Positions 1 to 64,000 of a DNA stretch of 64,000 bases are shown in pieces. The position numbers and the translations under genes were made by a program. The stretch comes from Candidatus Spongiisociaceae bacterium (GTDB taxonomy: Bacteria > Actinomycetota > Acidimicrobiia > Spongiisociales > Spongiisociaceae): positions 480,001 through 544,000 of the forward strand of contig OZ253564.1 of the NCBI GenBank assembly GCA_965262915.1, given 5' to 3'. Numbering within the stretch: position 1 is the stretch's first letter; each line of letters begins with the position of its first letter. A model generated the notes under the pieces. That model did no database searches. It was not told where the DNA came from and worked only from the letters and a program-made list of their open reading frames with translations.

Positions 1-775
1 CGGTGGGCTGCGCCCGGAACCAGGCTGCGGCGCTTTCTGCCGTTCTACCACCGACTATGTCGAACCGGCTGGTGGCCTCCCACGTCGACGACAGAGGTGC
101 ACCAGACCTTGGTGCGCCACCGGCCTTTCCGCCAGAACAACGCTTCTTGTCGATGCCCACAGCTTGGACCTCGCCTATCCGGTCGGTGTCGGCCCCCAGG
201 AGGGCTTCGCCCCAGCGGCCGACCTCGTTGTTCACCGTATGCCACCCACAACCAAGCTCTGCGGCGACCTCGTCGACCGGGCGACCCCGCCCACCCACCC
301 CGATGGTCACCCACCTCGCCGCTCGGGATGTCAACAACGCCCGTTGGGGACCAATCGTGGGGTCTTGCTCGATGAACGATCTGAGCGCACAGTCGGTGTT
401 CGGACATGTCCAACGGCGTTTCCGCCACCGCAGCCGAACCGGACGGCCGAACGCCGGTAAATCCACCAACACCACCGTCCGCTCACCCTTGGACCACACC
501 GGGCCACCACAGGCCTCACAGGACGGGCGGGGCTTGCGAGACCCGATCACCACCCCAAGCGGTGCACCCTCGCCCGAGTCGTTGATCCCTACCAGGTCAA
601 CGTCGCCTAGGCCTACCAACTTCTCGCACATGCGCGCAGGGATCAGCTTCCACAGGGGTCCTCCTGCCTCGGATGTCGCTTATCAACAGCCGATTATGGA
701 GGACCCCTCCTCACTTCTGGTGGATTCCGATCCCCCCTGACAGATCCCCTACTCCCCACCCATTCGCGAAGAGCC
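1..775 (-). mobile_element. ISL3-family IS, left end and 5' part of frameshifted transposase (runs off window)
   Basis: Stitched minus-strand frames give CEACG..DLPAFGRPVRLRWRKRRWTC (zf-ISL3), AAELGCGWHTV (HTH) and VGID/EALFW (DDE start); terminal GGCTCTTCGCG ends at 775. Confidence 0.85.
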
Positions 776-782
776 ACTTTAC

Positions 783-1215
783 GTGGGTATCCGCATCGCG
801 GAGAACGAAGGATGGTTCAAGGGTTACGGTGACGGTACGCTGAGACTTGACGAGACGATTACCGCCGCCCAGATCGCCAAGGTCGTGGACCGGCTGTACC
901 CGGATGGGGCGACGCGTGCGGAGGTGGCGAACTTCCTAGCCGCGGGCAGTATCGGTGTGTTGTAGAAAAACCTGGTGGTGGAGGTCAGCCAAGCCAACCG
1001 CACGGTTACCGTGTCGAACCTTGGTAGCTACCCGGCCGACCTGCACGGATACGAACTGTCATGGCAAGCAGATGGCGAGGACGAGCAGCGGGATTATATC
1101 TTCGAGGCGGTCACCATTTGAGCCGGGCGGTGTCCACACTGTCGGGGTTGACGCACCACCCGAAAGTGCCACCCTGAACAACCGGTACACACTCCAAATC
1201 GCAGCCAGTGGCTAG
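783..1215 (+). pseudogene. SLH-domain surface protein remnant, with possible lamin-tail-like segment
   Basis: GWFKGYGDGTLRLDETIT..ATRAEVA SLH motif; after an in-frame TAG the frame continues VTVSNLGSYPADLHGYEL; bounded by ISL3 and IS630. Confidence 0.6.
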
Positions 1216-2386
1216 TGTCCTGATTCCTTAGTTTCTTTGCCATATGCTGCTAGAATATGCAGGTCAGTAGCAGTCAGTAGTGGGAGCAGCGTATGGAGAA
1301 GCAGCGGGGTCGTAAAGCAGTGGTTATCGAGCTGGATGAAGAGGAACGCCAGACGCTCGAGCGGTGGATACGGCGGCGTAGCACCGCACAAGGGTTAGCG
1401 ATGCGGTCTCGTATCGTGCTGGGAGCGGCCGAAGGCCGCACCAATGTGGACATCGCAGCGGAGGTGGGCTGCAGCGGGGTTACGGTCTCGAAGTGGCGGA
1501 ACCGTTTCGCCCGGCGCCGTCTCGACGGCCTCTACGACAATCCCCGCCCCGGGCCGCCCCGCCGCATCGACGACGCCAAGGTAGAAGAAGTGGTGGTCAA
1601 GACCCTCGAGGAAACACCGAGAGACGCGACGCACTGGTCGACCCGGTCCATGGCGAGGGCCGTCGGCCTGTCCCAGTCGTCGATCCTAAGAATATGGCGG
1701 GCGTTCGGTCTCAAGCCGCACCGGACCGAGCATTTCAAGATATCTCCCGACCCCCAGTTCGTGGAAAAGGTCCGCGACCTGGCGGGTTTGTACCTGAACC
1801 CGCCCGACGCGGCGGTGGTGCTGTGTGTGGACCACAAATCCCAGATACAGGCCCTCGACCGCACCGCGCCGATCCTGCCCCTGTTGCCCGGAACCCCCCA
1901 GCGGCGCACCCACGACTACCGCCGGTACGGCACCACCAACCTCCACGCCGCGCTCGACACGGCCACCGGCCGGGTCATCACCTCCATGACACGACGCAAC
2001 CGCACCCAAGAATTCCAGACGTTCCTAAACCTCATCAACCGCGAAGTCCCACCAGAACTCGACGTCCATGTCGTGTTGGACAACGCGTCGCCCCACAAAA
2101 CAGAGCCCATAGGGCGCTGGCTGCAACGCCATCCACGGTTCACGTTCCATTTCACACCCACCTACGCGTCGTGGATGAACCTCGTCGAGCGATGGTTCTC
2201 CGAACTCACCACCAAACAGATACGCCGAGGCACCCACCGATCCGTAGCCGAACTCACCGACGCCATCAACCAATGGACCCAACACTGGAACCAAAACCCC
2301 AAACCCTTCATCTGGCACAAAACCGCCGACCAAATCTTCGACAACCTCACCAACTATCTACAACGAATCCCCGAATCAGGACACTA
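1213..2386 (+). mobile_element. IS630-family element
   Basis: Inverted ends TAGTGTCCTGATTC / GAATCAGGACACTA with TA duplication. Confidence 0.92.
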
Positions 2387-2387
2387 G
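1293..2387 (+). CDS. IS630 transposase
   Basis: HTHs, VLCVDHKSQIQAL, VVLDNASPH, TPTYASWMNLVERWF. Confidence 0.95.
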   Translation: MEKQRGRKAVVIELDEEERQTLERWIRRRSTAQGLAMRSRIVLGAAEGRTNVDIAAEVGCSGVTVSKWRNRFARRRLDGLYDNPRPGPPRRIDDAKVEEVVVKTLEETPRDATHWSTRSMARAVGLSQSSILRIWRAFGLKPHRTEHFKISPDPQFVEKVRDLAGLYLNPPDAAVVLCVDHKSQIQALDRTAPILPLLPGTPQRRTHDYRRYGTTNLHAALDTATGRVITSMTRRNRTQEFQTFLNLINREVPPELDVHVVLDNASPHKTEPIGRWLQRHPRFTFHFTPTYASWMNLVERWFSELTTKQIRRGTHRSVAELTDAINQWTQHWNQNPKPFIWHKTADQIFDNLTNYLQRIPESGH

Positions 2388-2409
2388 CCCATACCGCTGC
2401 TATCGCCGG

Positions 2410-2781
2410 ATGGGCGGAATCCTCTACGTATTGATACGTCATACCGGGGTGTTCGAGCCGTCGCCCGCAGAAGTTCAATGCGCCACCTTGAACGGCACCA
2501 TCGAACTATCGACGACCGGGGGACGGGTGTGCGATCGTCACCCAAAGACAGCAGAAGGCGAGCTATTCGGCCCGGAGGACTTCGCCGTTGACGAATGGGC
2601 CGCCGTGCCGCAGGCGTCAGAGAAGGAGCGTCACTGCCGAGATACTGATGGCACCGTAGTGTGGTCAACCAACGGATCGAAGATATGCGACATACCGCCC
2701 ACAACTGGTCCTGGCCAGAACTTCGGAGCGGAGGACGGGGGCATCGTCGAAGGCTGGTTCGTCAATCCATACGGAGAATAG
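2410..2781 (+). CDS. hypothetical Cys-containing protein, probably C-terminal part of the IS-disrupted surface gene
   Basis: Coding-like ORF; its frame is open back to the IS630 insertion point. Confidence 0.4.
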   Translation: MGGILYVLIRHTGVFEPSPAEVQCATLNGTIELSTTGGRVCDRHPKTAEGELFGPEDFAVDEWAAVPQASEKERHCRDTDGTVVWSTNGSKICDIPPTTGPGQNFGAEDGGIVEGWFVNPYGE

Positions 2782-2939
2782 ACCGCGTCTAGAAGCCCAA
2801 GACGGGGGCAGCACCCTTGCGGAGAACGCCACTAGCCAAACAAACCCCCGTCACCTCCCGGAGTCTCGCAGCGGAGGGTCCCCCGCTGCCGCCAGCGGTG
2901 AACAGCCAGGTAACCGGGCATGTCAGGCAGCGGCGGAGG

Positions 2940-2963
2940 GTTCAAGTCTCACTTCTGGTACCA
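2940..2963 (+). other. tRNA 3'-end fragment (att-like site)
   Basis: GTTCAAGTCTCACTTCTGGTACCA = T-loop, 3' stems and CCA, with no 5' tRNA half. Confidence 0.55.
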
Positions 2964-3214
2964 CACTCCACCGGGAAAGCACCCTAAATCAGCCTCCCGG
3001 AAACCAGCCAGCCCGGCGCCGAAACGCGACATTACCCCGAGTCAAGTTCAGGGGGACGCTGACTTCCTGGCGTTGGGCCGCACGAGTGTCCCCGTTTGAG
3101 TTTCTGGTTGGGCGGCTTGGGTGCAGCCCGACTGCTGAACGGCCTGATCCAGCCGGGCGAGGAAGAGCCGTTGGCATATCCGGGTTCGGTGTTTCTGGTG
3201 GGGCCGGTCTCGAG

Positions 3215-3365
3215 GGGGTCCGGCGGTCAAGCGAGAGCGCCAGGATCCGGGGGTCGGCGATGGCTCCGACGCCGTGTCCGACCCGGTCGGTGGCGAGTGC
3301 CTTGATGGACGCCCGGATATGGTCGGCGGCGTGAGGTTCCAGTGATTCCTCGGCGTGGGAACAGC
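3215..3365 (-). pseudogene. adenosine deaminase-like fragment
   Basis: Minus frame FHAEESL..HIRASIKALATDRVGHGVGAIADP resembles the ADA HAGE/RIGHG region. Confidence 0.55.
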
Positions 3366-3373
3366 TTCTGGGT

Positions 3374-4786
3374 TTAGCGGGAGCGGATGCCGGCCCGGAC
3401 GCTGATCGCCGCGGATCGCTCGGCGGCGTCCCGGTACAAGGTGCGCTCCTCGGCGGCCGTGAGCCAGGTCATCTGCCTGTTTCTCATCACGATCCTACCG
3501 TCGATGATCACCGTGTCCACCTCGTTGCCGTAGGTCTGGAACACGATCGCCGAGGGTAGGTGGTGTGTAGGCGTCATCTGGGCGCGTCCGAGGTCGACGA
3601 GGATGATGTCGGCGCGCTTTCCGGCTTCGATCGAGCCGATCTCCTTGTCCATCCCCACCGCCCGAGCGCCGTTGATCGTCGCCATCTCCAGGACCTGCTC
3701 GGCTGTCAGGGCCGAAGGGTCGTCCGCCAATGCTCGGTGCACCAGGACCAGGGTCTTCATATCCGAGAGCAGGTTCACCGATCCGTTGCAGTTCACGTCG
3801 TCGGTGCCGACGGCGAGGGTCACTCCGGCCTGCAACAGCTCCGGAACCGGAGCCATCCCCATGGCCAGGAAGCAGTTCGACACCACCTGGGTGCAGCCCT
3901 TCACGTCGGCTGCCTTGAGGAGTTCGATGTCGCGCCGGCTCAGGCCGACACAATGCCCGGCCAGGAGACGGTGGTCGAGGTGTCCCCTGCTGTGCAGGTA
4001 CTCCGTGCTGCTCGGGCCGGAGGTCTCAGCTCCTGCGGGACCCTGCACGAGATGAAGGGTCCACATCGTGTTGTTGTCGCGGGCCATCCGCTGGCTGGCT
4101 CTCAGCATGCGCTCGGAGCAGATGGCCCCGACAGGCGAGGGCCATATCTGGATCCGGCCCTCCGATGATCCGTTGTAGGCCCTGATGAGGCGCTCGAGGT
4201 CCGCCAGCCACTGGTCGGTGGGACGCCAGTTGTCGGTATGGACGACCTGCGGTTCCTTCTCCTGGAGCGAGCGGATCAGCTCCCGAACCTGATCGGGCTG
4301 TTCATCGAACATCATCCGGGCCACCATCGCCCGGACACCGGCCTCGGAGTAGGAGTCGATTGCCTGTCCGAGCGCTTTCAGGGTGTTATCGGGCCAGGCG
4401 TCCTCGTTGTCGACGAAGCAGGTCATCCCGGACCGGATCGCCTCCACGCAATAGAGCCGGGCAGCCGTGCGGATGTCGCTCAACTCGTATGCGGCAAGAC
4501 CCGGATGCACGACGTTCGTCAGCCAATCCCACACCCGGCGCCCCTCGTTGGCCACATATCCGCGCAGGAGAATCTGCGGAACGTGGGTATGGCAGTTGAT
4601 CAGCCCGGGAAGCACCGCCATCCCCGAGGCGTCGATGATCTGGGAACCACGGGGTGGGCGGACCTCGGATGCCGGGCCGACCGCGGAGATGTGATGGTCC
4701 TCGATCACGACCACGCCGTCCTCGATAGTCCGGCGGTCCGGATCCATGGTGACCACGGTACCGCCGGCGATCGACTTCACCCCCAT
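3374..4786 (-). CDS. AtzA/TriA-like metal-dependent amidohydrolase (s-triazine hydrolase family)
   Basis: HTHVPQILLRG, RLYCVEAIRSG, MWTLH, QVVSN, GTDDVNCN, IVFQTYGNEVDTV match recalled AtzA/TriA blocks; start MGVKS at 4786. Confidence 0.85.
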   Translation of the reverse strand: MGVKSIAGGTVVTMDPDRRTIEDGVVVIEDHHISAVGPASEVRPPRGSQIIDASGMAVLPGLINCHTHVPQILLRGYVANEGRRVWDWLTNVVHPGLAAYELSDIRTAARLYCVEAIRSGMTCFVDNEDAWPDNTLKALGQAIDSYSEAGVRAMVARMMFDEQPDQVRELIRSLQEKEPQVVHTDNWRPTDQWLADLERLIRAYNGSSEGRIQIWPSPVGAICSERMLRASQRMARDNNTMWTLHLVQGPAGAETSGPSSTEYLHSRGHLDHRLLAGHCVGLSRRDIELLKAADVKGCTQVVSNCFLAMGMAPVPELLQAGVTLAVGTDDVNCNGSVNLLSDMKTLVLVHRALADDPSALTAEQVLEMATINGARAVGMDKEIGSIEAGKRADIILVDLGRAQMTPTHHLPSAIVFQTYGNEVDTVIIDGRIVMRNRQMTWLTAAEERTLYRDAAERSAAISVRAGIRSR

Positions 4787-4793
4787 GGTGACC

Positions 4794-5231
4794 TCACCCG
4801 CCGGTGTCCCGGGCACCGAGCTCCTCGACGCGGTGGCGGACCAGCAGAAGGGAAGAGATCCGCCAAGCCCCGTCCACCTTGCGGTACTCCTCGTGGTAGT
4901 AGCCGTACCCTCTGGAACTGGTCTTCCCCGAAGTTGCCGGGTACTCGATGATGTCCACCATCGCCCAGATCCCCCGCGCCGTCGTTTCCGAAAGAATCTC
5001 GATGTCGGGCATCGAAACCCGGTGGAAGGATCGTCGGTCGGCAAAGTCCTCGGCGGAGCCGGCGAAGGTGTCCGCACCCCGTCCCTTCTTCCAACCCTGG
5101 AATTCGTAGATGATGTCGTCGGTGAAGAGGTTGCGGAGCTCATCTCGGCGGTTCAGATCGACAAAGCGACAGTAGCGTGCCTTGAGCCGTTTGATGTCTT
5201 CTATCGCTTGCAATTCCTCTATGGCATCCAT
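4794..5231 (-). CDS. SnoaL/NTF2-like protein (BaiE/LinA fold)
   Basis: IEDIKRLKARYCRFVD..LFTDD, GYGYYHEEYRKVDGAWRI. Confidence 0.85.
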   Translation of the reverse strand: MDAIEELQAIEDIKRLKARYCRFVDLNRRDELRNLFTDDIIYEFQGWKKGRGADTFAGSAEDFADRRSFHRVSMPDIEILSETTARGIWAMVDIIEYPATSGKTSSRGYGYYHEEYRKVDGAWRISSLLLVRHRVEELGARDTGG

Positions 5232-5397
5232 CGTCTCCTCTGCCTCCGGGAGTGGACCTCGACCGGTACGAGAGTGCCCATCACTATAAGGCGGGGTACC
5301 CTTTGGAGGCCGGGAAGGGCAAGGCAGCCAGCACCGTCAAGCCGGGTCACCTGAGGGAACCACGGTGCCTCCCGGCCGCGAACAGAGGAGGAAGAAG

Positions 5398-7110
5398 ATG
5401 GTCCGGATGACCGCAAGCGAGGCCTTTGTCGAGACCCTTGCCGCCCAGGGAGTGACCGACATGTTCGGCATCGTCGGGTCGGCTTTCATGGAGGCCCTCG
5501 ACATCTTCGAGCCGGCCGGGATCAGGTTCTGGCCGGTCGCCCACGAGCAGAACGCCGCGCACATGGCCGACGGCTACAGCCGGGTTTCGAACAGGCACGG
5601 TGTCTGCATCGGCCAGAACGGCCCCGGCATCACCAACTTCGTTACGGCGATCGCCGCGGCCTTCTGGGCACATTCACCCGTCGTCGCTATCACCCCGCAG
5701 GCGGGTTCCATCGGGGAGGGCCTCGGCGGGTTCCAGGAGACGGATCAGATGCCGATCTTCTCGAAGATCACCAAGTACCAGGTCGAGGTCAAGAGGTATG
5801 AGCGCATCGCGGAGCTCACCCACCGGGCCTTCACGCTTGCGATGGCGGAGCGTGGGCCGGTACAGATCAACATCCCGCGCGACTACTTCTACGGCGAAGC
5901 GGACTACGAGATCAGGGAGCCAATGGTGATTGAGCGCTCGGCGGGCGGGTCGGCCAGCCTGGCCGCCGCTACCCGGTTGCTGGCCGAGGCTCGGTTCCCG
6001 GTGGTCATGGCAGGTGGGGGCCTAGTGATGGGCGGAGGCCAATCCGAGGCTGTAGCCGTGGCCGAGTTGCTGGGAGCGCCCACCATCTGTTCCTACCTCC
6101 ACAACGACGCGTTCCCGGCCGGCCACGACCTGGCCTGCGGGCCCATCGGATACCAGGGTTCGAAAGCCGCGATGCGGATCGTGGCACAGGCGGACGTGAT
6201 CCTGGCCCTAGGAACCCGGCTCGGACCCTTCGGCACCTTGCCTCAGTACGGCATCGAGTACTGGCCGGAGGACGCCCGTATCATCCAAGTCGACGCCGAC
6301 CACCGGTCGTTGGGCCTCGTCAGGCCGGCCGAGGTGGTCATCCACGGCGACGCCGGGGCTGCGGCCGCCGAGTTGAACAGACGCCTCCAGGGCGTCGAGC
6401 TCACCTCGGCAACAACCCGCGATGACCGAATGGCCCGTGTCAGGGCGGAGAAAGAGGCCTGGAGCAGGGAACTCGATTCCATCTCCTCGTCACAGGATGT
6501 GCCGATGGCGCCCCGGACCGCGCTGCGGGAGTTGGAACTCGCCATGCCGGCGAACGCAATGGTCACCACCGATATCGGGAACATCTGCTCGGTGGCCAAC
6601 TCGTACCTGAGCTTCGACCGGCCCAACAGCATGTTCGCGGCGATGATGTTCGGCAACTGCGGCTACGCCTTCCCCACGGCGATGGGAGCGAAGGTTGCTG
6701 CTCCCGAGCGGCCCGCCATCGCCTACGTCGGTGACGGCGCCTGGGGCATGAGCCTGGCCGAGGTCATGACCTGCGTCAGGGAGAACATCCCTGTGGTGGC
6801 CGCCGTGTTCAACAACCGCCAGTGGGGCGCCGAGAAGCGGAACCAGATCGACTTCTACGACGACCGCTACGTGGCCACCATGCTGGAGAACCCGAGCTTC
6901 GCGGCCATCGCCCGGGCCATGGGCGCCGAGGGCGTAGTGGTGGAGAAGCCGGGAGAGGTCGGCGATGCCCTGCGAGCGGCGGTCGACTCGGAGCGTCCCA
7001 CCGTGCTGGAGATCCAGGTCAGCCGGGAACTGGGCGAGCCCTTCCGCAGGGACGCCCTCCAGAAGCCGGTGCGGCTCCTGGAGAAATACGCCAAATACAG
7101 CGCCGAATAG
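5398..7110 (+). CDS. xsc: sulfoacetaldehyde acetyltransferase (ThDP)
   Basis: EAFVETL..FGIVGSAFM, GDGAWG..NN ThDP motif, QWGAEKRNQ, ELGEPFRRDA C-terminal signature. Confidence 0.9.
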   Translation: MVRMTASEAFVETLAAQGVTDMFGIVGSAFMEALDIFEPAGIRFWPVAHEQNAAHMADGYSRVSNRHGVCIGQNGPGITNFVTAIAAAFWAHSPVVAITPQAGSIGEGLGGFQETDQMPIFSKITKYQVEVKRYERIAELTHRAFTLAMAERGPVQINIPRDYFYGEADYEIREPMVIERSAGGSASLAAATRLLAEARFPVVMAGGGLVMGGGQSEAVAVAELLGAPTICSYLHNDAFPAGHDLACGPIGYQGSKAAMRIVAQADVILALGTRLGPFGTLPQYGIEYWPEDARIIQVDADHRSLGLVRPAEVVIHGDAGAAAAELNRRLQGVELTSATTRDDRMARVRAEKEAWSRELDSISSSQDVPMAPRTALRELELAMPANAMVTTDIGNICSVANSYLSFDRPNSMFAAMMFGNCGYAFPTAMGAKVAAPERPAIAYVGDGAWGMSLAEVMTCVRENIPVVAAVFNNRQWGAEKRNQIDFYDDRYVATMLENPSFAAIARAMGAEGVVVEKPGEVGDALRAAVDSERPTVLEIQVSRELGEPFRRDALQKPVRLLEKYAKYSAE

Positions 7111-7119
7111 TCGGGGTCG

Positions 7120-7356
7120 AGAGACCGGCAAGCGAGGACCTGATGGATGCGGATCTGGAGGCCGCATACCATGAGATAGCGTCCGACGAAGCACGGGAGT
7201 CCGAGGCTCTGGAATAGTCCGAGGGATTGATCGGTGACGTGGCCGATGAACCGCGGTGACGTCCGGTGGGTAGCCTTCGATCCTGCGGTCGGGCGTGAGA
7301 TCCGCATAGACACACCCGGCTGCCATGCGCAGCTACGCCGCCGAATCGGGTGTTGA
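7120..7356 (+). pseudogene. MazE/MazF-like toxin-antitoxin remnant
   Basis: LEAAYHEIASDEARESEALE*SEGLIGDVADE overlapping MNRGDVRWVAFDPAVGREI (PemK/MazF N-terminus, truncated). Confidence 0.65.
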
Positions 7357-7458
7357 ATCGCGCCCAGGTGGCGCACATCCGCAACCCCGCTGGGACTGCA
7401 CACCCGAGGCGATACGTTGTATAGTGATTGTTGAAGATGCAAGCGAACGGGGCAGCGC

Positions 7459-7755
7459 CGATGACTTCTGTTTCTCCGGTCGACACGGACGAGGAGAGCC
7501 TCACGCTGGCTGATCTAGACGCATCCGTGGGGATGAATCCCGATAGGACCGGTGACTTCGCGGCCGGCCGGACGCATTTCCACACGAGCAGCGAGGAGTT
7601 TCTTGCATGTCCGGAGTCACAGACAGACCACTAACCAGACCGGAATGCCGACCCATGAGGAGTCTGCTGCGTTCTTGTACGATGTTCGGCATCTGACACG
7701 GGAGCAGCGGAGTCGCTTCCTCACAGCGCGATGCGGGGACCACAGCATTCTGTAA
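7459..7755 (+). pseudogene. second degraded TA pair (antitoxin fragment plus internally deleted RelE-like toxin)
   Basis: DFAAGRTHFHTSSEEFLA antitoxin-like end; MPTHEESAAFLYDVRHLTREQRSRF..GDHSIL has toxin N- and C-termini only. Confidence 0.5.
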
Positions 7756-7873
7756 GGGATCAAAGTATCATCCGGCCCGGTTGCGGTCTTTTCGTGAAGT
7801 CCGACGGTAATGTTCATACCCACCGGGGGTGTCCGCCGAGGCGACACCACCACTCCGGTACGGAGGAAGCGTC

Positions 7874-9454
7874 TTGCAATACGGTTTCGTGATCGACCAG
7901 ACCGCCTGCATCGGCTGTCACGCCTGCACTGTTGCTTGCAAGACCGAGCACGACGTTCCTCTGGGCGTTGACCGCACCTGGGTCAAGTACATCGAGCAGG
8001 GAACGTGGCCCGACACCACGCGGTCATTCTCGGTCATGCGGTGCAACCACTGCACCGACGCCCCGTGCGTCTCGATCTGTCCCACCGGCGCGCTCTTCCG
8101 ACGACCCGACGGCATAGTCGACTTCGACACGAGCCTGTGCATCGGCTGCAAGAGCTGCATGCAGGCCTGCCCGTACGACGCTCTCTACATCGATCCCCAC
8201 GACCACACCGCCCAGAAGTGCAACTACTGCGTACATAGGGTCGAGGTGGGGCTCGAGCCGGCCTGCGTGGTGGTGTGTCCCGAAGGCGCCATCATCTCGG
8301 GTGATCTCGACGACCCGACCACGCCCATTTCCCAAATGGTGACCAGAGAACGGTTGAGCCAGCGGTCTCCCGAGCAAGGAACCAGGCCGAACCTGTGGTA
8401 CAAGGGGGTGGACGAGGCCGCTATCGACCCGTTGGGCGCCGTCAACCCGGGCGACGGGGGTATCTGGCGTGACCCGGCGCCGTCGTTCATGACCATCGAC
8501 CTCACGCCATCCGCAGTCAAGGGAGGCAACGGGAACAAGAAGAAACCACCGTCCCCACGCCGCCCGCGGAACGACGCCCCTCCGCGGGTCGTCTACAACA
8601 CCGACCACCCGATGCCGTGGGGATGGCGGGTGTCGAGCTACTTTCTCACCAAAGGGATCTCTGCCGGGATCGTCATGGTGCTGGCGCTGTCACTCCTCTC
8701 GGGTGCCGACGCCCACACAGCGTTTGCTCGCTGGGGGGCTCCCCTCATAGCCGGGGCCTTCCTCGCCCTCACCGGAGTACTGTTGGTAGCCGACCTCAAG
8801 CGGCCCGACCGGTTCTACTACCTATTGACGAAGGGCCACACCGGCTCGTGGCTGGTCAAGGGCGCCTGGATCCTCGCTGTCCAAGCGGCAATACTCGGTC
8901 TCTGGTTCGTGTTCGGCGTCGCCGGCGCCGGCTTCGTGCCGGTGTTCATCTGGGCGGCCGCGGTGGTCGGTCTGGGCGTTGCCGGCTACACCGCCTTCCT
9001 GTTCGGCCAGGCCGAGGGACGAGACCTCTGGCAGAGTCCGACGCTGCTCTGGCATATGCTGGCGGGGGCGTTAGCGGTGGGCGGCGGTGCGGGGCTGCTG
9101 GCCGTCCCGGTGTTCGAGTTGGGAATGTCATCCCAGCGGACCTTTGCGTGGGCTCTCGTAGGCGGCACGGCGTTGCTGGCTGTTATCGGAGCGGTCGATC
9201 TCGTCTCGCGGCATCCGACGCGCAACCACGCCGCGGCTATGCACCACCTGACCAAGGGCGCCAATGCGAGAGAGTGGTGGCTGGGGGGCCAGGTGGTCGG
9301 GGTGGTGGCGCCTCTGGTGCTCGGAGTGGTCTTCCTGGCCGGTACGGGCGTCCCCCTCTGGGTGGCTGAATTGGGAGGCCTGGCGGCCCTGGTCGGCATT
9401 TGGTTCGCCGACGACGCGTTCGTCAGGGCGGGCCAGAGCGTGCCCCTATCGTGA
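7874..9454 (+). CDS. 4Fe-4S dicluster + NrfD/PsrC membrane-anchor fusion
   Basis: CIGCHACTVAC, CNHC..PCVSICP, CIGCKSCMQACP, KCNYC..PACVVVCP; ADLKRPDRF and multiple TM helices; TTG start after GGAGG. Confidence 0.9.
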   Translation: MQYGFVIDQTACIGCHACTVACKTEHDVPLGVDRTWVKYIEQGTWPDTTRSFSVMRCNHCTDAPCVSICPTGALFRRPDGIVDFDTSLCIGCKSCMQACPYDALYIDPHDHTAQKCNYCVHRVEVGLEPACVVVCPEGAIISGDLDDPTTPISQMVTRERLSQRSPEQGTRPNLWYKGVDEAAIDPLGAVNPGDGGIWRDPAPSFMTIDLTPSAVKGGNGNKKKPPSPRRPRNDAPPRVVYNTDHPMPWGWRVSSYFLTKGISAGIVMVLALSLLSGADAHTAFARWGAPLIAGAFLALTGVLLVADLKRPDRFYYLLTKGHTGSWLVKGAWILAVQAAILGLWFVFGVAGAGFVPVFIWAAAVVGLGVAGYTAFLFGQAEGRDLWQSPTLLWHMLAGALAVGGGAGLLAVPVFELGMSSQRTFAWALVGGTALLAVIGAVDLVSRHPTRNHAAAMHHLTKGANAREWWLGGQVVGVVAPLVLGVVFLAGTGVPLWVAELGGLAALVGIWFADDAFVRAGQSVPLS

Positions 9455-9476
9455 GCGGGATACGAGGAGCGGGAAC

Positions 9477-12221
9477 ATGACCAGGCCTCCGGACCGGCCC
9501 GCATCGGACCGCCTGCCGCGGCTGGTCCCCGGGACAGGTCTCGTCTCGTTCCCACCCACCGAGTTGTGGGAAGACTGGGAGGAGTACGACGCCAAGGCAT
9601 GGCCCGAGAGGGTCAAGCGCCGCTACCGCCTGGTGCCCACCACCTGCTTCAACTGCGAGGCCGGATGCGGCCTGCTGGCCTACGTCGACAAGGACAGCGG
9701 CCGGGTACGCCGGTTCGAGGGCAACCCGGAGCATCCCGGATCGAGGGGTCGCAACTGTGCCAAGGGCCCGGCGACCCTCAACCAGATGTACGACCCGGAG
9801 CGGATCCTCCACCCGCTACGCAGGGCGGGACCGCGCGGCGAAGGCAAGTGGGAGCGGGTCTCCTGGGAGGACGCTCTCCAGGACATTGCAGCGCGGATCA
9901 GAGGGGCGCTGATCGAGGATCGCCACGACGAGATCATCTACCACGTGGGAAGGCCCGGGGAAGACGGCTTCATCGACCGCATCCTGCGGTCGTGGGGGGT
10001 GGACGGACACAACAGCCATACCAACATCTGCTCGTCCGGGGCCCGCACCGGGTACGCCATGTGGATGGGCTTCGACCGGCCCTCCGCGGACTTCGCCAAC
10101 GCCCGGTTCATCCTGCTGCTGTCCGCCCAACTCGAATCCGGTCACTACTTCAACCCCCACGCCCAGCGCATCATCGAGGCCAAGCAATCCGGGGCGAAGT
10201 TGGCCACCATCGACCCGCGCCTCTCCAATACCGCATCCATGTCCGACTACTGGCTCTCTCCCTGGCCCGGCACCGAAGCAGCCATGCTGCTGGCCATTGC
10301 GAGCCGGCTTCTGGAATGGGACGCCGTCGACCACGAGTTCATGCGTCGGTGGGTCAACTGGGAGGCCTCGCTCGCTGCTCGGGCGCCGGAGCGGCCCCGC
10401 ACCTACGAGAGCTTCGTCGAGCTGCTGCGCGAGACGTATGCCCGCTACACGATCGACTACGCGGTCGAGGAGACCGGGGTCGACCGCGACCGGATCGAAG
10501 CCGTGGCCCACGGCATCGCGGAGGCTGGACACCGCTTCGCGTCGCACACTTGGCGGGCCGCCGGATCGGGAAACCTGGGAGGCTGGCAGGTCGCCCGGTG
10601 CCTGTTCTTCCTGCATGTGCTGACCGGATCGGTGGGTACGGAGGGGGGCACATCCCCGAGCGCCTGGGACAAGTTCAAGCCCGACCACTGGAACATGCCC
10701 CCTCCTGCCAACCGGTGGAACGAGCTGATCTGGCCGGCCGAGTTCCCCCTCAGCCACTTCGAGATGAGCTACCTGCTCCCCCACTTTCTCAAGGAAGGAC
10801 GGGGTCGCCTCGAGGTCTACTTCACCCGTGTCTACAACCCGGTCTGGACCAACCCCGACGGTTTCACCTGGCTCGAGGTCCTCACCGACGAGGACCGGGT
10901 CGGCCTCCATGTGGCACTCACGCCCACATGGTCGGAGACGGCTTGGTTCGCCGATTACGTCCTGCCCATGGGTGTCGGCTCCGAGCGTCACGACACCCTC
11001 TCCTACGAGACCCACGCGGCGCGCTGGCTCGGCTTCCGCCAGCCGGTACTGCGGGTGTCCGGCGAGCGGGACGGTCACCGGTACGAGCGCACCTACGAGG
11101 CCAACCCGGGCGAGGTATGGGAGGAGAACGAATTCTGGATCGACCTGTCGTGGCGGATCGATCCGGACGGATCCCTAGGGATACGCCATTGGTATGAGTC
11201 GCCCAACGATCCCTCCCGCCCGGTGAGTGTCGACGAGTACTACGGGTGGATGTTCGACAACTCGGTTCCCGGTCTCCCGGAGCGGGCCGAGCAGGAAGGC
11301 CTCACTCCGCTCGACTACATGCGCAAGTACGGGGCCTTCGAGATCGATCGGGATCGCTACCGGATCAACGAAGCCACCGTTCCGTCCGATCAGCCCGGTG
11401 TGGACATCGACGGACAGCGCATGAGCGGTTTCGTCTCCCCGTCCCGTCTCCTCGAGTGGCACTCCGATACGCTCGAGGCTTGGAACTGGGCGGATGCGGC
11501 CATACCCACCTACCTGAAGTCCCACGTGTACTGGAGGGACCTGGATCTGCAGGGCGACGAACGCATACTGCTTCCGATCTTCCGGCTGCCGACGCTGATC
11601 CATACCCGCTCGGGCAACGCCAAGTATCTGTACGAGATAAGCCACGGCCATCCGCTGTGGATGAACCCGCGTGACGCCGACCAGCTCGGGTTCGCCACCG
11701 GCGACTTGGTGCGCATCACGACCGACATCGGCTATTTGGTAATGCGCGCCTGGCGGACCGAGGGCATCAGACCCGGAGTGGTGGCGGCCTCCCACCACAT
11801 GGGCCGGTGGCGGCTCGATCCCAAAGTCGGAAACGAGCGGTGGTCCTCGGCTCTGGTGAATGTCGAGCGGCACAACGGTGGCTGGCTACTCCGTCACAAG
11901 ACCGGTATCGAACCGTTCCGATCCGACGATCCCGACAGCGAGCGGATCTGGTGGCGGGACCCGGGCGTCCACCAGAACCTCGCCTTCCCGGTACATCCCG
12001 ACCCGGTGTCGGGTATGCACGCATGGCACCAGCGGGTTCGCCTGGGCGGGGCAAGCCCCGACGACCGCTACGGGGATGTTTTCGTGGATACCGCCAGATC
12101 ACACGAGATTTACCGGGAGTGGATGGGCCGGACACGTCCCGGGCCGGGACCCGGAGGTCTGCGGCGGCCGCGCTGGCTAGCCAGGCCACTCCCGCCGGTC
12201 CCGGATGCCTACGAGGTCTGA
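9477..12221 (+). CDS. molybdopterin (bis-MGD) oxidoreductase catalytic subunit, no Tat leader
   Basis: TTCFNCEAGC..CAKG FS0 motif, WSETAWFADYVLP, HTRSGN, MNPRDA C-terminal domain. Confidence 0.9.
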   Translation: MTRPPDRPASDRLPRLVPGTGLVSFPPTELWEDWEEYDAKAWPERVKRRYRLVPTTCFNCEAGCGLLAYVDKDSGRVRRFEGNPEHPGSRGRNCAKGPATLNQMYDPERILHPLRRAGPRGEGKWERVSWEDALQDIAARIRGALIEDRHDEIIYHVGRPGEDGFIDRILRSWGVDGHNSHTNICSSGARTGYAMWMGFDRPSADFANARFILLLSAQLESGHYFNPHAQRIIEAKQSGAKLATIDPRLSNTASMSDYWLSPWPGTEAAMLLAIASRLLEWDAVDHEFMRRWVNWEASLAARAPERPRTYESFVELLRETYARYTIDYAVEETGVDRDRIEAVAHGIAEAGHRFASHTWRAAGSGNLGGWQVARCLFFLHVLTGSVGTEGGTSPSAWDKFKPDHWNMPPPANRWNELIWPAEFPLSHFEMSYLLPHFLKEGRGRLEVYFTRVYNPVWTNPDGFTWLEVLTDEDRVGLHVALTPTWSETAWFADYVLPMGVGSERHDTLSYETHAARWLGFRQPVLRVSGERDGHRYERTYEANPGEVWEENEFWIDLSWRIDPDGSLGIRHWYESPNDPSRPVSVDEYYGWMFDNSVPGLPERAEQEGLTPLDYMRKYGAFEIDRDRYRINEATVPSDQPGVDIDGQRMSGFVSPSRLLEWHSDTLEAWNWADAAIPTYLKSHVYWRDLDLQGDERILLPIFRLPTLIHTRSGNAKYLYEISHGHPLWMNPRDADQLGFATGDLVRITTDIGYLVMRAWRTEGIRPGVVAASHHMGRWRLDPKVGNERWSSALVNVERHNGGWLLRHKTGIEPFRSDDPDSERIWWRDPGVHQNLAFPVHPDPVSGMHAWHQRVRLGGASPDDRYGDVFVDTARSHEIYREWMGRTRPGPGPGGLRRPRWLARPLPPVPDAYEV

Positions 12222-12927
12222 CGGGAGCAGCCCGGCCACCATTGCGGCCGACAACGAAGCTGCCGCCTGGGAGAGGGTCGTAACCCTGGTCGAAAGCGGG
12301 TTCCCGGCCGGAGGACCCACCGAGGCGTCCGTGGTCCGGTTCCACGATCCGAGCGCCGACCTCGAAGCAAGAGCTGCCCGATGGGGATTCACTCCGGTCA
12401 CGGGCTGTCTGGACGAGGTGGCCAGGTTCGCCGGAGGGTTAGCCCTCGCCGAGGCACGGGCCCGGCGCGACGGCCAGGCCGACATCGCGCTCGCCGCCTA
12501 CGTAGAACGCCGGCGCTTGGTGGGTGATCGTCTGGTTCATTGGGCCGTTCCGTGGCTCCTGGCGGCATCCGCCCAACCCGGCGACGACGCCGGAACCGCC
12601 GCCAGGTTGTTGCTCGAAGTGGCCGATCGGCTTCACCCCGTACCCGCAACAGGGGCGGTGGAAGGCCTGTACCCGCCTGGTGAGGACTCCTACGGTCCCG
12701 TGGACCCGCCGGTTCCCATCGACCAGCTCCTCACTTCGGTGTGGTCGGGTCAGGCAGCGGGCGATACGAGAGGGTGTGTGGACCGGGGTCCCGACGACTT
12801 CGCGGCTGCCGCGCTCATCTGGCGGCGTCTGGCAGCCGACCATCCGGGCACCGCCCAACTGTGGCTCGATCTGGCAGCCCGCGCCGAGCGAAGCGCGCAA
12901 CTTCTGCGATGCGAACCCAAGCCGTGA
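12205..12927 (+). CDS. TorD/DmsD-like maturation chaperone (divergent)
   Basis: Overlaps the Mo subunit stop; helical, with DRLVHWAVPWL resembling the chaperone HLxxWxPxF motif. Confidence 0.55.
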   Translation: MPTRSDGSSPATIAADNEAAAWERVVTLVESGFPAGGPTEASVVRFHDPSADLEARAARWGFTPVTGCLDEVARFAGGLALAEARARRDGQADIALAAYVERRRLVGDRLVHWAVPWLLAASAQPGDDAGTAARLLLEVADRLHPVPATGAVEGLYPPGEDSYGPVDPPVPIDQLLTSVWSGQAAGDTRGCVDRGPDDFAAAALIWRRLAADHPGTAQLWLDLAARAERSAQLLRCEPKP

Positions 12928-12997
12928 GGCCGCCTCTCGGCGCACCGGCGGAATCCCAATGGCGACCCGCCGTTAGCGGCTCTCCCCTTGCCGGCGG

Positions 12998-13993
12998 TCA
13001 GTCGTTCGGGGGATAGGGGCCCACCGCCGCCTCACCACCAGGCGCCGCCGCTGGAAACGTCGGGAGGGCTTCCGCCAACGCGACCCAGTCCTTGTCGGCT
13101 ACCGGCTGGGTTGCGGAGGCGATGTCTTCCGCCACATCCGAGGGCCGCCGCGGTCCGATGAGGGTCGTGGCGATGCGCTCTTCGCGCAGGCAGAACTGCA
13201 ACGCCAGCGCCCGTAGGTCCACGCGTCGGTCTCCTGCCCATTCCCAGATCCGGCGAGCTCGTGCGATGTCCCGAGCCCTCAGCTTCCACATGCCGGTTGC
13301 GGCCCGGATGGCCACTATCTCCTCGGGATCGATACCTGAAAGGAGTCCAGCCAGGAACGGTGAGGCGTTGATGAATCCGAGGCCCCGCTCCGCTGCCAAC
13401 TCGATCAGGTGCTCGGATGATGTACGCATCAGGTTGTAGTCGTAAGGACTCTGGATCACGTCGAACCGCCCCGATTCGATCGCGATCCGCTGGTATTGGT
13501 GGTTCTGCACTCCGAGGCCGATAGCCCCCACCTTGCCCTCCGACTTGAGTTTCTCGAGGGCCGCTACGGCGCCGCCCGCCTCCAAGACGGCATCCATGTC
13601 GTGAGGGTCATGGACCAGGGCGATGTCGATGTGTTCGGTTCCGATGACTTCCAGGCTCTGCTCGATGATCCATGCGGCGGTCCCGCCGGTCATGTCTCCC
13701 GGTCGAGCCGGATGGCTCCCCACCTTGGTGGCCAGCACCACCCGGTCGCGCCACCCGTCGCGAAGGGCGATGCCGACCCGCCGGTCGCTGTCGCCGCCAC
13801 GATACCCCGGCGCCGTATCGATGTAGTTCAGGCCGGACCGGAGGGCGGTTCGGAGGGTGGCCACGGCGAGCTCGTCGACGGCTTCCGGATCCGTGACCTC
13901 CGGGTGGGCCCCCAAAGAGCCCGTGCCGATCCCGATCGGCGAGACACGGATACCGGTCCGCCCGAGAGCCCGCTTCCGTAGCAGTTCCGTCAT
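12998..13993 (-). CDS. aldo/keto reductase
   Basis: RALGRTGIRVSPIGIG, YIDTAPGY, LATKVG, IALVHDP. Confidence 0.92.
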   Translation of the reverse strand: MTELLRKRALGRTGIRVSPIGIGTGSLGAHPEVTDPEAVDELAVATLRTALRSGLNYIDTAPGYRGGDSDRRVGIALRDGWRDRVVLATKVGSHPARPGDMTGGTAAWIIEQSLEVIGTEHIDIALVHDPHDMDAVLEAGGAVAALEKLKSEGKVGAIGLGVQNHQYQRIAIESGRFDVIQSPYDYNLMRTSSEHLIELAAERGLGFINASPFLAGLLSGIDPEEIVAIRAATGMWKLRARDIARARRIWEWAGDRRVDLRALALQFCLREERIATTLIGPRRPSDVAEDIASATQPVADKDWVALAEALPTFPAAAPGGEAAVGPYPPND

Positions 13994-14025
13994 GCAAGTA
14001 CCTCCCCGGGCGCCGGAAGAACAGA

Positions 14026-15057
14026 CTAGGAAGATGGGTCCAACGTAGGGAAGTCGCCAGTGGTCTGAGCCAGCCACTGGCGGATGCCGGCCTCCGCCGT
14101 TGACTTGAGCGACTCGGACGCTGTGCTGTGGGTGATCGAGGCTTCGGCGATGGCGGCAATCCGCTGGTCGGAAAACTCGAAGGCGTCGCGAGCCAGTTCG
14201 TACTCGCTGAGAAGCGAGCACCCGAATAGGAGCGGGTCATCGGCGTTGAGGCTGACCCGTACCCCATTGTCGACCAGGATGGGCAGAGGGTGTACCTCCA
14301 GGCTCTCTGTGGCGCCGACCGCAACGTTGCTGGTCGGGCATACGTCGAGGCAGACGTTGCGGTCGACGAGCCGTTGTAGCAATGCATCGTCTCCGGCCGC
14401 GGCGATGCCGTGCTGGATTCGCGCCACCTCGAACCCGAGGGCGGCGGCCACCTGGTTGGGACGGCTGGACTCGCCCGCATGGGGGGTGAGCGCCAAGCCG
14501 GCTCCGGAGGCGATTGCAAACGCCTCGGCGAAGTCTTCGACGGGGTAGGCCAGCTCGTCGTTGACCAGGCCGAACGCGCCGATGACATCAGGGTCCCCAC
14601 GGGCGGCCAGGCGCGCCTGGCGGACTGCGTCGGTGGGACCCAGATCACGATCCGCGGGCACGATCAGTCTTCCCCCGATGCCGATTCTCGACCTCGCGCT
14701 CCGGAGGGCGTCGGTCACGATCTCGAGGACCAACTCGCCAGGCCCGATCACCTCCGTGAAGCTGTCGAGGTACAACGTCGGCTCCACCCACACGGCGCCG
14801 TCGAGCGCGGCGTCCTCGACCACCTCGAAGACCAGCCGGCTGAGGTGATCGGCATTGCGAATCGCCCGGTTGGCCAGCGCATAGGCCGTTTGGAAGTGGT
14901 TGAAGTCGACGAAACGGTCCGGTAGAGCCATCGGTGTCCCGTTCTCGTCGTTCAGCGCGGCGAGGGTCTCCGGCCGCATCGAACCCACCATGTGGAGATG
15001 CAGGTGGGCCTTCGGCAATTCTCGGAGGCTCCTGCGCGCCGGTCCGGGTTGGGCCAT
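14026..15057 (-). CDS. add: adenosine deaminase
   Basis: LPKAHLHLH, PHAGE, RIQHG, CPTSN, NADDP. Confidence 0.88.
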   Translation of the reverse strand: MAQPGPARRSLRELPKAHLHLHMVGSMRPETLAALNDENGTPMALPDRFVDFNHFQTAYALANRAIRNADHLSRLVFEVVEDAALDGAVWVEPTLYLDSFTEVIGPGELVLEIVTDALRSARSRIGIGGRLIVPADRDLGPTDAVRQARLAARGDPDVIGAFGLVNDELAYPVEDFAEAFAIASGAGLALTPHAGESSRPNQVAAALGFEVARIQHGIAAAGDDALLQRLVDRNVCLDVCPTSNVAVGATESLEVHPLPILVDNGVRVSLNADDPLLFGCSLLSEYELARDAFEFSDQRIAAIAEASITHSTASESLKSTAEAGIRQWLAQTTGDFPTLDPSS

Positions 15058-15092
15058 AATTGGGGAACAGCCTAAATGGACGGGTGTTGTAT

Positions 15093-16151
15093 ATGGTCTC
15101 AGGAAGGTCGCTCCGGGCTTCCGCCGGTCGATGGCGACTGACGAGGCAGTCGGGTTCGGATTCGAGCCTGGGAGGCACCTTCAAGCGATGGCGTAGGCGG
15201 CGTTCCTCCCGCACTGCTTCGCTGGGCACCGCCATCCTCTTCTTGTTGCCCGCCTTGCTGGTAATCGGGGTATTCCACCTCTACGGGACCGGTCGCAACA
15301 TCTACCTCTCGCTCACCGACTGGACCCTGGCGGGCGCCGAGTTCGTGGGCCTGGTGAACTACATCGACCTGGTACAGAATGGGGACTTCTGGAACTCGGT
15401 GAAGGTGAGCTTCTTCTTCGGCTTCGTGGTGCCGGCTACGGTCATCGTCGCCATACCGGTCGCCTACCTTCTCCACTACGTGATCCGCAAGAGCTACCTC
15501 TACCGGCTCCTGCTGTTCGTCCCCTTCATCGTTCCCACCGTCGCCACGAGCCTTGTCTGGGGACTCGTATTCGCCCCGAGTCCGACCGGAGTCCTGAACG
15601 CGTCGCTCCTGCCCTTCGGCGTGAGGCGCCAGTCGTATATTCTCGACTCGACCGGTGTTGTCGAATGGGTTGCGGGTTGGTTCGGTGCGACCGTTCCCGG
15701 TTGGGCGGAAGGTCCGAGCATCGCCATGGCGATCCTCCTGCTGGTCAGGTTCTGGCAGATGCTCGGGTTCACCGTTCTGATCCTGTACGCCGGCATGACC
15801 CGTATCGACCCGGACCTCCTGGACGCGGCACGCGTGGACGGCGCCAGCGAGCCGAAGATCCTGCGACGGGTGGTGGTTCCGGTGCTCTCTCCGACGATCC
15901 TGTTCGTAGTGGTCGTCTCCTTGGTGTTCGCTCTGCGCGAGTTCAACACCATCTTCGTCCTGACCCAGGGGGGTCCGGCCCGCACGACCGAAACCCTGTC
16001 GATGCTCATGTACCGGCAGTTCTGGGGTGACAACCTGTTCGCGGTGGGAGCCGCCACGGCCACGGCCCTCTTCCTGATCATCCTCCTGGTCACCTGGCTC
16101 CAGTTCCGGTTGAGCCGGCGATGGGTCCACTACACCGCGGGGACAGTGTGA
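15093..16151 (+). CDS. carbohydrate ABC permease (start uncertain)
   Basis: FVGLVNY, DAARVDGAS EAA loop, LTQGGP. Confidence 0.9.
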   Translation: MVSGRSLRASAGRWRLTRQSGSDSSLGGTFKRWRRRRSSRTASLGTAILFLLPALLVIGVFHLYGTGRNIYLSLTDWTLAGAEFVGLVNYIDLVQNGDFWNSVKVSFFFGFVVPATVIVAIPVAYLLHYVIRKSYLYRLLLFVPFIVPTVATSLVWGLVFAPSPTGVLNASLLPFGVRRQSYILDSTGVVEWVAGWFGATVPGWAEGPSIAMAILLLVRFWQMLGFTVLILYAGMTRIDPDLLDAARVDGASEPKILRRVVVPVLSPTILFVVVVSLVFALREFNTIFVLTQGGPARTTETLSMLMYRQFWGDNLFAVGAATATALFLIILLVTWLQFRLSRRWVHYTAGTV

Positions 16152-16978
16152 TGGCTGCCGGCCACTCTTCCCAGACCAGAATGTTCGCCCACATGGTCCT
16201 GGTCGTGCTCTGTACCTTCGCCCTGGCGCCTCTCTACTGGATGGTGACCACCTCCCTCAAGCCCCTGGACGAGGCCTTGCTGGTACCCCCTACGATCATT
16301 CCCGAAACGGCGTCCATCACGACCTATATCGAGATCTTCCTCGAAACGATGATGGCGCGCTGGATACTGAACTCCCTGTTCGTAGCGGTTCTCTCGGCAA
16401 GCGGCAACGTGCTGTTCGGAGCGCTGGCGGGATACGCCCTGGTACGGATCCGATTCCGGGGACGCAAAGTGATCCTGATGCTGGTCCTGGCCAGCTTCAT
16501 GATCCCCTTCGAGGCCACCTTCATCGCCAACTACGTGCTCATCAACGATCTCGGCTGGTACAACACCTACACGGCCTTGATCGTGCCCTGGATGGCCGGA
16601 GCGTTCGCGGTGTTCATGTTCCGCCAGGAATTCCTCGGGATCTCCGATGACCTGTTCGACTCGGCCTACGTGGACGGCAGTTCGGAGATCCGAGCATTCT
16701 GGTCGATCGGCCTTCCCCTGGTACGGGCGGCAGCGGTGACCGTCTTTCTGATCACGTTCATCTGGTCCTGGAACGCGCTCCTGTGGCCTCTCTTCGTAAC
16801 CGCGGATGCGGAGTTGCGCGTTGTGCAACTCGGGCTGGTTTCCTTCCAGACGGAGGGTGCCGTATTCATCAACATGCTGATGGCAGCGGCCGTCATCGGC
16901 ATCCTTCCCGTGGGTATCCTGTTCTTGGTAGGTCAGAGATTCGTCATAGAGGGTGTTACCCAGGGAGGTATCAAGTAG
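16151..16978 (+). CDS. carbohydrate ABC permease
   Basis: DSAYVDGSS loop, FIWSWNALLWP; start overlaps upstream stop (TGATG). Confidence 0.92.
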   Translation: MAAGHSSQTRMFAHMVLVVLCTFALAPLYWMVTTSLKPLDEALLVPPTIIPETASITTYIEIFLETMMARWILNSLFVAVLSASGNVLFGALAGYALVRIRFRGRKVILMLVLASFMIPFEATFIANYVLINDLGWYNTYTALIVPWMAGAFAVFMFRQEFLGISDDLFDSAYVDGSSEIRAFWSIGLPLVRAAAVTVFLITFIWSWNALLWPLFVTADAELRVVQLGLVSFQTEGAVFINMLMAAAVIGILPVGILFLVGQRFVIEGVTQGGIK

Positions 16979-17039
16979 CCCGGGTAGGCGGCGTTTCGCG
17001 GACCGGCGATGTGAGCAGTGAATAGACGAGGGAGCAGGT

Positions 17040-18575
17040 ATGAAAGATAGATCTTCCCGACCAAAGGGCATGACCCTCGGGGTGTTGTTGGTGGTTATGG
17101 CCCTGATCGCCGCAGCTTGCGGCGACGACGAGCCGGCTGCCACCACAGCCGCCCCGGCTGCGACGACTGCGGCGCCCGCCACGACCGAGGCGGCTATGGA
17201 GGAAACGGAGACGACCGAGGCGGCTCCTGCCACGACCGAGGCGGCTATGGAGGAAACGGAGACGACCGAGGCGGCTCCTGCCACCACCGAGGCGATGGAG
17301 GAAACGACCACCACCCTCGCGCAGCTCGAGCCCGCCACCATCCAGTTCTGGCACGTCTACAGCGGGCCGCTGGAAGAGGCGATGAACGAACTCGTGGCCA
17401 GGTTCGAGGCCAAGTATCCCCAGATAGACGTGGAGGCCCAGTTCACCGGGGGCTACTACCCGACCTCCCAGAAGATCGCGGGCGCCATCGAGGCCGACGA
17501 CCTCCCGAACCTGACGGTCGCCTTCGAGGACGGGGCGGTCAACTGGGGACGTGCCGGCGTCCTGCTCGACCTGACCGACTACGTGAGCGATCCGGCAATC
17601 GGGGTTGACGTGGCCGACTTCCTGCCGGTGGAGATCGCCAGGAACACCTACCTGTCCGAGGGTGGGCGGATGCTCAGCTTCCCGTGGACGGTGGCGATCG
17701 CGGTGATGTTCCACAACCTGGACATGCTGAACGGCCTGGGTTTCGACGGTCCGGCCGAGACCTGGGACGAGTTCCTTGCCCAGTGCGAGGTGATCCTCAC
17801 CGAACTGAACAAGAGCTGTTACTCGATACAGGTCGACGCCTCCATGTGGAATGCCACGGGCTTCACCTACGGAGGTTTCCCGACCATTGACGTCGAGGCG
17901 CGGGCCACCAGGTACGGTGAAGAGCCGTGGACCAAGGCTCTGGACCTCTTCGCGACCGTCATCGAAAAGGGTTACGGGTTCCCGACAGTGGGCCGGGCCG
18001 ACGAGGCGACAGCCAACCTGAGCGACTTCGCCTCCCAGCAGGTCGCCTACATAATGACCTCCAGCCGCTGGGTTCCTTTCGTAGAGGAGGGAGTAGCCGG
18101 CGCCTTCAACTGGAGCGTGGGAGCTATCCCGCAGGAGTTCGAGGGCGCCGATCCGGTGACGGTTCTGTTCGGTCCCAACGCGGTAGCGTTCAACACCACC
18201 GAGGCCGAGAACCTGGCCACGTGGGAGTTCATCAAGTTCCTGTCGAGCCCGGATAGCCAGGCCTACTGGGCGGCCACGTCTGGCAACCTGCCCAGCAGGT
18301 TGAGCGTTGGTGACTCGGCCGAGTACTCGGCCTTCCTGGAGACCTCGCCGCCGATGGCGGCTGCTTGGGAGATCCTTCCCTACGCTCTTTCGGAGTTGCC
18401 GATGACCGACGAGGGCAACCTGGGCCCGCCCCCGTTCTCCTTCCGAATTCTCCAGCAGGACGTGCAGGCGGAACTCCTCACCGGCAATATGAGCCGCGAG
18501 GAGGCACAGCGCAAGCTCGTCGAGGATGGCGCGACCCTGCTCGGCGAGTACTACGCGAGACTGTTCGATTCGTAA
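17040..18575 (+). CDS. ABC substrate-binding lipoprotein (UgpB/MalE-like) with Thr/Ala/Glu linker
   Basis: Lipobox IAAAC, IQFWH, AWEFIKFL-like motif. Confidence 0.9.
   Translation: MKDRSSRPKGMTLGVLLVVMALIAAACGDDEPAATTAAPAATTAAPATTEAAMEETETTEAAPATTEAAMEETETTEAAPATTEAMEETTTTLAQLEPATIQFWHVYSGPLEEAMNELVARFEAKYPQIDVEAQFTGGYYPTSQKIAGAIEADDLPNLTVAFEDGAVNWGRAGVLLDLTDYVSDPAIGVDVADFLPVEIARNTYLSEGGRMLSFPWTVAIAVMFHNLDMLNGLGFDGPAETWDEFLAQCEVILTELNKSCYSIQVDASMWNATGFTYGGFPTIDVEARATRYGEEPWTKALDLFATVIEKGYGFPTVGRADEATANLSDFASQQVAYIMTSSRWVPFVEEGVAGAFNWSVGAIPQEFEGADPVTVLFGPNAVAFNTTEAENLATWEFIKFLSSPDSQAYWAATSGNLPSRLSVGDSAEYSAFLETSPPMAAAWEILPYALSELPMTDEGNLGPPPFSFRILQQDVQAELLTGNMSREEAQRKLVEDGATLLGEYYARLFDS
17178..17310 (+). 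repeat. 51-bp tandem repeat (2 exact copies + 1 partial) encoding ATTEAAMEETETTEAAP
   Basis: Identical units at 17178-17228 and 17229-17279. Confidence 0.9.
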
Positions 18576-18717
18576 GCACCGGAGCGCGCTTACGATCTGA
18601 CCCTGACCATGCCTGGTGCCGGTTGCCGAGAAGTAGGCGACCGGCACCGGCGCGGTTGGGGACATACAAACCGGCTGGAAGCTTGCCGGGACACAACCTC
18701 ACGCGGAGGTAACCGAC

Positions 18718-19530
18718 TTGAGACGACAAGCCATCCTGGAAGGTCTCCACCGGCGGATTGCCACGGGCAAGGCGGTACTGGCAGCAGGCTGCAGCGCCGG
18801 GATCATCGCCCGATCGGCCGAAGAGGCAGGAACCGACCTGATCGTCGTCTACAGCACAGGGAAGTCGCGGCTGATGGGGCTACCGACGTGGCGGTTCGGC
18901 GACTCCAACCTGGGCACTCTGGAGATGGCCGCTGAAATTCTCAACGTGGTGAAGTCAACGCCGGTGATCGGCGGCGTCGAGGCCAACGACCCGACTCGTA
19001 AGGACCTCGACGCCCTCCTCGACCGGTTCCAGGCCGCCGGATTCGATGGAGTGATCAACTTTCCGACGCTCACGAACATGCCGGATCAGCGCCGGAGAGC
19101 GGAGATGGTCGGCTACGGCTTCGACCGTGAGGTTGATGCCATCAGCCTGGCCCGTTCTCGCGATCTCTTCACCATGGCCTACGTGGCCAGCGCGGAGGAT
19201 GCAGCCGCAATGGCAGCCGCGGGAGCGGACGTGATCGTCACCCATTCCGGTCCGACCACCGGTGGCACCGTCGGCTACGAGGACGACCGCTCCGTCGAGT
19301 CAGTGTGCCGGCAGGCTCAGGCCCTCATCGACGCCGCAGTGGCGGAGAACCCTGATGTGATCCCGCTTCTGCACGGGGGAAGGCTGGCAACGCCCGCAGA
19401 GGTGCGGAAGGCGCTGGTTCTGACGAGTGCCGTCGGCTTCGTCGGGGCGTCGAGCATCGAACGGATTCCCGTGGAACGAGCGATCCGGGCCGTGGTACGC
19501 GAGTTCAGAGATCTGCCCGCGGCGGAGTAG
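18718..19530 (+). CDS. phosphoenolpyruvate hydrolase-like TIM-barrel protein
   Basis: AGCSAGIIA, DLIVVYSTGKSR, GVINFPT, GFVGASSIERIP. Confidence 0.88.
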   Translation: MRRQAILEGLHRRIATGKAVLAAGCSAGIIARSAEEAGTDLIVVYSTGKSRLMGLPTWRFGDSNLGTLEMAAEILNVVKSTPVIGGVEANDPTRKDLDALLDRFQAAGFDGVINFPTLTNMPDQRRRAEMVGYGFDREVDAISLARSRDLFTMAYVASAEDAAAMAAAGADVIVTHSGPTTGGTVGYEDDRSVESVCRQAQALIDAAVAENPDVIPLLHGGRLATPAEVRKALVLTSAVGFVGASSIERIPVERAIRAVVREFRDLPAAE

Positions 19531-20278
19531 GGACAGAGAAGCAGAGCAGACGCTCAATCGTCGAGTCGGCGCTGGACAGGCGCTCTCACAGCGTTCAACG
19601 TGACCCGGACGCGGGCCGGGTGACCGCGGAACGGGAATGGTCTTCGTAGCGCGTCGAGATCGGCGACAGGGAGTCGCGTCCCACGTCCATGCCGCTCATC
19701 GCGAGGAACTCGAGTACAGGCGGGAAGTGCAGCCAGTCCCCGGTCCGGTCGTCGACGAGACCGAGAACGCGAAAAATGCCGAACCGGACCCCTCCGCCGG
19801 GCCCGCCCCCAACCGCCACCTCCTCGGTTCCCGAACGCGTCCCGCCATCCCCTACGAGGGGTCGGCTCCGACGACCTGATCCCTGCCCCGGTCCGGTCGG
19901 TACCGGAAAACAGACCGGTGGTGTTTACGGCTACTTACCAGTATGCAAGAGGACTGTGACATGTCAACCCCCTTGTGGCGGCGCGGTCGGTCCCCTCGGG
20001 GATGCTGTGAGTGGGTGGGCATGCCGATCGTGGGACGACGCCGGTCCTGGAACACAGCGAACCAATGACTCGGAACACCGGGGATCTGCATACCGTAAGC
20101 GTCTCCACGGGGGAAGCCCTCCATGCCCGAGGATATTCGTGGAGCAATGCACCTGGCCAGGGTGACGGTAGTGGTGGGAAGTCGAGTATCGACCAGATCC
20201 CGTTCGAGCGGGCGTCCGCCACACGGTACGATCACTCGGGGCTCTGCTCACCGGTAGCAGGAAGAGGAGGAGATAGGT

Positions 20279-21139
20279 ATGCGAGTCGTCGTCACCGGGG
20301 GTGCCGGGCGTTCCGGAAGCAAGATTGCCGATCATCTCCGTGATCGCGGCGCCGAGGTGCTGACTGTCGATATCGTTCCTGCCAGAACGGGTGACGCAGG
20401 GTCGCAGATCGGATCCCATCTCATCGCCGACCTCGAGGACCTGGGCCAGACGGTGGAAGCTCTGCGGGGAGCGGACGCGGTCCTGCATCTGGCCGCGGTA
20501 TGGGCCCAGGGAGTAAGACCCCCCACCGTGACCTTCGACACCAACGTGCGGACCACGTTCAACGTGTTCGAAGCCGCCGCGCTGGCCGGTGCCCGGCGTG
20601 TTGTATGGGCGTCCACCCAGTCGGTGGTCGGCACGCCTTGGACCGATGACAACCTCCCCGGATACCTCCCCGTCGACGAAGTCCATTCAGCCCGTCCCCG
20701 CATGACCTATGCGCTGTCGAAGCATGTGGGCGAGCAGATCGCCCCGTACTTCGCCAAGATCCGGGGACTGGAGGTCCTAGGTCTGAGGTTCGCCTGGATG
20801 ATCCACGAGGACGGATGGGGCGTCGTTCCGCAGTGGCAGAAGAACCCGTTGTCCCGTCGCTTCAACGCCTTCGTCTACGTCGACGTGCGCGATGTTGCGG
20901 CCGCGTGTGCCTCCGCGCTCGAGAGGCCGGTCACCGGAGCGCATGTCCTCAACATCGGCTCCGCCGACACGTGCATGGATATTCCCTCCTCGGAGTTGGC
21001 CGATCTCGCTTTCGGGGGCGTTCCGCTTCGGCGACCGCTCGACGGGTACGAGACGCTTGTGTCCATTCGAGCAGCGAGGGAACTCATCGGGTACCGACCC
21101 CGATACTCGTGGCGTGATCATCTTCGGTCCGCTCCCTAG
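20279..21139 (+). CDS. NAD-dependent epimerase/dehydratase
   Basis: VTGGAGRSG, YALSK, YVDVRDVA. Confidence 0.9.
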   Translation: MRVVVTGGAGRSGSKIADHLRDRGAEVLTVDIVPARTGDAGSQIGSHLIADLEDLGQTVEALRGADAVLHLAAVWAQGVRPPTVTFDTNVRTTFNVFEAAALAGARRVVWASTQSVVGTPWTDDNLPGYLPVDEVHSARPRMTYALSKHVGEQIAPYFAKIRGLEVLGLRFAWMIHEDGWGVVPQWQKNPLSRRFNAFVYVDVRDVAAACASALERPVTGAHVLNIGSADTCMDIPSSELADLAFGGVPLRRPLDGYETLVSIRAARELIGYRPRYSWRDHLRSAP

Positions 21140-21316
21140 CTCGGGTCCGCCCACCGGCGCCGCGAGTACCGCTGAGCCGGTGGGCGCTGAGTGGATGGGG
21201 GCTACAGGCTCATCCACTGGATGCGCTACCGGATTCAGGCCCCCCTTCCAATGGGCCACGCTCCGGGACTCCGGCACGAGATCACCGAATACCAAGCCAG
21301 CGACAAGGAGGTGCTG

Positions 21317-21667
21317 ATGGCTGAGATCTGCAAGATCATGTCCCAGGAAGAGTGGGATGGTTCGTTGGCCGTCGGCAGGATCTACGTGGCGGTCACCGAG
21401 GCCGACCTGCGAGACGGTTTCATCCATTGCTCCTCGAGCGAGCAGGTGCCTGGCACGCTCGACAAGTGGTACAAGGACTACGAGCGGGTGATCGTGGTCA
21501 CTATCGATCCGGCCCCTCTCACCAGCGAGGTCAAGTGGGAACCGAATGCGGTGGGGGTGCTCTTCCCGCACATCTACGGACCCATAGTTCCCGAGGCGGT
21601 CGCCGAGGCGGTCGCGTTGGAACGTGATGGGTCGGGCCGGTTTCAACCGACCGGAGAGGAGATCTGA
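21317..21667 (+). CDS. DUF952 protein
   Basis: DGFIHCS, VKWE, FPHIYGPI. Confidence 0.88.
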   Translation: MAEICKIMSQEEWDGSLAVGRIYVAVTEADLRDGFIHCSSSEQVPGTLDKWYKDYERVIVVTIDPAPLTSEVKWEPNAVGVLFPHIYGPIVPEAVAEAVALERDGSGRFQPTGEEI

Positions 21668-21669
21668 GC

Positions 21670-21993
21670 ATGTTCTACGAGTATCGGCGGTACGAGGTGG
21701 TCCACGGGCGGATGGAGGAACTCAAGACGCGCTTCGCGGAGTCCACCATCCCCATGTGGAAGGAGTCGGGGATCGAACCCGTCGCCTTCTTCGAGCCCCG
21801 CATCGGCGATCCCAACGTCCTCCATTACCTTCTGAAGTGGGAGGATCTGGGGCGCCGGGAGGAGATCTGGGAGGCCTTCAGGGTGAAGCCCGAGTGGGTG
21901 GCCGACCGGGTCAAGAGCGAGGAGAACGGGCCGCTCCTCAACGGCATGACCAACGAGATCTGGGTTCCGACGGACTTCTCGCCCCTGCAGTGA
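21670..21993 (+). CDS. NIPSNAP family protein
   Basis: YEYRRYEV..G, W..F...PEW, PTDFSPL. Confidence 0.88.
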   Translation: MFYEYRRYEVVHGRMEELKTRFAESTIPMWKESGIEPVAFFEPRIGDPNVLHYLLKWEDLGRREEIWEAFRVKPEWVADRVKSEENGPLLNGMTNEIWVPTDFSPLQ

Positions 21994-23204
21994 CCGGGCC
22001 CCTGATCGCGCTCGTAGGTACCCTCGACACCAAAGGGGACGAGTACGGCTACCTGCGCGAGTGCGTGGAGAGCGCCGGTGGGAGGGTTCTGCTCATCGAC
22101 GCCGGCGTGCGCGATGCGCCCAGCATCGAGCCGGACATCACCCGTGACGAGATAGCAGAGGCAGCGGGCTGCCGTCTCGAAGACCTAGTGGCGGCCGGTG
22201 ACCGGGGCCGGGCGCTCGAAGCCATGGGCAGGGGAGCGGGGATAGTTGTATCCGGGCTAGTCGATAGAGGGGAATGCGCCGGTGCGCTCTGTGCCGGGGG
22301 CTCGGGAGGTACGGCGGTGGCCGTCGCTACCTTCCGAGCCCTGCCGTTCGGCTTCCCGAAGCTGATCGTCTCTACCCAGGTGGCCTCCGCGGCCGGATTG
22401 CTGGCGGGTGGTTCCGATGTGATGCTGATGTCGCCGGTGTCGGACATCGCCGGGCTCAATCGGGTAACGAGAACCGTCCTGTCCAACGCCGCGGCGGGGA
22501 TCGTGGGAGCTGCGCGATCCGCCGCCTCGGTCCCAACGGGAGGGGAGCTCGTCTTCGCGACGATGCTCGGGCTCACGACGGCCGGCGTGACCATGGCCGC
22601 CCGCCGGATGCAGGAAGCCGGCTACGAGGTAGTGACGTTCCACGCCACCGGGGAAGGCGGGCGGGCGATGGAAGGAATGCTTGGACCGATGGAGACGAGC
22701 GGCATGCTCGACCTGACCACGGTGGAGATAGCCGACGAGATCGTCGGCGGTGTCAAGTCGGCAGGATCAGACCGGCTGAGAGGGGCGGGACGGCTCGGGG
22801 TGCCCCAGGTCGTCTCCACCGGCGGCACCGACATGGTCCGCTTCGGACCGAAGGACTCGGTTCCGGAGCGGTTCAGTGATCGAACCTTCCACTCCCACAG
22901 CGACATCGTTACCCTGATGCGCACCACGCCGGAGGAGTGTTACCGCATAGGTTCCACCATCGGATCGCGCCTTTCGGAGTCGACCGGTCCGACGGCGTTG
23001 CTGGTTCCGGTCCGGGGGTCGTCCGAGTTGGCTGTACAAGGAGGCGCGTTTCATGATGCGGAGGCCGACGACGCTCTGATACAGGGAATCCTGAACTCGA
23101 CAGCCGCTTCAGGGGTCGATGTCGTACTCCAGGACACCCAGATAAACGATCCGCGTTTCGCAGCCGCGGCCTCTGGTCGGCTGCTGACCATGCTGGGAGG
23201 GTGA
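21990..23204 (+). CDS. Tm-1-like ATP-binding protein (UPF0261)
   Basis: GTLDTKGDE, GGSGGT, DIAGLN, FHATGEGG, TLMRTT. Confidence 0.9.
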   Translation: MTGPLIALVGTLDTKGDEYGYLRECVESAGGRVLLIDAGVRDAPSIEPDITRDEIAEAAGCRLEDLVAAGDRGRALEAMGRGAGIVVSGLVDRGECAGALCAGGSGGTAVAVATFRALPFGFPKLIVSTQVASAAGLLAGGSDVMLMSPVSDIAGLNRVTRTVLSNAAAGIVGAARSAASVPTGGELVFATMLGLTTAGVTMAARRMQEAGYEVVTFHATGEGGRAMEGMLGPMETSGMLDLTTVEIADEIVGGVKSAGSDRLRGAGRLGVPQVVSTGGTDMVRFGPKDSVPERFSDRTFHSHSDIVTLMRTTPEECYRIGSTIGSRLSESTGPTALLVPVRGSSELAVQGGAFHDAEADDALIQGILNSTAASGVDVVLQDTQINDPRFAAAASGRLLTMLGG

Positions 23205-23235
23205 GGGTTGTCCGGTAACGACATCGCGGGGAGAA

Positions 23236-23451
23236 GAACGCCGGGAGCCATACCAGATCGACGAGGATCGTACCGAGAGCAACGACTTGGCCCATCAGGA
23301 GAAGCAGCGAGCCAGGCGGATGGCCAGGGAATGGAACGACTGGGCCGTCCCGGTGGGCATGAACTTCGACCTGCGCGAGGACCTGCAGCAACTGTTCGCA
23401 CTGGAACGCTGCGGGGTCGACCAGGGACGCGCCAGGCTGTGTAGAGCGTGA
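23236..23451 (+). pseudogene. arylsulfatase C-terminal remnant
   Basis: EPYQIDEDRTESNDLAHQE..RMAREWNDWA resembles the sulfatase ELYD..DxxExxDLA..W motif. Confidence 0.55.
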
Positions 23452-24293
23452 GTGGCCAAGTGCGGATCGGCGCTTCCATATTCTTCACGGCCGATTCGAT
23501 CCAGCCCGCCGAGTTGGGCGTCGAGCTCGAAGCGCGCGGTTTCGAGTCCCTGTGGCTGCCCGAGCATTCCCACATACCGGTGGTCCAGCAGCAGGAACTC
23601 GGAGACCGCCGGTTGCCCGAGAAGTACGAGATCCTCTACGACGCCTTTACCTCCCTGGCCGCGGTCGCCTCCACCACGAGCACGATCCTGCTCGGCACCG
23701 GGATTACTCTTCTCGGTATCCGGGACCCGCTCTGGACGGCCAAGGCCACCGCTACCCTCGACCGCCTCTCGGGTGGCCGGTTCCTGTTCGGCATCGGGTA
23801 CGGATGGCTCAGGAGGGAGTACGAAAGTCACGGCATCCCGTTCAGCCGGCGGCGAGAGATCACAAGGGAGAAGCTCCGGATGGTCAAGTCGCTGTGGACC
23901 ACCGAGACGACCGAGTTCTCGGGGGACCACATGCACCTGTTGCCCAGCCGCCAAGGACCCAAACCCCTCCAGCAACCCCATCCTCCGGTTCATATCGGAG
24001 CAGCGCTGGGTCCGGGGACCAAAGCCGACCTTGCGTCACTGGCCGACGGGTGGATACCCCTCGGGATGTACCGGGTCACCTCCGCTGAGATCGCCGAGGT
24101 GCAAGCCGCCGCGGCCGCCAACGGAAGAGACCCGCTGGAGATCAGCGTGTACCTCGACTACACGGAAGCCCATCGGATCGATGAGATGGCTGCGCTCGGA
24201 TGCGACCGGGTGGTCGTCTGCCTGCCCACCGCTCCCCGGACAGAGGTGCTGGAGTACGTCGAGCAGATCGCCGAAGCCTGGATCGCCCGCTAG
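23448..24293 (+). CDS. LLM-class (F420-dependent) oxidoreductase
   Basis: GFESLWLPEHSHIP, ATLDRLSGGRF, PKPLQQPHPP. Confidence 0.9.
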   Translation: MSGQVRIGASIFFTADSIQPAELGVELEARGFESLWLPEHSHIPVVQQQELGDRRLPEKYEILYDAFTSLAAVASTTSTILLGTGITLLGIRDPLWTAKATATLDRLSGGRFLFGIGYGWLRREYESHGIPFSRRREITREKLRMVKSLWTTETTEFSGDHMHLLPSRQGPKPLQQPHPPVHIGAALGPGTKADLASLADGWIPLGMYRVTSAEIAEVQAAAAANGRDPLEISVYLDYTEAHRIDEMAALGCDRVVVCLPTAPRTEVLEYVEQIAEAWIAR

Positions 24294-24339
24294 CCGGCCT
24301 GCCGGAAGCGGCCGCCGGCGGTGTATTATCGGGCTCTCC

Positions 24340-24414
24340 GGGCCCATAGCTCAGGTTGGTTAGAGCGCATCCCTGATAAGGATGAGGTCCCTGGTTCAAA
24401 TCCAGGTGGGCCCA
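24340..24414 (+). tRNA. tRNA-Ile(GAT)
   Basis: GGGCCCATAGCTCAGGTTGGTTAGAGC, anticodon arm CATCC-CTGATAA-GGATG, T-loop GGTTCAAATCC. Confidence 0.97.
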
Positions 24415-24590
24415 CCGGTTGCGAACCGTTTCACACCGGTTCTTACGGTCCTAAACCCCCAGGGCAACGAGCATTTTTCGCCTGAGCCGTCTCCTCATCC
24501 TCGTTGTCGCCCCGTCGCTAGACTACCCGCCTTGTTTCTGGTAGTTTCAGCGTAGTGTGGGACATAAAGTGGGATAGAAAAGAGAGGGAT

Positions 24591-25721
24591 GTGCCAAGAT
24601 TGACAGCCGCGTTCGTGCGCGGAGTGAGCAAACCGGGCAAGTACGGCGACCAGCACGGCCTAATACTTCGGGTTCAGCCATCCGGGTCGAAACAGTGGAT
24701 ATGGCGAGGAACCGTCAACGGTCGCAGACGCGACCTCGGCTTGGGTGGCTACCCCTATGTCAGTCTCGCGGAAGCACGCGCCGAAGCGTTCGACTACCGC
24801 AAGACCGCCCGGAAGGGCGGCGACCCGGTCGCTCTCCGATCCGGCGGGATACCGACCTTCACACGGGCCGCTGAGACCGTCATCGCTATGCACGCAACGA
24901 AGTGGAAAAGCCCCGGAACCGAAGAGTCATGGCGTGCGACCCTCGGGACGTACGTTCTACCCGCTATCGGATCGAGATCGGTTGACGCAGTCACATCCGC
25001 TGACGTGATGGCCTGCCTCGCTCCGATCTGGACCGCCAAACAAGAGACTGCCAGGAAGACCCGCCAACGGATCAGCGCGATCATGAAATGGGCGATCGCT
25101 CAGGGCTACAGGCAGGATAACCCCGCCGGCGACGCTGTGCTTGCGGCTCTCCCGAAACAGACCGTCGGACGGAAGCATTTCCGAGCCCTTCCGCACCGCG
25201 ATGTCTCGGCCGCTGTCGCCACGGTTCGGGCATCCCACCTGTATCCGACGGTCCGCCTGGCGTTCGAGTTTCTCGTACTCACCGCCGTCCGATCAGCGGA
25301 AGCGCTGGGTGCTCGCTGGTCAGAAATCAACCACGAAACCCGGACATGGGTCGTTCCCGCCGAACGCACAAAACCCGGTCGCGAACACAGGGTTCCTCTC
25401 TCGGGTCCCGCTTTTGAAGTGCTGGCCGCGGCCCGCCGCTACTCGGACGGCAGCCCGCTGGTATTCCCCCGCCAGACCGGAGGAGAGATTCCCCGCTGGA
25501 TGCTCAGCAAGCTACCCGCAAGGGTCGGCATCGACACCACCGTCCACGGAATGAGAAGCTCGTTCCGGGACTGGTGCGGCGAGACCGGCGTTGCCCGTGA
25601 AGTCGCCGAGGCATGCCTGTCGCATCGGGTCGGCAACGCCGCCGAACAGGCCTACGCCCGCAGTGACCTGCTGGAACGCCGCCGCGAACTCATGGAATCC
25701 TGGGCAGAGTACGTTGGCTAG
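24591..25721 (+). CDS. int: P4-like tyrosine integrase
   Basis: Arm domain GKYGDQHGL..LGLGGYP; TAVRSAE, HRVPL, HGMRSSFRDW, LSH..AYARSD. Confidence 0.95.
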   Translation: MPRLTAAFVRGVSKPGKYGDQHGLILRVQPSGSKQWIWRGTVNGRRRDLGLGGYPYVSLAEARAEAFDYRKTARKGGDPVALRSGGIPTFTRAAETVIAMHATKWKSPGTEESWRATLGTYVLPAIGSRSVDAVTSADVMACLAPIWTAKQETARKTRQRISAIMKWAIAQGYRQDNPAGDAVLAALPKQTVGRKHFRALPHRDVSAAVATVRASHLYPTVRLAFEFLVLTAVRSAEALGARWSEINHETRTWVVPAERTKPGREHRVPLSGPAFEVLAAARRYSDGSPLVFPRQTGGEIPRWMLSKLPARVGIDTTVHGMRSSFRDWCGETGVAREVAEACLSHRVGNAAEQAYARSDLLERRRELMESWAEYVG

Positions 25722-25840
25722 CCGGATCAGGCAGGAATGCAGTACCGCCTCCGTAGGAGCATCGCCCCGCATTGCCACCGCTTGGCGGGTCCGGCCGAGC
25801 CGATGTTCAGCTCTGCCGGTCATCGGCTGGACGGGTCCCT

Positions 25841-25985
25841 TCAGAGCGTCGAGTAGCTGGCCGGTTTCGCCGACGTCATAGTGCGGTCGTTCACACCGTG
25901 CCAGTTGCGCCGGTAGTGAAGCTGGCACCCAACCGCGGCCACAATAGGCCCGGTCGCATCCGGATTCCGAACACGTCCTACCCAT
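25841..25985 (-). pseudogene. small Cys/His zinc-binding ORF, frameshifted
   Basis: MGRTCSESGCDRAYCGRGW|CQLHYRR, a phage-type CxxxxC..GxCxxHY motif. Confidence 0.45.
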
Positions 25986-26345
25986 CGGCCATCAACCCCG
26001 ACACGGCTAGAGCTTCGGTCACGTCCATTCCCCCGGCGGCCATCGCCAGCTCTTACGGTCCAAGATCGCACGGCGGGCAAAGGCCCACCTATGGCGTTTA
26101 AGACCGCGTAAACTCCCAGCTAGGTCACTACTTTTGTCTGGTACATCCCACATTTGCTACCACAGATCAGCGGTTGCCGCCGGCGGCGCCGCCACGTGAC
26201 CTCCCCCCACGGTGCCCGCAGGCCACCAGTCCCACCGGGTCGGGTCGCTCCCCTGCCGACAAAGCCAATGCCTCGCTGCTGCGGCGATCGCTGGGGCAAG
26301 ATCGTGCGCGTCGGTTACCCGGCGCCATCCGTCAACGACGTCGAG

Positions 26346-27194
26346 TCATGCCGGCCAGTGCGACCCTCGACATGCGGCCGTGCACCATCTCTGCCAGGCG
26401 GCTACGGCGAGGCGGGGCCGCCAAGCGCCGCCGTACCGGTCGAGGTCGAAGGCGCCGCGGCCTCGGCGATGAATCCGCGCCCGGCCCCCGTGGCGGGGGT
26501 GCTCCACTCCACGGTCGACGTCCTCAGCGGCGAACCCCGATACCCGCTGGGGGCCGGTCACTACCGGGTACAGCACCCGGCCGAAATGCCGGGCGAAGGG
26601 ACGGCTGGGGCCTGGGCGGGCAACGCCGGCGGCTACCATGTCGGGCTCGGACACGCTCACCAGGTGGTCTGGTATCACCGTGGGGTCGGTGGGTGCCCAG
26701 CCGATGTGGAAGGCCCTCACGTCGTCGCTGCTGTAGGCATGGGCCCGTCTCAGGTAGGCCCCCGCCGCCGCCCCCGAATCGTCGCTTACCAGCAGCTGGT
26801 GGCAGTACGCCGCGGCTTGCCAGCGGACAGTGTCGAGGCGCTGCGCACGGGTGGGGCGTGACATCGACGGGCCCAGGTCGACACCGTCGCGGCGGGCGAG
26901 TAGATCGAGCGATTCGTGGAAGCCGACTCCGTGGGTTTGCTGCACCCATGTCAGCGCGTCCCCCGACGCGCCGCAGCCGAAGCAGTGGTAGAGCCCCCGC
27001 TCGCTGTCCACCGACATCGCCGGAGTGTCGGTGTTGGGGTGGAACGGGCACATGGCCATAACCGACGCGGCGGAGCCGGCCCGCTTGATGTGGGTGACTT
27101 CCTCGACGAGGTCCACAAGGTCGGTAGCTTGATGGGGTTTGTACACCACCGGGCCGGGCGCGACCGTACGACTAACCGTGCGGATAGCCCCCAA
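26346..27194 (-). CDS. DnaG N-terminal protein (CHC2 zinc finger + Toprim_N, no TOPRIM)
   Basis: CPFHPNTDTP..YHCFGCGASGD, AYL..FHIGWAP, RVLYPV; no EGxxD or DxD. Confidence 0.8.
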   Translation of the reverse strand: MGAIRTVSRTVAPGPVVYKPHQATDLVDLVEEVTHIKRAGSAASVMAMCPFHPNTDTPAMSVDSERGLYHCFGCGASGDALTWVQQTHGVGFHESLDLLARRDGVDLGPSMSRPTRAQRLDTVRWQAAAYCHQLLVSDDSGAAAGAYLRRAHAYSSDDVRAFHIGWAPTDPTVIPDHLVSVSEPDMVAAGVARPGPSRPFARHFGRVLYPVVTGPQRVSGFAAEDVDRGVEHPRHGGRARIHRRGRGAFDLDRYGGAWRPRLAVAAWQRWCTAACRGSHWPA

Positions 27195-27597
27195 ACCGTG
27201 CGACTAACCGTGCGTCTGTCTCTGACCTGGGGTTTCGCGGACGCCGCCTGGGGGATGTGAGTCCCTGCTGCGGGTGGCTACTCGGCGCAGCCGACCTACC
27301 GGCAAGCGGTGTTCCTCGAGGAGTACGAAGCACCCGTGTGTGGTTGGGCGGGGAGAGAACGGTGAAACAGCCGGGCAGCTTCCACCGGTCCACACGCCCA
27401 GGCTGCCTCCCTTACGGCGAGGGGATCCGGTCGACGTAGGAGCTGGCCGAGATATGACGCATGGGACGGCTCCAGGGGTACCGCCCGCGTGGGTGACAGG
27501 GGTACCCCCCGGGCCGCCCGCGCTGGCCAAACCGTGCGTTTACATCCCCAAACCGTGCGACTAACTGTGCGTCTGTCTCTGACGTGGGGTTTCGCGG
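27163..27597. repeat. ~52-bp direct repeats with AACCGTGCG iteron-like units (putative oriT/origin region)
   Basis: CCCCAAACCGTGCGACTAAC(C/T)GTGCGTCTGTCTCTGAC(C/G)TGGGGTTTCGCGG at 27189-27240 and 27546-27597. Confidence 0.85.
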
Positions 27598-28226
27598 GGC
27601 AGCGACCCCGGCTCCCCGGCCGGGCCGACGGGGCGTGTCACCTCCCCGCCCTCGGCGGGGTTACCGGGGTACCCCTGGGCGGGAAGCCGCAGAAGCCGGG
27701 CTCCTCCTCGTCGCGGTAGCGGGTAACGGGGGGATTTGGGGGTCTGGGTGGGCGGGTGTCGGCGTGTTGGGGCCGGGTCTGGGGCGGGGCGGGCCCGGTT
27801 TGCCCAGACCCGGAAGGGCCGGCTACTTGCCTCGGGAGGACGGGTGTGGGTCTGGGTGGGCTGTGTGCCGGGGCGGTTATTCGTGGGCTGACCTGGGGGT
27901 TTGGGGGTCTGGTCGGGGTTGGTGGCGGGGTGTACGGCGATAGGTGTGTGTGTGGTCGGGTTGGTGGTTCGGGTGTCGGGTGTTCGGGCTGGGTGGGGTG
28001 TGTACCGGGGTATCGGTGGTTGTGGATAAGTGGGGGTACTTGGGTATCCCTGGGGTTGGGTGCGGGGAGGGTGTTTCGGGGCTGTTTGTGCGAGGCACGT
28101 TTGCATTGAAATGCGGTACCCCAGTACCCCCCTTCCGGGGATACCGTCGGATCCCTGGGGGGTACCGTTGTACCTTCCGGGTGGGCGCGCTGTCGCGAAC
28201 GCGGGCATGGTCCACGATGCCGGGCC

Positions 28227-31200
28227 ATGTCGGTTTCGATTTACAAAGTCGGTGTCGAACACGTCGCCTACTACATGGGCTGTCGGGGGAAGGGCGGCCA
28301 CGGTGCGGGGACGGTCGGCGGTGGTGGGGACCACGAGCCGTCGGGGGCTTCCCCGGTCGTCGGCGTGTCGGGTATGCCTTCCGGCGGGGGACCGGCTGGC
28401 GGCGCCGGGCCGTCGTCGGGGGCTGGAGGCGTCGAGGGCGGAGGTGCTGGCGGTGGGGGCGTCCCGCTGGTCGGCTATTACACGGGCAGGGACGGGGAGT
28501 TGGCGGGCCGGTGGGCGGCGGGGGGGTCTATGGGTGTGGCGGTGGGTGCGCCGGTGACTCCCACACAGTTGACGGCGTCGCTTTCCGCGGTGGATCCTGG
28601 GTCGGGGGAGCGGTTGGGTAGGCGTTACACGCCGGGCGGAACCTACGTCGACAACTTGGGGGTGACCCGCCGGCGGCGTAAGTTCTCCGCTTATGACGTG
28701 GTGTACGCCCCACCGAAATCGGTCAGCGCGGCGTGGGCGCTGGCCGACCCGGCGACCCGCAAAGAGATCGAGACGGCGTGGGATCGTAGCGTCGGGGCGG
28801 TGGTCGGCTTCGTCCAGGCCGAAGCGGTAGCGTCGAGGTCTGGAACGAACGGGGTCCGCCGGGAGGAAGTACCGGCGGGGGCGACCGTCGCACGGTTCGA
28901 TCATTGGACTTCCCGAGCCGCCGACCCCCATGTCCACGCTCACCTGTTGGTGCATAACCGGGTGCGATGCGAGGATGGCAAGTGGCGCACTCTCGACGGG
29001 CGGCTCCTGTACCACAACGCTGCTGCGGCGTCTGCTGTGGGCGCTGCGGTGCTCCGCGCTGAGCTGTCCCGGCGGCTGGGGTGGAGTTGGGACCGGGTGG
29101 GGGACAGTTGGCATGCTGAGGTGGCGGGCGCCCCCCGCCGTCTCATCGCGGAGTGGTCCACCCGTCGGCGGCAGATCGACCGAGCCGCGCAGGCCAAGAT
29201 CCGCCGCTTCGAGGCCGACCGGCAGCGTGAACCCACCCCGACGGAACGGGCCGAGCTGTGGGCGCGGGCACAACGCAGCACCCGCCCTTCCAAACAGGAC
29301 GACCCCGACCCCCACACCCGCTGGCATCGGGAAGCCGAAGCCCTCGGCATCGACCCCACGCACCTGACCGCGTCGTTGCGGACGGCCCGGCGGCGGGAAC
29401 CCGACGACTACGACCGGGCCGAGCTGGTGCTCTCCCGTAGCAGCCAGACGGTTCCCACCCCGGTGGCCGACGCGGTTGTCGCACAATTGGAACAACTCGG
29501 GCAGGCATCCCGGGGCCTGGGCCGCCCTGACATTCTCCGCACGCTGTGGGCCACCCTCAACGCAGGGGCCGCCCTGGGCGGCCAGAACATCGACGTGGAA
29601 GCCGAGCTGGGCCGCCTCGCCGCCGAACTGTGGGAACGGGCGACCAGCCGTTTGGTGGAACGCGACGGCCGCTGGTACTCGGCCGGTCTGGCCTCAGCTG
29701 AGGTGGCTGCGGTGTCGTGGCTGGCTTCCGACGCCCCCCCAGCTGCCGCCGCCGCCGAAGCGGACACCGACGGGCTCGGCGGCGACCAGGCCGCCGCGGT
29801 GGACACCATCCTCAACTCGGCCACCCAGGGTGTGGTGGTGCTCGGGCCGGCGGGGGCCGGCAAGACCGAGATGCTGGGCCGGGTGGCTGCAGCGGTCGGA
29901 GCGGACCGGGTGCTTGCTGTGGCTCCCACCGCCGAAGCCGCCGCCAATCTCGGTGCTGCTCTGGGTGTGGTGGGCGAAACCGCCGCCCGGGCGGCCCTGT
30001 CCGACGATCAGGTGCCCCGAGGTGGGTGGGTCATCGTCGACGAAGCCGGCCAGCTCGACACCCGCACCCTCGCCGCTCTAGCCGGTCGGGCTGCTGCCGC
30101 CGACGCTCGTATGATCCTGGTGGGGGACACCGCACAGCAGGGACCGGTCGGGGCGGGTGGCGTGTTCCAGGCCCTCGCTGACCGGCCCGATCTGGTTCCC
30201 GCCGCTGTGCTGTCCGAACTGTGGCGTTTCTGTGACCGTGACGAGGCCCGCGCCACCGTCGGGTTACGCTCCGGCGATGTCGACGCGCTGGCCTACCACA
30301 CCGAACGGGGCCGGGTGCATGACAGCACCGAAGCGGAGCTGCCAGCCGTCGCGGCCGGCTGGTGGGCGGCCCGCCGTGACCAGGACACCATCATCACCGC
30401 CCCCACCCTGCGTCTCGTAGCCGACATCAACTCGGCGATCGCCGCACGACGCCACACCGATGGGGAGACCGGCGAAGCGGTGCTGGGCGAGGGTGACACC
30501 ACCATCCGGGTGGGTGACATCGTGGCAACCCGACGCAACAACCGCCGGGTCGTCGCGTCCGACGGCGGGTGGATCCGCAACGGCGACCGCTGGGTGATCA
30601 CCGGTACCACCCCCGACGGCCAGATCACCGCACGACGCCTTGACCGCTCCGCCACCGTGACACTCCCCGGCGGCTACGCCGACGAACACGTCCAGTTGGG
30701 TTACGCCACCACCCAGACACGCGTCCAGTCCCTCACCGTCGACGCGGCGCTGTGTGCTGTCACCCACGCGTCCCGCCGTGACCAGCTCTACGTCGGGATG
30801 ACCCGAGGCCGGGGGGAGAACCACCTGCTGGTAGTCACCGACCAGCCACACTACGACGAGGACACACCCCCCGACCATCTACCACCCGACCACATCATCG
30901 CCACCGTCATGGGCCGAGGCGGCTCCCATCCTCTCTCCGTCCCGGCCGGCGCTGTCACCGTCACCCCGGAAGTGGCCGCCGCCCACCTCCGCAGAATATC
31001 GGACACCCCCCACCAGGCTCCCCTTCCCGACCTGCCCAACGTCGACACCCGCCGGATACTCGCCCACGGAACGACCGCACAGACAGGCGGGGTGGGGGCC
31101 GAAGCCGTGATCGGCGGAGCGATCGGAGCGTGGCTCGACGCTGAACTCGCCGCCGACGCCGAAGCCGACGAAGCCGCACGGGCGTGGGAGGACGCCATAT

Positions 31201-38597: not shown

Positions 38598-41396
38598 CTA
38601 CGGACAGACGGGGTCCAGTTCGAGCAGTTCGGCCAGGGTGCCAGATCCGTAGCCCGTGTCGGCCTGCCAGAACGTCCACCCGTCTGTGACGCCGTTGTCG
38701 ACAGCGGCGGCCGCGTGGTCCGGTGATTCGTAACGGATGCCGTCGATGAGGATCCCGTAATCGCCGGACACGACAGCTCGGGCACCACCGGGCCCGGTGA
38801 GTGTGTCTCCATCGCCGAGGATCTCTATATCGAGGAGGTGGGCAAACTGCTTGTCCCGGCGCAGACTCCAACCGCCAACTGTCCGGGCGGCGTCCTCAGC
38901 CGTCAGGTAGCGAAGCGACGGCTCCTCGAAGGTGCGGAACTTCCAGACAGCGTCGTTCATCTTCGTGTCGTTGAAAACGCCGGCGTCGACGAGTTGCTCG
39001 AAGTGCTTCAGGCGGAGACTCGTGACCTGCTCGAACAGGTCCGGTTCGTCCTGAGCGATGATCTCTTTGATCGTCCGCTCCCGGTCGTCGGTCAGGTACA
39101 TGAATGCCGGAATGCGGGTGATGAACCGCTGGAGACGCTTCTTGAGGTTATCCCGCTCGGTCTTGGCTGCCTTCTCTCTCTTCTTCTCCTTCGGGGTCAG
39201 CTTTTCTTTAGTCAGCTTCTTCTCCCGGAGTTCCTTGTTCGCGGTGATAATTGTGGTGAGGTCATTTGTGATGTTGCGGAACATCTCGACCTGTTCCAGT
39301 GATTCCAACAGCTCCTTGTTCGAAAGCAGTGACTCCATCGCCTTCAGGTCGAGGCGGATAAGCTCCACCGAGTTCCAACGGCGGGCGAGCATGCTGGCGC
39401 TGATCCCCGATGTCACATGGTCCAGCACATCCTCGGCACGGAGCTGCGACATGCCCGACCCGTCGAACGCCAGGACCGGCAGGAACCCCATGAACTCGTC
39501 GATCGCGGCGACAGGGTCTCTTACAGACGTCGAGTCGGCTCGCAGCCGGGTGGCGTAGTCGACGATTTGGGTGAGCGCACGGTTCAGTGAGAAGTCGATG
39601 ACGTAGCAGTGCTCCTTGTGGACAAGTTCTGTCTCACCGCCCTCCACCGTGTCGACCATGCGGCTCACCCACCGCGACTGGACACGGAACGCCGCTTGGA
39701 AGTACGACTCGGGACTCTTCAGTTCTCGCAGCATGAAGATCCCCGCCCAAGCTGGAACCGTCACGCCTGTGAGCAGCTTCCCGCACGACAACGTGATCGT
39801 TTTCGTGTCTTGGGGGACCTTCCCGATGGCCTGCTGCACCGGGGGGAGGGCTTCGATGCCCACACCGGCGCCCGGCCCGGCGGCGACCATCACTGTGTAG
39901 TCGCGGTACGAGGTGTTGCGTTGAGCTTTGATCAGGTCCCTCATTGCCAGGCACGCGTCGACGCCGGGCAGGCACCAGATCGTGTGCTGCAGCGCGCGAA
40001 GAAGGCCGGGATCCTCGTAGGGCAGCGGCGGGGCCTTCAGGTTGGCGACATTCGACCACAGTCCGGTCAGGTCCTGACCACGAAGAACATCTAGGAACTT
40101 CTGGACGGAGCCTTCGTGTAGGAACCGGGGAACGTTCTCATCGTCACGTTCGGTCCTGAAGAACTCGGTCAGCGAGAACTGTGACTGATTGTTGATCGCC
40201 ACTTCCCGCAGCTTCGGCGGCATTTCGTAGGCGAGGAGATGCATCTTCGGCAGACCCTGGTATGGGTTGGTGCCGGGTCCAGCCCAGTTCTTCTTGGCTC
40301 CCTGCTCGTCCGAATACGTCCAGTTGAACACCTGGTCCTCGAGGAACTCGCCGTGGGTCAACGCCCGGAACGGGGTCCCGGACAGGTACAGGTAGTGGCG
40401 TATGTCCAGTTTCCCGCCGAGTTCCCTTTTGAGGTTCTCTTGGAAGTCGTCGTCCAGGTCGGGGGTGTCCAACTCCCGCTTCTCGGAGAGGTCTCCGGCG
40501 ACGCCCTCATCATGGGCCGCCCTGTCCGACACGTACAGGCTGCGGGCAGCGTCTCGCCACGCTCCAAAGTGGTACTCGTCGATCACCACCGCATCCCACG
40601 TAGCCTCATACAGGCCCAGGTTCTTCGCCTTCGGGCTGCCGTTATGGTCGGTCCCGAGGACATCTTGGAACGAAGCGAACCACACCAGCGGAGAAGCATC
40701 GTTGACGTCAGCGGGCGGATCGTTCTTCCCCTTGAACCGCCAACCGTCGAAGTCGACGTGACCCTCAAGATCGTCCCGCCAGGCGTCCTCGACCGCCGGT
40801 TTGAACGTGAGTACCAGAACCCGTAGCCAACCCATCCGCTTCGCCAACTGGTACATGGTGAAGGTCTTTCCAAACCGCATCTTGGCATTCCACAGGAAGT
40901 GCGGTCGGTTTTCAGGGTCGGAGTGCCTCTCGAAGTACATGAGAGTCTGCGTGACGGCGGCTTCCTGTTCCGGCCGCATCGGGAACGCCCGTCTCGCTCG
41001 TAGCGAGCCGCTCTGCTGGCCGGTCCGAACTTCGACAACGGCCGCTAAGAGCTCGTCTTTGGTGCATTCGAACCACTCCGTCGGCCTGCCACTGTCGGGG
41101 TCTGACCTCCGATGGACGGCTTTGCGTTGGAGAGCCTTATGAACAGCATGGTCCGTGAACACATGCCCGTCGTCGGTTATCGCCCGCTCCACCAGCAAAA
41201 CGTCATATTGCACAGACGTTGGCATCTTCACCTGATACAACTGTTCCCTGATCCGAACCTCGGCGTCCTTCTCCGTGTACCCGACCTTCAGAAGCCCGCT
41301 TCCAGTCCGGGGGCCCTCCCACAACATGTCGGCATAGCGATCCAGCGTATAGGCGTAGATCTTCGGGTGTCTGACACCGTCGGCCAGAACACTCAC
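38598..41396 (-). CDS. GIY-YIG/T5orf172-like nuclease + SF2 helicase restriction subunit
   Basis: IYAY..LKVGYT..EWF; NAKMRFGKT, DEYHFG, LSGTP, YFQAAFRVQ; C-terminal RAMA-like GWTFW. Confidence 0.85.
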   Translation of the reverse strand: MSVLADGVRHPKIYAYTLDRYADMLWEGPRTGSGLLKVGYTEKDAEVRIREQLYQVKMPTSVQYDVLLVERAITDDGHVFTDHAVHKALQRKAVHRRSDPDSGRPTEWFECTKDELLAAVVEVRTGQQSGSLRARRAFPMRPEQEAAVTQTLMYFERHSDPENRPHFLWNAKMRFGKTFTMYQLAKRMGWLRVLVLTFKPAVEDAWRDDLEGHVDFDGWRFKGKNDPPADVNDASPLVWFASFQDVLGTDHNGSPKAKNLGLYEATWDAVVIDEYHFGAWRDAARSLYVSDRAAHDEGVAGDLSEKRELDTPDLDDDFQENLKRELGGKLDIRHYLYLSGTPFRALTHGEFLEDQVFNWTYSDEQGAKKNWAGPGTNPYQGLPKMHLLAYEMPPKLREVAINNQSQFSLTEFFRTERDDENVPRFLHEGSVQKFLDVLRGQDLTGLWSNVANLKAPPLPYEDPGLLRALQHTIWCLPGVDACLAMRDLIKAQRNTSYRDYTVMVAAGPGAGVGIEALPPVQQAIGKVPQDTKTITLSCGKLLTGVTVPAWAGIFMLRELKSPESYFQAAFRVQSRWVSRMVDTVEGGETELVHKEHCYVIDFSLNRALTQIVDYATRLRADSTSVRDPVAAIDEFMGFLPVLAFDGSGMSQLRAEDVLDHVTSGISASMLARRWNSVELIRLDLKAMESLLSNKELLESLEQVEMFRNITNDLTTIITANKELREKKLTKEKLTPKEKKREKAAKTERDNLKKRLQRFITRIPAFMYLTDDRERTIKEIIAQDEPDLFEQVTSLRLKHFEQLVDAGVFNDTKMNDAVWKFRTFEEPSLRYLTAEDAARTVGGWSLRRDKQFAHLLDIEILGDGDTLTGPGGARAVVSGDYGILIDGIRYESPDHAAAAVDNGVTDGWTFWQADTGYGSGTLAELLELDPVCP

Positions 41397-42913
41397 GCAG
41401 GCATCTCCTTGACCGTCTCCTCAACAAACTCTCGCTCCCCCGCCGTGATGCCGTAGCGCTCGTACAGCGCCTCGTCCGTCCACATGCGGTCCATCGGAAG
41501 GTCCGGAACGAAGGCATACACACCCCGGGCAGCGTCTTGTGTCACCTTGCGCAGCGAGATGAGAAAGCGAACAAATCTAGTCCGAAGATAGGCGGCGAAC
41601 AACTCCGCCTCCTCCTTTGACGGGACCCGTGCTGCGACGATGTATGTTTCGGTGCACGCCTCGCCAGGGCCAGCGATGATCGGCTTGCTCAGGAACATCG
41701 TCTCAACCGCTGCGCTGGTGCCCTGTGCCCTAGTCGTGAGCACTTTCCAGTCGTCCACCCACTCGACGTTCCGCGGGATCTTCGACCGCTCGACCCACGA
41801 GATCCTCCGAGACCCATGCAACTTGACCGGATCGGTCAGACTCTTCGCTGACTTCTTGCCATGGAAGAAGGTCCGTAACCCGAACGGCTTCGCTGCCGAA
41901 ACCTGGGCGTCCAACGTGGGTTCCGGTCTCCCGTCGGGGAGGAACGATCGGACCTTTCGGATTATCGGGACGGCTTCGTTCCGTCGGATGACGATGTCGA
42001 AGTCGTTGAGGCGGCGTTTGACCGACGGCCCCAACATCTTGTCATCCCACATGGTTTGGACCTTGCACGGCCCGTCGTGATCTCGGTCCCAAAGGAAGTA
42101 GGACAGTCCGCCCCGGATCTTCACGCCGGGAATACCGTCGTACAGCTTGGGAAAGTCCACCAAAGTCCGCAGACGACTGTCCGCCATCATCCGGTCTCGG
42201 AACCGGTCGAGTCCCTTTCCTCCTGAAAACCAGCGGGACGGAGTAATCATGACGACATACCGGGGATCCATGTCGATCGCCGCTTCGACGAAGTGATGGT
42301 AGATGGGCGATGCGCTGGGTCCATGTCCGCCGTCGTCGAGCTGATACGGCGGGTTGCCGACAATCACATCAAACTTCATGTCGAACTCCTCCTCCAGCAT
42401 GTCTCGGCCCGCCTCGTGAATGAGCGCGTACGCATGGTTTTCCCCACCGCCCTCGAACTGTGCCTTCTTCGCCGGGCACTCAGAGCACTTCCCTTTCCGG
42501 TAGGCGTGCTCGACCCTACCGAACCACAGGTTCCCCGCTGGAGTGGGCATAGCCACGACCGCCTTGGGGCCGTCAGCTCGTTTCGAGCAGTACAGGGTCC
42601 TACGGGACATCAGTCCGGTAAGTTCGGTGATCGCCACTCCGAACACCATGTTCTTCAGAATGTGATCGAGCCGGTCGCGCTGATCGGGAAGTTCCGGCTC
42701 TAGCCCGACCATGAGCCGCTTGGATATCTCCCGGGGGAACACACCGGTCTTACAGGCGGGGTCAAGCCACCGAACGTTGGGGTCGGTCCAGATGTGTTCG
42801 GGGAGCAAGTCCAACATGGCATCGACCAGCCGGGGAGGTGTGCGCACCTCATCGCTGGACAGGTCGGCAATGACCTCGAGGATGTCAGGCTGGTGACGTC
42901 GGGTCTGCAGCAT
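41393..42913 (-). CDS. Eco57I-type N6-adenine DNA methyltransferase
   Basis: LDPACKTGVF, FDVIVGNPPY, ITPSRWFSGG. Confidence 0.9.
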   Translation of the reverse strand: MLQTRRHQPDILEVIADLSSDEVRTPPRLVDAMLDLLPEHIWTDPNVRWLDPACKTGVFPREISKRLMVGLEPELPDQRDRLDHILKNMVFGVAITELTGLMSRRTLYCSKRADGPKAVVAMPTPAGNLWFGRVEHAYRKGKCSECPAKKAQFEGGGENHAYALIHEAGRDMLEEEFDMKFDVIVGNPPYQLDDGGHGPSASPIYHHFVEAAIDMDPRYVVMITPSRWFSGGKGLDRFRDRMMADSRLRTLVDFPKLYDGIPGVKIRGGLSYFLWDRDHDGPCKVQTMWDDKMLGPSVKRRLNDFDIVIRRNEAVPIIRKVRSFLPDGRPEPTLDAQVSAAKPFGLRTFFHGKKSAKSLTDPVKLHGSRRISWVERSKIPRNVEWVDDWKVLTTRAQGTSAAVETMFLSKPIIAGPGEACTETYIVAARVPSKEEAELFAAYLRTRFVRFLISLRKVTQDAARGVYAFVPDLPMDRMWTDEALYERYGITAGEREFVEETVKEMPA

Positions 42914-43680
42914 CAGCCACCAGCTCCTGTCACCATGAACTGGGCGTCGACGGGAGCCCGGTAAAGATCGACTGCGGGCCCCGACCACTTGACGGGTGGA
43001 CGCTCGTCCATGAAATCGAACAGCGACACTACGCCAGCCCAATCTGCGGCCTGCGGTTTCATCACGGCACCCAGAGTTGTCGTCTCCACGGTCACCTCCC
43101 GGGTATCGGCGTCCCACACGTACTCAACCAGCGGGAGCCGGTTTCTGCCGGTCGGTGTTCCATCCGCGTTCGACTCAAGCATGTTCCCTACTAAGACGTT
43201 CCGGTCCACAATCCAACGAGCAGACCGAACAACAGGCATCCGAGCAGACAGCCTCACACCGAACACCTGCGCCCACCAAGCCCCCAACACTCCCAGCAGC
43301 CGATCCCGCGCCCCGACTTCGTGGCCTGGTGTCCCACCGATGACGTTGTCGGGAGAAATGTCGACGGCGTACACAGAGGCAAGCGCTTCCAGAGCGTGAA
43401 ACGCTCCCGCGGCCTCGCCGGATCCGGCCGCCAGACCGCCGACGACGAGTGCCCCCGAAACGGCTTCGAGCTTGCGGGCGAGGATTGCGACGAGGAAGTT
43501 CCCGTCACCGCAGGCCGGTTCGAGGAACGTGGCGGACGGGTGAATACCCCACACCGTCGAAGGCAGGAGATCAAGCATGTCGGATACGACCCCCGCCGGT
43601 GTGAACACCTCCCCAAGGTCACGCACACGCTCGGTTGACTTGACAAGGCGTTCGCTGCCGGGGAACGACAACACGGTCAT
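42913..43680 (-). CDS. short methyltransferase-like protein (SAM motif, no NPPY seen)
   Basis: RVRDLGEVFTP, FLEPACGDGNFL, YAVDISPDN. Confidence 0.8.
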   Translation of the reverse strand: MTVLSFPGSERLVKSTERVRDLGEVFTPAGVVSDMLDLLPSTVWGIHPSATFLEPACGDGNFLVAILARKLEAVSGALVVGGLAAGSGEAAGAFHALEALASVYAVDISPDNVIGGTPGHEVGARDRLLGVLGAWWAQVFGVRLSARMPVVRSARWIVDRNVLVGNMLESNADGTPTGRNRLPLVEYVWDADTREVTVETTTLGAVMKPQAADWAGVVSLFDFMDERPPVKWSGPAVDLYRAPVDAQFMVTGAGG

Positions 43681-43814
43681 CGCCTCGCCAGTTCTAGTAA
43701 CCGCTGATGCTTCACCGTCGAGCGCAGTAAACGGCACCAGGTGGCCTTGCCGTAACCTGTAATCTCGCTAGCTTCTCGGACCGTCCCAGAGTCATCCCGC
43801 CACCATACCAATGC

Positions 43815-44000
43815 GGCTCTTCGGAAATGAGATGCTTCTATGTCTTACAAAATCGGTTCTGGGGTCGGGTTGGTGAGCCATTGTTGGTATCGACTGGCGA
43901 GTTGGTGGTTGCGGTCGAGGCCGCGTTCAAGTCGTGACAGTACGGTCGCGTGAGCGTCGAGGCGCTCCGTGGCGTGGGTGAGGGGTTATTCGGGCGGTCG
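43815..44000 (-). mobile_element. IS110 3' remnant abutting an ISL3-like inverted repeat
   Basis: TVLSRLERGLDRNHQLASRYQQWL and end ATAGAAGCATC match the IS110 at 62167-63406; GGCTCTTCGGAAAT at 43815. Confidence 0.7.
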
Positions 44001-44160
44001 GGGTGAACCGCCGACTTGTATCTGAGGGCTGAACTGTCCCACCCATCCGGTTCCGCCGGTGGGCGGAGCACCAGCTACACCTTCGCTTCATTCCCCTAAG
44101 ACGCACCTGCGGGTGCCGGCGGCGACTTCCATCTCTTGTCCGTAGTTTGCTGGGAGAATC

Positions 44161-47100
44161 GTGGTTGTGGCACGAAGGAAGAAAAAGGGCAGACGACGCC
44201 CCAGCCGTGGACCCAGTGCGCCCCGGCAGCAGAAGCCGGTAGTAACGGTTCGGGACTCCGGTGCGACGGCTGGGGCAGATGCGGCAGCGGACGGTGGCCG
44301 GAGCGAGCTCCTCTTCAAACGGTGGGGAGAAAGCAGGGCCGGTGCCCGGGCTGGGCGCGGATTCAACTTCCAGAACACGGTTGGCGCTTGGCTAGCAGCC
44401 CAGATGGCGTCATCCAGGATGGCTGCGGATGTTCTAGTACCTGAAGGGTTCGAAGACATGTCTTTGGAAGGTGCCAGCCCCCTGCATATCCAAGTCAAGT
44501 CCCGTGTTCAGCGTCGTGACCGTTTCCCGATATGGGAAGCGACCAAACACATACTCGACGCGTGGGAAAAGCATCTGAGCCGCGGGAAGGATGATTCGAT
44601 TCTTGTGGTCGTGCTCGAACGCGGCGTCAAGGGCGAAGAGAACCTGGCCGGCTTCGGTCGGCCACTCGCTGACTCGTTGTCGAGCGACTCCGGGCTGCGA
44701 GCCGGGCTCCGCCGCGCCGCGGGCGCACGGGGGATCAACTCCGATGGCATGGACAGGCTCTTGTCTTGCACCGTAGTTGTGGGCGTCACCTGGGAGGAAG
44801 TGACTGCCGGTACCGTTGCCGAACTCGACTGCCTCGTTGATCTCCCGCCCTCCGGTCTTGGTCTTGTTGAACGCCACCTCCGCACTATGGTCGCGGACGC
44901 TGCCGACGCTAATGCAACAACCGACTATGAGCATCGTCGCCGTCTCAGCAGAACTGAACTGGTCGAAGAGATCGAAACCACCGCTGGATTGGTCGATATC
45001 TCCTCACTCGAGTTTGCTGTTAGAGAGGGTATCTGCGAACCGCTGGACCTGACTGGGTCGGTTCCCGCAGACGACCGTTTCTATGAGGGCACAGCAACCC
45101 AGCCGCATCATGTAGCAGCCGGCCTGGTGGTACCCCAGCCCACGGTGATGGACAAGATCCTGTTCGGGCTTGACGAACGGTCCGCTGTGGTCATCAGCGG
45201 CCCTTCCGGTGTCGGCAAGAGCGCAGTCCTGTGGACGGTACCGTTGGCGCTTTCGGGTGTGCTGTGGTACCGGGTTCGACGCCTAGCCGACGGAGACGTA
45301 CCGCATCTGATACGCCTCGCCCGGGCCTACCGTGCCACCCGGGAGACACCGGTCGGTTTCCTGGTCGACGCTGCCGGAACGGATGCGTTGGGCGGCTGGG
45401 CTCGTCTACGCGCCGAAGCGGCCACTGTTCCTGGTGTGCTGCTAGTAGGCACGGCACGGAGCGAGGACCTGATCACTCTGGGTGACCTATCCGATTGTGT
45501 GAGGATACCGATACGACTTGATGAGACCGCAGCGGAGACCATCTTCAGGGGCCTGGAGCGACGTGGTGCTACCACGGTTGCGCATTGGGCGGAGGCGTTC
45601 GCCAACTCCGACGGTCTGACTCTCGAGTTCACCCACATGCTGACACGTGGACGACGGCTCCACGATGTCATCAGCGAACAGGTCCGGCGTCGTATCGCCG
45701 ACAAGCGGCGCCACTTGGAGTTGGAAGTGCTGAGTCTCGTCTCGGTCGCTGACCGCTGGACAGTCTCCATCTCGACACCCGACCTAGCAGCGGCCTGTGC
45801 GGTCACCGACTTCGAACTCCGCAAAGCGACCAGCCGACTTGCCCACGAGCATCTCGTTATCGAACGCGACGGCGCCATGTCGGGTCTGCACCGGCTGCGG
45901 TCGACGGCGATCAGCGACGTCATCCATGACCAACCGCCACCGGACCTCCACAGCACGGTCCGAAGGGTCCTAGATCTGGTCCCCGACTCCGAATTGTGTC
46001 GCTTCGTGGCCAATCTGCTGCGCGACGAGCCATCGGCGAAGGAGACCATTATCAACGCTGCCAGTAGTGACGTCCCCAGCCCGGGTCGTTTGGTCGCCTA
46101 TCTACACGGTTTGCGCCTATCCGACTTCCACAAAGTCGCGAGGGTGTGGAAAGGAATCGCCGATGACCACCGGATACCCGAGTCGTCCCAGGCGTTGCTC
46201 TTCTACTACACGGCAGTAGGCGTCCCGGTCCCAGATTTGCTCCCGCACGAGATCCGCGCCGCGCAAGAGGCGATGAACACGGCACCGGTACCTACGTCCC
46301 GCGACGACCTGGTGGCCGTCGTCGGAGAAAAGACCATCGCTGAACTTCTGGCATTGATCAATGACGTAAGCGAGGCCACGGCGATGTTCGCGGTTCTAGA
46401 GACCGGCACCCCGAACCTGGTTTCCGCTATCAGACAAACCCTGAATGATGACTCGCCGCTAGTCCGGGCCCTGGACACTGCACCCGTGGATCAACTGGCC
46501 GAGCTTATGGCGACCGCTCGGTCCTGTGACCGAACAGTTGCCGAGCACCTAGTTGGCTTGATCGGCGGCCGGGACACTGTTCTTCTCCGCGTGCGGGCCC
46601 ACAATCCGTGGATAACCGAACTTGAGATAAGAGCAGGAGAAGATGGCCCCGTCGCGTACGGCAGGTTCCTTCACGTCTCCGACATTGTGCAAGGCAACGC
46701 CCAGGAGGAAGCCGTCGCACTCGGACAGGTGCTGCTCCGATGCCTCCCCAGCATCGAATCCGTCGACATCCAAGCTCTCACACCGGGCGGTCAAGAGATC
46801 CGGATCGGGAACCGCATCTTCGGGGTCACCCATCTCCAGCGTCAGTACGACCACTCTTTGTCCGGCATCGCGTGGAACCAGGCCCGCATCCGCGGGGCAC
46901 TCACACTCGTCGGCGAAGCCGACACAGTCCGACTGGCCAAGGCACGGCCGCTACTTGACCAGGCAGCTAGCTTGACCTACGAAGCAGGAACCCAACTAGT
47001 AACTGGCACACCCCACAATCTTGGTCCCAGACAACTCACCGAGCAGATCAACGAACTCCACGAGCTTGGACAGTCGCTCGGCCCCCGACGTGAGACGGCT

Positions 47101-48261
47101 GAACTCGACGAGACGCTCATCTCCCAGCAAGCGTCCGTGCTGAACACCGATCATCTATCCGCGCTGATCCACGCGCTGACAGGTAACGTCTTTCGTCGGC
47201 TGGTAATGCCGGATCAGTACAGAAGGCTGGCGGCGTACCTCACCGACACGGTGATCGGGTATCACCTCGAAGGTGCCCGGAGCGAACCTTGGACCCTTCT
47301 GGGTATGGATGGGCATCCAGCCAGCCTTGACCGACTCAGCGAGCTTCTTAGCGATATCCACGCGGTTGTCAGCGAGCTGGCAACCAATGACACCAACGTT
47401 GCGAATGTATTCAGGAGCGTACGTTCCGGAGGAAAGGGACAAGCGCTCCACCGAGCTGCTCGCACTAGTCGGCGTCAACACCGGCAACGTGTCAGTGCCC
47501 GCTGCCGGGCTTTGCAGAAGGTGTGCGACGCCACAGGCTTGAGCACCAAGGTATTGCATCGCCAACCGGAGCAGACTCCTCTCCTCGAATTCGCCATAAC
47601 CGTCGAACTCGGCTCCCTCGTCGAATGGGAGGACGCGCACTCAACACTGGAAGCAGCCCTAGGACCGAACCGGCCCCCCGCGGAGATCTACCTGCTCGTT
47701 CCGCTCCGGGGTCAAAGGTCAGTACCAAGCCAGGCGATGCAGTTGATCGACTCTCTGTTACATTCGCCGGATCCGGGCGACTGGGCGACCACGGTCTCCG
47801 AACCCGCCCCTAGCGAACTCGCCGACACTTTCAGCGAGGCGCAGGAAGCGCTTCAGGTCCTCTCGGGTATCTGCCACGTCCCAGAAGACCAGCAGACGCA
47901 TCAGACAATTCAGACCGCCGTGGAACAAGCCACGTCCCGATTCCGGAAAGCATACGAAAGGCTTCTCGAACTACCGTCGGATCCACTGATCGACGAACTG
48001 GTAGCAGTTGTTAAAGCTCTGGCAGCACAAGTGCAAGCAGAACTCGACGGGACACATTCCGGCCTGAGCCTCGCTGAGAAAGTCGCTCTCGGCGTATTCC
48101 AAGGTGACCGAACAGAGGAGTTCGACACTATCTTGGGTGCCCGATGCCTGGCCCTAGAGTGGGAAATCGATCCCAAGGCCGCTCTGGCAATGTTCGCTGA
48201 CCTTTCAGAGGCTGCGCGGAAATGTGGGGTGGGTGGGTTGAAATCCTTGGAATGGGGGTGA
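44161..48261 (+). CDS. Cap4-like PD-(D/E)xK nuclease + P-loop NTPase + helical domain (Avs/NLR-like defence protein)
   Basis: GRGFNFQ..EGFED..IQVKS; GPSGVGKS; FLVD; long helical C-terminus. Confidence 0.75.
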   Translation: MVVARRKKKGRRRPSRGPSAPRQQKPVVTVRDSGATAGADAAADGGRSELLFKRWGESRAGARAGRGFNFQNTVGAWLAAQMASSRMAADVLVPEGFEDMSLEGASPLHIQVKSRVQRRDRFPIWEATKHILDAWEKHLSRGKDDSILVVVLERGVKGEENLAGFGRPLADSLSSDSGLRAGLRRAAGARGINSDGMDRLLSCTVVVGVTWEEVTAGTVAELDCLVDLPPSGLGLVERHLRTMVADAADANATTDYEHRRRLSRTELVEEIETTAGLVDISSLEFAVREGICEPLDLTGSVPADDRFYEGTATQPHHVAAGLVVPQPTVMDKILFGLDERSAVVISGPSGVGKSAVLWTVPLALSGVLWYRVRRLADGDVPHLIRLARAYRATRETPVGFLVDAAGTDALGGWARLRAEAATVPGVLLVGTARSEDLITLGDLSDCVRIPIRLDETAAETIFRGLERRGATTVAHWAEAFANSDGLTLEFTHMLTRGRRLHDVISEQVRRRIADKRRHLELEVLSLVSVADRWTVSISTPDLAAACAVTDFELRKATSRLAHEHLVIERDGAMSGLHRLRSTAISDVIHDQPPPDLHSTVRRVLDLVPDSELCRFVANLLRDEPSAKETIINAASSDVPSPGRLVAYLHGLRLSDFHKVARVWKGIADDHRIPESSQALLFYYTAVGVPVPDLLPHEIRAAQEAMNTAPVPTSRDDLVAVVGEKTIAELLALINDVSEATAMFAVLETGTPNLVSAIRQTLNDDSPLVRALDTAPVDQLAELMATARSCDRTVAEHLVGLIGGRDTVLLRVRAHNPWITELEIRAGEDGPVAYGRFLHVSDIVQGNAQEEAVALGQVLLRCLPSIESVDIQALTPGGQEIRIGNRIFGVTHLQRQYDHSLSGIAWNQARIRGALTLVGEADTVRLAKARPLLDQAASLTYEAGTQLVTGTPHNLGPRQLTEQINELHELGQSLGPRRETAELDETLISQQASVLNTDHLSALIHALTGNVFRRLVMPDQYRRLAAYLTDTVIGYHLEGARSEPWTLLGMDGHPASLDRLSELLSDIHAVVSELATNDTNVANVFRSVRSGGKGQALHRAARTSRRQHRQRVSARCRALQKVCDATGLSTKVLHRQPEQTPLLEFAITVELGSLVEWEDAHSTLEAALGPNRPPAEIYLLVPLRGQRSVPSQAMQLIDSLLHSPDPGDWATTVSEPAPSELADTFSEAQEALQVLSGICHVPEDQQTHQTIQTAVEQATSRFRKAYERLLELPSDPLIDELVAVVKALAAQVQAELDGTHSGLSLAEKVALGVFQGDRTEEFDTILGARCLALEWEIDPKAALAMFADLSEAARKCGVGGLKSLEWG

Positions 48262-48550
48262 GGGTTCGCTGGAATCGGTGAGTTACTAAATCGCCGGTCC
48301 AGGGAGCCTCGATGTCTCATGTCATGTCCGTTCGGTTGCACCTGTCGGGTGTTCGCGTGTTGGAGGTGGGGGTCGATTCGGATGGTGGCCGCCATCATGG
48401 GGTGGGGATGGCATCGGATCATGGGCTTGGTGAGAGTTCACTCGGCTTTGGTGGCGGAGCGTCACCGGGCCCGGCCGTGTCGTGTGCTGCTGGTAGACGA
48501 AACATCGATCCGGCGCCGGTGTCGGTATGTGACCGTGGTGGCCTGCGGTG
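48209..48550 (+). mobile_element. internally deleted ISL3 remnant
   Basis: Closely similar to 63407-64000 with deletions (LHLSGVRV..HHGVGWHRIMGLVR..LLVDETSI). Confidence 0.85.
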
Positions 48551-48551
48551 A

Positions 48552-48704
48552 CGCACAGCCATGTATTGGGTCACTAGGTATGATTATCCCGCCCGGCTGG
48601 GAAGGTAATCGTAAATCCGTGTGGACATGCGGCCCGTGTACGGATAGCGACATATCACCGGCCAGTACTGGAACTCCGGCGTTGGAGTGGAAGATGACCG
48701 TCAA
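48552..48704 (-). pseudogene. truncated N-terminal gene fragment
   Basis: MTVIFHSNAGVPVLAGDMSLS, cut by the ISL3 remnant. Confidence 0.35.
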
Positions 48705-48785
48705 TTGGTTAGCCTCACCTTAACCTAGAACTAACTCCACGAGTCGGCTAGGAAGCGCCGCCGACGCTCGATCCCGCTCAGTTCG

Positions 48786-49741
48786 TCATTCGCCACCGAA
48801 AACTACACGCACCGGCTCCCCGACACCACCGGACCCCCGGGTAACGACGGCTCGGGTCATACTCTGCGGTGAGCGGCCACCGCTTCGATACCCGGCCGTA
48901 CATACCGATCCAGGGCTGCGCAGGCTCCAGTGGCGGCTTTTCGCCTTCAGCAGCGGTGCTCCTACTCCCCTCTCCCCCAGGTGGGTGAGCGCAGAGTGGC
49001 GCAGCTGGTGCAGCGTCCAACCCCGACGCGTCGCGGAACAGCGCCCAAGCCTGCTGATACGACAGCCTCCCCCGACCGGTGTCGAGACATAGGTCTGGAA
49101 GCGCTGGCGCCTGGTTGGGCCGGCGGTGAGTGACGAACACCGGACCCCGACGACGGCCGCCCAGATAACGGGGCAGCAGGCGGGCGGTTCCCGAAGCCCA
49201 CACGACTTCTCGGCGGTGGCCGCCTTTGCCCCTGACCACAGCCTTCCTGGCTCCGAGGTCGAGGTCCTCGACGTTGAGGGCCAGTATCTCGTTAGCACGG
49301 GCCGCTGTTTCGTACGGCATTCCTCCACAGGGTCTTCTCACGTACGTGAACATCCGGCCGGGTCCACAGGGTGTGCTGCTGCTCGTAGCGGATCGGCGCG
49401 GTGTCGTCGCGCACCTGTGGGCGGCGTTCTATCCCCGCCAACGGATCCTCGGTTATCCAACCTTGTGCCTGTACCCAGCGGCGGAACGACCCCACCGCGG
49501 TGAGACGGTTGTTCCACGTCGCCGACGAAGCATCACCCCAGTGATCCTCAAGTACGCGGCGTACCCGCTCGGCGGTGAACCCGTCGAGGGCGAGGTCAGA
49601 GCCGAGGTCCCCGACCACGGCTCCGAGGGTGTGGGCGTAGCTGCGACGGCCTTTGGCCGATAGCGGTTTGGCCGCCAGTAACTGCTCGACGGCTCGGCCT
49701 AGGGAGGGGACACGGTGTGGGAGGGCTAGGACTTCGGGCAC
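48786..49741 (-). pseudogene. tyrosine recombinase (XerC/TnpI-like), frameshifted
   Basis: Three frames stitch to SAM-like N-terminus, YETAARANEIL, GKGG, WTLHQLRHSALTH, SRH. Confidence 0.85.
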
Positions 49742-49830
49742 CGTATCAGCGGTTACCAGAGATATCCGACAGGGTTCACAGGGGTGGAGGCTACCCGAAC
49801 CGCCTGCATGATCGGGGTAACGGTCGGCTG

Positions 49831-49863
49831 TTACGAGAGATACTCCGCCAGTATCTCTAGTAA
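49831..49863. other. loxP-like recombination site 1 (13-7-13)
   Basis: TTACGAGAGATAC-TCCGCCA-GTATCTCTAGTAA, arms 12/13 complementary; extra half-site TTACCAGAGATAT near 49753. Confidence 0.75.
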
Positions 49864-49926
49864 GGCACAGGCACAGCGCTCCTCCCTATTCTGAGCCGTA
49901 ACCGACGAACCGAGCCAATGCTGGCG

Positions 49927-50232
49927 TCAGTGCGCCGGAGCCAGATTGACCGTGACCGTCATATCGATAGCTGCCGCGGCCTTGTGGAGAGTCGTGAGCG
50001 TGGCGCTCGTGCCGCCGGCCTCAAGGCGGGCAACCGCCGCCTGGCTCGTCGACATGCGAGCGGCAAGGTCGCGCTGTGTCAGCCCCGCGGCTTCTCGCGT
50101 GTCGCGTACCTTCTCCCCCACCTCCATAGCCAGACGAGCCACAGCAAGGGCCGCGTCGAACTCGGCACGCTCGTTGACGCTCATCGTGTTGAGCCGTCTC
50201 TGTCGCAACTCTTCAAACGTTGGGCGCGCCAT
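49927..50232 (-). CDS. HigA-like XRE antitoxin
   Basis: GLTQRDLAARMSTSQAAVARLEAG. Confidence 0.88.
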   Translation of the reverse strand: MARPTFEELRQRRLNTMSVNERAEFDAALAVARLAMEVGEKVRDTREAAGLTQRDLAARMSTSQAAVARLEAGGTSATLTTLHKAAAAIDMTVTVNLAPAH

Positions 50233-50570
50233 CATTCCTCCTCAGGTGAGTGTCCCTCAGCGATGCACCGCCGAATCAACCCCGAGCCCGCCGGACTTCG
50301 GCCCGCTCGTTCTGCCTCTGCTTGCGAAAACGTCGTCAACAGAATAATCCGCCGGTCTTCCGCGAAGTAGAACGTGACCCGTCGCGCGACGCGGCCGAGG
50401 CCGACCCGAAGCTCGAACAGCCCATCGCCCAACGACCGCGATGCCGGGAACCGCAGACGGCTGCCATCCTCGGCGAGTCGTTCGACCGCCGCCGCCACCG
50501 TCGCGAACTCTCCCACGGAAAGCGACTCGATCCATTGCTCAACTTCCGGCTCGACCTCCACCAACCACAT
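50232..50570 (-). CDS. HigB/Gp49-like RelE toxin
   Basis: LGDGLFELRV..RVTFYF..IILLTTF; C-terminus appears to carry two compensating frameshifts. Confidence 0.85.
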   Translation of the reverse strand: MWLVEVEPEVEQWIESLSVGEFATVAAAVERLAEDGSRLRFPASRSLGDGLFELRVGLGRVARRVTFYFAEDRRIILLTTFSQAEAERAGRSPAGSGLIRRCIAEGHSPEEE

Positions 50571-50848
50571 GACATCAAACGCCGACGCCCCGAAGCCAGC
50601 GACGACACGAATTGCGAACGGGAACCCCTAACCGGACAGCCCCACTACCCCACCCAAACGCCGCCGGAGCCAGGATGGGCTACGAGCAGCTGAACAGCAG
50701 GCTAAGAACCCACGGGCATGTTCGAGGTTTCGTTCCACCGCTACCAGAGACACTCGGCCAATATATCTCCACTTGGATGACGGGCCATGAACAGCAGTCT
50801 TGGGAAGGTAGGGTGCGGCGCCTGGGCTCGCTACGGAAACGGCGTTGG

Positions 50849-51781
50849 CTACCAGTCCTCGGTCTCAACGAACAGCGGCGCGTACCGGTAGACGGCTGCG
50901 AACTCCTGCGCATCCCTAGCCGGGATCCCTGCTACGGATGCGGCTTCTCTAACCTTGTCGCGTGTATCCGGTATCGCGCTTAGGAGGTGTTGTACCTCGC
51001 GGCGGGTGAGACGAGGTATCTTGATCTGGCAAGGTTCTTCGCCGGACCGAGTGAACTCGAGGGTTCCTATCCTGCATTTGTCCCACTGGTGGCGGTCGAC
51101 TTCGGCGACGAGAGCACCGCCAACCGTGAGCATTTGCGCTCCGTCGGCGTGGACCATATGGAACATTTGATGGAACGTGATGTGTTTTTCTTTGGGACGT
51201 GCCGCGTTCCGTGAGCCGAGCGCTGCTCTGATTTGTTCCCGCAATATCCGATACGAGAACTGTGCGTATTCGGCCCTTGTACGCGGTTCCGACCGGCCGT
51301 CTCCGACCTCGCTTAGCCAGCCCTCCCGTTGATCATCAGGGGGCCGTTCGGCGTTGATAGTGACTATCAGCACGCTTGCCGAAGCGCATCGTCCTACGGC
51401 CTCTTCTATATCGGAGAGCACGCCCTTGTTGACTCGGCTCTCGTAGTCAAGCCATACGATGTGCGGACGGTTCTCAAGTCCTATCTGTGGTAACGCATCG
51501 CCAGTCCTCTTCATTACTACTTCGATACACGCTAGCGGCAGGTTGAACCTGACGCGGTCTTCAGCCCGTGGGTCGCCCTCGATGGTGATCATGTCGCAGA
51601 TCCCGAGCCGACGGTGGACGACCTGGAAGTCGCGAAAGTAGGTTGACCCCATCCCAACGTACCGGTATTTGTCAACGGGCATGAGCGGAGTTAGCCGGGC
51701 TAGAGCCTCGACGATCATCCGGCGCGACGTTGCTTTCGCAGGGCGGAGGGAATAGTCGACCTTCGGTCGGAAGGGTGGCAT
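50849..51781 (-). CDS. putative O-methyltransferase-like protein
   Basis: DYSLRPAK, YRYVGMGS.YF.DF, IVWLDY, ADGAQMLTVGG, YRYAP. Confidence 0.75.
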   Translation of the reverse strand: MPPFRPKVDYSLRPAKATSRRMIVEALARLTPLMPVDKYRYVGMGSTYFRDFQVVHRRLGICDMITIEGDPRAEDRVRFNLPLACIEVVMKRTGDALPQIGLENRPHIVWLDYESRVNKGVLSDIEEAVGRCASASVLIVTINAERPPDDQREGWLSEVGDGRSEPRTRAEYAQFSYRILREQIRAALGSRNAARPKEKHITFHQMFHMVHADGAQMLTVGGALVAEVDRHQWDKCRIGTLEFTRSGEEPCQIKIPRLTRREVQHLLSAIPDTRDKVREAASVAGIPARDAQEFAAVYRYAPLFVETEDW

Positions 51782-51788
51782 ACCGGTC

Positions 51789-53129
51789 TCAGCTGATTTC
51801 GTCGGCATACAGCCGCTCGAATGCCTCTTCCCCGATCTGCCGGTTCGTGGTGAGGTGAAGAGCTTTCTTGAGTTCGTTCACGCGGGAAATATCTGCCGGG
51901 AACTGGATGCTGGTCGTCCGCGGGCGGGCTTGAATGGTCCGTAGTGTGTCCCGAGACCGCTCAGGTACTCGGAATCGGCCAATCGGCACGTCGCTGACCG
52001 GCGTGGGTTGCGCCATCATCAGCGCTGTCCGAACGGCTTGCTGCATCTTGCCGTCGCTCTCCTCGAACTGATGCCGTTCTATGACCAGCTCGTTGGTGAA
52101 AGTCGCGAATTGGCGGAGGACGGAACGCATCTTGCCTAGAGCATTCCTGTAGACGTCCGAAGAGGCGTCGATTTCAGTCTTTGTCGTCGTCCACGGTAGC
52201 GCGGCCGGAGAATCGGAAGCAAAGAACACAAAACCCCGAAACCGCGCGTATTGCGGATGCCACGCTGGCACATCGGGTCCGTCGAGCCCGGCCGTGCCCC
52301 AGCCGGTAAGTCCTGTGCGATCAGCCTTCAGCACAAGGCGGCCGTTGCAGTAAACGTACCAACCGGATTCGGCAACCGACCTCCGCTTCAGACCGATGCC
52401 AGCGATGATTCGTAAGTTGACGCTCTGATCCCCGGACAAGAGCACCGCGCTCTGGTTTTCGGGCCGTATCCCTCCGCCTACAAGAAGTTTATGTATGCGC
52501 TGGTCCGCCGGTTCCATGTTCAGTGAGATCGTCAGTCCCGCCTTGATCGCCTCGCCGTGCCTATCCGCGACATCGTGCAGCATCCTGCGTACGTAGCCGT
52601 CGTCGGCGAATGACTCACTCACGCCCTCGTGCAGATTCTTCACTTCGACCGTCGTACCTGCTTCGTCGGCTGGGGTATCGATGATCTCCATCGGAAACGT
52701 CCAGTCGCCCTCCTGCTCGCGCCACTGCCCGACATCCAATCCAACAACGAACCGAGTATGGGTTGTCGACGAGTCGACCTCGAAGTTGCGCCCGAGGCGA
52801 AAGACGGCCCGTTTCATCCCGATCCCGAACTCGCCTATCCGCGTTGTCGGATTGAACCCCGGCGCCCGGCCGAACCTGAACGCGTAGTGCCGGGCCGTGT
52901 CGATGTCAATGCCCCTACAGTTATCGCTGATCTTGAAGTGATCCCGATCAAGTATCACATTTATGTAAAAGTCGTCAAGGCCCCCGCCCGGCGTGCGGTG
53001 CGCGTAGGCAGCGTCGACAGCGTTGTCGATCAGGTCCAGGATCGCTCCGTCAATACCAATGTCCCGCACCAGCATGTCGACAAAGAATCCTCTCGTCGCA
53101 CTCGCGTCGGCCGTGGATCGTGTCGTCAT
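51789..53129 (-). CDS. GHKL (MORC/HATPase_c_3) ATPase with S5-like domain
   Basis: DLIDNAVDA, DNCRGI, GEFGIGMKRA, GWYVYCNGR, LPWTTTK. Confidence 0.85.
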   Translation of the reverse strand: MTTRSTADASATRGFFVDMLVRDIGIDGAILDLIDNAVDAAYAHRTPGGGLDDFYINVILDRDHFKISDNCRGIDIDTARHYAFRFGRAPGFNPTTRIGEFGIGMKRAVFRLGRNFEVDSSTTHTRFVVGLDVGQWREQEGDWTFPMEIIDTPADEAGTTVEVKNLHEGVSESFADDGYVRRMLHDVADRHGEAIKAGLTISLNMEPADQRIHKLLVGGGIRPENQSAVLLSGDQSVNLRIIAGIGLKRRSVAESGWYVYCNGRLVLKADRTGLTGWGTAGLDGPDVPAWHPQYARFRGFVFFASDSPAALPWTTTKTEIDASSDVYRNALGKMRSVLRQFATFTNELVIERHQFEESDGKMQQAVRTALMMAQPTPVSDVPIGRFRVPERSRDTLRTIQARPRTTSIQFPADISRVNELKKALHLTTNRQIGEEAFERLYADEIS

Positions 53130-54220
53130 GGGCCAGCAGCCTCGTTCTCGTCTACCGCACGCCACACCGCGGCCGCCACCGCGCGGGCGAGCAACGGGGG
53201 CACGGCGTTGCCCACTTGCATATAGCCACTCCACTTGGTGTGGTCAACCCAGAACCAGTCGGGCATGGACTGGAACCGCCGCGGCCTCACGCACCGTGAT
53301 GACACGAGGAAAGGCATGTGGATCGGTCTCGGCGCCGTTTGGCTACCGCGGCCTGGCAACGTACCAGCGCGGATAGTGGGCGCCGGCCGGTCCGGGTGCA
53401 ACCTCAAGAAGCGGCTGATCGGCTCCGGAGTACCCGGACTCACTGATCGGAACCGCTCCTCCACAGCAGGCGCTTGCCTGACGCGGTCGCAGCCCGTGAG
53501 AGCTCCAGGGAGCGCCCGCGGACGCGCTCTGTCACCATCGTCCGGCGCATCGCCGCCGGAGCCGCAAAGCGTAGGAACTGGCCTGCCCAAGCGCGCCGTC
53601 ATGCTCCCCGTACAGTCCAAGCCGGCAGTTCTCAAGCAGCTCAAGATCACCAATTGCATCCCGCCGCCGGTCGGCGTCGCCGCGCCGGACTCCTGCGGCG
53701 CCTTGGGTAGCGGCAGTCCGCTCCGAGCGCCCACCATAAACACTCGTCGCCGACGCTGCGGAACGCCGAAGTCTGCAGCATTGAGCAACCACGGCTTGCC
53801 CAACTCGTAGCCCGCTCGCCTCATATCGCGATCGAACCCCTCGGCGATCCCCCGTGCCCCGGGCAAAAGGATGCCAGGAACGTTCTCCATGACGAAGTAG
53901 CGCGGGCTGGCCTCGCGGACGAGGCGGCCGAACTCTTTTGCCAGTCCGCCGGCGATCATCATCCTGCCGCCTGAGCCCACCGACCGAGAACGCAGCGCAA
54001 GGAGGCCCTCCGATCAGCACAGTGCAGGAGCGTAGACCCGCGGCGCAAAAACTCTGGCGTCGGCGGCGAGCACAGCCGCGTCGGGAAAGTTTCGAGCGTA
54101 GGCCCTAATAGCCCGCTCATCGCTGTCCACACCGAGGGCGGGCACGAAGCCCGCCTGCTCGAAGCCGAGCGAGAAACCGCCAGCGCCAGCGAACAAACCG
54201 ATGACGGTCGTATGCTCCAT
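53126..54220 (-). pseudogene. dcm: C5-cytosine DNA methyltransferase, multiply frameshifted
   Basis: LFAGAGG, GGPPC, MENVPG, GVPQRRRR, QVGNAVPP spread over several frames. Confidence 0.88.
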
Positions 54221-54281
54221 CGGAAACAACACTACCCGCTGTCCCCCCAGCCGCCTGCATAATCCCGGTATCACCTTCGCG

Positions 54282-54314
54282 TTGCCAGAGATACTCCGCC
54301 AATATCTCTACTTT
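54282..54314. other. loxP-like recombination site 2 (direct repeat of site 1)
   Basis: TTGCCAGAGATAC-TCCGCCA-ATATCTCTACTTT; same spacer and shared upstream CCGCCTGCAT(G/A)ATC. Confidence 0.7.
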
Positions 54315-54529
54315 GGCGGCGGGCCCCTGAGTACGTCCGAACGAGCCGTCGGATCGTTAACCAACATAAGCCAAGCGGCTGGAAGCCGATTAACGGGCCG
54401 GGTGTTCCCCCCAAAGGGTGGGGAAGGCGCGTTGGTGGTATACTGGTGGGGCTGTGGGCAGTAGCCTGCGGAAGCGGGGTTCGGTACCTCTCCGGACGGT
54501 GAGTGGCCGGACTTTCGCGCGTCTGGGGG

Positions 54530-55024
54530 TCAGCGTTGGTCAACGTCGCGGACGTATTCGAGGATGTCGCTGATTCGGGACCGCCAGTTGCGCTGGGCTC
54601 CGTATGACCACGCTACGGCGTCGGCTACCCATAGCAGGGGTTCCTCGTAGCCTGATAGGTGTTGGTAGGACAGAGCGGCTGGTGCGTTACCGGCGCGGAT
54701 GGCCGCCGCGATCTGGCGGCGTTCTTGGGTGTCTTGGCCGGTTTCTCGCCGTTCGATGACGATCCGTCCTATGTCGGTGTTCCCCGAGTCGCTCAGTATC
54801 GCCGCCAGGGCCTGCCGGCGAGCGAGGGGCTCTTTTTTGGTTGAGGTGTACACCCGGGCGCGGACGGGGAGTTTGGACATCGCTGCGAGCAGCCCCCGAC
54901 GGCGGCGGGCGCTCTCGTTGACGAAGTGCAGCCGCCGTTGGCCTGGCATCAGCAGGGCTCGTAGTCCCACCCGGACGGCGGGTAGGTCACCGGGGTTGAC
55001 CAAGACCACACAGACCAGATAGAG
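54530..55024 (-). pseudogene. DUF3800-like protein, N-terminus removed by IS30
   Basis: LMPGQRRLHF, EPLLWVADAVAW. Confidence 0.55.
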
Positions 55025-56476
55025 CCCGGGTTCAAGGGGTCGTTGCAACACTGCCTTGTTGGAGGGAGTGTAGGTGCTCGTTGAGGGTCTCGGCGGGGGT
55101 CTTCCAGTTGAGGGTTTTGCGGGGTCGGCTGTTGAGTGCTGCAGCGACGGCGTCGAGGTCGTTGCGTGAGTGTCTGTGGAGGTCGGTGCCTTTGGGGAAG
55201 TATTGGCGTAGGAGGCCGTTGGTGTTCTCGTTGGTTCCGCGCTGCCATGGACTCTGCGGGTCGCAGAAGTAGATGTCGAGGTTGGTGTCTGTGCGGAGCT
55301 GGGCGTGTTGTGCCATTTCGACTCCTTGGTCCCAGGTCAGCGAGCGGCGGAGCTGTTGGGGCAGGGTGATGATCGACGCAGCGATAGCGTCTCGTACGGC
55401 TTGGGCGCCGTGGCCGGCGAGAGGGGGCCCGTTGTGGACCCGTTGCTGTTTTCGGTGGCCTGGCATGGGTGGGAGGTGCAGCAGCATCGTGAACCGGGTG
55501 GTCCGCTCCACCAGTGTTCCGATCGCAGAACTGTGGAGTCCGATGATCAGGTCGCCTTCCCAGTGGCCTGGCACTGCCCGGTCGTCGGCCTCGGCGGGGC
55601 GTTGGGTGATCATGATCTCGGGAGCAACGAACGTCTTGCGTCGCCTCCGGGTTCGTGCCCTGGGGACCCGCAACGCTCGCCCGGTCCGCAAACAAGCCAC
55701 CAACTCGCGTTTGAGCGCACCCCTGCCTTGCACATAAAGCGCCTGGTAGATCGCTTCGTGGGAGATTCTCATCGACTCATTATCGGGGAAATCGACCCGG
55801 AGCCGGTTCGAGATCTGCTCAGGGCTCCACGACGTTGCCCACCGTCGATCCTTTCGGGGCCCATGACGGCGACCGACCCAGCGCACCTGGGGGCCTGGCA
55901 CCAGCTCACCATCGGGGCGGGCGATAACGCCACCGAGACGATCTTGGACGTACCGGCGAAGCTTGTCGTTCTCAGCGAGCTTCGCCACCTTCGGACGGCA
56001 GGCACGCCGATCCGAATGCCACTGCGCGGTCGTGGCCCGATACTCCAGGCCTCCGCTACGGGTTGCGGCGTTGCGGCGCAACTCACGTGAGATCGTCGAC
56101 GCACACCGACCCAGGCGGCGGGCGATCTCACGCACCCCACAGTCGCGGGCGTGGAGAACCGCGATCTCTTCCCGCTCAACAAAAGATAAATAGCGTCCCG
56201 AAACAGGGACGAAAGAAAATGGGACCATCCCACCATTCTCGCGGAACCAACGCGAACCAACCGCGGGCGACACACCAGCCGCCACACCGGCATCCTCGCT
56301 CGACAACCCACCAGCGATCCCTTCCCAAAACCGCTCCCGATGCTCACGCCGCCCGACCGGCGGACGACCAGGCGACCGCATCGCCGGCCGCAACGCACGA
56401 TCAGCCCTACGAACCTTCCTTGCTCCCATTGCAACTCCTCACTCTCGAGACGTTGCGACGACCGTTTGAATCCACC
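55025..56476 (-). mobile_element. IS30-family element, copy 1 (transposase 55032-56429)
   Basis: GHWEGDLI, LTWDQG, PWQRGTNENTNGLLRQYFPK; IRs GGTTCAAGGGGTCGTTGCAAC / GATTCAAACGGTCGTCGCAAC. Confidence 0.95.
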
Positions 56477-56812
56477 CAATATCTGTCCATTCGCTACACG
56501 AACCGGCTGGCGGAAGCCGGCATCGAGCCATCGGTCGGCTCGGTTGGGGATTCGTACGATAACGCCCTCGCCGAATCCGTCATCGGTCTGTACAAGACAG
56601 AACTCATCCACAAACGCGCTCCGTGGAAGGACCTCGACCAGGTCGAGTACGCCACCCTCGAATACGTGGACTGGTTCAACCACCGCCGGCTTCTCGAACC
56701 CATCGGAGACATCCCACCAGCAGAAAAGGAGGCCAACTACCATCGTCAACAGGAACGAGTCCAGCTAGCTGGACTCAAGTAAAACACTCTCCGGCAAACC
56801 CGGTACGGTTCA
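56477..56812 (+). mobile_element. IS3-family 3' fragment with right IR
   Basis: [27 protein letters not shown]; ends CGGTTCA. Confidence 0.9.
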
Positions 56813-57060
56813 CTCCTCGCCTACGACACCGAACTGCTCACCTGCACAGGTGGCGTCGCCGCCCACCAAGCAGCAACCCCCGAATTGCTCACCGAACTCG
56901 CCGGCAGCAACAACCATTGGATACGACGCGCAGTCGCCCAACACCACAACACCCCACCAGAAATACTCGAACAGCTCACCACCGACCCAGACCCCTCAGT
57001 ACAGTGGGCAGCCGCCACCAACCCCACACGCCCTGAACCCACTATCCGGTCGCGCTAGCC
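56813..57060 (+). pseudogene. LRV/HEAT-repeat protein 3' fragment
   Basis: ATPELLTELA..IRRAVAQHHNTPPEILEQLTTDPDPSVQWAAATNP. Confidence 0.65.
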
Positions 57061-57323
57061 AACATCCCCTCCGCCCACAACTCGGGTACTTCCGGGAGTA
57101 CCTCAGGGAAAAGAAGCAACAACAAGCCCCTGGACCGTAGATCTCAGACAACTACGGATCCAGGCGCTACATGTAGATCTTGCCCTGAGACTTGAGCTAT
57201 TCGGATCTGCTGCCGCGGGCGGCCACAGGACCGGCGTGTCTGCAACTCGGGGTCTTCGCGTGTTGTGGGCTGTTGAGTTCGCGGGTTAGGGGTGTTGGCG
57301 GGGATTCTGGCCTATTTCAGTAG

Positions 57324-57671
57324 TCAGCCCAGTTCAGCGATCAAGGTAGCCACTTCTTCCCGCAGAACCGGTATTCCGTCCTGTAGGTTGTGCCACAGTT
57401 CTGTCCAGTCCCGCGTGAACAGCCGGTGGGACATCACGTTGCGAGACCCGATGAGCGACCTGCGGCCGGTTATCCGGTGCCTGTAGTCGGGGAACTTGGT
57501 CGTCATCTGGTTGACCGCTTCGCCGATGTCGTGGTTCCATGCGAAGGCGCGGTCCTGCGCGTCGGTGTCGTTCAGGAACTCTTCCAAGGTCATGCCCGCT
57601 AGCAGGCTCGCTGCCTGTTCGCATCTACGGCCGATCAGGTCTAGGTAGGCGCGGGGGTCAGGGACGGGCAT
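57324..57671 (-). CDS. HepT-like (DUF86/HEPN) toxin
   Basis: IGEAV, RNVMSH RxxxxH motif. Confidence 0.85.
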   Translation of the reverse strand: MPVPDPRAYLDLIGRRCEQAASLLAGMTLEEFLNDTDAQDRAFAWNHDIGEAVNQMTTKFPDYRHRITGRRSLIGSRNVMSHRLFTRDWTELWHNLQDGIPVLREEVATLIAELG

Positions 57672-58089
57672 ACAGTTCGACTTTGGTGGCGTCCACCGAC
57701 GCTTGGAAATACTTGTTGTCGATGAACTTGTAGGAGCCTATGTCGATCTGTTCGCGGCCTTCGGTTTCGGTGAGCCACCCGTCGAAAACGTCTCGGAGGG
57801 CGGCCCGGAGCGCACGGTAGTTGACCGGATACGCCGACCCGGGACGGGTTGGGGGTCCGAACGGGCAGTGTTCGGAAGGTCCGTCGTAGGCCATGCCCGC
57901 TCCCGGCGCGAACACGACCATGAAATCCAAGTCTGATAGTCGGGGCTGATAGTCGGGGCTGACAGCCGACCCGTACAGCCACAGCCGGTCCACGTGGAAC
58001 TGTTCGCACGCTGCCCGTATCTGCGGCAGCCGGTCGCGGACGAAACGGGGAAGACGCGGCGTGAACGGAACATCGACAGTGACAGCCAT
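57658..58089 (-). CDS. MNT nucleotidyltransferase antitoxin
   Basis: LWLYGSA..SDLDF; NKYFQASV. Confidence 0.85.
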   Translation of the reverse strand: MAVTVDVPFTPRLPRFVRDRLPQIRAACEQFHVDRLWLYGSAVSPDYQPRLSDLDFMVVFAPGAGMAYDGPSEHCPFGPPTRPGSAYPVNYRALRAALRDVFDGWLTETEGREQIDIGSYKFIDNKYFQASVDATKVELYARP

Positions 58090-58409
58090 AACCCCGCCCA
58101 TTCTACCAGCCGACAGGTCGGAGAAGGGTCTTGTGGCAGCGGGTCAGAGGGGCCTGTCGGGGCTGCAGACGGACCATCATGCACCGAGGCCGCTACATCC
58201 CGGACGGCGGGGCGGTATCGCTCTCTCAGAGCAGCAGCGGGGGTCTCAGCCCCGCTAGGAGATATGCGCTGTTCGGCCGGGCCGAACCGGACCGTCCCCG
58301 GGTTCGACACCACACCGGACGGCAGTCCCAATGATGATCCCAGTCGCCGTCCGGGGACCGGCGCGGGATACCGAGCTTCGAGAGGGGGGCTGCCCAGCAG
58401 TTGCTGTTG

Positions 58410-58655
58410 AGCCCACCGGCGCGGGCATAGGTGATCAGCTTCCCGAGGTGGCCATGGTCGGTCGTCTCCAAGAGGTTCTCCACGACGACTCGCTGGCTCG
58501 TGTTCGTGTCCCGAAGAACCAGGTCCGCGGAGAACGTCCCGACGGGGACTTCTTCGCCTTCGAGCTCAAGGTCCATCTGGAGTTCCTTGCCAAGCAGGTT
58601 TGGGTTGGGCGCGAGCCACGGTGTGAAGTCTCGGGCTTCGTCCCGCCACACCGAC
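58410..58655 (-). pseudogene. DUF4268-associated endonuclease N-terminal fragment
   Basis: WRDEARDFTPWL..VGTFSADL..VEN..TDHGHLGKLITYA. Confidence 0.75.
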
Positions 58656-58658
58656 CGA

Positions 58659-58994
58659 TGAACCGTACCGGGTTTGCCGGAGAGTGTTTTACTTGAGTCC
58701 AGCTAGCTGGACTCGCTTTTGTTGACGATGGTAGTTGTCCTCCCTTTCTGCTGGTGGGATGTTCCCTATTGGTTCGAGGAGTCGACGGTGGTTGAACCAG
58801 TCCACGTACTCGAGGGTGGCGTACTCGACCTGGTCCTGGTCCTTCCATGGTCCCCTCTGTCGGATGAGTTCGGCCTTGTAGAAGCCGATGACTGATTCGG
58901 CCAGGGCGTTGTCGTAGGAGTCTCCGACTGATCCGACCGACGGTGAGATGCCGGCTTCCGCCAGCCGCATGCTGTAGCGGATGGACAGGTATTG
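58659..58994 (-). mobile_element. IS3-family 3' fragment with right IR (inverted)
   Basis: QYLSIRYS..DNALAES; IR TGAACCGTACCG at 58659. Confidence 0.9.
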
Positions 58995-60784
<1,790 letters not shown>

Positions 60785-60971
60785 AACTGGCACATCTCCA
60801 AGGTAACCAACGGACCCACCGAAGCGCTCAACAACCTAATCAAACGGATCAAACGAGCAGCGTTCGGGTTCCGCAACTTCGCGAACTACCGAATACGGGC
60901 ACTCCTCTACGCCGGAAAACCCAACTGGGACCTACTCGCGACCGTCACTCCCCACTAAAACGCGATGAGCC
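60785..60971 (+). mobile_element. ISL3 3' fragment with right end
   Basis: TNGPTEALNNLIKRIKRAAFGFRNFANYRIRALLY; ends CGCGATGAGCC. Confidence 0.88.
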
Positions 60972-61116
60972 TGTTTCCCCAGGTAGATGGCGGTTTCCGG
61001 CGGTCGGCGGCCGGTGGCGTGCATAACACGGTCGAATATACGACGGTTACTACTGGTCAACGATGGTCAGCAGAGACCCGGCTAGTAGACGATCTCCCGC
61101 GTACCGTGAACCCCCT

Positions 61117-61284
61117 ATGAGCAGAGTCCGTCCCCCAGGGCGCCCACCACCCACATATCCCCCCGGCCGCTACTGCACCACCGACAGCTGCACGGCGCGC
61201 CTATCCATCTACAACCCGACCGACCACTGCGGCCTCCACTCCCCCCGCCGACACCCACACAAACGGAACCGCCGAGGCTGGTGA
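61117..61284 (+). CDS. small Cys/His (Zn-binding-like) protein
   Basis: GRYCTTDSCTARLSIYNPTDHCGLH; conserved paralog at ~36090. Confidence 0.6.
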   Translation: MSRVRPPGRPPPTYPPGRYCTTDSCTARLSIYNPTDHCGLHSPRRHPHKRNRRGW

Positions 61285-61866
61285 GACTATCGGGCGGGTA
61301 GCCGCTGTCGGCGGCCGGTCGAGCCTCCCGAGTCCTTTCAGAGGTTGGGAATACGGCAGTAGGTGGGAGGGGCCGTTACGTGGGGGGAAACGGCCCGAGG
61401 TTCCCGGGCCCAGAACGCTGCTCTACCCGCGGGCTCGCCGGATGCGGGACACCATCGACCACCACTCCCGATCCGCCACCGGCGCGTCTTTACCCACCAG
61501 CACCCGCAGCGACACAAGCAAGAGCCGATATTGGGTGACCACCATTAGGCTGCCCCTCGTCGAGACCATACCAACCGACACGAGCCCCCAGCGGAAGGGT
61601 GCTCCGCTGCCGCCACCCGGCGAACAGCCATGGAACCGGGTTCCCCAGCACGCCGTTGGTGGCTCTCCCCCTCGAGGGGTTTCGGACGGAAACGACCCCG
61701 AAACCGTCCCAAACCGGCCCTAAGATCGTTAACTAACATAACGCAAAGGGCTGGGAGCCGTTTTGCGGGCTGGGAGAACCCTGCCATGAGCCGGGGAGGC
61801 TTGGCCGTCCTGGTTTGTGTCTTCTTTTCTTGGGCGTCGGCGGGTGGGCCTGTCGGGGGTGTCCAT

Positions 61867-61916
61867 GCCCTGCCATGCCGCGCCGAGCCCAGCCACGCCA
61901 CGCCCAGCCAAGCCGC
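61867..61916 (+). repeat. GCCNN pentanucleotide tandem repeat
   Basis: GCCCT GCCAT GCCGC GCCGA GCCCA GCCAC GCCAC GCCCA GCCAA GCCGC. Confidence 0.75.
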
Positions 61917-62166
61917 GAAGAAGGTTGGCCCTGCGCGAAAACACTCATACTTATAGGGTTTCCGGTTGGGGCCGGGTCTGACTCACGCGAAAACTGGCCT
62001 TTGGTGCCTTTCCCACGATCTGTCGACCTGGCCCCGGCTAGGAACCCTGAACCGGGGAGCGGGGTGACTTGATAGGAGCCTTCGACTTCTCCACCGTGAG
62101 TGTTCTGTCCGCCGCTCTGCCCGGCTCCGGGGGTTGGATTCTAGGCAGCCGACGAAAGGCGAGCAC

Positions 62167-63399
62167 ATGGCGGAGCAAGTTAGGGCCGATGGGGTAGGTG
62201 TGGTTGGCGGGGTGGACACACATCGGGATTTCCACGTTGGGGCGGTGGTGGATGGCGCGGGTCGCCTGTTGGGATCCGATCAGTTCGGCGCTGATACCTC
62301 CGGTTATGCCCAACTGGTCGCCTGGATGGAGTCGTGGGGTCGGATCACACGGGTCGGGGTGGAAGGAACGGGCAGCTACGGCGCTGGGCTCACACGTCAT
62401 CTTGCCGAGGCGGGTATCGGTGTGGTGGAGGTGAACCGTCCCAACCGCCAGCTTCGCCGGCGGCGGGGCAAGGATGACACCACCGACGCCGAAGCAGCAG
62501 CCCGGGCTGCTCTCAACGGTGAAGCGACCGCCCTACCCAAGACGGGCGACGGACCGGTAGAAGCCACCAGGATGCTGCGGGTAGTTCGCCGCTCCGCGGT
62601 CAAAGCCCGCACCCAGGCCGCCAACCAGCTGCACGCTCTGGTAGTAACCGCTCCTGAGCAGGTCAAACACCAACTCCGGGATCTCCCGACCCGGACACAG
62701 GTCAAGGTCTGTGCCCGCTTCCGTCCGGGCACAGCGCAGACCACTGCGGCATACGCCAAGCGGGCACTGCGGCTTCTAGCCCGCCGATACCAGAATCTAG
62801 ACACCGAGATCACACAGGTCGACAAACAGATCCGCGGTCTCTGCGCACGGGCCAACCCTGCGTTGCTGGCCGCCTACGGAGTAGGACCCGACACCGCCGC
62901 TGCTCTGCTGGTCGCTGCTGGTGACAACCCACGACGTATGAACTCAGAAGCAGCCTTCGCGGCCCTCTGCGGTGTCAGCCCCGTAGCCGCATCATCGGGA
63001 CGGATAGTGCGGCACCGTCTCAACCGAGGCGGCAACCGCCAAGCAAACAACGCGCTATGGCGGATCGCTACCAACCGAATGCGCACCGACGCTGCCACCA
63101 AAGAATATGTCACCAGACGCGAAGCGGAAGGAAAAACCCACACCGAAATAATCCGCTGCCTGAAACGCCACATCGCCCGCGAGATATACCACCTCCTCAC
63201 CGACCCGCCCCCAACACCCCACGGAACCGACCTACGCCACCGCCGAACCCAAGCCCGAATCACCCTCACCCGCGCCGCCCACCACCTCGACACGCAGCCC
63301 ACCGTCCTATCACAACTCGAACGAGGCCTCCACCACAACCACCACCTCGCTACCCGATACCAACACTGGCTCACCCAACAACCGATTTGCAAAACATAG
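62167..63399 (+). CDS. IS110 recombinase with C-terminal XRE-like HTH
   Basis: GGVDTH, VEGTGSYG, KDDTTDA, ASSG, GGNRQAN; tail ITLTRAAHHL..VLSQLERG. Confidence 0.93.
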   Translation: MAEQVRADGVGVVGGVDTHRDFHVGAVVDGAGRLLGSDQFGADTSGYAQLVAWMESWGRITRVGVEGTGSYGAGLTRHLAEAGIGVVEVNRPNRQLRRRRGKDDTTDAEAAARAALNGEATALPKTGDGPVEATRMLRVVRRSAVKARTQAANQLHALVVTAPEQVKHQLRDLPTRTQVKVCARFRPGTAQTTAAYAKRALRLLARRYQNLDTEITQVDKQIRGLCARANPALLAAYGVGPDTAAALLVAAGDNPRRMNSEAAFAALCGVSPVAASSGRIVRHRLNRGGNRQANNALWRIATNRMRTDAATKEYVTRREAEGKTHTEIIRCLKRHIAREIYHLLTDPPPTPHGTDLRHRRTQARITLTRAAHHLDTQPTVLSQLERGLHHNHHLATRYQHWLTQQPICKT

Positions 63400-63498
63400 G
63401 AGCATCGTGGGTTGGGTGGGGTGAAATCCTTGGAATGGGGGTGAGGCCCCGCTGGAATCGGTGAATAGCCAACATCGCCGATCCAGGGAGAGGCCTCG

Positions 63499-64000
63499 AT
63501 GTCTGATGTTATGCAAGTACGGCTGCACCTGTCGGGTGTTCGCGTGATGAGAGTGCTGGTCGACTCTGTTGAGCGTCTTGAGGTTGAAGTCGAATCGGCT
63601 CGGGAGTGGTCGCGGTGCCGCCATTGCGGGTTCCGCTGCTATCGGGTGTGGGACCGACGGCCCAAGAGGGTTCGTGACCTGGGGGTGAGCGGCCGCCGCA
63701 CCACGCTGGTGTGGCGGCGACGCCGGTTCGAATGTGGGAACTGTGGCGAGCGGCACCTCGAGGACCACGACCAGTTCGAAGCTGGCCTAACCCGCCGGTT
63801 CGCCCGTCGCCTGGTGGCGGATGCAACGGTGATGTCGATTCGGGCAGCGTCCCGCCATCATGGGGTGGGGTGGCATCGGATCATGGGCCTTGTCCGCGCG
63901 GAGGCGGCTCAGGTGGCGCAGCGTCGCCGGGCCCGGCCGTGTCGTGTGCTGTTGGTCGACGAAACGTCGATACGGCGCCGTCACCGGTATGTGACCGTGG
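63499..64000 (+). CDS. ISL3 transposase (5' part, runs off window)
   Basis: CRHCG..VRDL..RRRFECGNC, LLVDETS. Confidence 0.9.
   Translation, partial: MSDVMQVRLHLSGVRVMRVLVDSVERLEVEVESAREWSRCRHCGFRCYRVWDRRPKRVRDLGVSGRRTTLVWRRRRFECGNCGERHLEDHDQFEAGLTRRFARRLVADATVMSIRAASRHHGVGWHRIMGLVRAEAAQVAQRRRARPCRVLLVDETSIRRRHRYVTV

Follow-up and report, generated by a model that had tools for sequence, protein, structure and literature searches.

The 64,000-nt stretch of a Candidatus Spongiisociaceae genome analyzed here (the window) probably carries a decayed TnpI-like resolution module of the Tn3 family, in which two extra copies of a crossover site, B and C, mark past crossovers at the site core that joined separate gene blocks (Table 1). 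The TnpI-like assignment was drawn from the layout of the site and from the transposon context of relatives. As the palindromes are copies of the crossover site of a broken Tn3-family resolvase gene, the locus is read as a decayed variant of a known system and not as a new capture machine. The initial annotation had proposed a system for cassette capture; this proposal was not upheld, as the locus has the features of a cointegrate-resolution module without a transposase, transposon ends, or an intact frame and not those of a dedicated platform.

Table 1. Features of the locus, with positions in the window
Feature	Position	Strand	Remarks
Tyrosine recombinase pseudogene (TnpI-like resolvase, Xer-like fold)	48778..49741	-	Pfam
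Accessory half-site and conserved box	49752..49779	+	One arm-like motif, direct, beside recombinase start
Site A	49794..49863	+	Conserved inner flank of ~40 nt; core 49836-49858, spacer 49844-49850
higA-type antitoxin (HTH_3 / HTH_31 / HTH_37)	49927..50235	-	Pfam
higB-type toxin (Gp49, PF05973)	50232..50570	-	Pfam
Site B	50692..50773	+	Inner flank and degenerate core 50746-50768; without accessory half-site
Methyltransf_35 (PF20553) protein, full length	50849..51808	-	E 7e-80, 304/309 profile positions
GHKL ATPase (HATPase_c_3)	51789..53234	-	Pfam
dcm (C-5 cytosine methylase) pseudogene	53126..54220	-	Two frameshifts around catalytic-cysteine motif
Site C	54245..54314	+	Inner flank and core 54287-54309, spacer as in A; without accessory half-site
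Right-flank class and orf173 (unknown gene, 5' end cut)	54310..55023	-	Common to second locus
IS30-like transposase, insertion ends array	55032..56429	-	HTH_38 and rve (Pfam)

Sequence and layout of the crossover sites

Site A consists of two 13-nt arms (49831 to 49843 and 49851 to 49863) separated by the spacer TCCGCCA. A search of the window for repeat families confirmed that A (49831 to 49863) recurs in direct orientation and with an identical 7-nt spacer at C (54282 to 54314; arms 54282 to 54294 and 54302 to 54314, spacer 54295 to 54301), the two sharing 31 of 37 positions. The 13-7-13 structure proposed for both sites holds for A, where 12 of the 13 arm positions are complementary, but at C the inversion is confined to the inner 8 nt (7/8). 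The upstream sequence reported as shared is a 26-nt stretch that is 81% alike (49794 to 49819 versus 54245 to 54270), and the putative half-site upstream of the recombinase proved to be real (49752 to 49765) and conserved in paralogues and homologues. Together with its conserved box, this half-site is kept in the recombinase-proximal copies in this genome, in complete transposons, and on actinobacterial plasmids.

A third direct copy, B (50741 to 50773), had been overlooked; its core departs from that of A at three positions, including one within the spacer (TCGGCCA). The outer bounds given for a single 4.45-kb cassette therefore stand, but because B lies between them the interval comprises two blocks, one of 910 bp from A to B that holds higBA and one of 3541 bp from B to C that holds the Methyltransf_35, GHKL ATPase, and dcm genes. 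Site B is conserved beside higB at loci L033/L046 and L028/L036. At up to three mismatches the 23-nt core was found at three places in the window and at none in 100 shuffles. The strict core occurs nine times in the genome (reversed control pattern, n = 0), and the site family thus extends beyond the locus in the window. The site architecture is present at seven of nine genome loci and also accompanies a paralogue that is 48% identical. A candidate fourth site after the IS30-like element (56476 to 56494) was rejected, as it is the terminal sequence of another multicopy insertion sequence. No tRNA or known RNA was found at the sites, and no transposase remnants were found directly to the right of the nine genome cores.

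Recombinase family and its Tn3-family context

The recombinase gene is no longer intact. Compared with the intact paralogue at 4930990 to 4931895 in this genome it contains four frame-breaking indels (three +1 insertions and one -2 deletion), with Phage_integrase and Phage_int_SAM_1 matched by Pfam on two overlapping open reading frames. The catalytic residues R-K-H-R-H-Y, invariant across a 20-member family alignment that includes the intact paralogue, are encoded by the window copy only across frameshifts. Zero-difference contigs of public runs cover this region from 48234 to 49207. The family is a widespread, Xer-like one of approximately 300 aa, with 2796 database matches at an E value of ≤0.001 among 8000 scored candidates, and its members were found in marine and soil metagenomes, on actinobacterial plasmids, and in metagenome-assembled genomes, one of which is labelled Candidatus Spongiisociaceae. 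The best curated matches of the recombinase are XerC and XerD, far below the cutoffs, and the closest solved structure is XerD (1a0p; E 2.6e-18).

The proposal that the site belongs to this recombinase is supported by its homologues: from 85% to approximately 45% identity, their start is preceded by a half-site and by a core whose spacer is 7 nt long, and the arms covary. The palindrome was not absent from the relatives inspected, which show the accessory half-site and a palindromic core upstream. Among metagenomic loci, a 10-7-10 palindrome with at least 7/8 inner matches was identified in 40 of 71, with no extra ones in shuffled loci. Single-site loci are the rule: where a metagenomic relative shows a clear site, it has no second one in 39 of 40 cases. 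Two-site loci were also found at L033/L046, L028/L036, and L085. Proteins 42 to 46% identical occur on 132 plasmid records; unlike the window, the actinobacterial plasmids carry single sites. A Nocardia plasmid has the full layout of half-site and core, and on pFAJ2600 the same half-site lies upstream of the recombinase gene. The gene, PmrA, is reported to have a putative role in multimer resolution (De Mot et al. 1997).

The comparison with TnpI made in the initial annotation was borne out, as relatives adjoin Tn3-family transposases inside complete transposons. A Tn3-family transposase lies beside the recombinase gene in 19 of 80 metagenomic relatives; among the 29 loci that extend at least 3 kb upstream, 11 have a transposase. 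At L047, L056, and L077 the transposase (DDE_Tnp_Tn3 with DUF4158) is divergent across the site, and paired terminal inverted repeats bound transposons of 6.5 to 13.6 kb at L047, L048, L052, L056, and L077. The transposon-borne homologues share 60 to 63% identity with the window recombinase. Since 19 of 80 relatives adjoin such a transposase, five of them in complete transposons, the module was assigned to cointegrate resolution of the TnpI/irs type. Neither a transposase nor transposon terminal repeats were found within the window, which also lacks an intact resolvase; the Tn3 origin of this copy thus rests on the 60 to 63% identical homologues and on the many transposase and terminal-repeat remnants scattered elsewhere in this genome. 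As only 19 of the 80 relatives have a transposase, the others being stand-alone or plasmid borne, ancestry in a plasmid resolution system is equally possible.

As in the TnpI/irs system of Tn4430, a tyrosine recombinase gene has its site directly upstream, with an inverted core for exchange and, towards the gene, an accessory motif in direct orientation (available sections of PMC2847244 and PMC7157771), and relatives are found within Tn3-family transposons that have terminal repeats and encode a DDE_Tnp_Tn3 transposase. However, one accessory motif was recognized here, compared with DR1 and DR2 in Tn4430, and the geometry is unlike that of the 14-bp motifs of Tn4430, as a 7-nt gap separates 8-nt arm motifs. 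The transposase of relatives is divergent from the recombinase, whereas the two are colinear in Tn4430, and the window copy is a pseudogene with no surrounding transposon and with two extra core-only copies of its site.

On this basis, the recombinase gene and A would together form the resolution module, that is, a TnpI-like tyrosine resolvase and an internal resolution site made up of an inverted core, at which strands would cross, and one accessory half-site beside the gene. Just past the core, intact relatives have the start of the transposase gene, and their resolvase would separate cointegrates through recombination between two directly repeated sites. Of such a module, the window retains neither the transposase nor the transposon ends, and the resolvase frame is disrupted.

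Gene blocks and probable past crossovers at the core

The gene content listed by the initial annotation agreed with the Pfam matches, which were Phage_integrase (split), HTH_3/31/37, Gp49, Methyltransf_35, HATPase_c_3, and DNA_methylase (split). According to the available sections of PMC7157771, toxin-antitoxin (TA) pairs of the Tn3 family, including Gp49 with HTH_37 and PIN_3, abut the resolution site, and how they were acquired is stated there to be unclear. The higBA pair, directly upstream of the recombinase and between cores A and B, is of a type and in a position listed in those sections; it occupies the usual place of such pairs against the crossover site. The unit of recombinase, A, higBA, and B recurs at two loci of a sister genome, where the site is again accompanied by higA copies approximately 90% identical; in the present genome, other higBA paralogues are without sites. 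The unit is inherited and not a recent capture. For the TA part, the earlier suggestion of a captured circle was therefore abandoned, a TA pair beside the resolution site being a known feature of the Tn3 family (PMC7157771, in the sections available).

The block from B to C is a probable defense operon. Zero-difference contigs of public runs span 50499 to 54310. A Methyltransf_35 and GHKL pair with a nearby dcm recurs on a Sinorhizobium plasmid. PADLOC matched the methylase alone (MTase_II and others), the GHKL and Methyltransf_35 proteins remaining without a match, and the block was not found in 40 relatives save for one weak 52-nt match. To the right of C, the flank class is 93% identical to a block at a second locus that is bounded by two site copies, and homology to the full-length orf199 of that block stops at approximately position 55023. 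Both flanks of the locus consist of multicopy repeats and insertion sequences, which left no synteny to trace to an empty-site allele in sister genomes.

Left and right flank classes reassort among the nine strict-core sites of the genome. The left flank of A matches that of the site at 466492 (identity, 0.96), whereas its right flank matches that of the 2898916 site (identity, 0.82). The sites at 4383578 and 4378364 have similar left flanks (identity, 0.92), but the right flank of the former is unrelated. At the second locus, the orf199 block is flanked by an 86-nt direct repeat, and homology at its left junction begins inside the spacer. Between recombinase paralogues, homology ends 5 to 25 nt from the core. 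Both the reassorted flanks and the junction broken within the spacer indicate that crossovers took place at the core in the past. Sites B and C, which are copies of the core and inner flank without the accessory motif, would then be the marks of such resolvase crossovers, and the TA, dcm/GHKL/Methyltransf_35, and orf173 blocks would have been joined from different site-bearing molecules. Capture of the defense block by a core crossover is plausible, as it fits the flank pattern. Not all cargo is bounded by cores, as at L033 a 4.5-kb SIR2 insertion starts at the core without a second core at its far end.

Exact reassortment of flanks at the core and the break inside the spacer argue against B and C being duplicates of a resolvase-controlled promoter or operator that simple duplication or homologous exchange had placed ahead of higBA and dcm, with no role in crossover. 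We consider this explanation unlikely, although the positions of the sites would suit it: A, B, and C each lie 67 to 180 nt upstream of a leftward gene start, B and C each precede an operon read towards the recombinase, for which they may share a promoter or operator role, and both keep approximately 45 to 55 nt of the flank that precedes the recombinase, without the accessory motif. Resolution sites of the Tn3 family also contain resolvase-regulated promoters (PMC7157771, available sections). A simple scan found no consensus promoter in the sites, a scan that is weak and uninformative for this phylum.

It is similarly improbable that each core is the leftover of a separate nearby transposon or plasmid copy, in which unrelated deletions and insertions then put cargo in place of the resolvase gene. 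Such a history would require two to three independent deletions, each with its end within approximately 12 nt of one common point immediately inside the accessory motif, and no remnant of a recombinase or transposase lies beside B or C. The genome does hold suitable material, with 26 protein matches to the recombinase, mostly fragments, and numerous remnants of terminal repeats and transposases. Insertion sequences are abundant in the region, and the inner flank of C is closest to recombinase-proximal sites elsewhere.

Under the preferred reading, in which an array of blocks was built by crossovers at the core, the array may still be excisable. The suggestion of excision was retained as an expectation: as A and C are direct and share a spacer, deletion of 4451 bp would be anticipated from an active enzyme, and likewise deletion of A to C from a cognate enzyme acting in trans. 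Since no local enzyme works and the B spacer is mismatched, the array is considered frozen. No A-C, A-B, or B-C joints were found in the assembled contigs of public runs, which drop rare forms, so that this result has no bearing either way.

Relation to other site-bounded arrays and significance

A PIN_3 module, GmrSD, and orf199 are found together in a second array of this genome, and the orf173/orf199 block has different neighbors in the two arrays. These features, with three direct sites on one side of the recombinase gene, cargo comprising a TA pair and a defense-like operon, the further two-site loci, and the ability of core-only TnpI sites to recombine between molecules (PMC2847244, available sections), would fit a dedicated integron-like platform, in which a recombinase with a full site captures promoter-bearing, core-only circular cassettes and builds arrays of TA and defense genes. 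We nevertheless think it improbable that such a platform exists here. Single sites prevail among the relatives, the documented context of the family is the Tn3 transposon, the A-higBA-B unit is inherited with no fresh capture, and arrays were seen in one genus and one soil contig only. In addition, the genes are not all oriented alike with respect to the site, the SIR2 insertion lacks a distal core, and the NCBIfam XerA/integron model scores 66.8 bits against a cutoff of 220.

Integrons (IntI, attI, attC) likewise have a tyrosine recombinase beside a primary site and direct secondary sites that bound blocks, including TA pairs. However, the sites here are short, double-stranded 8-7-8 palindromes and not folded attC sites, and they lie upstream of genes read towards the recombinase, whereas attC sites lie downstream of promoterless cassettes and integron arrays read away from the integrase gene. 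The recombinase is far below the integron/XerA cutoff, and arrays are the exception in its family. In XerC/D pdif modules the sites alternate in orientation, whereas all sites here are direct, with an 8-7-8 core and a dedicated, element-encoded enzyme. Such modules of Acinetobacter plasmids resemble the present locus in that blocks, including TA pairs, are bounded by short Xer-type sites and are thought to be mobile by site-specific recombination (available sections of PMC7399989 and PMC5790767). There is also a likeness in cargo to the TA pairs embedded in Tn3-family elements (Lima-Mendez et al. 2020, PMC7157771, available sections), in which a Gp49 toxin and an HTH antitoxin also lie directly upstream of the resolvase against the crossover site; the PIN_3 module of the second locus is in the same place. 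The TA pair here is bracketed by two direct cores, an arrangement not found described in those sections. A phrase search for duplicated Tn3-family resolution sites returned TIME papers only and no published description, and core-bracketed TA pairs may already be in print.

A more tentative idea, which we hold to be possible although less likely than not to be correct, is that blocks move as units delimited by core-only resolution sites, with a relaxed, accessory-free TnpI-like resolvase inserting and swapping, at the point of crossover, circles that comprise a promoter, a core, and cargo. Recombination of core-only sites by TnpI is relaxed and takes place within a molecule as well as between molecules (PMC2847244, in the sections available). 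If true, this would explain the repeated gain of TA and defense genes exactly at the resolution site of Tn3-family elements, and A-higBA-B and B-defense-C would be frozen examples.

As the local copy is a dead relic, the direct biological importance of the locus in this genome is small. For the family, a large and barely annotated group of approximately 300-aa "XerD-like integrases" is tied to Tn3-type resolution modules, and the layout of its site is given. Should the additional cores prove to be genuine scars of crossover, they would provide a mechanism by which passengers such as TA pairs come to sit exactly at the Tn3 resolution site, and defense genes would travel in the same way.

Sites in the window and across the genome

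The direct recurrence of site A at site C with an identical spacer, reported in the initial annotation, was borne out by the sequence, with 31 of 37 positions identical and a further 26 nt upstream 81% alike, and the half-site placed upstream of the recombinase start is also present. The 13-7-13 palindrome described for both sites holds at A, where 12 of 13 arm positions are complementary, but at C the inversion is limited to the inner 8 nt of each arm. A and C do flank the cassette, but a third direct copy, B, had been overlooked; three positions of its core differ, including one spacer base. Allowing up to three mismatches, the 23-nt core (8-7-8) matched three places in the window versus none in 100 shuffles.

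Coordinates of the recombinase sites in the window
Feature	Coordinates	Description	Basis
Site A	49831-49843 and 49851-49863 (arms); 49844-49850 (spacer)	13-nt arms; spacer TCCGCCA	Sequence
Site B	50746-50768 (core)	Direct; between higB and the Methyltransf_35 gene	
Site C	54282-54314	Spacer as in A	
Half-site	49752-49765	Followed by a conserved box up to 49779	Sequence

The site is a member of a genome-wide family and is not confined to this locus. In the 5.06-Mb genome, nine copies of the strict core were counted (reversed control pattern, 0), and a profile search returned 10 full copies in addition to partial ones. Five copies adjoin recombinase sequence and have approximately 250 nt in common on that side, half-site included; at B, C, and the sites at 4378364 and 466492, only the core and approximately 45 to 55 nt of inner flank are kept. 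The recombinase protein gave 26 matches in the genome, comprising one intact close copy (4930990-4931895), one with a stop codon, three that are intact at only 48 to 52% identity, and fragments. Beside the only intact close paralogue, the core (at G000:C1:4931962-4932016) has 2 nt fewer separating its arms, a form also seen in another genome of the genus (L038:9879-9937). At a further locus (L011; G000:C1:2898964-2900284), an insertion of 1321 bp, possibly an unrecognized insertion sequence, lies precisely between the right flank of the site and a higA remnant; it carries a 351-aa open reading frame (ORF) lacking a Pfam match.

The recombinase family and Tn3-family transposons

A palindrome had been expected upstream of homologous recombinases, and it proved to be a family trait. 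Upstream of the start codon, the half-site lies by the gene and the palindromic core, with its 7-nt spacer, approximately 65 nt beyond the half-site; the arms covary with the recombinase protein. This layout was found at seven of nine loci from other genomes, at a 48%-identical paralogue, and on a Nocardia plasmid; in the part of pFAJ2600 covered, the half-site lies upstream of the recombinase gene. A 10-7-10 palindrome with at least seven of eight inner matches was present at 40 of the 71 metagenomic loci scored (of 80, eight were omitted as the match lacked the N terminus and one as it had too little upstream DNA). The recombinase resembles Xer proteins: XerD is its nearest match among solved structures, none of the six catalytic positions varies among 20 family members, and matches to the XerC and XerD models fall far below the cutoffs. 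An intact recombinase of 73% identity and the same spacer class, beside an AbiEii-like gene, on a contig of an Acidobacteriota metagenome-assembled genome (L032) suggests transfer between phyla.

At three loci (L047, L056, and L077), a Tn3-family transposase (DDE_Tnp_Tn3 plus DUF4158) reads away from the far side of the core. A transposase lies beside the recombinase at 19 of the 80 metagenomic loci and at 11 of the 29 whose upstream DNA spans 3 kb or more. At L047, L056, L077, L048, and L052, whole transposons of 6.5 to 13.6 kb are bounded by paired terminal inverted repeats of approximately 40 nt and have the order end, transposase, core, half-site, recombinase, passengers, end. Accounts of TnpI in PMC2847244 and PMC7157771 place exchange at an inverted core, with selectivity for resolution conferred by direct accessory motifs between the core and the gene. 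The transposons of the recombinase relatives have the same arrangement and logic as TnpI and its internal resolution site, and by this analogy the recombinase would work like TnpI. The module in the window is an orphan, without transposase or transposon ends. No transposase was found in the window, the genome yielding one fragment by Pfam profile and a few more by tblastn; transposon-end repeats, found at more than 10 places elsewhere in the genome, were likewise not found in the window.

Passenger blocks and decay

Pfam searches of the window identified a split Phage_integrase, an HTH antitoxin, a Gp49 toxin, Methyltransf_35, a GHKL ATPase, and a split C-5 methylase, confirming that dcm, the GHKL ATPase, the methyltransferase-like gene, and higBA lie between the sites, and an IS30-like transposase directly past the cargo. 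Relative to the intact genomic copy, the recombinase carries three +1 insertions and one -2 deletion, and dcm has two frame changes within approximately 30 codons (53940-54230) that put only the catalytic-cysteine stretch out of frame. Contigs from public runs, probably of the source sample, showed zero differences over 48234-49207 and 50499-54310; thus, the frame breaks in both genes are not errors of this assembly alone. The neighborhood is a plastic region dense in insertion sequences. Just 3' of the recombinase pseudogene, a repeat of approximately 340 nt (48207-48552), with at least 15 genomic copies at 75 to 91% identity, spans the end of an ORF for a 1366-aa STAND-like NTPase. The sequences on either side of the locus (41400-44000 and 57200-64000) consist of multicopy insertion sequences and repeats common across the genus.

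The defence block (B to C) has a GC content of 58 to 60%, lower than its surroundings and the genome (64%), and was not found in 40 relatives. PADLOC recognized the methylase alone, so the defensive role is putative; the GHKL ATPase may be linked to the MutL/MORC-like ATPases of restriction systems. The GHKL and Methyltransf_35 genes also occur together on a Sinorhizobium plasmid, with dcm in the vicinity. In that locus (L125; Sinorhizobium meliloti pSymA 1579052-1589846), a stretch without annotation in the record, the two homologues are adjacent, the Methyltransf_35 homologue is interrupted by approximately 2.8 kb, and the dcm homologue lies 3 kb off.

Toxin-antitoxin (TA) pairs, including Gp49 with HTH_37 and PIN_3, are treated in PMC7157771 as integral to Tn3-family transposition modules, abutting the crossover site and, as a rule, immediately upstream of the resolvase gene. 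The window higBA fits this pattern, as does a PIN_3 module in the same place at a second site array in the genome (L010). Two loci of a sister genome share the recombinase-A-higBA-B unit, in one case with an internal deletion and in the other with a 4.5-kb insertion bearing a SIR2-domain gene. The TA block was therefore inherited and not recently captured, which counts against the proposed integration of a circle stabilized by the TA pair. At L033:4505-8104, a 1199-aa SIR2_2-domain protein starts directly past the core, the transposase position in intact transposons, and over approximately its first 30 codons it is similar to the beginning of a short ORF at the second array.

Origin of the extra cores

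Several features indicate that B and C are probably crossover scars, as judged from sequence comparison. Left and right flank classes reassort at the core among nine site copies, and homology between recombinase paralogues ends 5 to 25 nt past it. At the second array, an 86-nt direct repeat flanks the orf199 block, at whose left junction homology starts inside the spacer, beside the left arm of another site class; the same block also follows C in the window, where the IS30-like insertion cuts it. This array (G000:C1:4378289-4383850) runs from a recombinase remnant through a site, a three-gene PIN_3/HTH_17 module, a partial transposon end, a GmrSD-type gene, a hybrid half-site, orf199, and a full site to a glutamate dehydrogenase gene. 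Core-only TnpI sites are described in PMC2847244 as recombining within and between molecules. Counting against scars, a single copy is present in 39 of the 40 relatives whose site is clear (in the remaining one, L085, two copies enclose a TPR gene), no distal core was found for the SIR2 insertion, and no sites were found at other higBA paralogues in the genome. B and C could possibly instead be promoter or operator regions, as each precedes an operon transcribed in the direction of the recombinase; PMC7157771 records regulated promoters within resolution sites.

Since the spacers of A and C are identical, deletion of 4451 bp, released as a circle containing both blocks, would be expected from an active cognate enzyme. 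Spacer mismatch disfavors exchange by tyrosine recombinases in general, and B, one base off, should be disfavored as a partner of A or C. Directly repeated resolution sites are expected in PMC13367494 to be unstable with resolvase present, and their survival in the window agrees with a dead local recombinase gene. As the core of the only intact close paralogue is shorter, help in trans is uncertain.

The initial annotation had the kind of recombinase and site right and overstated a capture system. The locus is probably a decayed Tn3-type resolution module, in which resolvase-mediated joining of passenger blocks would have left B and C as its record. How Tn3-family TA pairs are acquired is described as unclear in PMC7157771; core-bounded blocks are one tentative, rather doubtful explanation for the gain of TA and defence genes by Tn3-type transposons.
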